Source: Halioglobus sp. (lineage in GTDB: Bacteria; Pseudomonadota; Gammaproteobacteria; Pseudomonadales; Halieaceae). From it: 64,000 nucleotides of DNA. Position 1 is the stretch's first letter; each line of letters opens with the position of its first letter. Below are positions 1-64,000 of this stretch, one piece after another. The stretch covers positions 678,181 to 742,180 of the forward strand of contig CBDDGB010000002.1 of NCBI GenBank assembly GCA_965227435.1. The letters are read 5' to 3'. The notes under the pieces are model-generated. The model did no database searches. It worked only from the letters and a program-made list of their open reading frames with translations, and was not told where the DNA came from. The position numbers were made by a program, and so were the translations under genes.

Positions 1-395
1 GCACTTGCGAGACATGCGACCGCATTCGTCGATGTTCTACTCGCGCGCGATAGCAGGACCCGAGCCGCGATAGATCTTCACGGAGCCGTCAGGGACGCGC
101 CGAAGGAATGGCGCGAGACTCCGCAGGAGGCTCGCAACTGACTGAGGGCACCGCGGAGCGGCGCGGACAGCGTAGTGAAGAACTATCGCGGGTCGGGGCC
201 GGAGGGGCTAAAGAAACAAACACTGGCTCTAAACGCCAAAAGCCGCCAGGTCCACGCCAGCGAAGAGAAGACGATGACTCCATGCCGCGGGGCGAGAATC
301 AGGCACTGTACACACCGTCAGGACCGCCGATATTTAATTTGCGGGCGCGACTCTATACACTGACCAACTCTTCACGCAAAGAATAAGGCAAACCC

Positions 396-1502
396 ATGAA
401 GACACGCGCGGCAGTTGCATTCGAGGCGGGCAAGCCTCTGGAAATCGTTGAAGTGGATCTTGAGGGTCCGCGTGCGGGCGAGGTGTTGGTTGAGATCAAG
501 GCCACCGGCATCTGCCACACCGATGCGTTCACGTTGTCGGGCGATGACCCCGAAGGTGCATTCCCCGCTATCCTCGGCCACGAAGGCGCAGGTGTGGTGG
601 TCGAAGTTGGCCCCGGCGTTACCTCTGTAGAGCCCGGCGATCACGTCATCCCGCTGTATACGCCGGAGTGTCGCGAGTGCAATTTCTGCCTCAACCCGAA
701 GACCAACCTGTGCCAGGCGATCCGCACAACCCAGGGCGAAGGCGTGATGCCCGATGGTTCCAGCCGCTTTTCGCTCGACGGTAAGCCGATCCTGCACTAC
801 ATGGGCTGTTCCACGTTCTCCAACTACACGGTGCTGCCGGAAATCGCCGTCGCGAAAGTGCGCAAGGACGCACCCTTTGACAAGATCTGTTACATCGGCT
901 GCGGCGTCACAACGGGCATCGGTGCCGTTACCTTCACCATGGACGTTGAGCCAGGCGCCACAGTCGCAGTATGGGGGCTTGGCGGTATCGGCCTGAACGT
1001 CATCCAGGGCGCCAAACTCGTGGGTGCATCGCGCATCATCGGCGTGGATATCAATCCCGCGAAGGTGGAACTCGCCAAACAGTTCGGCATGACGGATTTC
1101 GTGAATCCAAAAGAGGTCGACGATGTGGTCGGACACCTGGTCGAGATTACCGGCGGCGGCCTCGACTACACCTTCGAGTGCATCGGCAACGTCACCACGA
1201 TGCGCCAGGCGCTGGAGGCCTGTCACAAGGGCTGGGGCGAGAGCTGCATTATTGGCGTGGCGGGCGCCGGCCAGGAAATTTCCACCCGTCCCTTCCAACT
1301 GGTCACCGGCCGCTCCTGGAAAGGTACAGCATTCGGCGGCGCGCGCGGGCGCACCGATGTACCCAAGATCGTCGATTGGTACATGGACGGCCGCATCAAC
1401 ATCGACGACCTCATTACGCACACCATGCCGCTCGATGACATCAACAAGGCGTTTGACCTGATGCATGCAGGCGAAAGCATCCGCTCGGTCGTTCTTTACT
1501 GA
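396..1502 (+). CDS. frmA: S-(hydroxymethyl)glutathione dehydrogenase / class III alcohol dehydrogenase
   Basis: GICHTD, GHEG, structural Zn CRECNFC...C, GCGVTTG, GLGGIG; coupled to the hydrolase by a TGATG overlap. Confidence 0.96.
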
Positions 1503-2335
1503 TGGAGAAGGTCAGCGAAATCGCCTGCTTCGGCGGGCGCCAGTTGCGCTATGCGCATCATTCCGAAGCGCTGTCCTCTGACATGCACTTTGCCGTGTAC
1601 CTGCCGCCGCAGGCCGAGAGCGGTGCAGTGCCGGTACTGTACTGGCTGTCGGGACTGACGTGCACCGATGAGAACTTTACCACCAAGGCCGGTGCGCAGC
1701 GGTACGCCGCCGAATATGGCATCGCCATCGTGGCACCAGACACCAGCCCCCGCGGTGACGATGTACCCGATGATCCGGAGGGCGCCTATGACTTCGGCCT
1801 GGGTGCGGGGTTCTACGTCAACGCTACCGAGGCGCCTTGGTCCAAGCACTACCACATGTACGACTACGTGGCTGAAGAGTTGCCGGCACTGGTGAACGGG
1901 GCCCTACCGCTAGACCCAACGCGCACCGGGATCAGCGGCCACTCCATGGGGGGGCACGGCGCCATTACGCTGGGGCTAAACAATCCCGAGCGCTACAAGA
2001 GCATCTCGGCATTTGCTCCCATCTCCTCACCCATGAATTGCCCATGGGGCGAGAAGGCACTCGGCAACTATCTCGGGTCGGATCGCGAACACTGGAAGAA
2101 GCACGACAGCGCGGAGTGTGTTCGCAGTGCAGCGAAACAGCTACCCTTATTGGTTGACCAGGGTGATGCCGACGGTTTTCTCGAAGAACAGTTGAAGCCG
2201 GAGCTACTGGCCTCGGCCTGCGCCGATGCCGACTATGCCGCAACGCTGCGCAGCCAGCCGGGCTATGACCACAGCTACTACTTTATCGCAAGCTTCATTG
2301 GCGACCACATCGCGTTTCACGCAGCGCACCTGTAG
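1502..2335 (+). CDS. fghA: S-formylglutathione hydrolase
   Basis: LYWLSGLTCTDENF, GHSMGGHG nucleophile elbow, GYDHSYYF; directly follows frmA. Confidence 0.95.
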   Translation: MEKVSEIACFGGRQLRYAHHSEALSSDMHFAVYLPPQAESGAVPVLYWLSGLTCTDENFTTKAGAQRYAAEYGIAIVAPDTSPRGDDVPDDPEGAYDFGLGAGFYVNATEAPWSKHYHMYDYVAEELPALVNGALPLDPTRTGISGHSMGGHGAITLGLNNPERYKSISAFAPISSPMNCPWGEKALGNYLGSDREHWKKHDSAECVRSAAKQLPLLVDQGDADGFLEEQLKPELLASACADADYAATLRSQPGYDHSYYFIASFIGDHIAFHAAHL

Positions 2336-2374
2336 TTCAAAACGTAAATTCAAAACATAAGTTCAGAACATAAG
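2336..2374. repeat. Three imperfect 13-bp AT-rich tandem repeats
   Basis: TTCAAAACGTAAA / TTCAAAACATAAG / TTCAGAACATAAG between convergent genes. Confidence 0.8.
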
Positions 2375-2388
2375 CGCAAAAACACGCG

Positions 2389-2913
2389 TCAGGGCTTCCA
2401 GTCTCGCTGCTCAATATGGCCGGGGCCGGACGCCTGCTTGCGCTTGATCGCCTGGTCACCGAGCCACTCAAACCACTCGCCCCAGGATGGCTGGTTCTGT
2501 TCAACACGCAGGTCCTCGTTCCACTGCCTGAGCTTGCGGCACATCGTCGAGACAATACCGCCCGCAAGGTCAAGCACGAGGTCCATCGGCGCAATCCGCT
2601 TGTAAACCAACAGGCCCATCGTCTCAAAGGACGTACAGAGCGTGATCGCAGCCTTCTCCACCTCCGGCCCGCGTGCCCGAATCTCCTCGAGCGTGATGCC
2701 GTCCGGCAGTGGCTGCAGTATTGCCATCGCCTGCGCGAGTTCATCGCTGTAGAAGGTCTGTGCAAGGTTAATGGCTACCGCGTCACGTTGCTGGCGCCGG
2801 AGGTGCCGAATCTGCACCCACCCCACAATAAGACCGGTAATGATACTGCCCGCACCAATGATCTCGGCGAGGGCTGCCCAGGTTCCCAGGCTGATTTCAC
2901 CCATGTCACGCAC
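2389..2913 (-). CDS. Hypothetical protein with N-terminal TM helix (DUF4760-like)
   Basis: Hydrophobic N-terminus, FETMGLLVYKRI and WFEWL motifs; fills the gap between genes. Confidence 0.6.
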   Translation of the reverse strand: MRDMGEISLGTWAALAEIIGAGSIITGLIVGWVQIRHLRRQQRDAVAINLAQTFYSDELAQAMAILQPLPDGITLEEIRARGPEVEKAAITLCTSFETMGLLVYKRIAPMDLVLDLAGGIVSTMCRKLRQWNEDLRVEQNQPSWGEWFEWLGDQAIKRKQASGPGHIEQRDWKP

Positions 2914-3050
2914 TCCCTGCGCCCGTCATTTTGTTATCGGCGCGGTGTTGTTACAGAGTATCCCACCGTGCGCCAAGCGCTCGCAAGCGCGGCGCTTTAC
3001 ACGCGCGTCCCGCGACACTACGCTCATGGCAGCCCCGTAAGGAGATGCCC

Positions 3051-4073
3051 ATGAACAACCCACTGATGCAGCGCCGCGAAGTGCTGGCGCACCTCACCAC
3101 TCTCGGCGTGTTAAGCGTGCTTCCCGCGCCGGTACTGGCACAGATCATTACGAAGACGCCAGGCGAGAGCCCCTTCGGCGGCAACTCGACGGCCGAGGAG
3201 GTAACGGAGGGTCTCGACCTGACCGGCATGACCATGGCGATTACGGGCTGCAACTCCGGCCTCGGCTTCGAAACAATGCGTGTGCTTGCCATGCGCGGCG
3301 CACACGTGATCGGCATCGCTCGCACCCAGGAGAAAGCTGAAGTCGCCTGCGACAGTGTGGACGGCAGAACCACCCCGGCGTTCTGCGATCTCGCCGACTG
3401 GGCATCCGTTGTCGACTGCGCCGATACGATTCGCGCGATGGACGTACCGCTCGATGCATTGATCACCAACGCCGGCATCATGGCGCTGCAAGAGCTAGAG
3501 TTAGTGAACGGCGTGGAAAAGCAGTTCGCCGTGAATCACCTGGGCCACTTCGTGCTCATTAACCAGCTGCGCGACACGGTACTCGCCGCGCCGCAGGGTC
3601 GCTTCGTCGTGTTGAGTTCCATGGCCCACAACGCCGCGGAAGACGGCATCGAGTTCGACAACCTCGATGGCAGCCAGGGTTATGCGCCATGGCGGGCGTA
3701 CGGTGTATCCAAACTGGCTAACGCGCTTTGCGCGCGTGAACTCGCAGCGCAAATCTCCGACACCAACGCGACGGCAAACAGCCTCCACCCCGGCGTAATA
3801 GAAACCAACCTGGGCCGGCATATGCCGTGGTACGTTCGCTGGGGAGCCGCCCTGTTCGGCTGGACGTTTATGAAGAGCATCCCCGAGGGCGCCGCCACGA
3901 CCTGCTATGTAGCCACTAACCCCGAACTCGAGGGGGTAAGGGGTTTCTATTTCGACGACTGCAACGTGGGCGAAGGAACCGAGTACCTCACTGATGACGC
4001 CATGGCAGCGAAGCTATGGCAGGTGTCGGAAGAACTGACGCGCGACTACCTCCCAGCAACGCAAAACGTCTAG
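3051..4073 (+). CDS. SDR oxidoreductase (retinol dehydrogenase/WWOX-like) with Tat-like leader
   Basis: TGCNSGLG, NAGIM, VNHLGHF, YGVSK, HPGVIETNL; AAGGAG RBS before ATG 3051 (ORF-track start 2931 is too long). Confidence 0.88.
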   Translation: MNNPLMQRREVLAHLTTLGVLSVLPAPVLAQIITKTPGESPFGGNSTAEEVTEGLDLTGMTMAITGCNSGLGFETMRVLAMRGAHVIGIARTQEKAEVACDSVDGRTTPAFCDLADWASVVDCADTIRAMDVPLDALITNAGIMALQELELVNGVEKQFAVNHLGHFVLINQLRDTVLAAPQGRFVVLSSMAHNAAEDGIEFDNLDGSQGYAPWRAYGVSKLANALCARELAAQISDTNATANSLHPGVIETNLGRHMPWYVRWGAALFGWTFMKSIPEGAATTCYVATNPELEGVRGFYFDDCNVGEGTEYLTDDAMAAKLWQVSEELTRDYLPATQNV

Positions 4074-5311
4074 CTGACCCCAAGCTCGCGCAGCTGGTTG
4101 CGCAACCAGGAAGACAGCCAGAAGTTCTCGCTCGAGGCCAGCAGGCGCTCGTGCGCGTTGCGCAGTGCGGCATTGACGCGTGGGTCATCGGAAGGCAGAA
4201 GATCCAGCAGGTGTAGCGCCTCTTCGAGCTTACCCGCGTCAAGCTTTTCCTCCGCCCGCGTCACCACCGCCTCGGCACCGCCCGCCAGTTCCACGAGGTC
4301 TGCGTGCACCGCACTCTGCGGCACTGCGTAGAGCTCGGTGGTCGAGCGATGCTTGAACCAACCCGCGTAGTTTTCCCAGATGGCACGCACACTCCAGGAC
4401 ACCTTGCCGTAGCCCTGACCCACTTCAAACTCAGGTGGTAGTGCGATCTCCGCCATCAGGGTATGCAGGTCCTTGCCCGCGTTCATACCCGCCACCGTCG
4501 CATCGTGAACGTGCAGAATCGCGCCGTGTAAAGCGGCGAGTTCAGACTGGATAAGTTCGGCGCCGTGCACGGGACCATGGTGACCGTAGAGAATCGATTC
4601 CGGCTCGAGCGCGCGCACACACTCAACGGCAGCCGCCACGGTAAGCGCATCGCGATAGCGATCTCCGCGAATCGTAACGAGGTTAGGGAAATGACCGAAG
4701 GGACAACCAAACAGGTTGCCGGTGAGGCAGATGCGATGCTGCGGGAGCCAGACTATAAGTGAGTCATTAGTTTCTGCACCGGGGACCGCGATGAGCTCAA
4801 CCTCGAGCCCGCCCAACGTAAAACGGTATTCGCCCTCAAAAAGTATGTCAGGCGTTGGTACATCCTGGTCGGGATAGTCCGTGTAGCCGGCCGCGCCGTA
4901 CTGCTCGAACGCGGCGCCGAACTTTTCAGTGAAGGCAAACGCGGAACGGCTCGCGCGAAACGGCGCAAGGCGCGCATCGTACTCCTGGTGCGCAGGATTC
5001 TCCGCCGTAGCAATCACCTTGAGGCCCGGGTGCTGCTCACGCAGCCAGGCCGTACCGCCCACGTGATCGACGTGGCCCTGGGTAAACACGAGGTAGCGCA
5101 CGGGCGCGTCGTTGAAGCTGTCAAAGTTCTGCTTGATCACGGGCGCCTCGATACCCATGCCGGCGTTCACCTGTATGTTGCCCTCGGGCGTTTCAATAAG
5201 GTACGCGTTGGAAAAAGCCTCCGACAACACGATGAAGTCGTTGATGCGCTCACCCCCAAATGCGGCGGGTTGCGGCTCGACGGGACGGCTCTTGTACAAA
5301 GGTGTTCTCAT
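4070..5311 (-). CDS. MBL-fold metallo-hydrolase, alkyl/aryl-sulfatase-like
   Basis: TQGHVDHVGG, GAETND, GHHGP, GQGYGKVSWSVRAIWENYAGWF (resembles the alkylsulfatase dimerisation region). Confidence 0.82.
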   Translation of the reverse strand: MRTPLYKSRPVEPQPAAFGGERINDFIVLSEAFSNAYLIETPEGNIQVNAGMGIEAPVIKQNFDSFNDAPVRYLVFTQGHVDHVGGTAWLREQHPGLKVIATAENPAHQEYDARLAPFRASRSAFAFTEKFGAAFEQYGAAGYTDYPDQDVPTPDILFEGEYRFTLGGLEVELIAVPGAETNDSLIVWLPQHRICLTGNLFGCPFGHFPNLVTIRGDRYRDALTVAAAVECVRALEPESILYGHHGPVHGAELIQSELAALHGAILHVHDATVAGMNAGKDLHTLMAEIALPPEFEVGQGYGKVSWSVRAIWENYAGWFKHRSTTELYAVPQSAVHADLVELAGGAEAVVTRAEEKLDAGKLEEALHLLDLLPSDDPRVNAALRNAHERLLASSENFWLSSWLRNQLRELGVS

Positions 5312-5325
5312 GGGAAGTCCCTGGG

Positions 5326-6594
5326 TCAGCGCACTTCCACCTGTACGGGGAAGCGATCGAAATAGAAATTGAAACGTTCACGGAGCGCGTCTGGCTCAAC
5401 GCCAAAGTCACCGCGCAGGTCGTAAACCACCTGGCCATGTTTGCCGCGTGGGTGCGCTGCTACAAAGCCCTCGAGTTCACCGCGGGCCGCTCCCGTAAGC
5501 TCAAGACCTGCCCGCTCGTAGATGCGCTCCACCATCGCCATGTCATCTGCCATAAATTCGTGGAACAACACGTCGATGCTCTGCTCGGGCGCTAGCAGGT
5601 CACGGTCGCGCACACAGGCCTCAAGCAGGCGCACCACGCGATCGCTCCAGTACTCGATCAGTCCTTCAAGGTCGACCCTCTCACGATTCAGCCGCTGGCC
5701 GTAGGCGAGCATCGTGGCGGCGGACTGTATGACGGAAACAGGATCACGATGCGTAATCGCAATAGTGGATTCGGGGAACACGCTGTGCAGCACCGGCAAC
5801 TGCTCAAGATGCTGGGGGCACTTCAGCACCCAACGCGTGTTTTCGCCGGTAAGGTCGCCGTCCTGCCAGGTGAGTATCTTCATCACCGTTTTCATGTAGT
5901 TGTAATGTGGCGTCTGGTCGGTAGACAGGTAGTGGTCGCGCCAGCGCGGTGACATCGACAGCCACTCATAGTTGTAAGACGCAAAATCGGGCCCCATGAG
6001 CTCCAACTCCTCGTGGATATGGTCGGGGTTCATGGGGTGCATTGCGGCGAGCAGGGGCGACATACCCTGCATCATCTGCCAGGTGTCTTCACAGCGCTGC
6101 CAGCGCGGGTCGATACCCTCTGCGGAGACGCCCTCCCCCGGTCGCGGCACAGGCTCGTAAGACTCCCAGAGCGGCAGCGAGCGGAAGCGGGTGTCGGCGC
6201 CCATAAGGTTCAACAGGTGCGTGGTGCCGGAACGCGGCAGCCCCGCGACAATAATGGGCGCGTGGACTTCGATATCGTGAATGGCGGGGTGGCGCTTGAG
6301 CGTGTCCTGTATGAGGAGCCGGCTGCTCGCGTGCTGCAGCAGCTTGTTGCGCAATGTAAGACGACCGATGTTCCGCAGGCCAGCGTCGCCGTTCCATTCA
6401 TCACAGAGCAGGCCAAGGCGCTCGAGGAAATCCTCCGGCCCGAAGTCTTGAAGACCGGTCTGCTGGGCAGCTTCTTCAAGGACACTCTGCACACTGAGGT
6501 CGACATCAAGCGTCTGCGTGAACTCAATCGCGGCGCGCTGCTGCTCTGTCAGTTCGGGCTCGGCGAGGTCTGTTATGCGTATTTTTTCTGCCAT
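5326..6594 (-). CDS. Sulfotransferase family protein
   Basis: 5'-PSB GLPRSGTTHL, WVLKCPQH, 3'-PB THRDPVSVIQS. Confidence 0.9.
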   Translation of the reverse strand: MAEKIRITDLAEPELTEQQRAAIEFTQTLDVDLSVQSVLEEAAQQTGLQDFGPEDFLERLGLLCDEWNGDAGLRNIGRLTLRNKLLQHASSRLLIQDTLKRHPAIHDIEVHAPIIVAGLPRSGTTHLLNLMGADTRFRSLPLWESYEPVPRPGEGVSAEGIDPRWQRCEDTWQMMQGMSPLLAAMHPMNPDHIHEELELMGPDFASYNYEWLSMSPRWRDHYLSTDQTPHYNYMKTVMKILTWQDGDLTGENTRWVLKCPQHLEQLPVLHSVFPESTIAITHRDPVSVIQSAATMLAYGQRLNRERVDLEGLIEYWSDRVVRLLEACVRDRDLLAPEQSIDVLFHEFMADDMAMVERIYERAGLELTGAARGELEGFVAAHPRGKHGQVVYDLRGDFGVEPDALRERFNFYFDRFPVQVEVR

Positions 6595-6636
6595 GATATT
6601 CCGCCGTGTCGGGCACGTGCCCGCGGGAGAAACGCA

Positions 6637-6666
6637 ATATTAATACGTATGTATTAACTTTGTAAA
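6637..6666 (-). promoter_or_regulatory. Sigma70-like promoter containing palindromic operator TTAATAC-N4-GTATTAA
   Basis: Minus strand TTTACA-N18-TAATAT; perfect 7-4-7 inverted repeat at 6640-6657. Confidence 0.7.
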
Positions 6667-6784
6667 GCCCTGCTCGCGCAATGATTGTGAGGCTCCGGGC
6701 ATACTCACCCTTTCCGGTACTAGCCCGCGCACCCAATCGGCTGTTAGCATGACCCGCCCACTTCGAATAACGGTGGCGATCACG

Positions 6785-7294
6785 ATGTTTGAGCGCAACA
6801 AGAACAAACCGGCTCCCGAACCCCCGAAGGCGCCGGCCTCCCCACCCCCCATTCCAGAGACAACCAGTACTGCCAGCGCGAGGAGCACTGCCATGATAGG
6901 ACCGAGTATTACGATCAAGGGCGAAGTTACCGGCGAGGAAGACCTGCTCATACAGGGCACGGTGGAAGGCACGGTCAACCTCGGCAACAATGAGGTGACC
7001 GTGGGCGATTCCGGCAAGGTGCACGCCGACGTCAAGGCGAAGAACATTCGCATCGACGGCGAAGTCACCGGTGATATCGACGGCGGCGAGAAGGTTGTCA
7101 TCTCTCGCTCGGGTAACGTTAAGGGCAACATCGTTGCGCCTCGCGTCACGCTGGAAGACGGTGCGATCTTCAAGGGCAGCATCGACATGGACCCGGGCGG
7201 CGCCTCCGACAAGGTCGGCATCACCGACAAGCAACCGGCCAACTCGCCGTCAGCGGAACCCGATGCGCCGGGACTGGACCTGAAGAGCGGCTGA
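6785..7294 (+). CDS. Bactofilin (polymer-forming cytoskeletal protein)
   Basis: IGPSITIKGEV...LLIQGTVEG...IRIDGEVTGDI...GNVKGNIVAPRVTLEDGAIFKGSIDM; Pro-rich N-terminus; start uncertain (6749 or 6785). Confidence 0.93.
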   Translation: MFERNKNKPAPEPPKAPASPPPIPETTSTASARSTAMIGPSITIKGEVTGEEDLLIQGTVEGTVNLGNNEVTVGDSGKVHADVKAKNIRIDGEVTGDIDGGEKVVISRSGNVKGNIVAPRVTLEDGAIFKGSIDMDPGGASDKVGITDKQPANSPSAEPDAPGLDLKSG

Positions 7295-7304
7295 GTCAGC
7301 ATCT

Positions 7305-7928
7305 ATGGCATCACTCGCGGCGGCCCGTCAGTCTGGCAACCCGATTACCACACAAGACTCCAAGATCCTGCCCGGCCTGGTTGCCGGGCTGGACGAGGAC
7401 AGCCGCCTGTCTGTGCTGCACGTGGGTCCTGCGTGTAGCGATACACTGGACTTCTTCGCCGGCTTTCGCAGCCGACTCTACATCACCGACGCCTTTACAG
7501 AACTACCGCTCAAGTCACCGGAAGACGCGGAGCTGAGTTACTTCGATCAGTGGCGCGAAATCCTGCAGCTGCCTGAGTCGGCCCAGTATGACCTTTGTCT
7601 CTTTTGGGATTTGTTCAACTTTCTCTCGCCTGACGCGCTCGCCGCGTTTTCACAGGTACTGGCACCGCACCTGCACCGCGAAACACGCGGCCACGCTTTC
7701 TCGGTGCACAACCCGCGCCATTCTCTTCAAAACTGCCTCTACGGTATTCGCGACGCCAACACGCTGAGCGCAAGACCACGGCAGCACGTACCTGAAGGCT
7801 ATGCGCCGCTCAGCCAGCGCCAGCTAAGTGAAGCCCTCGGCTGCTTCGCCATCGAACGCAGCGTGCTGCTGGCAGACAGCCGGCTCGAGCTGTCACTGCG
7901 GGCAAAAGGGCCCGCACAGAACTCCTAG
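7305..7928 (+). CDS. Hypothetical protein, possibly degenerate SAM-methyltransferase fold
   Basis: VLHVGP and YDLCLFWDLFNFL segments; 10 bp after bactofilin. Confidence 0.65.
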   Translation: MASLAAARQSGNPITTQDSKILPGLVAGLDEDSRLSVLHVGPACSDTLDFFAGFRSRLYITDAFTELPLKSPEDAELSYFDQWREILQLPESAQYDLCLFWDLFNFLSPDALAAFSQVLAPHLHRETRGHAFSVHNPRHSLQNCLYGIRDANTLSARPRQHVPEGYAPLSQRQLSEALGCFAIERSVLLADSRLELSLRAKGPAQNS

Positions 7929-8050
7929 CTCACCGCGGGGTCGAAACCCCAAGAGACAACAGTCTGCCGCCCTGGACAGCCAAACACAGCCTGGCTTCAC
8001 AATCTCGGCGCAAACCTGAAATATGCAGGCGAGTGAGCTAAAATAGCAGT

Positions 8051-8560
8051 ATGAACACGGCGGCCCGGCAACTGATGACCCTTACACTGGCGACACTTCT
8101 CGCCGGGGAGGCGACTGCCACCACGGTGTACCGCACGGTCGACGAGCACGGCGCGGTAAGCTTTTCCGACACGCCCCCGCTGCAGGCGGACATCCCCGCT
8201 GAAGAACTGCATATCGAAACAACAGGTAGCAGCGATGACAGCGGGACGGCTGAGCGACTGGAGGCAATGCGCGAAACAACCGAGCGCATGATCGCCAGCC
8301 GCATGGCACGCGAGCGGCACCGCGCAGAGCTGCGCAAACTCGATGCCGAGACCCAGCTGTCGCGGGCCGCGGTCGACCGCGACCAGGAATACGACTACTA
8401 CCCGGAGCCCGTCTACGTGGGCCCCTACCGACGTCACTACGTTGACCACAAGCCCGTGCCGCCCATCTATCGCCCCAGGCCCGAGCCACGCCGTTCCAGC
8501 TACCCCGCGTCGCTCATCCGCAAGCACTACAACCCGCAGGTGCGCCGCGTCTTCGAATAG
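8051..8560 (+). CDS. DUF4124-domain secreted protein
   Basis: Signal peptide then VYRTVDEHGAVSFSDTPP. Confidence 0.85.
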   Translation: MNTAARQLMTLTLATLLAGEATATTVYRTVDEHGAVSFSDTPPLQADIPAEELHIETTGSSDDSGTAERLEAMRETTERMIASRMARERHRAELRKLDAETQLSRAAVDRDQEYDYYPEPVYVGPYRRHYVDHKPVPPIYRPRPEPRRSSYPASLIRKHYNPQVRRVFE

Positions 8561-8597
8561 ACGAGCGGCAACCACGTTCTTTTCTTCGACCTGACGC

Positions 8598-9476
8598 ATG
8601 CGCCAGCCACGCGAGTTCACCATTGATGTCGGCGACATCGACCTTGCCATCCACGAGTGGGCTGGCGACGGCGACCCGCTGCTGCTTTTACACGCGACCG
8701 GTTTCCACGCACGCTGCTGGACGGAGGTCGTCGCACGCCTCCCCGGCCGCCACATCTATGCAGTGGACCTTCGCTACCACGGCTCCAGTGGCGCGGCCGG
8801 TGACGTCGACTGGGGCGTCATGAGCCAGGACATCCAGCGCTGCATTGAAACGCTGGACCTCAACCGCATCCTGGGTGTGGGCCATTCCATTGGCGGCTAC
8901 CTCTTGACGCGTACGGCCGCTGCCAACCCTGAACGCTTCACTCACCTGCTGCTACTGGACCCGGTCATCATGTCGCCCGAGCGTTACGCAGCGATCGGTG
9001 AGTTGCGAGAGGGTCTGTCGGCCAGCGATCATCCCGTAAGCCGGCGCCGAAACCAGTGGCGTGATGCTGACGAGATGTTCGAGCGCTTCCGCGACCGCGA
9101 ACCGTTCAACACATGGCGCAGCGAGGTGCTGCGCGACTACTGCGAGTACGCCCTCCGCCCACACAGTGAGGAAGAGTGGCAACAGCTGGCGTGTGACCCC
9201 ATCAATGAGGCCGCGATCTACATGCACCAGCGCGGCAACGACGTGTTGTACGAGCAACTTCCCAACCTGCAGCTGCCTGTCACCCTGCTGAGAGCGCCAC
9301 CCGGCGATGAAAGCGCGGGCCACAATTTCGCCAACTCCCCGACCTGGCCCAAGCTCGGTGCGGTGCTGCCCAACTGCCGCGAAACGCTGCTCGAAAACCA
9401 TAACCACTTCATCCCCATGCAGGACCCGGACCTCGTGGCGCGCCAGATTGAGGAGATCGCCGAGGCTGGCGCTTAA
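8598..9476 (+). CDS. Alpha/beta hydrolase
   Basis: LLHATGFH, DLRYHG, GHSIGG, NHFIPM. Confidence 0.9.
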   Translation: MRQPREFTIDVGDIDLAIHEWAGDGDPLLLLHATGFHARCWTEVVARLPGRHIYAVDLRYHGSSGAAGDVDWGVMSQDIQRCIETLDLNRILGVGHSIGGYLLTRTAAANPERFTHLLLLDPVIMSPERYAAIGELREGLSASDHPVSRRRNQWRDADEMFERFRDREPFNTWRSEVLRDYCEYALRPHSEEEWQQLACDPINEAAIYMHQRGNDVLYEQLPNLQLPVTLLRAPPGDESAGHNFANSPTWPKLGAVLPNCRETLLENHNHFIPMQDPDLVARQIEEIAEAGA

Positions 9477-9522
9477 GCGCTGGCTGGATATACTGGGCCT
9501 CCCGCCGTACCGGAACGCCCCC

Positions 9523-10890
9523 ATGAACTGTCTTCGCCTGACCACGATTACCCTGCTGTCGCTATTCGCGGTCGGCTGTAGTGACAACAACGACAATGGC
9601 CTGGGCGATCCCTCTTCCATCACGGTGATCTCCACAGCATCGCCCGAGGGCGCTGCAGGCAGCATGGGCTCGCTCAGTTTCCAGGTGGTTCTCGACAGAC
9701 CGCAGTCGACGCCAACGCGCATTGACTACCGCACGAAACCCGGGTCCGCGACCGCGGGGGTTGACTACCTGGACACAGAGGGGCGCATGACGATCCCTGC
9801 GGGCGCGCTGGCCGGTGTCATCGAAGTGGAGCTGATCGGCGATGCCGAGGACGAGACGAGCGAGACCTTCACCCTCTCCTATACCGCAAAAGGCAATGTC
9901 ACAGCCACCGCCGAAAGCGCCCTGGGCACCATTGCGAACGATGACAGCACCTGCGATGCGGCGTTTGATAAAGACCCCAATCCCTGGGTAGTCGGCGATG
10001 CAGACCCACTAAACTTTGCCCACCGCGGCGGTGTTATCGACTTCCCTGAAAATACGCTCTACGCGTATGCAGAAGCTGCGAAAGCGGGCGCCGACGTTCT
10101 GGAAATGGACGTTTACCAGACCAGGGACAATGAGCTGGTTATCCTGCACGACCTGACGGTCGACCGCACGACCAACGGCACAGGCCGGGTCGCGGACCTG
10201 ACACTCGCCGAACTGCGCGCACTGGACGCCGCGTACTGGTTTATTACCGGTGAGGGCACGCGGCGCGATCGGGAAGAAGAAGAGTATACGTTTCGCGGAA
10301 TAGCTACCGGAGCGAAGCCCCCACCACCGGGTTATGCGCCCGAAGACTTTCGCATTCCGACACTGGAAGAAGCGCTCGCACGATTTCCCCACGACCTTAT
10401 CAACCTCGAGCTAAAGCCCGACCTCGACGGTGAAGGCAACTACGAACAACAGATGGCCGACCTCTTACAGGCCTACGGGCGGCGCACCGATGTTATTGCC
10501 GCCTCGTTCGTCGACACGGCCGCAAACAACTTCAAGGCCGTTGCGCCATGCGTCTATACGTCAGTGCCGCTTGACCAGGGCACCGCACTCGTACTGGGCG
10601 CACTGGGCGACGGCGTGTTCCCGCCCGTGCCGGAACACATCACCTGGCAGGTACCACCCGACACCAGCAGCATCAGCCAGCTACCCGATGGCTTTTTCCT
10701 CGAGGTTGTCACACCGGACTTCATCGCAGACAGCCGCGCGGTAAATCTCGCCGTGCAGGTGTGGACGATCAACAGCTGCGAAGAAATGCTGCGAATGATC
10801 GATCTTGGTGTTGACGCCATCATGACCGACCGGCCCATACTGCTTGAGAATATCTTGAACACACCGCCCGCAGAGCGCAGTTGCGAGTAA
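9523..10890 (+). CDS. Lipoprotein: Calx-beta-like domain + glycerophosphodiester phosphodiesterase
   Basis: Lipobox AVGC; DYRT..GSATAGVDY...IGDAEDETSETF; AHRGG, PENT, EMDV, ILHD; start moved to ATG 9523. Confidence 0.85.
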   Translation: MNCLRLTTITLLSLFAVGCSDNNDNGLGDPSSITVISTASPEGAAGSMGSLSFQVVLDRPQSTPTRIDYRTKPGSATAGVDYLDTEGRMTIPAGALAGVIEVELIGDAEDETSETFTLSYTAKGNVTATAESALGTIANDDSTCDAAFDKDPNPWVVGDADPLNFAHRGGVIDFPENTLYAYAEAAKAGADVLEMDVYQTRDNELVILHDLTVDRTTNGTGRVADLTLAELRALDAAYWFITGEGTRRDREEEEYTFRGIATGAKPPPPGYAPEDFRIPTLEEALARFPHDLINLELKPDLDGEGNYEQQMADLLQAYGRRTDVIAASFVDTAANNFKAVAPCVYTSVPLDQGTALVLGALGDGVFPPVPEHITWQVPPDTSSISQLPDGFFLEVVTPDFIADSRAVNLAVQVWTINSCEEMLRMIDLGVDAIMTDRPILLENILNTPPAERSCE

Positions 10891-10935
10891 CAGGCGACTG
10901 CGACAAATAAAGAAAGAAGAAGGAGAACATCACCC

Positions 10936-11328
10936 ATGAACGCTGTCATCACCAGCCTGCTAATCCTCTGCATACTGCCCATCGCCTGCGCCTGGATCGC
11001 GGGCTATCACAAGCAGAAACAACTCGGCAACGTGGACAACAAGGAGCCTCGCACACAGGCGCTCGAACTCACGGGCGCCGGTGCTCGCGCCGTTGCGGCC
11101 CAGGGCAACACCTGGGAGGCACTCGCCATTTTCAGCGCCGCCGTATTGGCGCTGTTTGTCGCCGGCGTCGATCTCGCCACCGTCAGTACGCAGGCCATGG
11201 TGTACACCGCCCTACGCGTTGCCTACATCGGGCTGTACCTGGCCAACCTCGACAAGCTGCGCTCGATTGCCTTTCTCGCCGGATTCATTATCTGCATGCA
11301 CTTTTTCTATCTGGCACTGACGCACTGA
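10936..11328 (+). CDS. MAPEG family membrane protein
   Basis: Hydrophobic helices, RAVAAQGNTWE, LRVAYIGLY. Confidence 0.85.
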   Translation: MNAVITSLLILCILPIACAWIAGYHKQKQLGNVDNKEPRTQALELTGAGARAVAAQGNTWEALAIFSAAVLALFVAGVDLATVSTQAMVYTALRVAYIGLYLANLDKLRSIAFLAGFIICMHFFYLALTH

Positions 11329-11337
11329 CGCACTGAA
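11314..11337 (+). repeat. 8-bp tandem repeat x3 spanning the MAPEG stop
   Basis: GCACTGAC GCACTGAC GCACTGAA. Confidence 0.8.
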
Positions 11338-11352
11338 GGGAGACACTCGCGA

Positions 11353-11787
11353 ATGAGCACTGAAGACAACAAGGCCGTGGTAGAAAAAATGTGGCAGGCC
11401 CTGTCCGTCATGGACTGGGAAACGATGAAAGCCTGTATGCACCCGGACATCTTCTACGAAGACATCCCAACCGAAGATGCCGGCGCGCCAGGGCCGGACA
11501 ACACCGTCAAACGCCTGCAGATCGCGTTCAATCACCTGTCAAAACAGGAACAGACTACTCACCACTTCGCAGCCGAAGGCGACACGGTCTTCATTGACCA
11601 TACCGAGAAATGGACTTTCAAGAGCGGAGAGACCGCACAGCACCGCTTCGTGACCATGCACGAGATGAAAGACGGCCTGGTGTACCGCTGGAGTGATTTC
11701 TGGGACATGAACAAGTTCGTCAGTCAGTTTCCTGACTGGTTTCTTGAGGAAATGGCCAAGGCCAGCGCCGAGGATTTCGGCGGCTGA
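11353..11787 (+). CDS. NTF2-like/SnoaL protein (limonene-epoxide-hydrolase-like)
   Basis: NKAVVEKMW, DIFYED, GDTVFIDHTEKW, HEMKDGLVYRWSDFWD. Confidence 0.82.
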   Translation: MSTEDNKAVVEKMWQALSVMDWETMKACMHPDIFYEDIPTEDAGAPGPDNTVKRLQIAFNHLSKQEQTTHHFAAEGDTVFIDHTEKWTFKSGETAQHRFVTMHEMKDGLVYRWSDFWDMNKFVSQFPDWFLEEMAKASAEDFGG

Positions 11788-11793
11788 CATCCC

Positions 11794-12723
11794 GTGCGCA
11801 TCGGCATCATGACAGCGACGGGCTTCGACCCCGACCCGACGCTGGCGGGCATGCTCGCCAATGCCGCCCACATCGAATCACTGGGCTTCGACAGCCTGTG
11901 GATGGCGACGGTGTACAACTACGATGCTCTGACGGCTCTCACTGCAATCGGCGGCGCCACGCAGCGCATCGAGCTTGGCACCTGCGTGGTGGCTACACAC
12001 CCGCGCCACCCCATGGCAATGGCGCAACAGGCGCTCACCGCCTCGGCAGCGTGCGGTGGTCGCTTCACGCTCGGCGTTGGCCTGTCCCATCGCTACGTCA
12101 TCGAACACGAGATGGGGCTTTCCTATGACCGACCCGCGGCACATATGCGAGAGTATCTCGAGGTGCTGGTGCCCCTGCTCAACGCGGGCAACGTCGACTA
12201 CGCGGGAGATCGCTACCGCGTGAAGGCCGCTCTCGAGGTACCCGAGGCTCCCACACCGCCGCTACTCGTTGCGGCACTGGGGCCTGAGATGCTTAAGCTG
12301 GCGGGCAGCAAGGCAGACGGCACGACGCTATGGCTAACCGGCCCAAAGACGATAGCGGAACTCACCGTGCCGGCACTGCGCGAGGCCGCCGCCGCAGCGG
12401 GTCGTGCCGCCCCCCGGGTCGTAGCGGGCATGCCGGTTATGCTCACCGACGACGAGACAGGTGCCCGCGCACTGATCGATGAAAAGTTAGCGCTCTACAG
12501 CAAAATCCCCTCCTACCGGGCGATGCTCAATCGGGAGGGCGCGAACGGGCCCGGTGACGTGGCCATGGTGGGCAGTGCGAACAGCCTGCGCGAGCAGATT
12601 GCGCAGCTTGCGGAAATTGGCGTTACCGACCTCAATGCCGTTCTGGTGCACGAGACCCAGGAGCAATACCAGCGCACACTGGACTTTTTGGCCGGGGAGC
12701 TGACAGGAGTCGCATACCAATGA
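11794..12723 (+). CDS. LLM-class flavin/deazaflavin-dependent oxidoreductase
   Basis: GFDSLW, RIELGTCV, GRFTLGVGLSH, AALGPEMLKLAG; GTG start. Confidence 0.9.
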   Translation: MRIGIMTATGFDPDPTLAGMLANAAHIESLGFDSLWMATVYNYDALTALTAIGGATQRIELGTCVVATHPRHPMAMAQQALTASAACGGRFTLGVGLSHRYVIEHEMGLSYDRPAAHMREYLEVLVPLLNAGNVDYAGDRYRVKAALEVPEAPTPPLLVAALGPEMLKLAGSKADGTTLWLTGPKTIAELTVPALREAAAAAGRAAPRVVAGMPVMLTDDETGARALIDEKLALYSKIPSYRAMLNREGANGPGDVAMVGSANSLREQIAQLAEIGVTDLNAVLVHETQEQYQRTLDFLAGELTGVAYQ

Positions 12724-14039
12724 GCACCGGCAAGTATTTCACTCCACCGATCGATCCAGCAGCGCCACTGCCGGACCTCGGCCAGGGCCGCATCGATAGC
12801 GCACGCTTTTCGTCTCCCGAGGTAATGCAGCGGGAATGGACGCACCTGTGGCGCAAGGTTTGGAACATCGGTCCTCGCGTGGAGGAACTTGAGTCAACGG
12901 GAGACTACGTGACGCATACGCTGGGCAAGGAGTCCTTCCTGTTCACGCGCGCCGAAGACGGCAACATCCGGGGCTTCTACAACGTGTGCCAGCATCGCGG
13001 CAACAGGCTGCTGCCGAACACCTATTGCGGTAGCGAACGCTTCTTCCAGTGTCCATTCCACGCCTGGAGTTACAACCTCGACGGCAGCATCAAGGGCGTG
13101 CCCGGCGCTGCGGACTTTCCGCAGTTCACCGGCGGGCTACCCGAAGAGGGTCTCGGACTCGAGCCGATTGAAGTCGACTTCTGGGCGGGCTTCGTCTGGT
13201 TTCGCCTCGAACAAGGCGGCCCGGGTCTCCTCGATTTTCTCGGCGAACTACCTGAGCACCTCGCACCCTACCGTTTAGAAGACATGCGCCTGTTCGAGTA
13301 CAAGACCTTTCTCTGGGACTCCAACTGGAAAGTCGCCTGCGATGCGTTCAACGAGAGCTACCACTTCCGCGGATTGCACCCGCAGATGCTCAAGTGGGCT
13401 GACGAGAAAGCACGCATCGAGCTGTTGGGCGAACACAGCCGCATGATCAACAAGTACGGCACCACGAGTTCACCGTACACTGGCGGCAGCGAGGTCTACC
13501 CCGAACTGAAAGAGTGGCTGCTCTACAACGGCATGGACCCGGAGGGCTACAAGGGACCGCCGGAGGACACCTGGCGGTCAAAAGTAGACTTCGCGCGCTC
13601 GCTGCAGGACGCCCCCGGCGTGACCACACCCTACGCCGATATGACGGACGAGCAACTGACTGACGTCTATCACTACTTCATCTTTCCGGGCTTTGCGATG
13701 AACGTGTTCCCAGAGGGGATTAACGGCTTCCGCTACCGCCCGCACGAGACTGACCCGGAAAAAATGTACTACGACCTGATCATGCTAGTGCACTACTCCG
13801 AGGGCGAACAGCTACCCTGCGAACGAAAGTTCTTTGACGAGAAGGTGCGGTACGACGAGGTGGCCGACTACCCGCTGTCCTATATCGTGACGGATGTACT
13901 GCAGCAGGACGCCGACAACGTCTCGATCAACCAACACGGCCTGAATTCAGATGGCTTTCGCGGCATGCTGCTGGGTAACCAGGAACTGAGGCTGCGGCAC
14001 TTTCACAACACGCTGGACAGGTACCTCGCTGGCGGCTGA
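12720..14039 (+). CDS. Rieske aromatic ring-hydroxylating oxygenase alpha subunit
   Basis: NVCQHRG...CPFHAW Rieske motif; NESYHFRGLH and QQDADN mononuclear-iron ligands; ATGA overlap. Confidence 0.92.
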   Translation: MSTGKYFTPPIDPAAPLPDLGQGRIDSARFSSPEVMQREWTHLWRKVWNIGPRVEELESTGDYVTHTLGKESFLFTRAEDGNIRGFYNVCQHRGNRLLPNTYCGSERFFQCPFHAWSYNLDGSIKGVPGAADFPQFTGGLPEEGLGLEPIEVDFWAGFVWFRLEQGGPGLLDFLGELPEHLAPYRLEDMRLFEYKTFLWDSNWKVACDAFNESYHFRGLHPQMLKWADEKARIELLGEHSRMINKYGTTSSPYTGGSEVYPELKEWLLYNGMDPEGYKGPPEDTWRSKVDFARSLQDAPGVTTPYADMTDEQLTDVYHYFIFPGFAMNVFPEGINGFRYRPHETDPEKMYYDLIMLVHYSEGEQLPCERKFFDEKVRYDEVADYPLSYIVTDVLQQDADNVSINQHGLNSDGFRGMLLGNQELRLRHFHNTLDRYLAGG

Positions 14040-14075
14040 GCAGACCCGTTTCTCAACCCCGGATAAAGGAAAGAT

Positions 14076-14101
14076 AAACCCGGCCTCGAGAGGCCGGGTT
14101 T
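14076..14101. terminator. Bidirectional intrinsic terminator
   Basis: AAACCCGGCCT-CGAG-AGGCCGGGTTT between convergent genes. Confidence 0.8.
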
Positions 14102-14114
14102 GATCACAGAGGGG

Positions 14115-15458
14115 TTAGGCCACGCCGTACGCCAGCATCGCATCCGCCACCTTGATGAAGCCGGCGATGTTGGCGCCCTTCACATAGTTGGTGAAGTCGC
14201 CATCTTTGCCGTACTTGGCGCAATTGGCGTGAATGTCCGCCATGATGTCCTTGAGCTTCTGCTCAAGCTCTTCGGCGGTCCACGCCATGCGGATGCTGTT
14301 CTGCGTCATCTCAAGGCCAGACACCGCCACACCACCTGCGTTGGCGGCCTTGCCGGGGCCGTAGAGCAGCTTGTTGTCGAGTAAGACGCCGATGCCCTCG
14401 ACGGTTGTCGGCATGTTGGCACCCTCGGAAACGCCTTTGCAGCCGTTGGCCACGAGTGCTTTCGCATCGTCCTCGTCCAGTTCGTTCTGCGTAGCACAGG
14501 GGAACGCCAGGTCACAGGGAACGCCCCAGGGACGCTTGCCCTCGTGGTACTCCGCGCCAAACTTCTCTGCGTACTCCGAGATGCGGCCGCGGCGCACCGT
14601 TTTGAGCTCGATGATCCACTGCAGTTTCTCTTCGTCGATGCCGTCCTTGTCGTAGATGAAGCCGCCGGAGTCGGACAGGGTCACCACCTTGCCTCCGAGG
14701 TGGTTGATCTTCTGGGTGCAGTAAGTCGCCACGTTACCTGAACCGGAAACCGCGCAGGTTTTACCCTTAATTGCATCGCCGTGGTGGTTCAGCATGTTTT
14801 CCATGAAATAGGCGTTGCCGTAGCCCGTTGCCTCGGTACGAATGAGGCTGCCGCCGAACTCCAGCGCCTTACCGGTCAGCACACCGGTAAACTCGTGCGC
14901 CAGTCGCTTATACTGTCCGAACATGTAGCTGATCTCGCGCGCGCCAACGCCGATATCCCCTGCCGGGACGTCGGTATCGGGGCCGATGTGGTGATAGAGC
15001 TCGGTCATAAAGGCCTGGCAGAAGCGCATCACCTCGCGGTCTGACTTACCCTTCGGGTTGAAGTCAGCACCGCCCTTGCCCGCACCCATAGGCAAGGTTG
15101 TGAGGCTGTTCTTGAAGGTTTGCTCAAAGCCCAGGAACTTGAGGATGCTGAGATTCACCGAAGGGTGAAAACGAATACCGCCCTTGTAGGGCCCGATGGA
15201 GTTGTTGAACTGCACCCGGTAGCCGCGGTTGACGCGAATATGACCCTCATCGTCCTCCCAGTTCACGCGGAAGATAATCGTGCGGTCAGGCTCCGTCATA
15301 CGCTGGATGATCCCCGCTTGCTGGTACTTGGGGTTATCCAGGATAAACGGGATGACCGACTCCGCCACCTCGTAGACTGCCTGGTGGAACTCCGTCTCGC
15401 CGGGATTACGTTTCTTCAGTCCGGACATGAAGTGTTCCAGTGACAGATCGTCGTACAT
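14115..15458 (-). CDS. gdhA: NADP-specific glutamate dehydrogenase
   Basis: GPYKGGIRFHPSV, MGAGKGG, DVPAGDIGVG, GSGNVA, GKAANAGGVAVS; AAGGAG RBS before ATG 15458. Confidence 0.95.
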   Translation of the reverse strand: MYDDLSLEHFMSGLKKRNPGETEFHQAVYEVAESVIPFILDNPKYQQAGIIQRMTEPDRTIIFRVNWEDDEGHIRVNRGYRVQFNNSIGPYKGGIRFHPSVNLSILKFLGFEQTFKNSLTTLPMGAGKGGADFNPKGKSDREVMRFCQAFMTELYHHIGPDTDVPAGDIGVGAREISYMFGQYKRLAHEFTGVLTGKALEFGGSLIRTEATGYGNAYFMENMLNHHGDAIKGKTCAVSGSGNVATYCTQKINHLGGKVVTLSDSGGFIYDKDGIDEEKLQWIIELKTVRRGRISEYAEKFGAEYHEGKRPWGVPCDLAFPCATQNELDEDDAKALVANGCKGVSEGANMPTTVEGIGVLLDNKLLYGPGKAANAGGVAVSGLEMTQNSIRMAWTAEELEQKLKDIMADIHANCAKYGKDGDFTNYVKGANIAGFIKVADAMLAYGVA

Positions 15459-15642
15459 AGTTAAGCTCCTTCTTATACTCGTCTTGGTAAGGTTATTCTT
15501 GACGCACCGGTGGGCGATAGCTATGAAGTGTAGACAAGTTTTCAATAGTCACACGAAAATTGCACGGCCCTCGACCGGTGAACACCCACGCCGAGCACAT
15601 GGTAATTGAGGTCTATAACCCTTTGATACGAGTTGGCACGCC

Positions 15643-16377
15643 ATGAATGGCCCGCCGTCACCTCTTCGTCGCTTCGGGCGCGAGCTTAAACGCCGCGGCG
15701 TCACCCGCGCCTGCGTTCTCTATATTATCGCCTGCTGGGTCATCCTGCAGGTCGGCGATATCGTGCTGAACTCCCTCGAGTCGGACATGACTGCGGTTTC
15801 ACAGGGCCTGTTAGTGGCCGCCGTGCTGGGGCTGCCCGTCGTGATCACGATCTCCTGGTTTTACCAGTTCTCAGCCGCCGGCATTCGGCGCACGCCAGCG
15901 TTCACCGAGCGGCGAGTACTCGACAATATCGCCATCATCGACGACCGGCGCAAGGACCCGCCATCGCGGGGCTCACCCTCGCGACAGGAGGCGAGCTACG
16001 ACTGGGTTCTCGAGATCGACTCCGGCCCACTCTCAGGTAAACGCTACGGTGTAGACGCAGATGTCATCGTTGGCCGCTCCTCCAGTTGCGAATTGACGAT
16101 ACCGGTGGCGCATATTTCTCGGCGACACATGCGTTTTCGACTCGACGATGACGGACTGCTGCTCGAAGACCTCGATTCATCCAACGGCACAACGTTGAAC
16201 GGCCGAAAAATCAACGCCCCTACCCTCTTGCACCACCATGACACGATAGAAATTCCGAATGTAAAAATCAGAATCCTCGAAAATCTCGCAAGGTCGCGCG
16301 CGACCGATGCAGCCACTCAACACACACTGCAGATCGCCACAGAACGCGATACCCACAAAGTCTCTCGAGAAACTTGA
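15643..16377 (+). CDS. Membrane-anchored FHA-domain protein
   Basis: Two N-terminal TM helices; FHA motifs VGRS, ISRRH, DSSNGT. Confidence 0.85.
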   Translation: MNGPPSPLRRFGRELKRRGVTRACVLYIIACWVILQVGDIVLNSLESDMTAVSQGLLVAAVLGLPVVITISWFYQFSAAGIRRTPAFTERRVLDNIAIIDDRRKDPPSRGSPSRQEASYDWVLEIDSGPLSGKRYGVDADVIVGRSSSCELTIPVAHISRRHMRFRLDDDGLLLEDLDSSNGTTLNGRKINAPTLLHHHDTIEIPNVKIRILENLARSRATDAATQHTLQIATERDTHKVSRET

Positions 16378-16401
16378 CTTAGCATCCGCACCAGCTATAA
16401 A
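16374..16401 (+). promoter_or_regulatory. Sigma70-like promoter for the redox operon
   Basis: TTGACT-N16-TATAAA overlapping the upstream stop codon; GGGAG RBS before TTG 16486. Confidence 0.55.
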
Positions 16402-16485
16402 TAAGCAGACACGACAGGAACGTCCGCTAAGGCGCCGGAAGAGCGCCCATGCACCCGAAAATTACAAAAACGGGAGTGCACAGAA

Positions 16486-18984
16486 TTGGCTGAGAGCTAC
16501 CACATCGCCATTATTGGCGCTGGTCCGGCTGGCCTTAGTGCAGCTGGTAGAGCTGCCCACCACGACAGGGAGTCAGGTGTAAGTTCACCCACCTATGTTC
16601 TCCTTGAAGGCTTCTCTACCTTCGCGAAAACCATCCAGAAGTACCAGAAAGGCAAGCACGTCATGGACACGCCTGGCTTCCTGGACCTGCGCAGTCCCGT
16701 GCCCTTTGTCGCGGGTAAGCGCGAGGAAATCCTGGGCGGCTGGCAAAACAGTATCGACACCGACAGCATCAACATTCGCTACAACAGCGAAGTCACGGCT
16801 ATCGAGGGCGAGCGCGGCAACTTCTCTATCAAGACATCAAGCGGCGAGACCATCAACGCCGAGCATGTCGTCATGTCAATCGGCACACAGGGCAACCCGC
16901 GGGCACTCGGCGTAGAAGGTGATGCTGAATCTGACTTTGTGATGTATACCCTTGATGATCCTGAAGAATTCCAGGGCGAGAGCATCGTTGTGGTGGGCGC
17001 CGGCGACGCCGCAATCGAGAACGCCATCGCGCTCGCCGAGTACAACAAGGTCTACATAATCAACCGGCGGAACGAATTCAGCCGCGCCAAAGACGGCAAC
17101 CTCAATGCAGTGCTCGCGGCTATCAACGACAAGGGCCGCGACTTCCACTGCTTCTACGAGACCAACGTGGGCGGCCTCGAACTGCCCGGCGAGCCCGGCA
17201 GCGCGGGCGCCATCATCCTCAATACCGCGACCGGTGAGGAGCGCGTCGAGTGCCATCGCATTATCGCCCGCCTCGGCACCCTCCCCCCGCGCAAATTCGT
17301 CGAGTCCTGCGGCATCGAGATCTCCAGCCCCAGCGCTGACGCGGTGCCGGACGTCGACAACGAATACATGAGTAACGTCCCCGGTCTTTACGTAATCGGG
17401 GCGCTGGGTGGCTACCCGCTGATCAAGCAGGCAATGAACCAGGGTTACGACGTGGTGGAATACATCCACGGCAATCACGTCGAACCGGTCGATACGCCGA
17501 TCCTGAAGAAGAAGTTCCAGGGTCTGCCGATCAAGATGCCGACCCCGGAAGACGTGCTGTCGCTGTACCAGTCAAAGATTCCCATGTTCCGCCGCATGAG
17601 CCCGTTGGCCTTCCGCGAACTCATTATCGAGAGCCGGATACTCGTGGGGCTCGAGCCCGCAGAGTACGAGCGCACGAGCAAGGATGAGGACGAGCACGCC
17701 ACCGTCTTCATCAAGGATGGCGAGCCCGTGTACCAGCACGGCGAATACTCCACGTCGTTCTACACGCTGGTCGAGGGCGATGTGCGCATGCAGCTCGACG
17801 AGGACGGCACGTGGCACAACATTTCGCCCGGCCAGTTCTTCGGCGAGATGAGCCTGATTTCGGGGCGCCCCCGCCAGGGCAGCGCCATTGCCGATCGCGA
17901 CTGCATACTGATCGAGACCCCTCGCCGGATCATGGTCAAGCTCATGAACTCGAACGAGGAAGTGCGCGCCGGCATCGACAGGGTCTTCATCATGCGCGCG
18001 CTGCAGGCCGCGTTCCAGCCACAGCTTTCACTCGACGCGCTTGCCGACATTGCAGGGCGTGTCGAGCCCTGCACCTTCAAGGCGGGCGAAACCATCTTCA
18101 GCCAGGGCGAATCCGGCGACCACCTGCACCTCGTCCGAAGTGGCACCGTGACCTTGTCACGTGGCGACCAGGACATGGTTGTCGCACAGCTACAGTCCGG
18201 CGAACTGGTGGGCCAGATGGCGCTCATGGGCGCGCCGGTGCGCCGCGACACCGCCACGGCTGCGGTGCGCACGGAGACACTGAAGGTCTACCGCGACGAA
18301 TTCCTGGCCATGGTGAACAGCCAGCCGGGGCACGTTGAAGAGCTGCAGGAAGAACTCAGCGAGGTGATACGCCAGACCAACGCCATGGGCTCGCAGCCGG
18401 AGTCTGCGCGCGCCATCGGCTTCCTGATGGACCAGGGCCTCGGCGAGGCCACCAATGCGCTGGTGATCGACGAAGCGCTCTGCGTTGGCTGCGACAACTG
18501 TGAGAAAGCCTGCGCGGAAACCCACGGGGGTATCTCCCGACTGCGCCGCGAGGAAGGCGCATCGCTCGCTTCACTGCACGTGCCCGTTGTTTGCCGTCAC
18601 TGCGAGCTGCCGCACTGCATGAAGGATTGCCCACCGGATGCGCTGCGTCGCGCCGCCTCGGGTGAGGTCTTCATCGATGCAGAAACCTGCATAGGCTGCG
18701 GCAACTGCGAAACCAACTGCCCGTACGATGCCATCAAACTCAGCTACCAGCCGGAGCCGAAGCCTTCGCTCTTCTCCTGGCTGTTCTTCGGTCGCGGCTC
18801 AGGCCCGGGCGAACAGGATGACTTCACGGCCACCGAAGCCTCCAAGAACTCAGGCAAGAAAGCCGTGAAATGCGATGCCTGCATGGATCTCGCGGGCGGC
18901 CCCGCCTGCGTTCGCGCGTGCCCCACAGGCGCCGCGGTCAGGCTGGGCCCCGAACAGTTCGTTGAACTGGTGGAGGCCCGCTAG
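16486..18984 (+). CDS. FAD/NAD(P)H oxidoreductase + two cNMP-binding domains + 4x[4Fe-4S] ferredoxin domain
   Basis: GAGPAG, GAGDAA..INRR; FFGEMSLISGRPR and LVGQMALMGAPVRR; 16 Cys in four clusters (CVGCDNCEKAC, CRHCELPHCMKDC, CIGCGNCETNC, CDACMDLAGGPACVRAC). Confidence 0.9.
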   Translation: MAESYHIAIIGAGPAGLSAAGRAAHHDRESGVSSPTYVLLEGFSTFAKTIQKYQKGKHVMDTPGFLDLRSPVPFVAGKREEILGGWQNSIDTDSINIRYNSEVTAIEGERGNFSIKTSSGETINAEHVVMSIGTQGNPRALGVEGDAESDFVMYTLDDPEEFQGESIVVVGAGDAAIENAIALAEYNKVYIINRRNEFSRAKDGNLNAVLAAINDKGRDFHCFYETNVGGLELPGEPGSAGAIILNTATGEERVECHRIIARLGTLPPRKFVESCGIEISSPSADAVPDVDNEYMSNVPGLYVIGALGGYPLIKQAMNQGYDVVEYIHGNHVEPVDTPILKKKFQGLPIKMPTPEDVLSLYQSKIPMFRRMSPLAFRELIIESRILVGLEPAEYERTSKDEDEHATVFIKDGEPVYQHGEYSTSFYTLVEGDVRMQLDEDGTWHNISPGQFFGEMSLISGRPRQGSAIADRDCILIETPRRIMVKLMNSNEEVRAGIDRVFIMRALQAAFQPQLSLDALADIAGRVEPCTFKAGETIFSQGESGDHLHLVRSGTVTLSRGDQDMVVAQLQSGELVGQMALMGAPVRRDTATAAVRTETLKVYRDEFLAMVNSQPGHVEELQEELSEVIRQTNAMGSQPESARAIGFLMDQGLGEATNALVIDEALCVGCDNCEKACAETHGGISRLRREEGASLASLHVPVVCRHCELPHCMKDCPPDALRRAASGEVFIDAETCIGCGNCETNCPYDAIKLSYQPEPKPSLFSWLFFGRGSGPGEQDDFTATEASKNSGKKAVKCDACMDLAGGPACVRACPTGAAVRLGPEQFVELVEAR

Positions 18985-18986
18985 GT

Positions 18987-19859
18987 ATGCACCAGAGTCT
19001 CCTGAGCTGGCAGCGCTTTCGCTATCTCTACGTGGCGCTCACCGTTGCAGTGGTGAGCATCCTCCTGTACGCGACCCAGGGCGGCAACTCGGCACAGCCT
19101 CCCAACGGCGGCACCTGGCAGGGCTACGTGCTCGGCACGGTAGGCGCACTGCTGATTGTCTGGCTCAGCCTGCTGGGCGTGCGCAAGCGCCAATACAGCT
19201 CCAACGTGGGTTCAGTGCAGGGCTGGGCCTCCGCGCATGTCTACCTGGGTATCGCGCTGTTGCTCGTCGCTACGCTGCACTGTGCCGCGCAGTTCGGGTG
19301 GAATGTACACACGCTGGCCTATGTGCTGATGTGCCTCGTGATCGGCACAGGCATCTACGGACTCTACGTTTACCTGCACCTTCCGCGTGCGCTGGCGCGC
19401 AACCACGCGGGGCGCGACGCGCAGAGCTGGATGAAAGAGCTCAGCGAAGTCGACGATGGCATCCGCGACGCAGCGAGCAAGGTCGACGCCGACCTGCAGT
19501 CCATGACGCTGAGCGCACTGGACCACACCCGACTGGGCGGCGGAGTCATGGCGCAGCTGTTTGCCCAGGACCGTTGCCGCGTGCGACAGGGTGGCAGCCT
19601 CGTGTCCAACAGCGGGCAGGACGTCATGATCAACGAGCTCTCGCGGCGCATACCCGATGCCAGCCGGGTCTCGGAAGCCGAAGTGCTGATCGAGCTACTG
19701 TCGATGTTTGGTCGTCGGCAGGTGATCCTGCAGCTGTTGCGCAAGGACGTGCAATACCGTGCACTCCTCAAGGTGTGGCTCTATTTCCACGTGCCCCTGA
19801 CGATGGCCCTACTCGTGGCCCTCACAGTGCACATTATTGTTGTCTTCCTCTACTGGTAG
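18987..19859 (+). CDS. Integral membrane protein, ferric-reductase-like putative di-heme b
   Basis: About 5 TM helices; His pairs HVYLGIALLLVATLH and HVPLTMALLVALTVH. Confidence 0.75.
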   Translation: MHQSLLSWQRFRYLYVALTVAVVSILLYATQGGNSAQPPNGGTWQGYVLGTVGALLIVWLSLLGVRKRQYSSNVGSVQGWASAHVYLGIALLLVATLHCAAQFGWNVHTLAYVLMCLVIGTGIYGLYVYLHLPRALARNHAGRDAQSWMKELSEVDDGIRDAASKVDADLQSMTLSALDHTRLGGGVMAQLFAQDRCRVRQGGSLVSNSGQDVMINELSRRIPDASRVSEAEVLIELLSMFGRRQVILQLLRKDVQYRALLKVWLYFHVPLTMALLVALTVHIIVVFLYW

Positions 19860-19863
19860 CGCC

Positions 19864-21594
19864 GTGCACTATCTGATCAGAACTCTCACGGGACGCGGCG
19901 GCGACACAGCCCTCGACACAGAGTACTCCGCTGACCAGCTGACGCTCGGCAGCGGTGACAAAGACACGGTGCAGCTGCCCGGCCTCTCCGGCCAGCTCAG
20001 GTTCAGCCCCTCGGGTGATGGCAGCGCAAGTTTCTCCGCCAAGGGCATCAAGGCCACCATAGGCAGCGACACCACCGCCAAGGCAAAGGTCGCGATAGGC
20101 GACCAACTCAAGGTACCTGGCTATGCGATCGAGGTCATCGCGGCGCCCACAGGCTTCGACTTTGCACTGCAGATTGCCTCGGAAGGCGTCAGCTACGCCG
20201 ACAGCATGGATATCGGCGAACGCCTGTGGAGCATGCGCCGCTCCAGCTGGCTTCTCGCGTCACTGGTGCTTGTTCTTTGCTTCATTATTCCACTTGGCGT
20301 GCTGCTTTCACCCGACACGGCCAAAACGCTGCGGGATGCACCGCTGCCCGACGACGGCATGTGGTCCAGCGGCCCGCTGATCAGCGCGCACTCAACAGCG
20401 GGCATAGCGGAGGACTGCCAGTCCTGCCATACAACCCCGTTCGTCATGGTGGAAGACCAGGCCTGCCTGGACTGTCACCGCGACATCAAGGAACACGTGG
20501 ACATCGGCATACACGGCGCGGAGGACTTTGCAGACGTACGCTGTGCCACCTGTCACCGCGAGCACAATGAACCCGCTGCCCTGGTGCGCACAGACAACGG
20601 CCTCTGCGTCGACTGCCACGCCGAGCCCGCCCGTTTCCCGAAAGCCGAGGGTATGGCCGAGGCGCACAAGTTCACGGCCGACGATCACCCCGAGTTTCGC
20701 ATCGATCTTCTGGTACCCAAGGGTCGCGGCGGCTCCATGACCTGGGTGCGCGAGGCGCGCCGGCTTAACGAACCGGGTCTCGTGGAGCAGTCCGGGCTCA
20801 AGTTCAATCACGATGTGCACATGAACCCTGCCAAGGTGAAAGACCTTGTCACCGACGAGGCGCTGGTGTGCGACAGCTGTCACCAGCTTGAGGCGGACAA
20901 CGAGCACTTCGCGCCCATCACCATGGACGGCGAGTGTCGCAGCTGTCACGAACTGACCTTCGACAAGTTCGCACCCAAGATGGAGTTGCCGCACGGCAAC
21001 ACCGAAGCCGCCCTCGTGGCTATGGAAGCGCACTATATTCGCCAGTTTACCGACCCGGAACTGCGCGCCAAACGCTCCAGCGTTCGCGGTTCGGACTCCA
21101 GGCGCCGTAAGCCCGGCAGCAAGCGCAATGAAGGTGAAACCTGCGAAGGCACACCCTTCGAGTGCGGCCGCCAGGAAACCGCCCGACAAGCCGGGGTACA
21201 GTTCAGCAAAACAGGCTGTGTAACCTGCCACAACGTGGTTGATTCCGAGAGCGACAACCTTCTCGACCGCTACTACGTGCAGCCGGTGAAAATCACGGGC
21301 GACTGGTACACGGGCAACCGCTTCGACCATCGCGCCCATATGGCCTTCCGGGGCGAGAACCAGGACGAGGTCTGCATGACCTGCCACGAGGTCATGACCT
21401 CTTCGGTGTCGGAGGACATCCTGATACCCGGCCGCGACAACTGCCTTGCGTGTCACGACGACAACCTGGGCGACACCACCGTTTACTGCGTCAGCTGTCA
21501 CGCATTCCACCTGCCCGCGGGCACACTGTCGACCGAGAGCCGCAACATCGGCTCGATGTCCGGGAGTCCACATGGCAGCACTGAGGGAGAATAA
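19864..21594 (+). CDS. Membrane-anchored decaheme c-type cytochrome with FHA-like N-terminus
   Basis: 10 CxxCH motifs; TM WLLASLVLVLCFIIPLGVLL; GTG start at 19864 preferred over TTG 19837. Confidence 0.88.
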   Translation: MHYLIRTLTGRGGDTALDTEYSADQLTLGSGDKDTVQLPGLSGQLRFSPSGDGSASFSAKGIKATIGSDTTAKAKVAIGDQLKVPGYAIEVIAAPTGFDFALQIASEGVSYADSMDIGERLWSMRRSSWLLASLVLVLCFIIPLGVLLSPDTAKTLRDAPLPDDGMWSSGPLISAHSTAGIAEDCQSCHTTPFVMVEDQACLDCHRDIKEHVDIGIHGAEDFADVRCATCHREHNEPAALVRTDNGLCVDCHAEPARFPKAEGMAEAHKFTADDHPEFRIDLLVPKGRGGSMTWVREARRLNEPGLVEQSGLKFNHDVHMNPAKVKDLVTDEALVCDSCHQLEADNEHFAPITMDGECRSCHELTFDKFAPKMELPHGNTEAALVAMEAHYIRQFTDPELRAKRSSVRGSDSRRRKPGSKRNEGETCEGTPFECGRQETARQAGVQFSKTGCVTCHNVVDSESDNLLDRYYVQPVKITGDWYTGNRFDHRAHMAFRGENQDEVCMTCHEVMTSSVSEDILIPGRDNCLACHDDNLGDTTVYCVSCHAFHLPAGTLSTESRNIGSMSGSPHGSTEGE

Positions 21595-21597
21595 AAC

Positions 21598-23793
21598 ATG
21601 AAATGGCGTGCACTATTGCTCAGCGGGGTTCTTGTCCTCGGAGCCTGCGGAGGCGGCGGAGGTAGCGGCGCACCGGGCCAGGGTTCAGCACCCGGCGATG
21701 ACCCTGCCGGTCGTTCATGCGACGGCTTCTGCGCAGATGCGGGCGCACCGATCTTCCTGACCCAGGCAGACGTCAAACGCATTCTCGCGCAGGCCGTGCA
21801 CCAGGCCGATGCGCTCGGCGCAGAGCAGGTCACCGTCGCCGTTGTCGACCGCGTTGGCAACGTGCTCGCCATCCACCAGAAAGGCGGCGGACAGATTCTG
21901 CGGGTCACCACCGACGACCCCAACGAGGTGCGCGCCGCCCTCGACGGCCTGACGATTCCAGCGGAGTTCAGCCCGGACACGCTCGCAGCCCTGGCCAAGG
22001 CGATAACCGGCGCCTATCTGTCGAGTGAAGGCAATGCCTTCACCACGCGCACCGCGAACCAGATTGTGCAGGAGCACTTCAACCCCGGCGAACGCAACCA
22101 GCCCAGCGGGCCGCTGTTTGGCGTGCAGTTCAGCCAGCTCGCCTGCTCCGACTTCATGATGCGCGCCACCGGCAACGGTGTCAGCGTGGGCCCGCACCGC
22201 TCTCCCCTCGGTATGTCTGCTGACCCGGGCGGCCTGCCGCTCTACAAGGACGGCACGGTAGTCGGCGGCATTGGCGTTCTGTCCGATGGGCTCTACAGCG
22301 TCGATAAGAACATCCTCAACAACGACCGCGACAACGACGAAATGATCGCGGTGGCCGGCTCCTTCGGCTTCGCAGCGCCCAAACCGCGCCGCGCCGATCG
22401 CATCACGGTCGAGGGCAAGACATTCCGCTATGCGGACGTAGACTTTGACAACCTGCCCGTGTCGCCCGAAGACGCGCCTGCCTACGAGAACGTTGGCGGC
22501 ATGCTGGTCGGCGTTAACGGCTATTACACTGTGACTGGCGACGACGACGCCGACATACTCGCGGGCACGGCGTTTACAACACCCGCCTCCGGCGTTCGCG
22601 CAGTCCAGGCCGGCGACTACCCCGCACAGGACGTCGCCGACTTCCAGGAACTGCAGGCCTTTACCTTCGTCGACCAGAACAACGCCGTCCGCTTCCCGCC
22701 CATCGATGGCACAGACGCCGCACAGCTTGCCCAGAATGGCGGCGCCGCGCCGATCAGCGCCGAGGAAGTCACGCAGCTGATGAAGAACGCCCTTGGCGTT
22801 GCACTGCGCGGCCGCGCGCAGATCCGCACCCCCCAGGGCACGCCGATTCGGGTAACCATCTCTATCGTCGACTCGCAGGGCACCATTCTCGGCATGATGC
22901 GAACCCGCGACGGCCCGATTTTCGGGTCTGACGTGTCACTGCAGAAAGCGCGCACCGCCGCCTTCTTCTCATCGACAGATGCCGCCGATGTCCTGCGCTC
23001 AATCGACGACCTGACATTCATTCCGCGACTTGAGGTAGAAGGCCTGCCGCCGCTCGGACCCGTTCCCAACCTGCAGTACATCGAGATCGACCCGGAGCTG
23101 GTTCCACCAGGACTCCCGGTACTGCGAACCTATAGCACGCCGGTCTTTTTCGCAGATTACGTGACAGCCGCCAAGGAGTTCATCGGCCCCACTGCACTTG
23201 AGGACGGTGTGGCCTTTGCAGATCGCTCCGGCGGTAACCTCTCGCGGCCCTTTTATCCCGACGGGATTCGCAATACCGCAAACGGTCCGTTCAGCAAGCC
23301 ATTTGAGCTGGCCGACCCGGGCAGCGTCGAGTGGAGCGTCTTCTCTAGCGGACTGCAGCTCGACCTCGTGCTCGGGCGAGTGCTGCAGCACGCGCTGTTC
23401 TCGCTGGGCGACCCCCGAGTCCCTGACGTTGGCGACAACTGCATCGGCGTTGAGGCGGAAGCACCCCGACGCATCAATAACGGCATCCAGATCTTCCCGG
23501 GCTCGGTGCCCATTTTCCGAGGTGACCAGCTGGTTGGCGCCATCGGTATCTCGGGCGACGGTATCGACCAGGACGACATGATTTCATTCCTCGGGCTGCA
23601 CGAGGCTGGCCTCGCGCTGACGGAAGCGCGACAGGCGGAGGTCGACGCCGGCACGTATACGCCGATCGGCAATGCACCAAAGGATATGCGTGCTGACCAG
23701 CTGCAGCCCAAGGGCGAGCGCTTGCGCTATATCCAGTGCCCGCAAACACCATTTATAGGTAGCAGCGAAAACTTCGTCTGCGACGGCAAATAG
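21598..23793 (+). CDS. Lipoprotein with two GlcG/HbpS-like heme-binding domains
   Basis: Lipobox LGAC; repeats VTVAVVD..G / LAKAITGA / GGLPLYKDGTVVGGIGV and VTISIVD..G / LQKARTAA / GSVPIFRGDQLVGAIGISG. Confidence 0.85.
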   Translation: MKWRALLLSGVLVLGACGGGGGSGAPGQGSAPGDDPAGRSCDGFCADAGAPIFLTQADVKRILAQAVHQADALGAEQVTVAVVDRVGNVLAIHQKGGGQILRVTTDDPNEVRAALDGLTIPAEFSPDTLAALAKAITGAYLSSEGNAFTTRTANQIVQEHFNPGERNQPSGPLFGVQFSQLACSDFMMRATGNGVSVGPHRSPLGMSADPGGLPLYKDGTVVGGIGVLSDGLYSVDKNILNNDRDNDEMIAVAGSFGFAAPKPRRADRITVEGKTFRYADVDFDNLPVSPEDAPAYENVGGMLVGVNGYYTVTGDDDADILAGTAFTTPASGVRAVQAGDYPAQDVADFQELQAFTFVDQNNAVRFPPIDGTDAAQLAQNGGAAPISAEEVTQLMKNALGVALRGRAQIRTPQGTPIRVTISIVDSQGTILGMMRTRDGPIFGSDVSLQKARTAAFFSSTDAADVLRSIDDLTFIPRLEVEGLPPLGPVPNLQYIEIDPELVPPGLPVLRTYSTPVFFADYVTAAKEFIGPTALEDGVAFADRSGGNLSRPFYPDGIRNTANGPFSKPFELADPGSVEWSVFSSGLQLDLVLGRVLQHALFSLGDPRVPDVGDNCIGVEAEAPRRINNGIQIFPGSVPIFRGDQLVGAIGISGDGIDQDDMISFLGLHEAGLALTEARQAEVDAGTYTPIGNAPKDMRADQLQPKGERLRYIQCPQTPFIGSSENFVCDGK

Positions 23794-23803
23794 GGACAGG
23801 GGG

Positions 23804-25684
23804 ATGAACGTGAAGAGAAGCCTACTGTACTCCGCTCTGGTCGCCGGCGTTACCGGCCTGACCAGCCTGTCCACTCCCGCGCTGGCGCAGGATGGCCTGG
23901 AGGCGGCCGAGAGCGCTGCCGAGGCCAGTGACGATCGCCGCGACCGGCGCCGTCGCACGGGCCGCAGCAATCGCAACGACGATTACACGCGAGAGATCGT
24001 TGACGAGACCGCACCCGGCGGTATCCGCGAGGAAAAGGTCGAGAAGCGCACCGGCCCCGGGGCCAGTCGCAACGTACTGCCGCGCAAGTACCGCAACATT
24101 CCCAGGCCGCAGCAGGACCAGTTTGTGGACGCCGTCCCGATGCCAGATCGCTGGCGCATCATGGACAACTTTTACCCTGGCAATATGTGGGACCCGTACA
24201 ACAACCAGAACCTGATCAAGGGCGACGTGCCGCTGCACGACGACTGGTTTGTCAACGTTATCGCCATCAGCGACACGGTGCTGGAGTTTCGCCAGGTACC
24301 TACCCCGGTCGGGGTGCAAAGCACGCGGGACCCGGGGTCTCTTGATGTACTCGGCGCCACTGAACAGCTCACGTTCAACCAGAACTTCCCTATCGAGTTC
24401 GTTTACTACCAGGGCAACACCGTCTTTAAGCCACCGGACTGGGAATTCCGCTTCACGCCGGTGTTTAACTACAACTACACCGAGCTTGAAGAAATCACAG
24501 GGGTCAACGCCAACCCCGACGACGAGGCGCGGCGGCACGATGACCATATCGGCATTCAGACGCTGTTCGTCGACAAGCACCTGAGAAACGTATCCAATCG
24601 GTACGATTTCGATAGCCTGCGCGTGGGCATACAGCCCTTCTCCAGTGATTTCCGCGGTTTCTTGTTCCAGGATGTGCCGTTCGGTGTGCGCCTGTTCGGT
24701 ACACGCAACAACAACATCTTCCAGTACAATCTGGCCTGGTTCCGCCGCATGGAGAAGGACACCAACTCCGGCCTGAACGATGTCACGGAAGACCTACGCG
24801 ATGACGATGTGTTTATCGCCAACCTGTTCTGGCAGGACCTCGGGATCAAGGGTTTCTTCTCCCAGGGAACGATCGCCTACAACCGCAACCGTGAAGATTC
24901 TATCTTCTACGACAGCAACAACTTCATCCAGCGACCGGCCTCCATCGGCCAGGAACGCCCGCGTACGTACGATGTGTACTATCTGGGCTACAACGGCGAC
25001 GGGCACATCGGTCGCCTGAACCTGACGGTGTCGGCATACCTCGCGCTGGGTGAGGAGAACAACGGCGTATTCAACGGCGAGAACTCGGACATCGAGGCAT
25101 TCTTCTTCGCTGCCGAACCGGGCATCGACTTCGACTGGATTCGCCTGCGCGGTTCATTCCTGTATGGCTCGGGCGACGACGATCCCTTTGACAACAAGTC
25201 AACGGGCTTCGACGCGATCTTCGAGAACCCGCAGTTCGCGGGTGCCGACACCAGCTACTGGATTCGCCAGGGCGTGCCGCTGATCGGCGGTGGCCGTGTG
25301 GCGTTGCAACAGCGCAACGGCGTGCTGAATTCGCTGGAGTCCTCGAAGGAACACGGTCAGTCCAACTTCACCAACCCCGGTGTGATCCTTGTCGGCGGTG
25401 GTGTCGACCTGGACATCCTGCCGGAGTTCCGACTCAGCTTTAACGCCAATTACCTGGCGTTTGCCGAGACGGAAGTCCTGGAAGTTGCGCGCGCCCAGTC
25501 TAACGTCGATGAGGAAATCGGCTATGACTTGTCAGCGGCGATTATCTGGCGTCCGTTCATGAGCCAGAATATCGTGGTGCGATTGTCCTACGCGCAGCTG
25601 ATCGCCGGCGATGGGTTCCAGGACCTGTACGGCGATGAGGACGACCCCTACTCCATCCTGCTCAACACGACACTGACCTTCTGA
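23804..25684 (+). CDS. Putative outer-membrane beta-barrel protein
   Basis: Signal peptide (..TPALA), alternating amphipathic strands, C-terminal LLNTTLTF. Confidence 0.8.
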   Translation: MNVKRSLLYSALVAGVTGLTSLSTPALAQDGLEAAESAAEASDDRRDRRRRTGRSNRNDDYTREIVDETAPGGIREEKVEKRTGPGASRNVLPRKYRNIPRPQQDQFVDAVPMPDRWRIMDNFYPGNMWDPYNNQNLIKGDVPLHDDWFVNVIAISDTVLEFRQVPTPVGVQSTRDPGSLDVLGATEQLTFNQNFPIEFVYYQGNTVFKPPDWEFRFTPVFNYNYTELEEITGVNANPDDEARRHDDHIGIQTLFVDKHLRNVSNRYDFDSLRVGIQPFSSDFRGFLFQDVPFGVRLFGTRNNNIFQYNLAWFRRMEKDTNSGLNDVTEDLRDDDVFIANLFWQDLGIKGFFSQGTIAYNRNREDSIFYDSNNFIQRPASIGQERPRTYDVYYLGYNGDGHIGRLNLTVSAYLALGEENNGVFNGENSDIEAFFFAAEPGIDFDWIRLRGSFLYGSGDDDPFDNKSTGFDAIFENPQFAGADTSYWIRQGVPLIGGGRVALQQRNGVLNSLESSKEHGQSNFTNPGVILVGGGVDLDILPEFRLSFNANYLAFAETEVLEVARAQSNVDEEIGYDLSAAIIWRPFMSQNIVVRLSYAQLIAGDGFQDLYGDEDDPYSILLNTTLTF

Positions 25685-25693
25685 GTGACTGCC

Positions 25694-28600
25694 ATGAGAA
25701 TCTCGACAATAAAACTCCGTAGCCTCTCTACCATCGGCCGTCTCGCGGCGGTCGCACTGGTGGCAGGTCTCGCATGGGCCGGCCCGGCAAGTGCCGCCTC
25801 AAAGCTCGTTGCCGTGGAGCGGGATTACATCACCGCACCAGATGCACCACCGAGCCAGAAGGCAGCAGCGGTCACGGCAAAGTCGGAAGGGTGCGAAAGC
25901 TGCCACACGGCAACGGACCAGAAGACCATGCACGCCAACCCGGCAGTCAAGCTGGGCTGTACGGACTGCCACGGCGGCAACGCCGAGGTCTTCCGGCCCG
26001 AAGGGTCATCGACGCTGGATGACGCGCCGTACCTCGCTGCCATGGAATCGGCGCACGTTCTGCCCCGCTACCCCGATGCCTGGCATTACCCCTCCAGCGC
26101 CAATCCCAAGCGCACCTATACGCTGCTCAACAAGGAAAGCCCGGAATTTGTGCGCTTTATTAATCCATCAGACTACCGGATTGCCCGGGAAGCCTGTGGC
26201 GCTTGCCACCTGCCGATCATCCAGGCCGCCGAACGCAGCCTGATGGCCACCTCCGCCATGCTCTGGGGTGGTGCCGCGTACAACAACGGTATCCTGCCGT
26301 TCAAACGCTACATCCTTGGTGAGGCCTACAACCGTGAAGGTGTCGGCACGAGCCTACAGAACCCGATCGAGCCGACCGAGGAAATGATTCAGGCGAGCAT
26401 TCTGCCGCAGATCTTCCCACTGCCCGCCTGGGAGACCATCCACCCCGGCGATATCTTCCGTGTTTTCGAACGCGGCGGCCGCAACATCAGCAACCTGTTC
26501 CCGGAAACCGGGCTGCCCAATGCGCTCGGACTACTGCAACGTATTGAGGAACCGGGACGGCCCGACTTCCGCCAATCCAACCGCGGACCGGGTACAGGCG
26601 CACGTATCGCGGTACCCGTGATCAACATTACCAAGACGCGACTCAACGATCCGCACACCTGGTTTATGGGCACCAACGACCAGCCCGGCGACTTCCGCCA
26701 CTCGGGCTGTGCATCGTGTCACGTGGTGTACGCGAACGACCGCGATCCGCGTCACTCCGCAGGCTACAGCCAGTTCGGCCACACCGGGCGCACGCAGACG
26801 GCCGACCCCACCATTTCCAAGGAAGAAAAGGGTCACCCGCTCAAGCATGAGTTCACACGTGCGATTCCGACCAGCCAGTGTATGTCCTGTCACATGCACC
26901 AGCCGAACATGTTCATCAATACGTACCTCGGCTACACGATGTGGGATTACGAATCGGATGCGCCGCGCATGTGGCCCGAAGAGCAGTTCTACCCCACGGA
27001 CGAAGAACGCCACAACACGCTGGAACGCAACCCGGAGGGCGCTGCACCGCGTGGCAAGTGGAAGGACATCGAGTTCGTAGAACAGGTGTCTGAAATGAAT
27101 GACCAGATGCAGGACACCCAGTTCGCCGACTATCACGGTCACGGGTGGAACTTCCGGGCGATCTTCAAGCGCGACCGCGTGGGCAACCTGCTGGACGCTG
27201 AGGGTAATATCGTCAGTGACGATGACCCCGAAAAGTTCGACAAGGCGGTGCACATGTCCTCGATCCACGTGGATGTGGGAATGCACTGTGTCGACTGTCA
27301 CTTCGCGCAGGATAACCACGGTAACGGGCATATTTACGGAGAGGTCGCGGCCGCCGTCGAGATCGACTGTAAAGACTGCCACGGCTCTGCCGACGCCTAC
27401 CCGAACCTCTACACCTCGGGACCGGCCGCACTCGAGGGCGGCACGAACCTGGGTGCTATTCGCAACCCGGACGGCCGCAGACGCTTTGAGTGGATTGGCG
27501 ACAAGCTGATACAGCGCTCGGTGCTGAACCCCGATCTTGAGTGGGAGATGAGCCTCGTCAAGGACACGGTGACACCTGGCCACGCCAGCTACAACAAGAA
27601 GGCGGCCCGCTCCAAGCTCATGAGCGACGACACCGAGAAGCAGAACTGGGGCCTCAGTGTTGCCAACGAAGACCGGGCGCACTCGGATGACGACATCGAG
27701 TGTTACACCTGCCACACGTCCTGGACAACAAGCTGTGGTGGTTGTCACCTGCCCATCGAGGCGAACAACAAGACAGAACGTCATCACTACGAGGGCGGCG
27801 AAACGAGGAACTATGCCACCTACAACCCACAGGTGGCGCGCGACCAGATCTTTATGATCGGACGGCGCGAAACGGCGAAAGGCGGCAAGATCGCGCCGGT
27901 ACGCTCTACCTCGGCGCTGGTGTTGTCTTCCACCAACTCCAACCGCGAGAAGATCTACGTACAGCAGCCGCCGATCGCATCGTCTGGCTACAGCTCGCAG
28001 GCCATGAACCCGCACTTCCCGCACACGGCGCGTAAGACCGAGACTCGCGTGTGTGACGACTGTCACCTCTCGAAAGAGAAAGACAACAACGCGATCATGG
28101 CGCAAACGCTGATGTACGGCACCGACTTCATCGACCTGCTCGGTTACCACGCTTACGTGGGCGGTGAAGAACACATTACGCCTGTACAGGTCACGGAGTG
28201 GCAGGAACCGCAGGCGGTAATCGGCAGCTATCTGCAGCGTTACGCCTACCCCGACTACTTCGGTGAACACCAGGCGAATGGCAAAGTGCTGAAACACGCC
28301 TACCCGCACGGCAGCGGCCGCGCGGCGTGCATCCAGCTACGCGGTGAATACCTCTTCGTAGCCGAGGGTGATCGCGGCATGCAGGTGTACGATGCCGCCA
28401 GCGTCGGCAACAAGGGTATCTCGCAACGCGTGATAACCGCGCCGTTCAGCCCGCTGGGCCACGACACGCGCATCGAGAGCAAGAACGCCACCTGCGTTGC
28501 CCTCTCGACGACCCAGCCTGTCGCACCGGAGCGCAACGAGGGCGACCTGATGCGCGTGACCAACCAGGAGCAGCCGTTCCAGGCGCACTATACGTACGCG

Positions 28601-29434
28601 TTTATCACGGACTCCGAGGAAGGCCTGATCCTGACCAACATGGACACGCTCATGGATGGCGAGCCGCGCAACAACTTCATGGAGCGCCAGCTGACCTGGA
28701 ACGAGGGCGGCATTCTCGACGGCGCGCGGCACATCATCCTTGGCGGCTACTACGCCTACATCGTCGCCGATGCTGGCCTGGTCGTGCTGAACCTCGAGGA
28801 CCCGCTCAACCCGATCCACGAGGCAACGGTGCCGCTGAACGATGGTCACTCGGTCGCACAGCAGTTCCGTTACCTGTTCGTGACCGATGCCGATGGCCTC
28901 AAGGTGATCGACATCACCCACCCACCGAAGCCGCAGCTCGTGGAAGGCAGCATGATTCCACTCGCCGAGGCCGGCAGGTTGCACCTTGCACGCACGTACG
29001 CTTACGTGGCGGCGGGTTCAGAGGGAATGGCTATCGTGGATATCACCAGGCCTGAGAGCATGAAGCTCTACCAGATGTTCAGCGATGGCCTTGTAGACAG
29101 TCAGGATGTTACTGTAGCCACGACCAACGCATCGCTGTTCGCCTACGTGGCAGATGGCCGCGGTGGCCTGAAAGTAATACAGCTGACCTCGCCCGAAAGC
29201 CAGCCCAAGTTCTACGGCTTCAGCCCGGAACCCAAGCCAGTGCTGATTGCGAGCTACCCGACCAAATCGCCGGCGCTGTCGCTGTCGCGAGCCCTTGAGC
29301 GGGACCGCGGTGTTGACGAGACCGGTGGCCAGGTCGCGGTATTCGGACGTGTGGGCTCGCGCCCGCTGAACCTGGAAGAGATGCAACGCCTCTTCCTCGA
29401 TGATCAAGGCAAACCATGGTATGTAGAAAACTAG
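25694..29434 (+). CDS. Exported decaheme c-type cytochrome with C-terminal LVIVD-repeat domain
   Basis: Signal peptide (..GPASA); 10 CxxCH motifs; repeats such as YLFVTDADGLKVIDITHP and YAYVAAGSEGMAIVDITRP; alternative GTG start 25685. Confidence 0.88.
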   Translation: MRISTIKLRSLSTIGRLAAVALVAGLAWAGPASAASKLVAVERDYITAPDAPPSQKAAAVTAKSEGCESCHTATDQKTMHANPAVKLGCTDCHGGNAEVFRPEGSSTLDDAPYLAAMESAHVLPRYPDAWHYPSSANPKRTYTLLNKESPEFVRFINPSDYRIAREACGACHLPIIQAAERSLMATSAMLWGGAAYNNGILPFKRYILGEAYNREGVGTSLQNPIEPTEEMIQASILPQIFPLPAWETIHPGDIFRVFERGGRNISNLFPETGLPNALGLLQRIEEPGRPDFRQSNRGPGTGARIAVPVINITKTRLNDPHTWFMGTNDQPGDFRHSGCASCHVVYANDRDPRHSAGYSQFGHTGRTQTADPTISKEEKGHPLKHEFTRAIPTSQCMSCHMHQPNMFINTYLGYTMWDYESDAPRMWPEEQFYPTDEERHNTLERNPEGAAPRGKWKDIEFVEQVSEMNDQMQDTQFADYHGHGWNFRAIFKRDRVGNLLDAEGNIVSDDDPEKFDKAVHMSSIHVDVGMHCVDCHFAQDNHGNGHIYGEVAAAVEIDCKDCHGSADAYPNLYTSGPAALEGGTNLGAIRNPDGRRRFEWIGDKLIQRSVLNPDLEWEMSLVKDTVTPGHASYNKKAARSKLMSDDTEKQNWGLSVANEDRAHSDDDIECYTCHTSWTTSCGGCHLPIEANNKTERHHYEGGETRNYATYNPQVARDQIFMIGRRETAKGGKIAPVRSTSALVLSSTNSNREKIYVQQPPIASSGYSSQAMNPHFPHTARKTETRVCDDCHLSKEKDNNAIMAQTLMYGTDFIDLLGYHAYVGGEEHITPVQVTEWQEPQAVIGSYLQRYAYPDYFGEHQANGKVLKHAYPHGSGRAACIQLRGEYLFVAEGDRGMQVYDAASVGNKGISQRVITAPFSPLGHDTRIESKNATCVALSTTQPVAPERNEGDLMRVTNQEQPFQAHYTYAFITDSEEGLILTNMDTLMDGEPRNNFMERQLTWNEGGILDGARHIILGGYYAYIVADAGLVVLNLEDPLNPIHEATVPLNDGHSVAQQFRYLFVTDADGLKVIDITHPPKPQLVEGSMIPLAEAGRLHLARTYAYVAAGSEGMAIVDITRPESMKLYQMFSDGLVDSQDVTVATTNASLFAYVADGRGGLKVIQLTSPESQPKFYGFSPEPKPVLIASYPTKSPALSLSRALERDRGVDETGGQVAVFGRVGSRPLNLEEMQRLFLDDQGKPWYVEN

Positions 29435-30720
29435 TCGCCGCCTGTTTTGCGCTAGTCGGCGCCCTTGTTCTGGCCGGTGCCGCCCAGGCGGCGCCGTTGC
29501 CTGACTCAGGGGCGAACGTGCACGAGGGCGTTGCGAGCTGTTCAAACAGCGTCTGCCACGGCAAGAAAGCACCCAGCACCGACTCACCAGTGCTGCTCAA
29601 CGAGTACACCACCTGGATAGATGAAGACCAGCACTCGCAGGCTTACGCCACGCTCCGGTCCGACCAGTCGGTGCGCATCGCTAAAAACATGGGCCTGCCG
29701 AACGCACACACGGCCGATGTCTGCCTCGATTGTCACGCCGACAACGTACCGAAAGAGAAACGCGGACGGCGCTTCCAGATCACCGAGGGTGTCGGGTGCG
29801 AGGCCTGCCACGGCGGTTCGGGTAAGTGGCTGGAGTCACACGCTGAGGAAGGCACATCGCACGCGGACAACCTGGCCAAGGGTATGTACCCCACCGAGGA
29901 GCCCGTAGAACGCGCCCGCCTCTGCCTCTCGTGCCACCTCGGCACCGAGCGCAAGTTTGCGACCCATGAAATCATGGGCGCCGGCCACCCGCGACTGGCC
30001 TTTGAGCTGGAGCTGTACACCGTCTTCCAGCCACGCCACTACGAAACCGACGCGGATTACCGCGCACGCAAACCGTTCATCCCATCGGTCAACATGTGGC
30101 TGGCGGGCCTCCTGGTATCGAGCGAACAGACGCTCGAACTACTCCAGGAGGACTGGTTCACCAAGCGCAGCCTCGTACCGGAACTATCATTCTTCCAGTG
30201 CCATGCGTGCCACCATCCGCTGGATGACCTGCGCTGGCAGCCCGAGGGTGGCGCAGCCGCGCTGCCACCCGGATCAGTACGACTGAACGATGCCTCATTA
30301 CTGGTACTGCAATCGGTGCTCAGCATCCTCGGCAACGACGCCGCGGCGCAGATTCAGCGCGGCATCCACGAGTTGCACCAGTCGACGCTAACTGACCGCA
30401 ACGCGGTCGTTGCCGCGGCAGCGAAGCTGGAGAAAATACTGCCGCCGCTCGAGAAGGCCATCGTAGACAGGGACTACAATGCTGACGATATGAAGCGTTT
30501 GCGCGAGGGCATCATCAAGGCTGCCGCCAACCAGCGCTATCGCCACTTTACAGCGGCAGAGCAGGCTTACATGGCGGTCGAAAATCTCTGCATCGAGCTG
30601 AATGACGACAAGCGACTGCAGGCGAATCTCGACGAGTGGTTTGAGATCGTCGAAAAAGAGAATGAGTTCAACCCGCAAAAGTTCGCTGCCTCCGCCAACC
30701 GTTTCCTGGGTGCTCTGTGA
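29416..30720 (+). CDS. Exported multiheme cytochrome c (c554/c552-like)
   Basis: Signal peptide; CSNSVCH (CX4CH), CLDCH, GVGCEACHG, CLSCH, CHACH. Confidence 0.85.
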   Translation: MVCRKLVAACFALVGALVLAGAAQAAPLPDSGANVHEGVASCSNSVCHGKKAPSTDSPVLLNEYTTWIDEDQHSQAYATLRSDQSVRIAKNMGLPNAHTADVCLDCHADNVPKEKRGRRFQITEGVGCEACHGGSGKWLESHAEEGTSHADNLAKGMYPTEEPVERARLCLSCHLGTERKFATHEIMGAGHPRLAFELELYTVFQPRHYETDADYRARKPFIPSVNMWLAGLLVSSEQTLELLQEDWFTKRSLVPELSFFQCHACHHPLDDLRWQPEGGAAALPPGSVRLNDASLLVLQSVLSILGNDAAAQIQRGIHELHQSTLTDRNAVVAAAAKLEKILPPLEKAIVDRDYNADDMKRLREGIIKAAANQRYRHFTAAEQAYMAVENLCIELNDDKRLQANLDEWFEIVEKENEFNPQKFAASANRFLGAL

Positions 30721-31703
30721 CTGAAACCGGTGGTGTCGCAGGGTTAGAAACGAGCGGTCACACCGACGTTGGTAAGAGAAAGCATAACGAGGACGCTTTC
30801 CTTATTGACCGAGAACTGGGCCTTTATGTCGTCGCAGACGGCGTTGGCGGCCACCATTCCGGTGAAGTGGCGAGCGCGCTTACGATTGAGGTGATACAGC
30901 GCGAAGTCGCTGCGGGTAAAGACCTCGACACCGCCATTCAACTTGCCAACCAGGCAGTGATTGACGGCGTCGAGACCGGCAAAGGCAAAGCCGGCATGGC
31001 GACCACGGTGGTCGCCCTGAAGCTGACAGGTACTCGTTTCGAGGTCGCCTGGATTGGCGACAGCCGTGCCTATCTCTGGGACGGCAAGCTGACCCTGCTG
31101 ACGAGAGACCACTCGTATGTTGAGGCGCAGCTCGCGGCGGGCAAGATCACGCTGGAAGAAGCGCGTGTACACCCGAGGCGCCACGTGATACTGCAGGCGA
31201 TAGGCCTGCAAATGGAAGGCGAGCTGAACGTCGGCCACAACAGCGGCGAACTCGCTGAAGGCAACACCCTGCTGCTCTGCAGTGACGGCGTGACAGACCC
31301 GCTGGACAATGAACAGCTGTCGCACCTGTTGGGTCGCGACACGCCGCTGGAGCAAACCTGCAATGGGCTGGTGCAGACGGCCCTGCAGTGTGGCGGCAAG
31401 GACAACACCACCGCGGTCGCACTCGCCTACCAGCGAGACTCCGGGCGCGATAGCGCGCCGGGTACCGCAGACGATGCGGTCTGGGTCTACAATCCAGAGA
31501 CCGGCGAGTACGAAGGGTTGCCGGATACGACGCCCGAGATCAACCTGGAGGAAACCCAGGTCATGCGTGCGCGTCCCGCCTCGGCTGCGCCCGAAGCGCA
31601 ACAGGCGAGTGGGCACGAGGGCGGCAATGGCTGGCAATACATCTGGGGTGTCGCGATTGTCGGCACCGCAATGGGACTGGCCCTGGTCTACGCCTTGAGT
31701 TAG
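30717..31703 (+). CDS. PP2C-family Ser/Thr phosphatase with C-terminal TM anchor
   Basis: HNEDA, VADGVGGH, IGDSRAY, LLCSDG, GGKDNTT; GTGA overlap with the cytochrome gene. Confidence 0.92.
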   Translation: MTETGGVAGLETSGHTDVGKRKHNEDAFLIDRELGLYVVADGVGGHHSGEVASALTIEVIQREVAAGKDLDTAIQLANQAVIDGVETGKGKAGMATTVVALKLTGTRFEVAWIGDSRAYLWDGKLTLLTRDHSYVEAQLAAGKITLEEARVHPRRHVILQAIGLQMEGELNVGHNSGELAEGNTLLLCSDGVTDPLDNEQLSHLLGRDTPLEQTCNGLVQTALQCGGKDNTTAVALAYQRDSGRDSAPGTADDAVWVYNPETGEYEGLPDTTPEINLEETQVMRARPASAAPEAQQASGHEGGNGWQYIWGVAIVGTAMGLALVYALS

Positions 31704-31727
31704 GGCAGCCAGGCAAGGAGAACCATC

Positions 31728-31826
31728 ATGGCAGAAGAGCATCAACCGATCGGCTGGCAGTACATCTGGGGAGTCGCAATCGTGGGCACCGCCCTCGGAA
31801 TAGCGCTCGTTTACGTACTCCTGTAA
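31728..31826 (+). CDS. 32-aa membrane microprotein paralogous to the PP2C C-terminal helix
   Basis: AAGGAG RBS 31715-31720; MAEEHQPIGWQYIWGVAIVGTALGIALVYVLL*; not in the ORF track. Confidence 0.8.
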   Translation: MAEEHQPIGWQYIWGVAIVGTALGIALVYVLL

Positions 31827-31858
31827 ACGCAGTCGACGGAGAATCTGGGAGAAAGAAC

Positions 31859-32941
31859 ATGGCAGATCAAGGCGTCACCGCCCGTCTGGTCGCGAGCGAC
31901 GGCACGGCCTATGAATTGTCCGGTGAACAGACACTGGGCAGGTCCAAGGACGCAGACATTACTATCAGCGATCCGAAAATCTCGCGCCAACACGCTCGTT
32001 TCACACTCAGCGGCGAAAGCCTCACTGTAGAAGACCTCGGCTCGGCTAATGGCACCCGAATAAACCAGCGCAAGATCGACGGCGCTGCCGCACTTGCCAA
32101 CGGCGATACCGTCAGCTTCGACACCGTGGATCTCAGGGTTGAAGTCATCGGCGCCGATGCGGGTGGTGACGATTCCGACGAAGCCACTATCATCGGTAGT
32201 CTCGATGAAGAGGCCACCATGGTCGGCATGGCCGCGGCAGAACCTGCACCGGATCCGGAACCGGAGCCAGCGCCAGAACCGGAGCCCGCGCCAGAACCGG
32301 AGCCCGCGGCAGCACCGGAGGGCAAGGTAAGCGCTTCCGCGAAATCAGAATCCAAGGAAGCCGATGTGCCGGACTCCTGGACGGACGAGTCTGCGGGCGG
32401 CTCGGAAACCCAGTTCATCACACCCGAGATGGCCAAGCAGATCGCCGAGATGGCAGAGGACGTCAAGGTCGAAGCCGCGTCAGACCTGCCCCACCTGATT
32501 GTGCTCAACGACAACGGCACGCAACAGGTCGTTGAGCTTGAGACCGGCGCCGAAGGCGCTGACGTCTGGGAAATCGGCCGCGATGATTCCTGCCAGATCG
32601 TACTGCCGCAAGTCGGTGTCTCGGGGCGCCACGCGCAACTGGTTCACGAGGACGGACGCTGGCGGATCGTCAATCTCGTCTCAACGAACAGCATCTTCGT
32701 GAATGGCGAGAAGCGCCCCAAGGCCTTCCTCGGCAACGACGACAAGATCGGCCTCGGCGAAGCCAAGCTGGTATTCAAAGTGGGTAAAGGTGGCGCTGCA
32801 GCACCGCGTCCGGCCGACGCGAAGGCAACCTCAGGCGGCGGCGATTCAGCAGGTGGCGGCGGCATGTCTGCCGGCAAGATCGGTGGTATCGTCGGCGCGG
32901 TCGTGGTTCTCGCCGCGGTCGCTTACTTTCTGCTGGGCTGA
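31859..32941 (+). CDS. Double-FHA protein with PEPEPA linker and C-terminal TM anchor
   Basis: FHA1 LGRS..ISRQH..SANGT; FHA2 IGRD..VSGRH..STNS; C-terminal hydrophobic helix. Confidence 0.9.
   Translation: MADQGVTARLVASDGTAYELSGEQTLGRSKDADITISDPKISRQHARFTLSGESLTVEDLGSANGTRINQRKIDGAAALANGDTVSFDTVDLRVEVIGADAGGDDSDEATIIGSLDEEATMVGMAAAEPAPDPEPEPAPEPEPAPEPEPAAAPEGKVSASAKSESKEADVPDSWTDESAGGSETQFITPEMAKQIAEMAEDVKVEAASDLPHLIVLNDNGTQQVVELETGAEGADVWEIGRDDSCQIVLPQVGVSGRHAQLVHEDGRWRIVNLVSTNSIFVNGEKRPKAFLGNDDKIGLGEAKLVFKVGKGGAAAPRPADAKATSGGGDSAGGGGMSAGKIGGIVGAVVVLAAVAYFLLG
32242..32321 (+). repeat. Coding 18-bp repeats (PEPEPA linker)
   Basis: CCAGAACCGGAGCCCGCG-like units encoding EPAPDPEPEPAPEPEPAPEPEPAAAPE; boundaries approximate. 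Confidence 0.75.
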
Positions 32942-33834
32942 GGCCCTCCCGCCTCCGCCAGCGACGACAGCGTCGCTGGCCAACTCTCCAACCAACAACA
33001 GCGATGGTCGTAAACCGGCAGGGTCACGACCTCGCTGCGTGGTGGCTTGAGGCCGGTACGCTTCTGGAAAGACTCGGCGATCGACGCAGGCACCTCGCTG
33101 TCACGCTCACCCACGAGGTGTAACTGAACAAGCTCGTCGCGCCAGTTCGCAAGCGCCGCAGGGTTTGAGTTGGCGGCAAGCTCAGTGTAGCCGTGATGAC
33201 TCGTCCAGGCGGCCGTGTCCAACGGTGCTGCGATGGTAACAACACGCGCCACCCGCGCAACCTCGCGCGCCGCCAGCAACGCGATCACCCCTCCCCCGCT
33301 GTAGCCAACCAGTGTGACATGAGCCTCGGGATATCGCTCGACCACCTGTTGAAGCGCCGCGACAACCGCTGCAACCACTCTGGGGCTGTAGCGGGCGACG
33401 GTCCATAGCGTAGGGTCACAGGGCGAGTTCGACGCCTGGCCGTAGTAGCAGGGCCGGGCGAGGAACAAACTGGGTGCCGGGTCAGCGATCGCAAGCTGTA
33501 GTCCCAGGTGCTCACGACTCGTGGGATCGCGCGCGACACGCTGGCGAGAGAGAAATGCGCGCCCATCGCCGCCGAGGTAGATGTGTAGCTCCGCCGTACC
33601 TGGAGCGATCGATTCACTGAACAGCGGCAGTTGAAAGTCGCGCGCCCCGAGCGTTTCCCGAGCCCAGCCAGCATGCTCGAGTAGGTGTCTTTCAGCGGGG
33701 GCAGGCAGAACCGAACAGCCCTGCACGGCGAGGAACATGCCGACGATGGCCAGCGCACGAAAAAAGGGCACATTCGCTACATCGGCGCACCGCTTAAGCC
33801 ACTGTTTTTCTGAGAATTTATTGGTAGTTTTCAA
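32923..33834 (-). CDS. Putative lipoprotein alpha/beta hydrolase
   Basis: Lipobox VQGC, HIYLGGDG, GYSGGG, YDHRCCW; start uncertain. Confidence 0.75.
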   Translation of the reverse strand: MKTTNKFSEKQWLKRCADVANVPFFRALAIVGMFLAVQGCSVLPAPAERHLLEHAGWARETLGARDFQLPLFSESIAPGTAELHIYLGGDGRAFLSRQRVARDPTSREHLGLQLAIADPAPSLFLARPCYYGQASNSPCDPTLWTVARYSPRVVAAVVAALQQVVERYPEAHVTLVGYSGGGVIALLAAREVARVARVVTIAAPLDTAAWTSHHGYTELAANSNPAALANWRDELVQLHLVGERDSEVPASIAESFQKRTGLKPPRSEVVTLPVYDHRCCWLESWPATLSSLAEAGGPQPSRK

Positions 33835-33914
33835 GGTCCGACCCGGCCGAATTTTTAATGACGATCTGCGGCTCTTGGCCTAGTATATAACTGCTCGCCG
33901 ACAACACTAATTAC

Positions 33915-35408
33915 ATGAACGGAGTCGCTATGAAGTTGCCAATTGCAGGAGTTGTTACCACGGTTGCCCTCGCCTACGCAGGCCCACTGTCCGCGCAGGT
34001 AGACGATGACCTGAACGACCTGGGCCGCGCTGTACAGGCTGCAGCGAACGACACGCCCAACCAGGTCTCGGCGGGGAACTCGATCCAGAACACCTGCGCC
34101 GACCTTGCGAGTGAACGACCCAACGGCATTCCCATGAATGACGACCCGGAAGACAACCTCGCCCTGCGCTGTACGCAGATGGTCGTGACAGCCATCGACC
34201 TGAATACGCCAGGGCCGGGTCGCGGGGGCTTTAACATCGGCCTCAACAACGAGCAGCTGGCGGAAGCCATGCAGCAGCTGTCCGGTGAGGAACAAGTATC
34301 CAAGGGTCGACTGGCGACTGAGAGTTCCAATGGCCAGTTTGCCAACATCGGCATGCGCCTCGACGCAATCCGTGCCGGCGCTCGCGCAACCGCGGGCGGG
34401 CTGAGCGTTGCCATGAACGGCGTGCCGGTGTCGGGTGGCAACGCCGGTGACGAGGGCACGGGCTGGGGCTGGTTCCTGAACGGCGCGGTCGGGAACGGTG
34501 ATCGCGACGCCACCCAGGGCGAAGACGAGTACGAGTACGATTCCTTTGGCGCCACCCTGGGCTTCGACTACATGTACGACTCTGGCTTTGTGGCAGGTAT
34601 CGCTATTGGCTACAGTGACTATGAAGTCGACTTCGAAACCACCCAGTCCTTTGTGGCAGGCACGGATCTCACCAGCACGCAGTCAGGCGGCGGCTTCGAT
34701 ATCGACGGCTACGCCATCAGCCTCTATGGCATTGGCGATATCGGCCCGATATCGGTGGACGGCCTGATCAGCTATGGCCAGAGCGACTACGGCACCGAGC
34801 GCATCATCGATTACCGCAGCGCCCCTGGCGCGCAGGACACCATCATCGTAAATCGTTCGATGACGGGCAGCACAGACAGCGAATCACTCACCATCGGCCT
34901 CAACGCGAGCAAGGTGTTTGATCTCGGCGGAGTAGACCTCGCGCTCAGCGGTGGCTTCAGCTACCTCGACCTGACCGTCGACGGCTATACAGAGAAAGAC
35001 AGGGCGATCGGCATGGACACTGCCGCTGTCAGCGGCCTGGCCCTGCAGTACGACGACCAGGATGTTGACTCACTGCAGTCCGCCATCGGCGCGCAAGTGT
35101 CCAAAGTGTTCAGCACGGGCGCGGGCGTTGTACTGCCCTATGCAAAGGTCGAGTGGCGGCACGAGTTTGAGAACGACGCTGACGCACTGAAAACGCGCTA
35201 TGCGGCCTACGATACCGACACTCCGGCCGACAACAGCGACCTCATCGTGATCTCAGATGACCCTGACGAGGACTACTTCGAGGTAGGTATCGGCGTCTCC
35301 GCCGTATTTGCGCAAAACATCCAGGCGTTCATCGACTACACCACCACGGTTGACCTCGAGGACGTGGATGCCAACCTTTTGACTATCGGCATCAGGGGTT
35401 CGTTTTAA
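33915..35408 (+). CDS. Autotransporter beta-barrel protein with short passenger
   Basis: Signal peptide; WGWFLNG, GATLGFDY, LPYAKVEWRHEF, C-terminal IGIRGSF. Confidence 0.85.
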   Translation: MNGVAMKLPIAGVVTTVALAYAGPLSAQVDDDLNDLGRAVQAAANDTPNQVSAGNSIQNTCADLASERPNGIPMNDDPEDNLALRCTQMVVTAIDLNTPGPGRGGFNIGLNNEQLAEAMQQLSGEEQVSKGRLATESSNGQFANIGMRLDAIRAGARATAGGLSVAMNGVPVSGGNAGDEGTGWGWFLNGAVGNGDRDATQGEDEYEYDSFGATLGFDYMYDSGFVAGIAIGYSDYEVDFETTQSFVAGTDLTSTQSGGGFDIDGYAISLYGIGDIGPISVDGLISYGQSDYGTERIIDYRSAPGAQDTIIVNRSMTGSTDSESLTIGLNASKVFDLGGVDLALSGGFSYLDLTVDGYTEKDRAIGMDTAAVSGLALQYDDQDVDSLQSAIGAQVSKVFSTGAGVVLPYAKVEWRHEFENDADALKTRYAAYDTDTPADNSDLIVISDDPDEDYFEVGIGVSAVFAQNIQAFIDYTTTVDLEDVDANLLTIGIRGSF

Positions 35409-35426
35409 ACCGCCACCGGGCACAGT

Positions 35427-37004
35427 ATGAGTAGTGACCGTCCGCCCGGGAGTTCACCCCCGGGCGATTCTTCCAACAAGCAGGTCAATCCCGCAGACCT
35501 GGAACAGGAAACCGAGGTCCGCGACACGGCGGATGACCCCACCGCGCTGTCTGAAGACGAGACAGCGGCCAGCGCCCAATCCTCCTCTCCCGGCGGCGGA
35601 GACCCCGCGCCGGGTGACCTCGTGTCCGGGCGCTACCGACTCGAGAAAAAACTCGGCGAGGGCGGCATGGGTACCGTCTTCCTCGCACTCGATGAGGTAT
35701 ACGCAGGGGAGTTCGAAGACAAGAACGCCCATGTCGCGCTCAAGTTCTTAAACACCAAGTTCTCCCAGCACAAGATTTCGCGCATCGCGCTGCAACGTGA
35801 AACGCGCAAGTCGCAGCAGCTCGCCCACCCCAACGTGGTGCGTGTCATGCACTTCGACGTGTACGAAGACACGCCCTACATGATCATGGAGTTCATGCGC
35901 GGCCAGCCCATGGACGAGTACCTGGCTGAACGTCGCGGACAGGCAATGACCCTCGAGGAGGCCATGCCGCTGATCAAGGGCATGGCGAACGGGCTCAAGT
36001 ACATTCACGAAGAGGGCCTGGTGCATTCAGATTTCAAGCCGGGCAACGTGTTTGTCACCGAGTCGGGCGTGCCGAAGATCCTCGACCTCGGAATCGCGCG
36101 CATCAGTGAGTCGGTACAGGACGAGGATCACCAGACCAAGTTCGACGTGTCCGCCCTCGGCGCACTGACGCCGACGTACGCCAGCTGCGACATGTTTGAC
36201 GGCATGCCGCCCGACCCCAAGGACGACATCTACGCCCTCGCCCTGGTGATCTACGAGCTGCTGGCCGGGCATCATCCGTTCGAACGCACACCGGCCAACC
36301 GTGCCCGCGGTAACGGCATGCAGCCACCGCGTATCAAGTCGCTTAACCGCACCCGCTGGCGTGCGCTGGAGCAGGGCCTCGCCTTTGAGCGCGACAAGCG
36401 CATCGACAGCGCAGAGGCACTCTACAGCGCCCTGAAAGGCGACAAGCAGCGCCGCAAAATGGTGACGCGCGGTCTCGCCGGCGCCACGTTGCTGGCTATC
36501 CTGACGGCAGTAGCCATCGGCATCTTTGGCGTCAAACCAACAGACCCTGATGAGGCCTACAAAATCGAATTGATGGGCATCTCGCTGGATGCACCGCCGC
36601 CCGAGCCAGATGATATGGCGCGCATTGCACGCTGGCTGGACCAGGGCCAGGCTTATGTGAACATCGCGCGCGATATCTTCGACCAGGGTGACCTCGTCAC
36701 GGCGCACCACGTCCTGCAGGTCGGGGGCGACAATGCGCTTGAGGCCTTTATGTCGATCCTGAAACGCACCTCCCATGACGAAGCCGCGGCAGGCATGCTG
36801 GATATCGTAAACCTGTACGCGAGCTGGTCAGGGGCTAAACTGGAAGAAGGCGATGCTGCGGCCGCGCTGTGGACGGCTTGCCAGGGCCTTGCCCTGCACG
36901 GTGGCCACGAAGAGCTGAACAGCCTGTATGCGCGCGCCGCCAAGACACTGGGCCAGTCACAGCCGGACTGTGAGACCGTGATGCTCACAGAACCGGCAAC
37001 GTAG
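35427..37004 (+). CDS. Membrane-spanning Ser/Thr protein kinase (Hanks type, non-RD)
   Basis: LGEGGMG, VALK, HSDFKPGN, DLG, DIYALA; TM helix then C-terminal extracytoplasmic region. Confidence 0.92.
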   Translation: MSSDRPPGSSPPGDSSNKQVNPADLEQETEVRDTADDPTALSEDETAASAQSSSPGGGDPAPGDLVSGRYRLEKKLGEGGMGTVFLALDEVYAGEFEDKNAHVALKFLNTKFSQHKISRIALQRETRKSQQLAHPNVVRVMHFDVYEDTPYMIMEFMRGQPMDEYLAERRGQAMTLEEAMPLIKGMANGLKYIHEEGLVHSDFKPGNVFVTESGVPKILDLGIARISESVQDEDHQTKFDVSALGALTPTYASCDMFDGMPPDPKDDIYALALVIYELLAGHHPFERTPANRARGNGMQPPRIKSLNRTRWRALEQGLAFERDKRIDSAEALYSALKGDKQRRKMVTRGLAGATLLAILTAVAIGIFGVKPTDPDEAYKIELMGISLDAPPPEPDDMARIARWLDQGQAYVNIARDIFDQGDLVTAHHVLQVGGDNALEAFMSILKRTSHDEAAAGMLDIVNLYASWSGAKLEEGDAAAALWTACQGLALHGGHEELNSLYARAAKTLGQSQPDCETVMLTEPAT

Positions 37005-37045
37005 CTCGTGCTGCATTAAAGGGCCCAACCTAAGAGGACTTGACC

Positions 37046-39748
37046 ATGAAACGCCACATACCCCTCGTTGCCCTCGTGTTTATGGCGCTACCGACACTGG
37101 TGGCGTCCCAGCAGCAAGAGGCACTCAGCAAGGACTATGGCCTCGTGGACGCCAACAAGCCGGTGGTGTGCCTGCTGCCGGGGCGCGTGCGCAAACTCGG
37201 TTCCGTTATGACCTACCTGGAGCGCCGCAAGCCCGCGAAGATGACCGCATCAGAGTGCGAAATTCGCGGCGGTGAATACACACTGTACGATCGCGCGAAC
37301 TACGAGAACGCGCTGGCCGTGTGGATGAAAGCCGCCGAGGAAGGCGATGCCACCGCGCAGGTCTACGTGGGAGAAATCTACGAGAAGGGCTGGGTGGGTG
37401 AAGCCGACTTCGCCACCGCATCCACCTGGTATGCCAAGGCGGCGGAACAGGGTGATCGGCGTGCCCAGCGGCGCCTCGCCTATTTCTACGAAAACGGGCT
37501 GGGCGTCGGCGAGGACCGCGACAAGGCCCTCGGACTCTGGCGTACCGCACTTGGCCTGAAGGAGGATCTCGTACTGGCATCTGAGCTGGAAGCGGCCAAG
37601 TCAGAAGCGCAGCGCAAAATCGACTCGCTGGTGGCGCAACTCGAGGAACAGAACATCCAGACCGGTCGCCTGCAGCGCAATCTCGACGAAGTACGTGCCT
37701 CACTCGCAGAACAGTCCCGATCGCTGCAGACAGCGCAGTCAGAGGCGCGCAGGCTCGAACAACAGGTGGTGACGTCCCGCGCAGCGGGAGACAGCGCGCG
37801 GGTGCGGGAACTGGAGGCACAGCTGGCAGCCAGCGAGTCGCAGGTAGAGGAACAGGAAATCGCCATCGAACTACTTGAAGCTGATGTGGCCGCGCAACAG
37901 GCCCAGGTGAGCGCCAGCATGCGCCGCGCCGATGTCCGCGGCAAGCAGCTTGCCAAAGCGCAGGCTGACTTGCTCGCAGAGTCGAGCCGCGGTGCAGCAC
38001 TCCTCAGGCAGCTGAAGGAGAAAGACCAGGCGGTAGATGCGCTTGAACAGCAGGTCGCGGACGCACAAACACAGCTCGCGCAGTCCAAGAGTAGACAGCA
38101 ACAGCTCTCCAACCAGATCTCCACGGCACAGGGCGCAGGCAAGGCGCAACTGGAACAGGAACTCGCCCAGGCGCTCGCCGATGTCCAGAAGCGCGAGCAG
38201 CAGATGCAGACGCTAAAGAGCCAGGCCGCGCAGCAGCGCGCGGCGTTCGACGCCCAGCTCGCCGAATCCAAAATACGAGAAGCGGATCTCGGCACCGAGC
38301 TGGCAAAAAGCCAGCAGGAAAAAGCGCAGCTGGCGAAGCGCCTCTCCAGCACCAATGGCCGACTGGATGCACTGGAGAAAGAGCTTACCGATGCCCGATA
38401 CCAGCTAGTCGACCGGCAAGCGGCGGCCGAGGGCCTGCGTGACGAGCTTGCAGCACTCGGCAGCAATGACAGCGCCGCACGCGAGAGCCTGAATCTCAAA
38501 ATCGCCGAGCAGGAAAAAGCGATCGCCGCGCTTCAGAAAGAACGTGACGACCTGGTGGCCGGCTGGCAGGAAATGGAACAGGAGCGTGACACAGTCCGCT
38601 CAGAGCTATCAGACGAGGTAGACACCACGAGCTGGCTCAACGTGGAGCTGGAATCCGCGAGCAGCAAAATGGCAGGCCTGCGCGACGAACTGAAGGCCGC
38701 CCAGCTGGCACTTGCCGATGCCAACTTCGCTAAAACACAGTTGACGCAAGACCTGGCGCGGATGCAGGAGGACCTGGATCGCAGCGAGCAGCGCAGTGCG
38801 TCCGATCGACGTCTGATGGAACAACAGATGAGCAAACTGCGCGAGCAGCTGGCCGACGTGGACGCGGGCGTGGCTCAGGCTCGTACCGTGGCACTGCGTA
38901 CCGAGAGTGACTTCCAGCGCTTCGGGCAACGCCAACAGTCGCGTGCGCAGGCGCTGAGCGAGGCGCGCCCGCAGGTCGCTTCTATCACGAAGATTCCCAA
39001 GGGCGCACCCAAGGTTCGCTACCGTGCGGTGATCATCGCCAACTATGACTACGACTACCTGCCTGACCTTTCCTCGCCACCGAATGACGCTAACCAGTTG
39101 AAGAAGGTACTGGAACAGGCGTACAACTTCGACGTGAAGGTGCATATCAACCTCAGCCGCTCCGAGATGTACAAGGTGCTCGCCCAGGTCCGCAAGTTCG
39201 ACGAGAAAGATAGCGTGCTGCTGTACTACGTGGGCCACGGCAAGATGGACGAATTCGGTGACGGTTACTGGTTGCCTACCGACTACAGCGCCTCGCGGCC
39301 GCTCGCCGATGCGGTCTCGAGCGCCGACCTGACGCAGACGATGAGCCAGAGCAAGGCCAGACACCTCATGGTGATGGCCGACAGCTGCTATTCCGGCGCG
39401 CTGGCGCGCAATGGAGACCCCACGCTCGCCAAGAGCATCCCCGCCCTGCTCAACTACTGGATGGCAAACAAGTCGCGCACCGTGCTGACGTCTGGCGGCT
39501 TAAAGCCTGTACTGCGTGAGGGCCCAAACAACCACTCCATTTTTGCGAAGGCACTGATGGATGTGCTGCGCGACAACGGCGGCGCTATCAACGGCGAGAT
39601 GCTGCACGCGCAGCTCTACGACAGAGTGCGGGAATCGGCCGCACAGGCCGGCTTCCTCGACCAGAAACCGCAGTTTGCGGCGGTAGAGGACGCAGGGCAT
39701 GAAAACGGCCAGTTCGTGTTCCTGAAGCCGGATACGGTTAGGCTCTAG
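37046..39748 (+). CDS. Exported Sel1-repeat / long coiled-coil / caspase-like (peptidase C14) protein
   Basis: Signal peptide; Sel1 repeats; heptad-rich middle; YYVGHG and ADSCYSG dyad; alternative TTG start 37040. Confidence 0.85.
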   Translation: MKRHIPLVALVFMALPTLVASQQQEALSKDYGLVDANKPVVCLLPGRVRKLGSVMTYLERRKPAKMTASECEIRGGEYTLYDRANYENALAVWMKAAEEGDATAQVYVGEIYEKGWVGEADFATASTWYAKAAEQGDRRAQRRLAYFYENGLGVGEDRDKALGLWRTALGLKEDLVLASELEAAKSEAQRKIDSLVAQLEEQNIQTGRLQRNLDEVRASLAEQSRSLQTAQSEARRLEQQVVTSRAAGDSARVRELEAQLAASESQVEEQEIAIELLEADVAAQQAQVSASMRRADVRGKQLAKAQADLLAESSRGAALLRQLKEKDQAVDALEQQVADAQTQLAQSKSRQQQLSNQISTAQGAGKAQLEQELAQALADVQKREQQMQTLKSQAAQQRAAFDAQLAESKIREADLGTELAKSQQEKAQLAKRLSSTNGRLDALEKELTDARYQLVDRQAAAEGLRDELAALGSNDSAARESLNLKIAEQEKAIAALQKERDDLVAGWQEMEQERDTVRSELSDEVDTTSWLNVELESASSKMAGLRDELKAAQLALADANFAKTQLTQDLARMQEDLDRSEQRSASDRRLMEQQMSKLREQLADVDAGVAQARTVALRTESDFQRFGQRQQSRAQALSEARPQVASITKIPKGAPKVRYRAVIIANYDYDYLPDLSSPPNDANQLKKVLEQAYNFDVKVHINLSRSEMYKVLAQVRKFDEKDSVLLYYVGHGKMDEFGDGYWLPTDYSASRPLADAVSSADLTQTMSQSKARHLMVMADSCYSGALARNGDPTLAKSIPALLNYWMANKSRTVLTSGGLKPVLREGPNNHSIFAKALMDVLRDNGGAINGEMLHAQLYDRVRESAAQAGFLDQKPQFAAVEDAGHENGQFVFLKPDTVRL

Positions 39749-39787
39749 TTATAGAACTAGATAACGCTAGCGGGCCAAGCGGCCCGC
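39744..39787. terminator. Two hairpins between convergent genes (possible terminator)
   Basis: TCTAGTT-ATAG-AACTAGA and GCGGGCC-AAGC-GGCCCGC; no clear U-tract. Confidence 0.4.
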
Positions 39788-39793
39788 CGATCG

Positions 39794-41227
39794 TCAGCGA
39801 TCCTTGTTGCGAATCACCAGGTTGCGGATCTCCGACATATCTTCGATAGCGAAGATGATGCCCTCGCGACCGAGGCCAGAGTCCTTCACACCGCCGTAGG
39901 GCATGTTGTCAACGCGGAACGACGGCACATCGCCGATCACCACGCCACCCACGTCGAGTTCGTCCCAGGCCTTCTGCGCCTTGTACAGGTCGCGCGTGAA
40001 GATGCCCGCTTGCAGACCGAATTTTGAGTCGTTGACATCAGCGAGCGCCGCATCAAAGTCGTCAAACGTGGAGATGCTTGCAACCGGCCCGAACGCCTCC
40101 TCGGTACCGAGTGTGCAGTCTGCGGGAGTATTCTCTACCAGCGTTGGCTCCATCATCACGCCCTCGCGCTTGCCGCCGCACAGTATCGTGCCGCCCTTCT
40201 CCGCTGCCTCGTTTGCCCAGCTCTCCAGGCGCGCGGCATCCTTTTCAGAGATCACCGGCCCGATGAAGGTGTTCTCCTCCTTCGGATCGCCCATGGGCAG
40301 ACTCTCCACCTTGGCCACCAACTTATCCCGCAGTTCGGGGTATATGGACGAGTGCACCATGATGCGCTGCACACTGATACAGCTCTGGCCCGACTGGTAG
40401 AACGCGCCAAACACGATGCGCTCTACCGCGTCATCGATGTCTGCGTCCTCGTCTACGATACAGGCCGCGTTACCGCCGAGCTCAAGCACCACAGGCTTCT
40501 TGCCCGCGCGCGCCTTCAGCGCCCAGCCGACATCGGGTGAGCCGGTAAAGCTGAGCAGCTTGAGCCGGTCGTCCGTCGTCAGCAGGTCCGCGCCATCACG
40601 CGAGGCGGGTAAGATCGAGAAAGCTCCAGCGGGGAGGTCGGTCTCGCCCATCACCTCACCGATCAACAGCGCGCCGATGGGCGTCAGACTGGCCGGCTTC
40701 ATCACGAAGGGGCAACCAATCGCCAGCGCGGGCGCAATCTTGTGCGCCGCGAGGTTAAGCGGAAAGTTAAACGGCGAGATGAACGAACAGGGCCCAATGG
40801 GCACCCGCTTCCACATTGCGCTGTAGCCGCGAGCACGGGGCGAGATCTCCAGATTCATTACCTCGCCGTTGATACGCACCGACTCCTCCGCGGCGATGCG
40901 GAAGGTGTCGATCAGGCGACTCACCTCACCGCGAGCGTCCTTGATCGGCTTGCCCGCTTCCACACAGAGGGAGTAGGCAAACTCTTCGAAGCGCTCGGTG
41001 AAACGCGCCACACAGTGATTCAGGATGTCCTGGCGCTGGTAGGCAGGCATCGTGCGCATGGCGTCGAAGCTGTCATCTGCTGCCGCGATAGCCTGCTCGA
41101 TGGCAGTCGCGTCCGCGAGTGCGACCTTGGTGGCCACCTCCCCGGAGTACTTATCGATGACATCGAGGTCTTCGTTGGCGTAAACGGCCTTGTTCGCCAG
41201 GTAGTAGGGATAGGCTTCCTTCAGCAT
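39794..41227 (-). CDS. NAD(P)-dependent aldehyde dehydrogenase
   Basis: ISPFNFP, SFTGS, LELGGN, GQSCIS, EEAFGP, FGLQAG, GGVKDSG. Confidence 0.95.
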   Translation of the reverse strand: MLKEAYPYYLANKAVYANEDLDVIDKYSGEVATKVALADATAIEQAIAAADDSFDAMRTMPAYQRQDILNHCVARFTERFEEFAYSLCVEAGKPIKDARGEVSRLIDTFRIAAEESVRINGEVMNLEISPRARGYSAMWKRVPIGPCSFISPFNFPLNLAAHKIAPALAIGCPFVMKPASLTPIGALLIGEVMGETDLPAGAFSILPASRDGADLLTTDDRLKLLSFTGSPDVGWALKARAGKKPVVLELGGNAACIVDEDADIDDAVERIVFGAFYQSGQSCISVQRIMVHSSIYPELRDKLVAKVESLPMGDPKEENTFIGPVISEKDAARLESWANEAAEKGGTILCGGKREGVMMEPTLVENTPADCTLGTEEAFGPVASISTFDDFDAALADVNDSKFGLQAGIFTRDLYKAQKAWDELDVGGVVIGDVPSFRVDNMPYGGVKDSGLGREGIIFAIEDMSEIRNLVIRNKDR

Positions 41228-41239
41228 GACCGCTCTCCC

Positions 41240-42886
41240 CTACAGCTCTGCAGCGCGCTGCTGGATTTCGTTGTTGAGGATGCGGTGGTTGTCACTGTAG
41301 TCCACGGGGCAGTCGATCACGTGCACGCCGGGCGTGGTATGGCAGTGCTCCAGCAGCGGGATCAAGCCATCGGCCGATTCAACGCGGTGGCCGTTGGCAC
41401 CGTAGGCCTCTGCGTACTTGATGAAGTCCGGGTTGCCGTAGTCGAGGGCGAAGTTGGGGAAACCGTAGCCCAGCTGCTTCCACTTGATCATGCCATAGGC
41501 ATCGTCCCTGAGGATCAGCACGACAAGGTTCATGTTGAGACGCACGCAGGTCTCCAGCTCCTGCGAGTTCATCATGAAGCCGCCATCGCCGCAGATCGCC
41601 ATGACGCGGCGGTCGGGATACACGAGGCGCGCCGCCATTGCTGAAGGCAGGCCGGCACCCATTGTGGCGAGCGCATTGTCCAGCAGCACTGTATTGGGCT
41701 CTTGCGCGGGGTAGTTGCGCGCAAACCAGATCTTATACACACCATTGTCGAGCGCGATGATGCCGTCGGAGCTCATCACCTGGCGAACGTCCTTGACGAG
41801 ACGCTGGGGATAGATCGGGCAACGGTCGTCCTCGGTGCCCTCAGCGATCTGGTCGATCAGCTTGTCGCGCACGTGCTCGAAGAAGCTGAAGTCCCAGTGT
41901 TCTTGCTTTTCCATGCCCTGGTTGATGCGCCACACCGCGTTGGCGATGTCACCCACTACCTCCAGCTGCGGGAAGTAAACAGGGTCCACCTCGGCGGTGT
42001 TGAAACTCATATGAATGACCTTTACATCGTGGTCGGTCATGAAGAACGGTGGCTTCTCGATCACATCGTGGCCAACGTTCACAATCACGTCCGCCGCGTT
42101 GATTGCACGGTGCACATAATCGTTTGCAGACAGTGCGCAGTTGCCAATGAACTCGGGACGCGTTTCGTCGACAACGCCCTTGCCCATCTGGGTGGTGCAG
42201 AAGGGAATGCCGAGCTTGTCGACCATCTCGGTGAGCATCTTGCTGGTGATCTTGCGATTGGCGCCCGCACCGATGACCAGCAGCGGGCTCTTTGCCTTGG
42301 AGAGCATGTCGATCGCGGCAGCAATGCTCTTGTCTTCCGCAATGGGACGTCGCACCGCGCTGGCCTTGAATGGCTGAAGGTCGACATCTTCTTCGCAGAT
42401 ATCCTCGGGAAACTCGAGGTGAGTTGCACCGGGGCGCTCCTCCTCGGCAAGACGAAACGCCTCACGCACCTTGTTCGGTACGTTGTCGCCACTCACGAGC
42501 TGGTGTGTGAACTTCGTGATCGGCCTCATCATTCCCACGACATCCAGGATCTGGAAAGCGCCCTGCTTGGACGTCTTCACCGGCTTCTGGCCCGTCACCA
42601 TCACCATGGGCATCGCGCCGAGCGTGGCGTATGCAGCGGCCGTAACAAAGTTGGTTGCACCAGGACCGAGGGTTGCCATGCAGACGCCCGCCTTCCCCGT
42701 CAGCCGGCCGTAGGTCGTGGCCATAAAGCCGGCGGCCTGTTCGTGGCGGGTGAGCACCAGTTTGACGTTGGAATTTCGCATGGACTCCAGCATGTCGAGG
42801 TTTTCCTCCCCCGGCACGCCGTAAATGAACTCGACCCCCTCCTCTTCGAGACATTTCACGAACAGGTCTGATGCTTTCATGGGCAA
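41240..42886 (-). CDS. Thiamine-diphosphate enzyme, acetolactate synthase large-subunit-like
   Basis: GVPGEEN, RHEQAA, GPGATN, GDGGFMM..N TPP motif; no small subunit adjacent. Confidence 0.9.
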   Translation of the reverse strand: MPMKASDLFVKCLEEEGVEFIYGVPGEENLDMLESMRNSNVKLVLTRHEQAAGFMATTYGRLTGKAGVCMATLGPGATNFVTAAAYATLGAMPMVMVTGQKPVKTSKQGAFQILDVVGMMRPITKFTHQLVSGDNVPNKVREAFRLAEEERPGATHLEFPEDICEEDVDLQPFKASAVRRPIAEDKSIAAAIDMLSKAKSPLLVIGAGANRKITSKMLTEMVDKLGIPFCTTQMGKGVVDETRPEFIGNCALSANDYVHRAINAADVIVNVGHDVIEKPPFFMTDHDVKVIHMSFNTAEVDPVYFPQLEVVGDIANAVWRINQGMEKQEHWDFSFFEHVRDKLIDQIAEGTEDDRCPIYPQRLVKDVRQVMSSDGIIALDNGVYKIWFARNYPAQEPNTVLLDNALATMGAGLPSAMAARLVYPDRRVMAICGDGGFMMNSQELETCVRLNMNLVVLILRDDAYGMIKWKQLGYGFPNFALDYGNPDFIKYAEAYGANGHRVESADGLIPLLEHCHTTPGVHVIDCPVDYSDNHRILNNEIQQRAAEL

Positions 42887-43118
42887 TATCCTTATATGGC
42901 TAGAGTTTTTTATTCGTGTTCCGACTGCGTAAGTCTAGACGCTATTTGGGCGTTGTGTGGCGTCTAGGCACATTTATTGTCTGCTAATGAGGCAATGCTG
43001 CCGAGCGGGTGAGAACCTCCCTCCAACCGTATGAAATTTAAGCAATTATGGCGGCCCGCCGGGCGCGGTGTTGTGACTGCTCGTTGCCATGCTTCCAGAC
43101 GGGTGGCAGGATAGTCAT

Positions 43119-44327
43119 ATGCCTGCGTTTGACTACAGCGCATCACTCTATCCCGTCCGCGATGACCTCCCAGCGGCGTACAAAAACTACTGGCAAAAAC
43201 TGGCCCAACCTGGCAACTGGTGGAGCGGCGCCGAGCGGGTCGCCATAGCGGAGGAAGTGCGCAATGCGACGCACTGCGAGTTCTGCAAGCGCCGCAAAGC
43301 TTCGCTCTCTCCCTACCAATTCCCCGGCGAGCACGACCACTCAGGTAAGCTACCTGAGGCGGCCGTCGACGCGGTGCACCGGATTATCACCGACCAGAAT
43401 CGCATTACCGGTAATTGGATCGAAGAGCTTGCAAAAGACGGCATCAGTGACGGCCACTTCGTGGAGCTGCTTGGCGTAACGGTCACGGTGTTCAGCATCG
43501 ACGAGTTTAATCGCGGCCTTGGCCTTCCGCTTGAGCCACTCCCAGAGCCAGTACCCGGCGAACCGGACGGTTACCGCCCCGCGAGCGCAGTGCACGACAC
43601 CGGTCACGTCGCCATGGTTCCCTCCAGGGGTCCTTTCAGCGCGCGTGAATCAGGCATGTGGCCACCGGGAAGAAGCGCTAACGTGTTGCGCGCGCTGAGC
43701 CTCGTGCCCGACGCCGTGCGAGACTGGTCAGCCGTCGCGGGCGCGCAATACCTTTCCCTGCCGCAGATGACGCAGTTCAGTGGCGACCTCGGCCGCAGCA
43801 TCGACCGCATGCAGATGGAGGTCGTTGCGGGTCGCGTGTCGTCACACAACGAGTGCTTTTACTGAACTAACTCACACGCGACCATGCTCAGTTTGAGCGC
43901 GGATATCTCGAAACAGGACGTTGATCTCGCCGTAATCAACGGTGAGGGTCACGGTGGCGTCCCCTTCGGTGCCGAACTAGCAGAGTTCGCCGGCGCACTC
44001 GCCAGCCGCGACGAGACCGCATTGGCAACTGCCAGGGATGCTCTCGCGGATGCGGCGGGGTCGGAGGTATTGGTCGATGCCGCTGCCGTTGCGGCCAACT
44101 TCCAGCGCATGGTGCGCATCGCGGACTCCACGGGCATTCCCGCTGACGACCTGGTTCAGGCCATCAGCGGTGATATCGCTGATCAACTGGATCTGAGGCG
44201 GTTTGAATCTGCCGGCAACACGCCGCCACAGTCCGCGTGGCAACGCATCAAGAACGTACCGTTGCGCCTGCTAGCAGGGCTCATTTTGCGCGCCGGCGAC
44301 CGCCGCGCACGCGCGTCTCGCCACTAG
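43119..44327 (+). CDS. AhpD-like alkylhydroperoxidase-related protein, probable selenoprotein (Sec at UGA 43863-43865)
   Basis: ECFY-TGA-TNSH continues in frame into ORF 43884-44327, giving CxxUxxxH; N-terminal CEFC; alternative reading is two ORFs (43119-43865, 43884-44327). Confidence 0.8.
43866..43902 (+). promoter_or_regulatory. Putative bacterial SECIS element
   Basis: Stem GCTCA/TGAGC extended by CC..T/G..GG; loop GTT starts with G, 25 nt after the UGA. Confidence 0.65.
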
Positions 44328-44341
44328 GCTGTCACCAGGGC

Positions 44342-45112
44342 TTACTCACCCTTTTCGCTGCGACCGCGCGCCATGACGTCCTCTCGCCGCTCAGCCAGCG
44401 TGGCGGCAAACGCATTGCGCGCTGATTCGATCGCCTTGGCTTCCTCCCACTTGAGCGCCTCGGCATAGGGCAGCGAGTACCCCTCATCGATCAGCGGCTT
44501 GTAGGCTGCAAGCACCTGGGGGACGCAAGCGCACATATCCTCTGCCATCTTGATTGCCCTCGGCAGGAGTTCATCAGCGGAAAGCACGTGGTTCACGAGC
44601 CCCCACTCGTAGGCCTGGCGGGCAAACACGGGGGCGCCCGTAAAGGAAATCTCCTTGGCACGCGACAGCCCGATAAGACGCGGCAGTTTTTGAGACAACC
44701 CCCAACCCGGCAAAATGCCAACACGCGCGTGAGTATCGGCGAAGCGTGCCTCCTCGGAAGCCACCAGAATGTCACAGGCCAGCGCCATCTCGAAACCGCC
44801 GGTCACCGCGTGGCCATTGATGGCGCCGATGATAGGGCCGGTGAAGGACTCCATAGCACGCGCTATGACATTGTCAGCCTCCTCCGCCGCCGTGCTGTCG
44901 GTAGACGACAGTTCCTTCAGGTCGAAGCCAGCGCAGAACGCGCGACCATTGCCCGTTAGAATCACTACCCGAATACTCTCGTCGCGCACGCATTCATCGA
45001 AGACGTCGACGAAGTCGGCGCGCAACTCACGCGACAGCGCGTTCATTTCGTCCGGGCGGTTGAGCGTGACGATGGCGAAGCCTTCGCGCTTGTCGAGCAG
45101 TACTTTATTCAT
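44342..45112 (-). CDS. Enoyl-CoA hydratase/isomerase family protein
   Basis: VTLNRPDEMNAL, AFCAGFDL, GGFEMALACD, FADTHARVGILPGWG. Confidence 0.93.
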   Translation of the reverse strand: MNKVLLDKREGFAIVTLNRPDEMNALSRELRADFVDVFDECVRDESIRVVILTGNGRAFCAGFDLKELSSTDSTAAEEADNVIARAMESFTGPIIGAINGHAVTGGFEMALACDILVASEEARFADTHARVGILPGWGLSQKLPRLIGLSRAKEISFTGAPVFARQAYEWGLVNHVLSADELLPRAIKMAEDMCACVPQVLAAYKPLIDEGYSLPYAEALKWEEAKAIESARNAFAATLAERREDVMARGRSEKGE

Positions 45113-45113
45113 A

Positions 45114-45953
45114 TCAGCCTCCGAGGTAAGACGGCACGGTCAACAGGTCGAGTTGTTTGGCGATCGCCGGGGCAGCGAGCACCTCCTCAGGATGCCAATC
45201 ATCGTGCGGTTCGTTGTCGGCAAGCCAGGCGACAACGGCGGCAATCGCCTGAGGTGTGCAGGGCTTGTACCGCGCCATGACCTCCTCCGTGATCCCCGCC
45301 GCCTTCATGACCTCGGTAACCACCGTGCCGGGTTCGAGATTGAAGACACGGAGCCCGCGATCGGCATGCTCTACGCGCAAGGCCCCTGCCATGCGCGCAA
45401 ACGCCGCCTTTGAGGATGGGTATGCAAAACCCCAGCCGCCCCTGGCTGCAGGTGCCGGCGGATTGTTGAACGCCGTGTACGACACCATGTTGAGTACTGT
45501 GCCGTTACCGCGCTCTAGCATGCCCGGCAGGAGCTCTCGCACCAACGCCAACGGAGTAAAGACGTTCCCCTGGTAGATGGCATCGAGTTGCGGCCGTGTA
45601 AGCTCGAGGACCGGCTCGAGGTTACCCGTGCCCTGGTACACCGCGTTGTTAAACAGCAGATCGATGTGACCAAACGCAGAGAGCGCCGCCTGGGCCGCTG
45701 CAACAACGCTAGCCTCGTCGAGGATATCGGCACCCAGGCACAGCGCCTCACCACCGGCCTCCTCGACCGCTTTCGCCGTAGCCTCAAGGCTACCGGGTAG
45801 AGGCGCATCGCTGCCCACGTGGTCGTGCTGTTCACCCTCGGTAACCGTACGCGCGGTGATAGCAACCCGATAGCCCGAACGCGCGAGCGCCACCGCAGCC
45901 TCTGCACCAATACCGCGGCTCGCGCCGGTGATAAATGCGGTCTTGTCACTCAT
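45114..45953 (-). CDS. SDR family oxidoreductase
   Basis: TGASRGIG, NNA, YPSSK. Confidence 0.9.
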   Translation of the reverse strand: MSDKTAFITGASRGIGAEAAVALARSGYRVAITARTVTEGEQHDHVGSDAPLPGSLEATAKAVEEAGGEALCLGADILDEASVVAAAQAALSAFGHIDLLFNNAVYQGTGNLEPVLELTRPQLDAIYQGNVFTPLALVRELLPGMLERGNGTVLNMVSYTAFNNPPAPAARGGWGFAYPSSKAAFARMAGALRVEHADRGLRVFNLEPGTVVTEVMKAAGITEEVMARYKPCTPQAIAAVVAWLADNEPHDDWHPEEVLAAPAIAKQLDLLTVPSYLGG

Positions 45954-46396
45954 AGCGTTTCCTCTGCACTGCGCTGAACCAGGCGCTTCAGCGCCGTCAT
46001 GGTGCGATCGAGTTCTTTCTCGCCAAGCAGCGCGGCGTACTCGGCCCAGACGCGTTCCGTTGCCGCACTGAGCTGCGCGATCAAGCGTCTCCCGGCCGGT
46101 GTGAACTCGACCAGCTTGGCGCGGGAATCCGCCGGGTCCTCCGCGCGACTGACGAGGCCCAGTTCTTCCAGTTCGTGAACGCTTTTCATCATGGACTGGG
46201 GTGTGATGCCCGCGGCGGCGGCCAAATCGACGCTGCGGCTGGCGCCGTGTTGCTCAAGGTGCATGAACACCGCCCGATGCCGGTGCCTCAGCCCTGGAAA
46301 ACCCGCCGTGGCGAGGTCCCTGTCCAGCCGTTGGCGAAAATCCCTGAGCGCCAACATCAGCGTCTGCCCAAGCTCACTTTCCGGGTGGCGAGACAT
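45950..46396 (-). CDS. MarR family transcriptional regulator
   Basis: ITPQSMMKSVHELEELGLVSR..DPADSRAKLVEFTPAG; start at ATG 46396. Confidence 0.92.
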   Translation of the reverse strand: MSRHPESELGQTLMLALRDFRQRLDRDLATAGFPGLRHRHRAVFMHLEQHGASRSVDLAAAAGITPQSMMKSVHELEELGLVSRAEDPADSRAKLVEFTPAGRRLIAQLSAATERVWAEYAALLGEKELDRTMTALKRLVQRSAEETL

Positions 46397-46418
46397 TGCG
46401 CACCCCCACTTAATCATC

Positions 46419-46437
46419 TAAACTTATTATAAGTTTA
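46419..46437. promoter_or_regulatory. Perfect 9-1-9 palindrome, putative MarR operator
   Basis: TAAACTTAT-T-ATAAGTTTA in the short divergent intergenic region. Confidence 0.75.
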
Positions 46438-46453
46438 ACTGACTATTTACAGA

Positions 46454-47488
46454 GTGCAAGCCATGTTCCAGGTTTTTGCTGCCACCCCCGAAGACATGGG
46501 GCCGGGTGAGATCGGGGCCCACGCCGCGCGCGCAGAGGCGATGGGCTTCGACGGTCTTCAGGTGCCTGACGCCATTCACGACGGCCTGCTGCTCTCGGCC
46601 ATGGCACTGAATGCCACGCAGTCGCTGATCGTTGGTACCGGCGTACTGCTTGCCTTCCCGCGCAGCCCGATGATCACCGCAATCGCCGCATGGGATCTCC
46701 AGAAGATGAGCGGTGGTCGCTTCGAATTGGGCCTCGGTACCCAGATCAAACCAAACATCGAACAGCGCTACTCCGCCCGTTGGGATTCACCGGTGCCACA
46801 ACTGCGCGAATACGTGCAGGCGATGAAAGCGGTCTTCCACAGCTTCCAGACCGGGGAAAGACTCAACTTTGTCGGCGAGCACTACAGCCTCACCAAGCTG
46901 CAGCCATTCTTCAACCCGGGGCCGATAGACCATCCCGACATCCCTATTCTCTGCGGCGCGGTGGGACCTGCCATGACGCGAATGGTGGGGCGCATCGCCG
47001 ACGGCATGATCACCCACCCGACCAATACGCCGCCGGAGTACATACGCGAAGTGTGTTTGCCTCGCCTGGAAGCGGGCTTCGAGCGGGCGGGACGTGATGG
47101 CAGTGACTTCAAACTGGTGCTGGGGCCGTTGACCGCTACAGGTAAGGACGAGGCCACCGTCGCGGCGGAATGGGAGAAACAGCGCAACCTGCTGGGCTTC
47201 CTGTACTCCACCCCCGCCTACTGGCCCAGCCTCGAGCTCTTTGGCTGGCAGGACAAGGGGCAGCAGCTGCTGGACCTCACCCGCGCAGGCGATTGGGGCG
47301 CCATGACCGAGGTCGTGACCGATGAGATGCTGGAGAAGTTCGTACCGCGCGGCACCTACGACGACATCGCAGATGTGTATCGCGAGCGCTACGGTGAGCT
47401 CACACGGCGTATCACGTTTCCGCTGCCGGGCGATCCTAGCGACGACCCATTGGCCGCCGAAGCGATCGCGCGTCTGAAGACGGGGTGA
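46454..47488 (+). CDS. LLM-class flavin/deazaflavin-dependent oxidoreductase
   Basis: AFPRSPM..A..AWDLQ..SGGRF.LGLGTQIK; start GTG 46454 or ATG 46463. Confidence 0.9.
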   Translation: MQAMFQVFAATPEDMGPGEIGAHAARAEAMGFDGLQVPDAIHDGLLLSAMALNATQSLIVGTGVLLAFPRSPMITAIAAWDLQKMSGGRFELGLGTQIKPNIEQRYSARWDSPVPQLREYVQAMKAVFHSFQTGERLNFVGEHYSLTKLQPFFNPGPIDHPDIPILCGAVGPAMTRMVGRIADGMITHPTNTPPEYIREVCLPRLEAGFERAGRDGSDFKLVLGPLTATGKDEATVAAEWEKQRNLLGFLYSTPAYWPSLELFGWQDKGQQLLDLTRAGDWGAMTEVVTDEMLEKFVPRGTYDDIADVYRERYGELTRRITFPLPGDPSDDPLAAEAIARLKTG

Positions 47489-47494
47489 TCGGCG

Positions 47495-48259
47495 CTAGAT
47501 GTGATCGGTGCGCGTGTGCGCGTCAAAACCGCCATCGATAAACAGGAGTGAGCCGTGCACATAGCTGGCCTTGTCGCTGAGAAGGAACAGGATGCACTCA
47601 GAAATCTCGCCCGCCTCTGCGGCGCGTTCAATCGGCGTCTGTTCGAGTAGCCCCTGCATGATGGGCGCATACTCTTCGCTCTCGAACAGCGGTTTGGTCA
47701 TGGGCGTCAGTGTGGGGCCAGGCGCAACGCCGTTCATGCGAATACCGTCGCGGCCGTAGGCCATCGCATTGCGGCGCATCCAGTAGTTGAGCGCACGCTT
47801 GGTCTGCATGTAATGCGTTCCTGCGTTAATGGTGGCGGACAGCTCCAGCGCCTTCGGCTCGTCGCCGGTCAGCAACGCCTCCATAAATGCATCGTCAACC
47901 ACATTCATCGGCGCGGAGTTGGAGCAGAGCAACACGATGCTGCCCGATTTTTTCGCGAGCAATGGACGCAAGCCCTCGACAACCTCGACGGTGCCGAAAT
48001 AGTTCAGCTTCGTAATGAGATCATCCGGCGCGCTGCCGCCACCGAGACCCGCCAGCGGCACAAATCCATCGAGGCCTTCAGGGGCTGCTTCTTGGACCGC
48101 GGCGACCGTCGCCTGCCGGCCCTCGGGGGTCGTGAGGTCCGCGATGATGTCGGCGTCCTTGATATCAATGGTGACCACGCGGTGGCCCTCGGCCGCCAGT
48201 GAAGCCGCCAACACGGCGCCAATGCCGGATGCGCTGCCCGTGAGTGCGTATGTGCCCAT
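47495..48259 (-). CDS. SDR oxidoreductase, 3-alpha-hydroxysteroid-dehydrogenase/carbonyl-reductase-like
   Basis: TGSASGIG, LNYFG, YMQTK, NGVAPG..TPM. Confidence 0.88.
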   Translation of the reverse strand: MGTYALTGSASGIGAVLAASLAAEGHRVVTIDIKDADIIADLTTPEGRQATVAAVQEAAPEGLDGFVPLAGLGGGSAPDDLITKLNYFGTVEVVEGLRPLLAKKSGSIVLLCSNSAPMNVVDDAFMEALLTGDEPKALELSATINAGTHYMQTKRALNYWMRRNAMAYGRDGIRMNGVAPGPTLTPMTKPLFESEEYAPIMQGLLEQTPIERAAEAGEISECILFLLSDKASYVHGSLLFIDGGFDAHTRTDHI

Positions 48260-48331
48260 GGTGCTTACTCTCTCAGTATTTCGCTGTACATGTGTATCCC
48301 GGTCGTCCTGCGGCGCCGGGCTGAAGCGCGC

Positions 48332-48361
48332 ATTTTAATACGGTCGTATTATCAAGATCAA
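48332..48361 (-). promoter_or_regulatory. Sigma70-like promoter with second copy of the TAATAC-N4-GTATTA operator
   Basis: Minus strand TTGATC-N18-TAAAAT; palindrome TAATACG-GT-CGTATTA at 48336-48351. Confidence 0.7.
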
Positions 48362-48452
48362 CCGCCTTCGGGGTCGCGGCTTACCCCCATGCAGCTATGG
48401 GTCCCGCGACTCGCCGGTCATCAGTCAGGCGCCACATCAACCCGGCAGCAAA

Positions 48453-48538
48453 TGTCAGGGCGCTTTACATGTGCGGGCCGGCGCAGCGCCTCGTTCAACG
48501 TAACTCATTGATATACCGTGCGTGGAATGTAATTTGCA
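48453..48538 (+). promoter_or_regulatory. Sigma54 -24/-12 promoter with candidate upstream activator site
   Basis: TGGAATG-TAAT-TTGCA (GG-N10-GC) at 48523-48538; TGTCAG-N5-TTTACA at 48453-48469. Confidence 0.6.
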
Positions 48539-48592
48539 TAGTTTTAGGTAGCATAATAAAAACCTGGCTGGTCACCACGGAGAATCCGAATA

Positions 48593-49177
48593 ATGCACCG
48601 CACTGCCCGCCTCGCAACCCCTTTGGTGAAAGCCTGCTTCGCCACCATCATCGTCTTGTTTGCCGTTAACGCCCACGCTGGATTCGTGCGCTATGGCGTA
48701 AGCTACGCAGGAAGCTCGTTCGTACCCGCGTTCGATGGCTACATGCTGTTCGACGACAGCACGCCCGTTGCAGGAGATATCTGGGGCGGCATCGTCGACT
48801 GGTACTTCGTAGCAGGCAGCATGGTTTTCGACCCGGGCAACACCGTGGCGGCCAGCACCGGCTACTTCGAGGTCGATGCCGGGTGGAATCTCGTCAGCGA
48901 CTTTGACCTCGTGGGCGGGCCGCCCGCCGTCGGTCACGCGCCGTGTTTCTCTGATGTGGCACTCTGCGACTCAACGGGCAGCCTGCAGCTTGGCTTTACC
49001 AATGATCCCGTCTTTGGCAGCGTGGTGCTGCTTCATCCGGACAACCCTGGGTTCAACCTCGACTTTGGCGGCAACGTCGTCTATTCAGGTCCACAGTTCA
49101 TCACTGTTCCCCTGCCAGGCGGTCTCGTTCTGTTTGCAACCGGGTTATTCCTGCTGCGCCTCAGAAAATTTGCCTGA
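48593..49177 (+). CDS. VPLPA-CTERM (PEP-CTERM-like) surface protein
   Basis: Signal peptide (..NAHA); C-terminal VPLPGGLVLFATGLFLLRLRK. Confidence 0.85.
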   Translation: MHRTARLATPLVKACFATIIVLFAVNAHAGFVRYGVSYAGSSFVPAFDGYMLFDDSTPVAGDIWGGIVDWYFVAGSMVFDPGNTVAASTGYFEVDAGWNLVSDFDLVGGPPAVGHAPCFSDVALCDSTGSLQLGFTNDPVFGSVVLLHPDNPGFNLDFGGNVVYSGPQFITVPLPGGLVLFATGLFLLRLRKFA

Positions 49178-49219
49178 CGTTGCTTGCCGCCGGCCCGCGG
49201 AGTGGGTCACACTGGCCCC

Positions 49220-49636
49220 ATGATGAAGAAAACTCTATTGCTCGCCTGTGGCGTGGCGCTGGCCGCCTGCGCTTCACCCCCCGAACGCCCTCAAGCGGGC
49301 GACCCGCTACCGGCCTGCGGCAGCTCTCCCAACTGCGTCAGCAGCCAGGAGAGTCGCGAGGACTTCAAGGTGGCGCCAATAGCAGCCACGGAGGAGCAGT
49401 GGCGGCAGCTCGTGCAGTCGCTTGCCGAGTGGGAGAACTGGTCGATCACTGAAGAGGACGATTACTTTGTCCAGGCCGTGGCGATTACACCGCTCATGCG
49501 CTACCGCGATGACATACAGCTCACCTTCGACCCGGACAAAGGCCTTATTCACGTGCGCTCTTCATCGCGTGTGGGCTACGGTGATATGGGCGCGAATCGT
49601 GATCGCGTCGAGAAGCTGAGAGCAGAGCTCGAGTAG
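49220..49636 (+). CDS. DUF1499 family lipoprotein
   Basis: Lipobox LAAC; CGSSPNCVSS; RYRDDI; HVRSSSRVGYGDMGANRDR. Confidence 0.88.
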   Translation: MMKKTLLLACGVALAACASPPERPQAGDPLPACGSSPNCVSSQESREDFKVAPIAATEEQWRQLVQSLAEWENWSITEEDDYFVQAVAITPLMRYRDDIQLTFDPDKGLIHVRSSSRVGYGDMGANRDRVEKLRAELE

Positions 49637-49692
49637 TCACTCGCCCGGCGATTTCACCTATACTTGAGGCGATAACCTATAAGGAACGCCTC

Positions 49693-51582
49693 ATGTCGCG
49701 ACGCAGAGCACTGACCCCGCTTTTCAGCCTTTCTTTCGCCACGCTTTTCCTGAGTACTCCGGCACTCGCCCAATACACCCCCTGGGAAAGCGAAGACTAC
49801 CCGCTCAATCTGTACTGGGGCGACACACACCTGCACACGTCCTACAGCGTCGACGCCAACGCGATGGGGAACGTGTCACTGCCCCCCGCCGACGCCTATC
49901 GCTTCGCACGCGGCGACGCGGTGCGAGCCACCACCGGTATGGTGGCAAAACTCAATCGCCCACTCGACTTCCTGGTGGTATCGGATCATGCGGAGCAGTT
50001 GGGCACCATGTTGAAGCTGCGCGAGGGTGACCCGAGAATCATCGACAAGCCGGCGGCACGCGAGGTTTACGAGGCACTGAAAAACAGCACGACCGGCGAC
50101 GAGTCCGCCATGGCCGTTATGCAGAACTTCCTGGCACAAATGGCCGCGGGCGAGGCGCTGCTGTCCAGTCCCGAGGTGTCGTCGGAGATCTGGCAGGATT
50201 CCATCAAGACCGCAGACGAATTTAACGACCCGGGTAACTTTACCGCGCTGATTGGATTCGAATGGACCTCGATGCCTGACTCCAACAACCTGCATCGCGT
50301 TGTCATCTACGCAGACGATGCAGACAAGGCGAGCACCATGCAGCCCGTATCGTCCAACGATGGCGAAGACCCCGACAGCCTGTGGGATTTTATGGAGGAA
50401 TACATGGCTTCGACGGGTGGGCGAATCCTGGCGATCCCCCATAACGGCAACCTCAGCAACGGCAAGATGTTCGCGACTACCGACTATTCAGGCAGCCCGA
50501 TAGACAAGGCCTACGCAGAGCGGCGCGCTCGACTTGAGCCAATCGTTGAAGTCACCCAGATCAAAGGTGATGGCGAGGCACACCCATTCCTCTCCCCGGA
50601 CGACGAATTCGCCGACTTCGAAACCTGGGACGGCGGCAATTTCGCCGCGATGGCCGAGGTGAACAAGACAGGCGAAATGCTCAGGCACGAGTATGCGCGC
50701 GGCGCACTGAAGCTGGGTCTGGAACTTGAGAAAAGCGTCGGAGTTAATCCCTACCAGTTCGGCATGATCGGCAGCACTGATTCGCACACGTCGTTGGCAA
50801 CGGGGGCTGAGGACAATTTCTGGGGCAAGGCCACGATCACCGAACCGGGCATGGAGCGCACTGTGCCGGGAAGTACCGGCATGCCGGGTGCAGACAGCCC
50901 GGGAACCCAGCTCACCAAGGGTTGGACGTTTACCGCGTCCGGGTACACGGGCGTCTGGGCGCGGGCCAATACCCGGGACGAGATATTCAACGCCATGCAG
51001 CGGCGCGAGGTTTACGCCACCACAGGGTCGCGCATAAGCCTGCGACTCTTCGGTGGCTACAACTACGCCGCCTCAGACGTACACGACCCCCATGCGGCGC
51101 GCATCGGTTACCGTGAGGGTGTACCCATGGGCGGCGAGTTACAGGCGGCAGGCGACGGCAAGGTGCCCGGCTTCATGCTGATGGCGCTGAAAGACCCGGA
51201 AGGTGCGAACCTGGATCGACTCCAGATCATCAAGGGTTGGCTGGACGCCGATGGTAACGTACAGGAGAAGGTGTATACGGTCGCCGCCTCGGATGAACGT
51301 CGCATTCGTCGCAACGGCAAAGTAAAGGCGCTGAAATCAACGGTTGACCTTGAGACGGCAAGCTACAGCAATACCGTAGGGGCCGTTGCGCTGAGCGCGT
51401 TCTGGGAAGACCCCGACTTCGACCCTGCAGAGCGCGCGTTTTACTACGCGCGCGTGATCGAGATCGAGACGCCCCGCTGGTCAGCTTACGATGCAGTTCG
51501 CCTCGGCAAGCCGCTCGATCCGGCAGACCCGAAAGTGGTCCAGGACAGGGCCTACAGTTCGCCGATCTGGTACAACCCCTAG
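49693..51582 (+). CDS. DUF3604 domain protein (putative metal-dependent hydrolase)
   Basis: YWGDTHLHTSYS, LDFLVVSDH, NNLHR, IPHNGN, GSTDSH, FYYARV, RAYSSPIWY. Confidence 0.9.
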   Translation: MSRRRALTPLFSLSFATLFLSTPALAQYTPWESEDYPLNLYWGDTHLHTSYSVDANAMGNVSLPPADAYRFARGDAVRATTGMVAKLNRPLDFLVVSDHAEQLGTMLKLREGDPRIIDKPAAREVYEALKNSTTGDESAMAVMQNFLAQMAAGEALLSSPEVSSEIWQDSIKTADEFNDPGNFTALIGFEWTSMPDSNNLHRVVIYADDADKASTMQPVSSNDGEDPDSLWDFMEEYMASTGGRILAIPHNGNLSNGKMFATTDYSGSPIDKAYAERRARLEPIVEVTQIKGDGEAHPFLSPDDEFADFETWDGGNFAAMAEVNKTGEMLRHEYARGALKLGLELEKSVGVNPYQFGMIGSTDSHTSLATGAEDNFWGKATITEPGMERTVPGSTGMPGADSPGTQLTKGWTFTASGYTGVWARANTRDEIFNAMQRREVYATTGSRISLRLFGGYNYAASDVHDPHAARIGYREGVPMGGELQAAGDGKVPGFMLMALKDPEGANLDRLQIIKGWLDADGNVQEKVYTVAASDERRIRRNGKVKALKSTVDLETASYSNTVGAVALSAFWEDPDFDPAERAFYYARVIEIETPRWSAYDAVRLGKPLDPADPKVVQDRAYSSPIWYNP

Positions 51583-51629
51583 AGGCATCGCGCCGGGTAA
51601 AGCAACGCCGCCCCGAAGATTCGCAACGC

Positions 51630-53432
51630 CTAAGGCCCGTTCTCCGTATCGCGCTGCTTCTGCTGTGCTGCCCAGAGCTGCGCGTAATGGCCGCCGGCAG
51701 CAAGCAACTCATCGTGACCACCCGACTCGGCAATCTCGCCGTCGTGCAATACAACGATGCGATCGGCATCGACTACCGTTGACAGGCGGTGCGCGATCAC
51801 GAGGCTGGTGTGACCCGCCGAAATCTCCTCCAGCGCCGCGAGAATCGCGCGCTCTGACTTGCTGTCGAGTGAGGATGTGGCCTCGTCAAACACAAGGATC
51901 GGGGGGCGCTTTAGGATGGTTCGCGCGATAGACACCCGCTGGCGCTCGCCGCCTGAAAGTTTGAGGCCGCGCTCCCCGACGAGCGTCGCCACCCCCTCTG
52001 GCAGGTTGGCGATGAAGGTGTCGAGGTGTGCAAGGCGGATCGCTTCCATCACTTGTTCATCACTGGCCTGTGGGTCACCGTAACGCACGTTCTCGAGAAT
52101 ACTGTCATTAAACAACACGGTGTCCTGGGGCACGATGCCGATGGCACGCCGAAGGGAATACTGACTGACGTTGCAGATATCCTGGCCGTCAACCGTGATA
52201 CGGCCAACCTGTGGTTCGTAAAACCGAAACAGCAACTTCACCAGCGTTGACTTGCCCGAGCCCGAATCGCCGACAACGGCGACTTTCTCCCCCGCTTCCA
52301 TGGCGAAATTGACACCCTTGAGTATTTTGCGCTGCGGATTGTAGGAGAAGTCGATACTATCGAAGCGCACCTCGCCCTTCGACACCACAAGCTCCGATGC
52401 ATTCTGTGCATCGGTGATACCCGGCCGCAGGGCAAGCAGCTCGTACATTTTCTCGATGTTTGCCATCGAGCCTTTCATTTCACGAAAGACAAAGCCGAGA
52501 AAACCCAGCGGAATAAACAGCTGCAGCATGAACTGGTTGATCAGAATGAAATCACCCAGCGTGATCGTGCCGTCACGCACCTGCCAACCTGCTAGCCCGA
52601 TCATCGTGGTCTGGGCCACCGCAATAATCAGCGCCTGGCCACCGTTTAAGCCGAACAGCGACAGCCGGTTGCGACGTCGCGCGCCTTCGAGGCTCTCCAG
52701 TTCGCTGTCATAGCGCCGAGCCTCGAACTCTTCATTGGTAAAGTACTTCACCGTCTCGAAGTTGAGCAGGCTGTCGACGGCACGGGTGTTCGACATGGAG
52801 TCCGCCTCGGCCACCTCGCGCACGAACTGCGTTCGCCACTCGGTCGCGCGGAAGGAAAACAGGCCGTACAGAAATACCGAGGCGAGTGTGATCAGCGCAA
52901 AGCTGGGGCCGTAGTTGAAGAACAGAATGCCCGCAACCATCAATATCTCGAAAATATTGGGCGCGATATTGAAGACGAAGAAGCGCATCAGGAACCCGAT
53001 GCCCGTCACCCCCCGCTCTATATCACGCGCAAGACCGCCTGTTCGCCGATTGAGGTGGTACTCGAGATCAAGGCTATGCACATGGCGAAACACCTCGAGG
53101 GCGATCTTGCGCATCGCCTGTTCCGTCACGCGGCCGAAAATCGTATCGCGCAATTCGGAGAACAGCACGTTCGAAAAGCGCGCCGCACCGTACGCGATTA
53201 CCAGCCCAAACAACACGCCGCTCGCCAGCGACTCGATGGTTGCGCCCTCAAGCGAGTCGACGAGGTACTTCATGACGAAGGGCACCACGAGAATCGCGCC
53301 CTTGGCCGCAAGCAGCAGCACAAAGGTCAGTGCCACGCGACCGCGGTACTGTCTCAGGTAGGGAATAAAGTGCCAGATGATGCGCCAGTTGACGGGCGCA
53401 TCGGGCTGATGCTCGAAGTTACCGTGTTGCAT
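51630..53432 (-). CDS. ATM1/ABCB-type ABC exporter (TMD+NBD)
   Basis: DSLLNFETVKYF, GDSGSGKS, LSGGERQR, FDEATSSLD. Confidence 0.93.
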   Translation of the reverse strand: MQHGNFEHQPDAPVNWRIIWHFIPYLRQYRGRVALTFVLLLAAKGAILVVPFVMKYLVDSLEGATIESLASGVLFGLVIAYGAARFSNVLFSELRDTIFGRVTEQAMRKIALEVFRHVHSLDLEYHLNRRTGGLARDIERGVTGIGFLMRFFVFNIAPNIFEILMVAGILFFNYGPSFALITLASVFLYGLFSFRATEWRTQFVREVAEADSMSNTRAVDSLLNFETVKYFTNEEFEARRYDSELESLEGARRRNRLSLFGLNGGQALIIAVAQTTMIGLAGWQVRDGTITLGDFILINQFMLQLFIPLGFLGFVFREMKGSMANIEKMYELLALRPGITDAQNASELVVSKGEVRFDSIDFSYNPQRKILKGVNFAMEAGEKVAVVGDSGSGKSTLVKLLFRFYEPQVGRITVDGQDICNVSQYSLRRAIGIVPQDTVLFNDSILENVRYGDPQASDEQVMEAIRLAHLDTFIANLPEGVATLVGERGLKLSGGERQRVSIARTILKRPPILVFDEATSSLDSKSERAILAALEEISAGHTSLVIAHRLSTVVDADRIVVLHDGEIAESGGHDELLAAGGHYAQLWAAQQKQRDTENGP

Positions 53433-53515
53433 TACAGCGAGTGTACACGATCAGGACTGCCCAGCGGCGCTATGGCGGCAAGGATTTCCGCTACGCGCGA
53501 CAATACGTGGACAGC

Positions 53516-54844
53516 TTAACTCGCCGCCGCATCGTACTGCTCGTACAGATAGACGTGCCTGCTGTTGTCATGCTCCCACATGTCCTTGCCCGTCACATCA
53601 GCAAAGTCACTGCGGGTCGCGGGCTCTGCCTGCGGATCGATCACGATTTCCCAGGCCTGTCGTACCCGCTTGTCGCCGACGAATTCCTGCACTTCAGCAG
53701 CCGCGACAGGCCGCACTAGCGCGCGTGGATTGACCTCTTCGGCCAACCGGTGAAAACCCGGCTCATCAGGGTGCTCCATCATCAGGCTGGCGATGCCCCG
53801 TTTGACGGGTTCCCTGCTGCCCGCGCAATCGCCCAGCCAGACAAGGCCGCGGGTTGCGGAGACCTGCGCGTAGCCGAGGTCGAAATACTCGTGGGGCGCA
53901 AAATAGTTGAGCTGCAAGACCTTCAGAATCGCCGCTATGTCGTCGCCCTCGATGCCAAACGCATTGCGCAGTCGATGCACGGTTATGGGGGCCAGGTGGT
54001 GGTATTGCTCCTTGGCTATATCTGATAGATGCTCGACGCCGTGTCGCTCGCCAATCGCGTAATGGCAGGCGTAGTTCAGGAGAAACACGTCGAGCATAAA
54101 TTCACGGCACAACGCTGCAAGGGTGCCGTGGGCAAGGTCTTCCAGGCAGAAGTCGCGTTTGAAGGGCCCGTTATAATCGACGAGGCCGTCACCGCTATCG
54201 GTGGGCGACGAGAATTCGAAACGTGCAGCCAGCGTATTAGAGGTGTGAGAAAGGTAGGGGCAGTCTTCCACCAGCCCTATCTCATCGCTGATAAACACAT
54301 GCCAGCGACAGGGGCCGGTCTCGGGGATCTCCGCTACAGGTGGGCGAAAGACCGCGCGACAGCGCATCTGCGGATGCACCGCCATCACAGTAGCGTCGAA
54401 CGTTGGGTCCTCCATGTGGTGGCAGATCTGCGTTTGCATCGCCTCGTCGCCCCCCGACATGCGATAGACATGGTTGAACGGGCCGCAGGTGCTGGTCCAG
54501 AAATACCCCTCCGTGTCGGAAACCTCCTGGTAGTGAAAGTTGAGGTAGTTGTGCGGCGCGCCAATATCGACCTGCAGACCCTTCAGCGCTACCGCGACAG
54601 TCTCGCCCTCAATATTCAGGAACTGGCGATTGCGCTGGTTGTAGATCGGGCTGGTACTCATCCACTCGTCGCAGGCAATGTCGGTTTGCGCCTCCATGCC
54701 GAACTTCAGCACAACCGGCAACAGGCCGCTGCGGTCGTGAATATGGTTCGCAAGCATCAGGTCGCGGCCGTACTGGGCCAGCAGGTCATGATCGAAGTCT
54801 TCCAGCTTCAGGTCGGGCCGGAACTCGCTACTGTAGTTTTTCAT
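53516..54844 (-). CDS. Hypothetical protein with internal two-domain duplication
   Basis: Halves align (LKLEDFDHDLL.. vs FCLEDLAHGTL..; GAPHNY vs FAPHEY); start 54844 or 54874. Confidence 0.75.
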   Translation of the reverse strand: MKNYSSEFRPDLKLEDFDHDLLAQYGRDLMLANHIHDRSGLLPVVLKFGMEAQTDIACDEWMSTSPIYNQRNRQFLNIEGETVAVALKGLQVDIGAPHNYLNFHYQEVSDTEGYFWTSTCGPFNHVYRMSGGDEAMQTQICHHMEDPTFDATVMAVHPQMRCRAVFRPPVAEIPETGPCRWHVFISDEIGLVEDCPYLSHTSNTLAARFEFSSPTDSGDGLVDYNGPFKRDFCLEDLAHGTLAALCREFMLDVFLLNYACHYAIGERHGVEHLSDIAKEQYHHLAPITVHRLRNAFGIEGDDIAAILKVLQLNYFAPHEYFDLGYAQVSATRGLVWLGDCAGSREPVKRGIASLMMEHPDEPGFHRLAEEVNPRALVRPVAAAEVQEFVGDKRVRQAWEIVIDPQAEPATRSDFADVTGKDMWEHDNSRHVYLYEQYDAAAS

Positions 54845-54967
54845 TCTCGCTTCCATACCGGGTTTGCAGGACAAGTGCAGCCGAAGCCATCATCTCCAGC
54901 GCAAGATTATAGTTCAAGCTATGTTTTGGCAATGCTCGGTTCCGCCAAGATGTGCGAAGCGCACGGG

Positions 54968-56599
54968 CTACGAGAAATCGAGCCCGCTCAGGAGGTCTTT
55001 GATGCTGTGGTGAATGTCACGGGTGACGTTGAGCACCGAGGATGCCCCGGGTTCTGACACCGCCCTCGCGGCTGCGAGAGAGCGAAGCAACGCGTTCGCT
55101 TCCCTGTAATGTTCGTCGTTCGCCTGGATCAACGCCGTCACCACCTCATCGACCACCCCGGCAGATGCGCCCTCGCCCATCAGCTGCAGGTAGTCGCCAT
55201 ACACTTTCCTGGCGAACTTGCGATGGAACTTGTACAGCGCCTCCAATTCGCTGTCCCCTGCATGTCGCAGTGCGGCGATGTTCTCGCGGATATCCATCTG
55301 CGTCTTGCTGCTGTACACGAGCGCTCGGGCCTCGCGTACCTGCCGGTGCAGCTGTTCGGCTTCGGTCGCTGTAAGGGCCTGCTCCTGCAAACTCATCGAG
55401 AAGCGTAACAGGTCGGCCTCCCGATCTTTCAAGGCCGCGTAACGCTCAGTGACCCGCATGCGCTCGTCGTAGCGCTGCAGCAACGGGGAGGCAACACCCG
55501 CGGGCAAGGCGAGCGTCTCAGGGCGCAGGTGAAACTGGTGCAGGGCAAGTACAACGGTGTCCATGCGCATGACATGAAGCGCCGCGGCAGACGCTGCCAG
55601 CGCGGCTTCCGGCACCTGCGTGGTGTGGCCGGGCAACCGCCCCGCCTCGCCGACCGTACTGAACCGCCTCCCCAGCCAGTCGGCATAGGGCCGCAGGACC
55701 GGCAGGAAGACCAGGAGCCCCAACAGGTTGAACAGGCTGTGAAAGGCGACCAGGGAATACAGCGGGTCAGCAAGCCCCAGGACGCCGAGTAACTGCGGCA
55801 GGAACGGGAGTAGCAGCAGCAACGCCGCGACGTCCACCGCCACATTGAACAGGAAATGGCCCAGCGCAAGTTGCCGCTTGATCGCGTGTCCCGTCAGGCT
55901 TCCCAGCGCCGTGGTACTGGTGGTCCCAAGGTCAGCGCCGATCACAACGGCGGCGGCTGACGGCAGGTCGATCAGGCCACCATGGAGCGCCGCGAGTGTC
56001 AGCATCATCGTCGCCGAACTCGACTGGACGACCGCAGCAACCACCGCGCCGAGAAGGAAGAACACCCAGGGACCGAACTCCGTAAAGGCCGAGAGATCCC
56101 AGAGCTCGGGTAGCGCGGCTACCGCGTCCTTCATGATATCGAGCCCAAAGAGAATGAGGCCCAGGCCAAACACCGCGCAGCCCGTGCCGGACAACCAGCG
56201 TCGCCGCTCGGGCAACAGCTGCATCACCGCGCCAATAGCCATGGCTGGCAAAGCGAGTTGCGAGAGCGACAACTTGAAACCGATCGAAGCGACAACCCAG
56301 CCGGTGACCGTGGTGCCGAGATTGGCGCCCAGGATGACGCCTACTGCGTTGTAGAGGGGCAGCACGCCGGCGCTTGCAAACGCGAGCACCAGCAGGCTGA
56401 CCAGGGAACTGCTCTGAAGCAAGGCAGTGATCACAATGCCCAGCCCCGCGCTGCGTACCGGGGACGCCGTGGAGGTGGCTATCCAGCGCTTGAAGGTGTC
56501 GTATCCCAGCGCCCGCACTCCCGCCTCCAGCCGGTCCATACCGAACAGGAACAGCGCGAGGCCAATCACGATGAGAACGGGTGTGCCGAGGAACTCCAT
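54968..56599 (-). CDS. Na/Pi cotransporter family protein
   Basis: Repeated LLQSSS..GANLGTT and VQSSS..GADLGTT; start ATG 56599. Confidence 0.9.
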   Translation of the reverse strand: MEFLGTPVLIVIGLALFLFGMDRLEAGVRALGYDTFKRWIATSTASPVRSAGLGIVITALLQSSSLVSLLVLAFASAGVLPLYNAVGVILGANLGTTVTGWVVASIGFKLSLSQLALPAMAIGAVMQLLPERRRWLSGTGCAVFGLGLILFGLDIMKDAVAALPELWDLSAFTEFGPWVFFLLGAVVAAVVQSSSATMMLTLAALHGGLIDLPSAAAVVIGADLGTTSTTALGSLTGHAIKRQLALGHFLFNVAVDVAALLLLLPFLPQLLGVLGLADPLYSLVAFHSLFNLLGLLVFLPVLRPYADWLGRRFSTVGEAGRLPGHTTQVPEAALAASAAALHVMRMDTVVLALHQFHLRPETLALPAGVASPLLQRYDERMRVTERYAALKDREADLLRFSMSLQEQALTATEAEQLHRQVREARALVYSSKTQMDIRENIAALRHAGDSELEALYKFHRKFARKVYGDYLQLMGEGASAGVVDEVVTALIQANDEHYREANALLRSLAAARAVSEPGASSVLNVTRDIHHSIKDLLSGLDFS

Positions 56600-56707
56600 A
56601 ATCGCTACGATACAGGCGGACCTCACCCCTGGGCTTGCGGCAAATCAATTCGATCAGCGCTCTCGGGGCTAGACTGGCAGCTGCAAGAGGCACGGAACGG
56701 AGAATCT

Positions 56708-58108
56708 ATGGCCACCATCATCTTTCACGGCGCGGCCCAGGAGGTCACAGGCTCCTGCTACGAGCTCGAATCGCCCGCCACAGGAAGGGTCCTGCTGGAC
56801 TGCGGTATGCACCAGGGCGGTGACGCTGTCGATCGCATACGGGAGGAGCGATTCGACTTCGGCCCTACCGCGATCGATTCGGTGATCCTGTCGCACGCGC
56901 ACCTGGATCACAGCGGCCTCCTGCCGAAGCTGTTCAAGGAAGGTTTTCGCGGAGACGTCATCTGCACGCAGGCTAGTGCCGAGCTGCTGGACGTGATGCT
57001 GAACGACTCCGTGGGGCTCTACCTCAGGGACCTGGAACGGACCAACCTGCGCAATGCCCGCCGCGGCAAGCCGCTGCTCGAACCGGACTACAACAAGCAG
57101 GACGTAGAGGGCGTACTGGCGCTGTGCAGGGGCTGTGCCTACGGCGAATCGGTCACGCTGGGCCCAGGCGGGACGCTCACGTTTCACGATGCGGGCCATA
57201 TTCTCGGTTCCGCCATCATTGAGCTGTCGTTCAGCGAAAAAGGCGAAGACAAGACGCTGGTCTTTTCGGGCGACCTCGGTAAACGCGACTCGGTACTGAT
57301 GAACGAACCTGCGCGTCCCGGAAAAGCCGATGTGCTGCTCGTCGAAAGCACCTATGGCGACAGGGAACATCGCGATGAAATCGACTCGATGGCGCAGCTG
57401 CGAGACATACTGCGCGAGACCTGGCGTCGCGGGGGCAACGTCTTGATCCCGGCATTCGCGGTGGGTCGCACACAGGACATCCTGTTTCACCTAGGTTGCC
57501 TGTACCACCAGGGTGAACTGGACCCCTGGGAGGTCTTTCTCGACAGCCCGATGGCGATCGCCATCACCCAGATCTACGACCGCTGGCTCGACACAATGAA
57601 CGGTGATGTACGGGATCTCAGCGAGGCGCATCGCCAGTCGCTCGCCAGCTTTCTTCCCCGCCTGAACCTGGCGCTGGAGACCGAGGCGTCGATGGCGATC
57701 AACCGCATCAGGAGCGGCGCCATCATTATCGCGGGATCGGGCATGTGCACCGGCGGCCGTATCCGACATCACCTCAAGCAGCGCATCTGGGATGACCGCA
57801 ACACCGTGATTTTCACGGGCTACCAGGCGCGGGGAACACTCGGCCGCATTCTTGTCGACGGTGCACAGCGCATCAAACTGTTCGGCGAGGACTATGTGGT
57901 AAAGTCCTCCATTGAAACCTTGGGTGGACTCTCGGCGCACGCGGGCCAGACCGGCCTGGTGAACTGGATTAACTCTTTCCAGCCCCCGCCCAAGACATAC
58001 CTGGTGCACGGGGAGCCGCGGGCGCAGGACGCGCTCGCGCAACGTCTCTGGAGCGAACTGGGTATGAAGACCATCGTACCCGCCACCGGGCAGAGTGCGG
58101 TGTTCTAA
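56708..58108 (+). CDS. MBL-fold beta-CASP nuclease family protein
   Basis: VTGSC, DCG, SHAHLDHSG, GHILGS, FSGDLG, ESTYG, SAHAG, LVHGE; start ATG 56708. Confidence 0.92.
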   Translation: MATIIFHGAAQEVTGSCYELESPATGRVLLDCGMHQGGDAVDRIREERFDFGPTAIDSVILSHAHLDHSGLLPKLFKEGFRGDVICTQASAELLDVMLNDSVGLYLRDLERTNLRNARRGKPLLEPDYNKQDVEGVLALCRGCAYGESVTLGPGGTLTFHDAGHILGSAIIELSFSEKGEDKTLVFSGDLGKRDSVLMNEPARPGKADVLLVESTYGDREHRDEIDSMAQLRDILRETWRRGGNVLIPAFAVGRTQDILFHLGCLYHQGELDPWEVFLDSPMAIAITQIYDRWLDTMNGDVRDLSEAHRQSLASFLPRLNLALETEASMAINRIRSGAIIIAGSGMCTGGRIRHHLKQRIWDDRNTVIFTGYQARGTLGRILVDGAQRIKLFGEDYVVKSSIETLGGLSAHAGQTGLVNWINSFQPPPKTYLVHGEPRAQDALAQRLWSELGMKTIVPATGQSAVF

Positions 58109-58118
58109 GGACAACCCT

Positions 58119-58958
58119 ATGGCGGACTTCCTACAGTTTGTGGACAGCATGCCCGAATGGCAGAAAGTTGGCTGGTTCATCGGCTGCCTCGCGTTCTGCT
58201 GGACGCTCGAGGCACTGACACCGCTGGTTCGCGCCGACTACCACAAGCTCAGGCACGACGCGTTCAACCTCGGGCTGTTTTTCCTCAACGGCATCATCGC
58301 CGCTCCCGTGGTGGTGCTGACAAGCGCCGTGATCGTGTGGAGCGACACGCACCAGTTTGGCCTGCTTTACCACGTCGACCTGCCCGTCTGGGCTGAACTC
58401 TTTATCGCGATCCTGCTCCTGGATTTCGTCGCACAGTACGGCATTCACTACCTGCTGCACCACGTGAAATGGCTGTGGCGCCTGCACCTGGTGCACCACG
58501 CCGATACGCATGTCGACGCCACGACCGGCACCCGCCACCACCCCGGCGACCTGATCATGCGGCTCGTCGCCGCCATGGCAATCATCCTCGTACTTGGCAT
58601 ACCCGCGGTCTACTATCTGGTCTACCGCCTGCTGACGCTGTTCTTCGGCTACTTCACGCACGCCAACATTCGCCTGCCTGCCCAGCTTGACCGGGCACTA
58701 AGTTACGTCATCGTCACACCTGACATGCACAAGTTTCATCATCACCACGAGGCACCCTGGACCGACTCCAACTTCGGCAACGTCTTTTCGGTCTGGGATC
58801 GCCTTTTCGGCACACTGGTTTACGAAAATACAGCAGACATCCGCTACGGCCTCGATGTCATGGATGACAGCCGAGACACCGACTTCCTCTACCAGATAAA
58901 GGCGCCCATCGATCGCGGCATCGATACCAGCAGGCGCCCGGGAGAACCCGCACTGTGA
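58119..58958 (+). CDS. Sterol desaturase / fatty-acid hydroxylase family membrane protein
   Basis: His boxes HYLLH, HLVHH, HAN, HKFHH; NFGN..WDRLFGT. Confidence 0.9.
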   Translation: MADFLQFVDSMPEWQKVGWFIGCLAFCWTLEALTPLVRADYHKLRHDAFNLGLFFLNGIIAAPVVVLTSAVIVWSDTHQFGLLYHVDLPVWAELFIAILLLDFVAQYGIHYLLHHVKWLWRLHLVHHADTHVDATTGTRHHPGDLIMRLVAAMAIILVLGIPAVYYLVYRLLTLFFGYFTHANIRLPAQLDRALSYVIVTPDMHKFHHHHEAPWTDSNFGNVFSVWDRLFGTLVYENTADIRYGLDVMDDSRDTDFLYQIKAPIDRGIDTSRRPGEPAL

Positions 58959-60238
58959 GAAAACTGCCCACAATTGCCCTGTTGGCCTGTTTCAGCCTGG
59001 CGCTGCTCGCCTGCTCCGACAGCAATAATGATGTTCTTCCAACGCCAACCTTTACGGTCACGGTGACCGAACGTACCTTCGTGGACAGCAACCGCGGCAC
59101 GCCGCCAACGGGTGAGTTTCCCGCACTGCCCGGCCGAACGCTGAACACGCTTGTGTTTGTGCCGGACGGCAACCGCCGGTTCCCCCTACTCATCTTCTCT
59201 CACGGCCTGGGTGGCTCTCCGCAGTTCTACCAGTTCCTGCTGGAGGCTATCGCGGCAGCGGGATTTGTAATCGTGGCGCCGGAGTTCCCGCTCACGAATA
59301 CCAACGCACCGGCGGGGCCAGACCCGGTCGACACGCAACAGCAACCTGGCGATGTGAGCTTCCTTATCGATGAAGTAGCAGCAGCGGTCGCCGCACAAGA
59401 GGCGCCCTTCCACAAGCGCGTGGACCTGGAGCGCGTGGGAACGTTTGGCCACTCCAACGGGGGCATCACCACGCTGGGCATACTGGCACACAGCTGCTGT
59501 CGTGACGAACGGATTGATGCGGCAGCTTCACTGGCGGCTACCGCCGCACCCTACAACAACGGCACCTACGACTTCACGACAACAGCACCGCTCCTGCTGA
59601 TTCACGGTACCGCGGATGCACTGATACCGCACGAGGAGTCCATCAGGGTGTTCAACATGGTTGAAGCCGCCAAGGGCATACTCATCATGCAGGACGTCGG
59701 CCATTCCACCTTCCTCGCCCCGTCCGGTCACGGCTACGACAGCACGGCGAATACGCTTATCAACTTTTTCCGCACACACCTACTAGGAGACAGCGCGGCA
59801 GAGGAGAGCCTGCTCGCGGGTGAGGTGCTGGACACGGCAGTGGAGCTGCTCTACACGATCACCGGCGGCACCGATGTCACCCTGCCCTTGCCGCCGCCCA
59901 TCATCAACCGGGTGGCCGGGGTGGATCCAAGCACGAATCTTGTGGGGGGCCAATTCGTCACAGTGACCTGGCGAAACTTCATTGCTGGCAACACAATCAA
60001 CATTCTTCAGTGCTCACAGGGCGGCCTCGGCGGCAACGATGTTTGCGACTTCAGCAAGGGTTTCATCCTCCGGCCCAACCCGGATGGCGAGGGTTCTCTG
60101 CAGCTTGAAATTATCGAGGGCGATGTGGGTTCGGGGCGTTGCGATGCCACCGACAACGATTGCGTGATCGTGGTGAACGATGGCGGATCACTTGCAGAGG
60201 AAGCGACTCTGCGGATCCCGATAAGCTTCGCCGAATAA
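58955..60238 (+). CDS. Lipoprotein alpha/beta hydrolase with C-terminal neocarzinostatin-like domain
   Basis: Lipobox LLAC; SHGLGG, GHSNGG, HGTAD, GH; C-terminus VDPSTNLVGGQFVTVTW..QC..C..C..C. Confidence 0.8.
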   Translation: MRKLPTIALLACFSLALLACSDSNNDVLPTPTFTVTVTERTFVDSNRGTPPTGEFPALPGRTLNTLVFVPDGNRRFPLLIFSHGLGGSPQFYQFLLEAIAAAGFVIVAPEFPLTNTNAPAGPDPVDTQQQPGDVSFLIDEVAAAVAAQEAPFHKRVDLERVGTFGHSNGGITTLGILAHSCCRDERIDAAASLAATAAPYNNGTYDFTTTAPLLLIHGTADALIPHEESIRVFNMVEAAKGILIMQDVGHSTFLAPSGHGYDSTANTLINFFRTHLLGDSAAEESLLAGEVLDTAVELLYTITGGTDVTLPLPPPIINRVAGVDPSTNLVGGQFVTVTWRNFIAGNTINILQCSQGGLGGNDVCDFSKGFILRPNPDGEGSLQLEIIEGDVGSGRCDATDNDCVIVVNDGGSLAEEATLRIPISFAE

Positions 60239-60253
60239 GACAGGCTGGCTAGC

Positions 60254-60574
60254 CTACTGCAGCGTTGGCACGTCGTCCCGGGGGAGCTCCAGGGGTACTT
60301 CCAGCGTATTGTCGCCCTCACGCACCCCTTGCCCAATCATCTCGTCGTAGGCGGATTGTTGGCGAAGCACCAGCGAGGCAACAGGGAATCGTGTGAGCAC
60401 TTCACGCATTTGCTGCAGGCTATGGCTACGTAGTGGCTTTTGGTCGGCGTCAACCAGCAGGCGCTCGGCGCCCTCAACAATCACTGTAACCTGGTACAGC
60501 GCCTGGTCGAGCGAATGGATGACCACCGGCACCTTGCCACTGAGCGCTGCAAATTCTTTCACTGATATCCTCAT
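60254..60574 (-). CDS. Small conserved protein (DUF6482-like)
   Basis: VVIHSLD..LY, LRQQSAYDEMIG. Confidence 0.7.
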   Translation of the reverse strand: MRISVKEFAALSGKVPVVIHSLDQALYQVTVIVEGAERLLVDADQKPLRSHSLQQMREVLTRFPVASLVLRQQSAYDEMIGQGVREGDNTLEVPLELPRDDVPTLQ

Positions 60575-60589
60575 GCGCCCGCGCGGTGC

Positions 60590-61120
60590 CTAGAGCACGT
60601 CCTCGATCGCACCGGTAAGTCGCTTGCTCTTTGGCTCGACGAGACTACCGAAGTGCCGCACCACCTTGCCGGAGTCATCGAGCAGGTACTTGTTGAAGTT
60701 CCAGCCGGGTTCCTCGCTCTGCTCGGCCAGCGCCTTGAAGACGGGATTTGCCGACTCGCCGCGCACCGAACTGGGTGCCAGCATCGTGAACGTTACACCG
60801 TAGTTTACGTAGCAGATTTCAGCGGCCTTCGCTTCGTCCTTGGCCGCCTGCTTAAAGTCGTCACTCGGGAAACCGACAACGACGAGACCCTCATCGACAT
60901 AACGCTCGTGCAGCGCCTCAAGGCCCTCAAACTGGTAGGTGTAGCCACAGTGGCTTGCCGTGTTCACGATCAGCATAGGGCGGCCGTCTCGCAGCGCGCA
61001 CAGATTCACCTCTTCCTTGGAATGCAGCTTGCGCATGGTCTGGTCGAGATAATCAGGACAGCTGGCCAGAGCGCCGCTGGAGGCCATCAACATGGCAAGA
61101 GAAAGCCCAATTCGTTTCAT
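60590..61120 (-). CDS. Glutathione peroxidase family protein (Cys type, signal peptide)
   Basis: NTASHCGYTYQ, GFPSDDF, WNFNKYL; start ATG 61120. Confidence 0.92.
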   Translation of the reverse strand: MKRIGLSLAMLMASSGALASCPDYLDQTMRKLHSKEEVNLCALRDGRPMLIVNTASHCGYTYQFEGLEALHERYVDEGLVVVGFPSDDFKQAAKDEAKAAEICYVNYGVTFTMLAPSSVRGESANPVFKALAEQSEEPGWNFNKYLLDDSGKVVRHFGSLVEPKSKRLTGAIEDVL

Positions 61121-61172
61121 AAAAGATACCCCGCAGGTCATACCTTCGATACGACGAAGACACTGGGTCGGA

Positions 61173-62009
61173 TCAAATGGACAGACTCGACAGCCACCCT
61201 TCGATGTCTAAAAAGACCTGCTCTCGCTCGGGTTCGTTGAACACCTCGTGATAGGCGCCCGGGTAGATATGCAGCCCTTTTTCGTCGGAGCCAACTTGCT
61301 CATAGAGGAGCTTCGACCCCGAGGGCGATGTCATCTGGTCGGCTCCCCCGTGCACCAGTAACACAGGCAGGCGAATCTCACCCGCGTGCCGCTGCACCAG
61401 CTTCATACCCCGAAACAGCTCCGCCACCATGCGCGCAGTGAGCATGCCGGTATAGTTCAGCGGATCGTTGCGATAGCGCTCCACCTCCTCGGGTATTCGG
61501 CTCACGCCGCGTGCGTCCAGTTGCATGGCGCCGCTGTCTGGAGAGAAGAACGACTGAAGTTTTAGCAGAATGACCTGGTGCCACGGCGGCACGAGTTCAG
61601 TCTTTATCGCCGGGCCGGACAGCACGCAGGCTGCGAGTTTATCCTGGTGCTGCAACAGGTAAACACAGGCGATCAGCCCGCCCATACTGTGCCCCAGCAG
61701 AATCTGCGGTAGATCAGGGAAGGACGACGCCACCCGTGCGCGAAAAGTCTCAAGATTCGTGACGTGATCGTCAAGACGCTTGAGACAGCACCGACCACCG
61801 TCTGACTTGCCGTGCCCGAAGTGGTCCAGCGCAGCCACCACATAGCCCTTGCCGACAAAATGCTCGGCGAAGATATCGTAGCGCCCGCCGTGTTCCGCGG
61901 CGCCGTGGGAGATAAGGATAAGGGCACGCGGGTCGACGTCTGGCGCCCAGCTCTGGTAGTAAATGTTGGCCCCGTGCGCCCCGGTAAAGCTCCCTTCGCT
62001 GTGCTGCAT
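61173..62009 (-). CDS. Lysophospholipase / monoacylglycerol lipase
   Basis: HGAAEHGGRY, DHFGHGKS, GHSMGG, HGGAD, YHEVFNE; TGATG coupling to gpsA. Confidence 0.9.
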   Translation of the reverse strand: MQHSEGSFTGAHGANIYYQSWAPDVDPRALILISHGAAEHGGRYDIFAEHFVGKGYVVAALDHFGHGKSDGGRCCLKRLDDHVTNLETFRARVASSFPDLPQILLGHSMGGLIACVYLLQHQDKLAACVLSGPAIKTELVPPWHQVILLKLQSFFSPDSGAMQLDARGVSRIPEEVERYRNDPLNYTGMLTARMVAELFRGMKLVQRHAGEIRLPVLLVHGGADQMTSPSGSKLLYEQVGSDEKGLHIYPGAYHEVFNEPEREQVFLDIEGWLSSLSI

Positions 62010-63010
62010 CAACCGGGCTCCGACTCGGCACCGGGTTGCACGCGGAGCAGGCCGCGAAATGCCTGCCGGGCTGTGCCGCCTTGAGAGATTACTTTATAGA
62101 CGTCGCGGGCAATCGGCATATCGATGTCGTACTGCTCCGCCAGCGCCATCACTGTTGGCGCACTCTTCACGCCCTCGGCGACCATCACCATGTCGTTGAT
62201 GATGTCGTCCAGCTTACGGCCCTGGCCCAGCTCAACACCCACGTGCCGGTTGCGGCTCTGGGGGCTTGTGCAGGTGGCGATCATGTCGCCCATGCCCGCG
62301 AGACCGGCGAAGGTCTGCTCGCGCCCACCCATTGCCGTACCAAGGCGCGTCATCTCTGCGAGGCCGCGCGTAATCAGCGCCGAACGCGTGTTGTCGCCCG
62401 CGCCCTGCCCGTCGCCCATTCCCACAGCGATGGCGATAATGTTCTTCAGAACGCCACCCAACTCGCAACCGATAACATCGTTGTTGGTATAGACGCGAAA
62501 CAGACCACTGCGGAACAAGTTCTGTAGTTCGCGCACGATGATCTCGTCTTCCATCGCGATAACGCTCGCCGCTGCCTGCCCGGCCATAATCTCACGCGCC
62601 AGGTTCGGACCTGTCAGCACGCCTACCGGGTGCCCGGGCAAGACCTCTTCGATCAGCTGGGTCATTCGCTTGCCCGACTCGCGCTCCAGGCCTTTCGTCA
62701 GGCTGATCACCGGCACCCATGCCCGCAGGTGCGGTTTGACCTCTTCCAGTACACCGCGGAACCCCTGCGACGGCACGCCCATTACGAGCACATCGATATC
62801 ACTTACCGCCTCCTCGATGGTGCCGACCGCCTGTAGATTGTCAGGCAACCTCGCGTCGGGCAGGTACTTGCGGTTGGTGTGCTCCGTGTTGATCTCTGTA
62901 ACGGTAGCGGCGTCGCGCGCCCAGATTTTCACATCGGTATTCCGCGCCACCAGGGACGCCACGGTGGTGCCCCAGGACCCGCCACCAAGTAGTGCGACTC
63001 GCAGTGCCAT
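62009..63010 (-). CDS. gpsA: NAD(P)H-dependent glycerol-3-phosphate dehydrogenase
   Basis: GGGSWGT, TKG, GPNLA, KNIIAIAVG, GDNTR, SRNR, EGV. Confidence 0.95.
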   Translation of the reverse strand: MALRVALLGGGSWGTTVASLVARNTDVKIWARDAATVTEINTEHTNRKYLPDARLPDNLQAVGTIEEAVSDIDVLVMGVPSQGFRGVLEEVKPHLRAWVPVISLTKGLERESGKRMTQLIEEVLPGHPVGVLTGPNLAREIMAGQAAASVIAMEDEIIVRELQNLFRSGLFRVYTNNDVIGCELGGVLKNIIAIAVGMGDGQGAGDNTRSALITRGLAEMTRLGTAMGGREQTFAGLAGMGDMIATCTSPQSRNRHVGVELGQGRKLDDIINDMVMVAEGVKSAPTVMALAEQYDIDMPIARDVYKVISQGGTARQAFRGLLRVQPGAESEPG

Positions 63011-63021
63011 AATTGGACCTC

Positions 63022-64000
63022 TTATTGTCTAGGCTTGGGATGTCTCGCCTTCGGCGCTGACTTTTTCCTGGCGCCGGATTTCATCTCTTTTGTCTGCTTC
63101 GCTTTGCCCGCGCCCGTCTTGGCCTTCTTGCGGGCCTTTTTCCGCTTGGCGGGCTCCTGGGCAAGCGCCAACAACTCGTCGTGCGAGGCCCGCAGGCAAT
63201 CCGTGAAGAAATCGATGTCAGGCATCACCTCGCGGGTAGACGTCACAGCGAATGACATCTTGCCGTTGTAACTGGGTGTCGCGATGAACAGCCCCATGCC
63301 GTTGCTAAGCGGCGCCATACCGTAGGTGCCCAGTTGCCGCGCGCCGTTCATATACAGCTGTACCTGCGGCCCCGGCACGTTCGACACGAAGAGATTACAG
63401 ACCCTCGCAGCGGCGCCGGTGCTGAGCACCAGGCGGCTGGCTAGTACCTGCGTGGCGGCCGGTACATGGCGGGTGAGATCCGTCATGATTCGGGCAGACA
63501 GGCCGGACCGCGCTTCCTTGCTGTCCAGCGTCGACTCGTAGATCGCACGCAGTCGCTTCACCGGGTCCTTGATATCGGTGTGTATCGCCGCGGTCATGGC
63601 CGTGATGTTGTTGCCGGGCGCATCGGTATCGCCCGCACCGCCGGGCCTCGCGTTAATCGGCACCCAGGCCACCAGCGGCTCGTCAGGCAACTCACCGTGG
63701 TGCTTCAGGTATTTGCGCAGCGCGCCGCTGCAGATCGCCAGCACCACGTCGTTGACTTTGCACTCGGGCACCAGCGTGCGGATCGCCTTGATGGAATCGA
63801 GCGAAAACTCGAGACCGTCGAACATCTTATGGGGTGAGACCGGCACGTTGAAGCGAGTCTCCGGCACCTCGGTGGCCGGCTCCCCGCGCGACATCAGCGC
63901 CCGTTGCGCCGCCTGGTAGATACCCGGCGTGGCGCGCAGCAACGCATCGGCGATGCGTACGGGGGAACGCAGGTTGTTTTCGGTCGCACGACGCGCCATC
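63022..64000 (-). CDS. Wax ester synthase/diacylglycerol acyltransferase (WS/DGAT), 5' part outside window
   Basis: KVNDVVLAIC.GALR.YL, VPINAR, GNN, VSNVPGP, SYNG; the catalytic HHxxxDG would lie beyond the window edge. Confidence 0.88.
   Translation of the reverse strand, partial: MARRATENNLRSPVRIADALLRATPGIYQAAQRALMSRGEPATEVPETRFNVPVSPHKMFDGLEFSLDSIKAIRTLVPECKVNDVVLAICSGALRKYLKHHGELPDEPLVAWVPINARPGGAGDTDAPGNNITAMTAAIHTDIKDPVKRLRAIYESTLDSKEARSGLSARIMTDLTRHVPAATQVLASRLVLSTGAAARVCNLFVSNVPGPQVQLYMNGARQLGTYGMAPLSNGMGLFIATPSYNGKMSFAVTSTREVMPDIDFFTDCLRASHDELLALAQEPAKRKKARKKAKTGAGKAKQTKEMKSGARKKSAPKARHPKPRQ

Follow-up and report, generated by a model that had tools for sequence, protein, structure and literature searches.

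Does the forward-strand interval 43119-44327 of this window (the whole 64-kb stretch of DNA analyzed, with a G+C content of 61%) hold two genes, or a single gene that continues through an in-frame UGA? A mechanical list of open reading frames gives 43089-43865 (+) and 43884-44327 (+) as separate pieces, and a preliminary description of the sequence had proposed that they are one AhpD-like selenoprotein gene split by the ORF caller. From sequence comparison, we put at about 93% the probability that the interval is a single gene of a Halieaceae-like marine gammaproteobacterium, encoding a 402-residue AhpD-related selenoprotein of the family NF041238 in which UGA specifies selenocysteine (Sec). 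The finding is a correction of annotation: one 402-residue selenoprotein in place of two hypothetical proteins.

A single reading frame with an in-frame UGA

Positions 43851-43886 read GAG TGC TTT TAC TGA ACT AAC TCA CAC GCG ACC ATG, with the TGA at 43863-43865, exactly as first described. The open reading frames 43119-43865 (+) and 43884-44327 (+) lie in one common frame and are joined by this TGA within the motif C-F-Y-[TGA]-T-N-S-H. Translation through the TGA gives SSHNECFY before it and TNSHATMLSLS after it, and the next stop, a TAG, comes only at 44325-44327. Counted from the ATG at 43119, the product is 248 + 1 + 153 = 402 codons long, including the predicted Sec249, and this agrees with the fused length given in the preliminary description.

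Homolog N-termini coincide in alignment with the Met encoded at 43119, and a Shine-Dalgarno-like AGGA lies at 43108-43111 (+), 7 nt upstream of that ATG. On these two grounds, a start at the ATG at 43089 was rejected in favor of 43119.

If the locus held two genes, translation would end at the UGA (43865) and an independent 147-aa protein would begin at the ATG at 43884. Most gene callers do output separate pieces. However, the sequence upstream of the second ATG, CTCACACGCGACC-ATG, contains no purine-rich Shine-Dalgarno sequence, as had been remarked of the second open reading frame from the start. The comparisons below bear further on this point.

The family model runs straight across the UGA

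The 402-aa fused protein, with the stop replaced by Cys, was scanned against NCBIfam. It matched the equivalog model NF041238 (AhpD_rel_CFYUT, "alkylhydroperoxidase-related (seleno)protein") with 450.3 bits against a curated cut-off of 175. This is the family model, named after a CFYUT motif, that the preliminary description had mentioned. The match forms one unbroken stretch, which takes in all 357 positions of the model and residues 13-364 of the protein, so the model runs straight across the UGA, and this continuity argues against two genes. The C-F-Y-U-T family motif is present as NECFY-TGA-TNSH; orthologs have [EQ]C[FV]Y-TGA-T, and forms with Cys in place of Sec have CFYC.

More general models fell below threshold for the fused protein: PF02627 (CMD) scored 14.6 against a cut-off of 23, TIGR01926 (peroxid_rel) 40.4 bits against 81.8, and TIGR00778 (ahpD_dom) 13.6 against 27.8. 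This distant relation to the generic AhpD/CMD models explains why a separate family model, NF041238, exists.

The 2005 survey of the Sargasso Sea selenoproteome listed "hypothetical protein 1" as a new predicted selenoprotein family with a conserved CXXU motif and without functional evidence (PMC1088965), and a 2026 review entered NF041238 as a CxxU selenoprotein family. By its sequence, the gene at 43119-44327 is a full-length member of this catalogued family, predicted since 2005, and is not a discovery. It shares with the family the full-length model match, the C-F-Y-U-T motif, the two-domain length, one predicted Sec and a marine gammaproteobacterial source, and it would extend this abundant marine selenoprotein family by a further Halieaceae-type protein.

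A second family, called "AhpD-like protein" (TIGR01926/COG2128, CxxU), is among the selenoprotein families with the highest abundance in ocean metagenomes (PMC2398784). It resembles the window protein in the CxxU motif, the position of Sec at the second Cys, the AhpD/CMD-type helical fold and the marine distribution. It is nonetheless a separate family, as the sub-threshold TIGR01926 score indicates, and an additional N-terminal domain makes the window protein about twice as long.

The UGA and the frame behind it are conserved

A scan for orthologous loci, with one genome per species, gave 34 loci, 33 of which reach the motif. TGA directly follows the motif in all 33 (42-70% identity), and behind it the frame continues with T-[NSGT]-[SA]-H-A-x-M-L and then 120-156 further codons. 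In-frame conservation also covers the six codons that separate the UGA from the ATG at 43884, one of which encodes the invariant catalytic His253, and this speaks against two genes.

The loci come mostly from Halieaceae, Halioglobus, Haliea and other Pseudomonadales genome bins, and one is alphaproteobacterial (42% identity). Locus L007 belongs to a cultured bacterium, Candidatus Litorirhabdus singularis IMCC14734. A few others are in bins labeled Bacteroidia, Flavobacterium or Cryomorphaceae; with 56-70% identity between these copies and the window gene, the labels may reflect binning errors. In both the protein-database search and the genome-locus scan, the nearest relatives of the gene were found in Halioglobus-type bacteria.

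Coding constraint is the same on the two sides of the UGA. Among 30 orthologs, entropies at codon positions 1, 2 and 3 are 0.87, 0.65 and 1.55 bits over the 116 codons after the UGA, and 0.83, 0.62 and 1.56 bits over the 248 codons that precede it. The mean identity of the encoded amino acids to the window protein is likewise similar, 58% behind the UGA and 59% ahead of it. This equal coding selection points to one protein and, together with the family match across the UGA, bears out the proposal that the ORF caller had split a single gene.

Protein databases carry the same split. A search of 5.8 billion proteins gave 819 matches, of which the best 120 were inspected. These 120 are 60-96% identical to the query, nearly all are 246-251 aa long, and they cover only 62% of it; 119 of them end in [EQ]CFY, so gene callers have cut at the same codon. 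ORF callers thus cut the gene at its predicted Sec codon, and nearly all of the closest public entries are truncated at CFY.

A HMMER search, run exhaustively over 1.8 billion cluster representatives and with the native N-terminal open reading frame as the query, gave 1095 relatives. Among the best 150 of these (representatives at 50% identity), about 91 end in C-x-[YF] and are truncated Sec forms. About 21 of the same 150 are full-length proteins of 339-429 aa that carry C-[FYH]-Y-C-x-x-x-H, with Cys at the site of the UGA. The preliminary description had held that Cys at this position in full-length homologs would favor a selenoprotein, and the alignment has it there. The Cys forms are also continuous across the junction (alignment A2), which is another point against two genes.

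The same comparisons bear on whether the gene could be dead, its Cys codon (TGC or TGT) having mutated to TGA. One base change from TGC would suffice, and the Sec machinery is not seen within the window. However, the TGA is shared by all 33 orthologous loci and by about 91 of the best 150 cluster representatives, purifying selection downstream of it equals that upstream, and a conserved RNA hairpin follows it. These comparative data effectively refute a nonsense pseudogene, to which we give next to no credence. A functional UGA, paired in the family with Cys at the same site, is very probably a codon for selenocysteine.

A predicted SECIS hairpin follows the UGA

The preliminary description had also pointed to a hairpin with a G-initial loop 25 nt after the UGA. 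We find it at 43882-43902 (+), with the sequence CC-A-U-GCUCA[GUU]UGAGC-G-C-GG, and predict it to be a bacterial SECIS element. The core stem (43885-43890/43894-43899) has six pairs, U·G, G-C, C-G, U-A, C-G and A-U, and carries the apical loop GUU (43891-43893). Outside the core are a 1x1 mismatch and two outer C-G pairs (CC/GG). The spacing from the UGA to the loop is exactly 25 nt (43866-43890), and the folding energy is -9.4 kcal/mol.

In the bSECIS model, the apical loop has 3-9 nt and tops an upper stem of 4-16 bp; it lies 16-37 nt past the UGA; one of its first two nucleotides is G, as a rule with G or U next; and the minimum free energy is -7.5 kcal/mol or lower (PMC13188914). The hairpin lies within these limits on four counts of four. 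Its folding energy does not differ significantly by itself from that of shuffled sequences (z = -0.33).

Conservation of the hairpin is seen most clearly in codon usage. When the gene is divided into its 364 overlapping stretches of five codons, third-position entropy reaches its minimum at codons 256-260, where it is 0.18 bits; the mean for the gene is 1.56. Leu257 is CTC in 30 of 30 orthologs; by contrast, five codons serve for Leu270. At codon 258 the third base is T throughout, and Arg at this position is CGT in 16 of 16 cases. Seven amino acids (L, V, A, T, W and E among them) occur at codon 259, always with G as the third base, and Ser260 is always AGY.

The core G-C-U-C/G-A-G-Y is paired in 32 of 32 sequences. 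RNAalifold recovered only this invariant 4-bp core and no covariation, and an invariant stem can supply none. The lower stem is paired in just about half of the orthologs. At alignment columns 21 and 39, both of them third positions where changes are synonymous, its bases form C-G in 8 sequences, G-C in 7 and U-A in 2, and do not pair in the remaining 15; the change from C-G to G-C is compensatory.

Two forms of the loop occur among the orthologs. In the M-L-S-L-S clade, which includes the window gene, an A-U pair closes a 3-nt GUU or GUC loop; in the M-L-R-[VA]-S clade, the loop is the 5-nt CGUGY. These two forms, and the synonymous suppression that maps exactly onto the hairpin, could help to refine SECIS models for the family.

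Like the fdhF-type SECIS of E. coli and the consensus bSECIS, the window hairpin lies in the coding sequence just 3' of the UGA and has a small loop that begins with G-U. It differs from the fdhF-type element in its unrelated sequence, in its two loop forms among orthologs and in having no match in Rfam. Rfam returned no SECIS or other RNA family, whether the whole window was scanned at gathering thresholds or 43800-44000 with a permissive E-value. In bacteria, each gene family tends to have SECIS elements of its own, and this blank would then be unsurprising.

The hairpin also bears on a further argument for two genes, which is that the ATG at 43884 is invariant in 30 of 30 Sec-form orthologs. 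This ATG encodes Met256 in the fused frame, and the equivalent residue varies in the Cys forms (M, L, F, I, V, H). Its invariance in the Sec forms is better explained by a constraint on the RNA, since its U and G lie in the SECIS stem. Taken with the missing Shine-Dalgarno sequence and the continuity of the frame, of the Cys forms and of the family match, this makes two genes highly improbable.

Selenocysteine machinery and probable decoding of the UGA

The genes for Sec insertion are not near the locus. No selA, selB or selD was found within the 64-kb window by tblastn with E. coli SelA, SelB and SelD or by NCBIfam scans of most of the larger genes. ARAGORN found no tRNA-Sec in the window, which has no tRNA at all, or in any of the 34 loci. 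In tblastn searches of the 34 loci with the three E. coli proteins, the only hits were to selA, and only in two Haliea genome bins (L016 and L017). There, selA divergently adjoins the ortholog, about 110 nt upstream of it. The Haliea SelA is 51% identical to E. coli SelA and scores 573 bits against the TIGR00474 cut-off of 268.

The UGA could in principle be recoded as something other than Sec, either as Cys by a tRNA(Sec)-like tRNA or as Trp or Cys by near-cognate read-through, in a lineage that has lost the use of selenium. Some bacteria have variants of the Sec pathway that insert Cys at UGA. Against such recoding, the SECIS-type hairpin is conserved with its canonical G-U loop and spacing, a bona fide selA adjoins the ortholog in the Haliea genomes, and the curated model NF041238 describes a selenoprotein family. 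In addition, TGA serves as an ordinary stop in 24 of the 55 genes predicted in the window, more than any other stop codon, which indicates that the genetic code is not reassigned and speaks against general read-through. We regard recoding to another amino acid as improbable, if somewhat less so than two genes.

For the selenoprotein that we favor, decoding would proceed as follows. SelB would bind the putative SECIS hairpin, 25 nt downstream, and deliver Sec-tRNA(Sec) to the UGA at 43863-43865, and the ribosome would then translate 153 more codons. A predicted selenoprotein at this locus implies that the host genome uses selenium.

Genomic context

The divergent neighbor of the gene is an acetolactate-synthase-like TPP enzyme (41240-42886, -), and the convergent neighbor is an enoyl-CoA hydratase (44342-45112, -). 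The selenoprotein gene stands alone between these two. A scan of 42800-44500 for promoters and terminators gave nothing above shuffled sequences. When the neighboring genes of the window were compared by tblastn with the orthologous loci, no neighborhood was conserved across the 34 loci.

Active site and fold of the C-terminal domain

The preliminary description placed the UGA at the second Cys of the AhpD motif, with the His correctly spaced behind it, and comparison with known enzymes leads to the same assignment. The proton relay of P. aeruginosa PA0269 consists of Glu36/Cys48/Tyr50/Cys51/His55, and that of M. tuberculosis AhpD of Glu118/Cys130/His132/Cys133/His137 (PMC3141380). The active-site segment of the window protein (43818-43877, +) comprises E234 (43818-43820), C246 (43854-43856), Y248, U249 and H253 (43875-43877), all invariant in alignment A2. 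Its spacing, E-x11-C-x-Y-C-x3-H, is identical to that of both relays, so Sec would replace the second Cys of the redox pair. The positions that are invariant when the Cys-form homologs are included are E234, N244, C246, Y248, C/U249 and H253.

When the family profile was compared with solved structures, it matched only AhpD-like "peroxidase-related" proteins (3c1l, 5e-16; 6k40, 1e-15; 2pfx, 1e-14), and these matches are confined to the C-terminal domain, at profile positions ~184-352. The AlphaFold model of P0127, a 402-aa Cys homolog with 41% identity to the window protein, is all-helical, with a pLDDT of 90 and a pTM of 0.91. Foldseek matched this model to 2prr, 6k40 and 3c1l, with target-length TM-scores of ~0.65-0.73 (2prr, 0.73). 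From these profile matches and the predicted structure of the 41%-identical homolog, the C-terminal domain has the AhpD fold.

The C-terminal domain thus shares its predicted fold and the relay E-x11-C-x-[Y/H]-C-x3-H with M. tuberculosis AhpD, PA0269, 3c1l, 6k40, 2pfx and 2prr. In contrast to the window protein, these have Cys and not Sec, and they are single-domain proteins of ~145-200 residues. M. tuberculosis AhpD has an AhpC partner and is recycled in a lipoamide-dependent manner, neither of which is evident for the window protein; NCBIfam detected no AhpC or peroxiredoxin partner among the window genes scanned.

In our proposed mechanism, Sec249 would stand in place of the second Cys in a redox center E234...C246-F-Y248-U249-T-N-S-H253. 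Judging by family resemblance, the most likely chemistry of the protein is a cycle in which a selenol/thiol form alternates with a Cys246-Sec249 selenosulfide. We infer that it may act as a peroxidase-type enzyme or a thiol-disulfide oxidoreductase in antioxidant defense, with peroxides, a protein disulfide or a sulfenate as possible substrates.

A probable second AhpD-like repeat

The second CEFC motif that had been reported near the N-terminus is C53-E-F-C56 (residues 53-56; 43275-43286, +), and both of its Cys residues are invariant in alignments of the Sec- and Cys-form homologs. The N-terminal 180 residues have no sequence match to a solved structure. In an hhalign comparison of the two halves of the protein, E39...C53-x-x-C56 fell in register with E234...C246-x-x-U249, as did the helices that follow (E = 0.019, probability 2.4%). 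The Foldseek search also gave a weaker match of the P0127 model to Sestrin2, a protein that consists of two AhpD-like halves. In the N-terminal domain, the position of the relay His is Lys, and the invariant residues are the CxxC, H72, H87, D92, R95, E116 and D128. We tentatively suggest from these alignments that the N-terminal 180 residues are probably a diverged second AhpD-like repeat with its own invariant CxxC.

Such a repeat could serve as a second redox or metal site, since it has lost the relay His and kept an invariant E-x13-CxxC, His72, His87 and Asp92. We also speculate, with rather low confidence, that the tandem AhpD-like repeats form an intramolecular redox relay in which the N-terminal repeat passes electrons to or from the C-x-x-Sec center. 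The protein would then be a self-contained, Sestrin-like selenoenzyme, and its substrate would not be the classical AhpC.

The window protein differs from the NF041238 model in nothing essential; the window copy and its Halioglobus-type relatives have an extra basic tail of ~38 residues. This C-terminal basic amphipathic tail (residues 366-402; 44214-44324, +) lies beyond the family model and is limited in the alignment to the Halioglobus-type subclade. At the equivalent place, the predicted model of the Cys homolog has a terminal helix.

Variation among orthologues of the AhpD-related selenoprotein

The SECIS apical loop takes two forms among the orthologues, as seen when window positions 43885-43899 are compared with the orthologous loci L001-L034. 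Members of the M-L-S-L-S clade have a 3-nt loop (GUU or GUC) with an A-U closing pair, and members of the M-L-R-[VA]-S clade have a 5-nt loop, CGUGY. The lower stem is paired, with a compensatory change from C-G to G-C, only in the M-L-S-L-S clade.

In two Haliea genome bins (L016 and L017), the orthologue adjoins selA, a gene of the Sec pathway. The two genes are divergent and are separated by approximately 110 nt. In L016, selA lies at 4472-5890 on the minus strand (TIGR00474, 573 bits), and it occupies the same place in L017. A functional or regulatory linkage between selA and the AhpD-related selenoprotein is possible.

Two orthologues from genome bins each contain one extra in-frame TGA (L010:6439-6441 and L031:3084-3086), at sites that encode Gly (GGA) or Trp (TGG) in all other orthologues. 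The context does not suggest Sec at these sites, and the extra TGAs probably either stem from errors in sequencing or assembly or mark genuine pseudogenes. Three other orthologues come from bins labelled Bacteroidia, Flavobacterium and Cryomorphaceae (L001, L012 and L025). Because these are 56-70% identical to the gammaproteobacterial gene, their presence in such bins suggests mis-binned contigs; horizontal transfer is less likely.

N-terminal domain and C-terminal tail

The N-terminal domain (residues 1-180; window 43119-43660, + strand) contains eight residues, C53, C56, H72, H87, D92, R95, E116 and D128, that are invariant across the Sec forms and the Cys forms. The domain might hold another redox site, or it might bind a metal. 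No sequence match to the domain was found among solved structures. Comparison of the two halves of the protein using hhalign (E = 0.019) suggests that it is a degenerate AhpD repeat. At the other end of the protein, residues 366-402 (window 44214-44324, +) form a basic, amphipathic tail (…WQRIKNVPLRLLAGLILRAGDRRARASRH) that may be a helix for membrane association or oligomerisation. Apart from some Cys forms, no members outside the Halioglobus-type subclade have this tail.

Other genes in the window

A seven-gene cluster occupies window 16486-30720 (+). In the 832-aa product of its first gene, a pyridine-nucleotide-disulfide oxidoreductase is fused to two cNMP-binding domains and a 4Fe-4S dicluster. 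The later genes include those for multihaem cytochromes c of 585 aa, 1249 aa (with LVIVD repeats) and 434 aa (c554 type), and for a protein with an HbpS-like domain. None of the scanned members matched an NCBIfam equivalog. The 626-aa ORF at 23804-25684 ends in TGA, and the 1249-aa ORF starts with GTG immediately after it, without a change of frame (25682-25687). Since the junction, TTLTF*VTAMR, has no Cys, recoding of this TGA is disfavoured and the arrangement looks like translational coupling.

At 35427-39748 (+), the gene for a 525-aa Ser/Thr protein kinase precedes that for a 902-aa protein. The latter has a long, SMC-like coiled coil and, at its C-terminus, a caspase-like domain of the EACC1-associated type that scores 88 bits, short of the 140-bit cut-off. 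The pair is a possible signalling or defence module. A 616-aa metallo-beta-lactamase/beta-CASP ribonuclease (56258-58108, +) is like aCPSF1 and also resembles the type VII CRISPR Cas14 model, on which it scores 366 bits against a cut-off of 800. The window further encodes a 497-aa autotransporter beta-domain protein (33915-35408, +) and a 629-aa DUF3604 protein (49693-51582, +; 788 bits).
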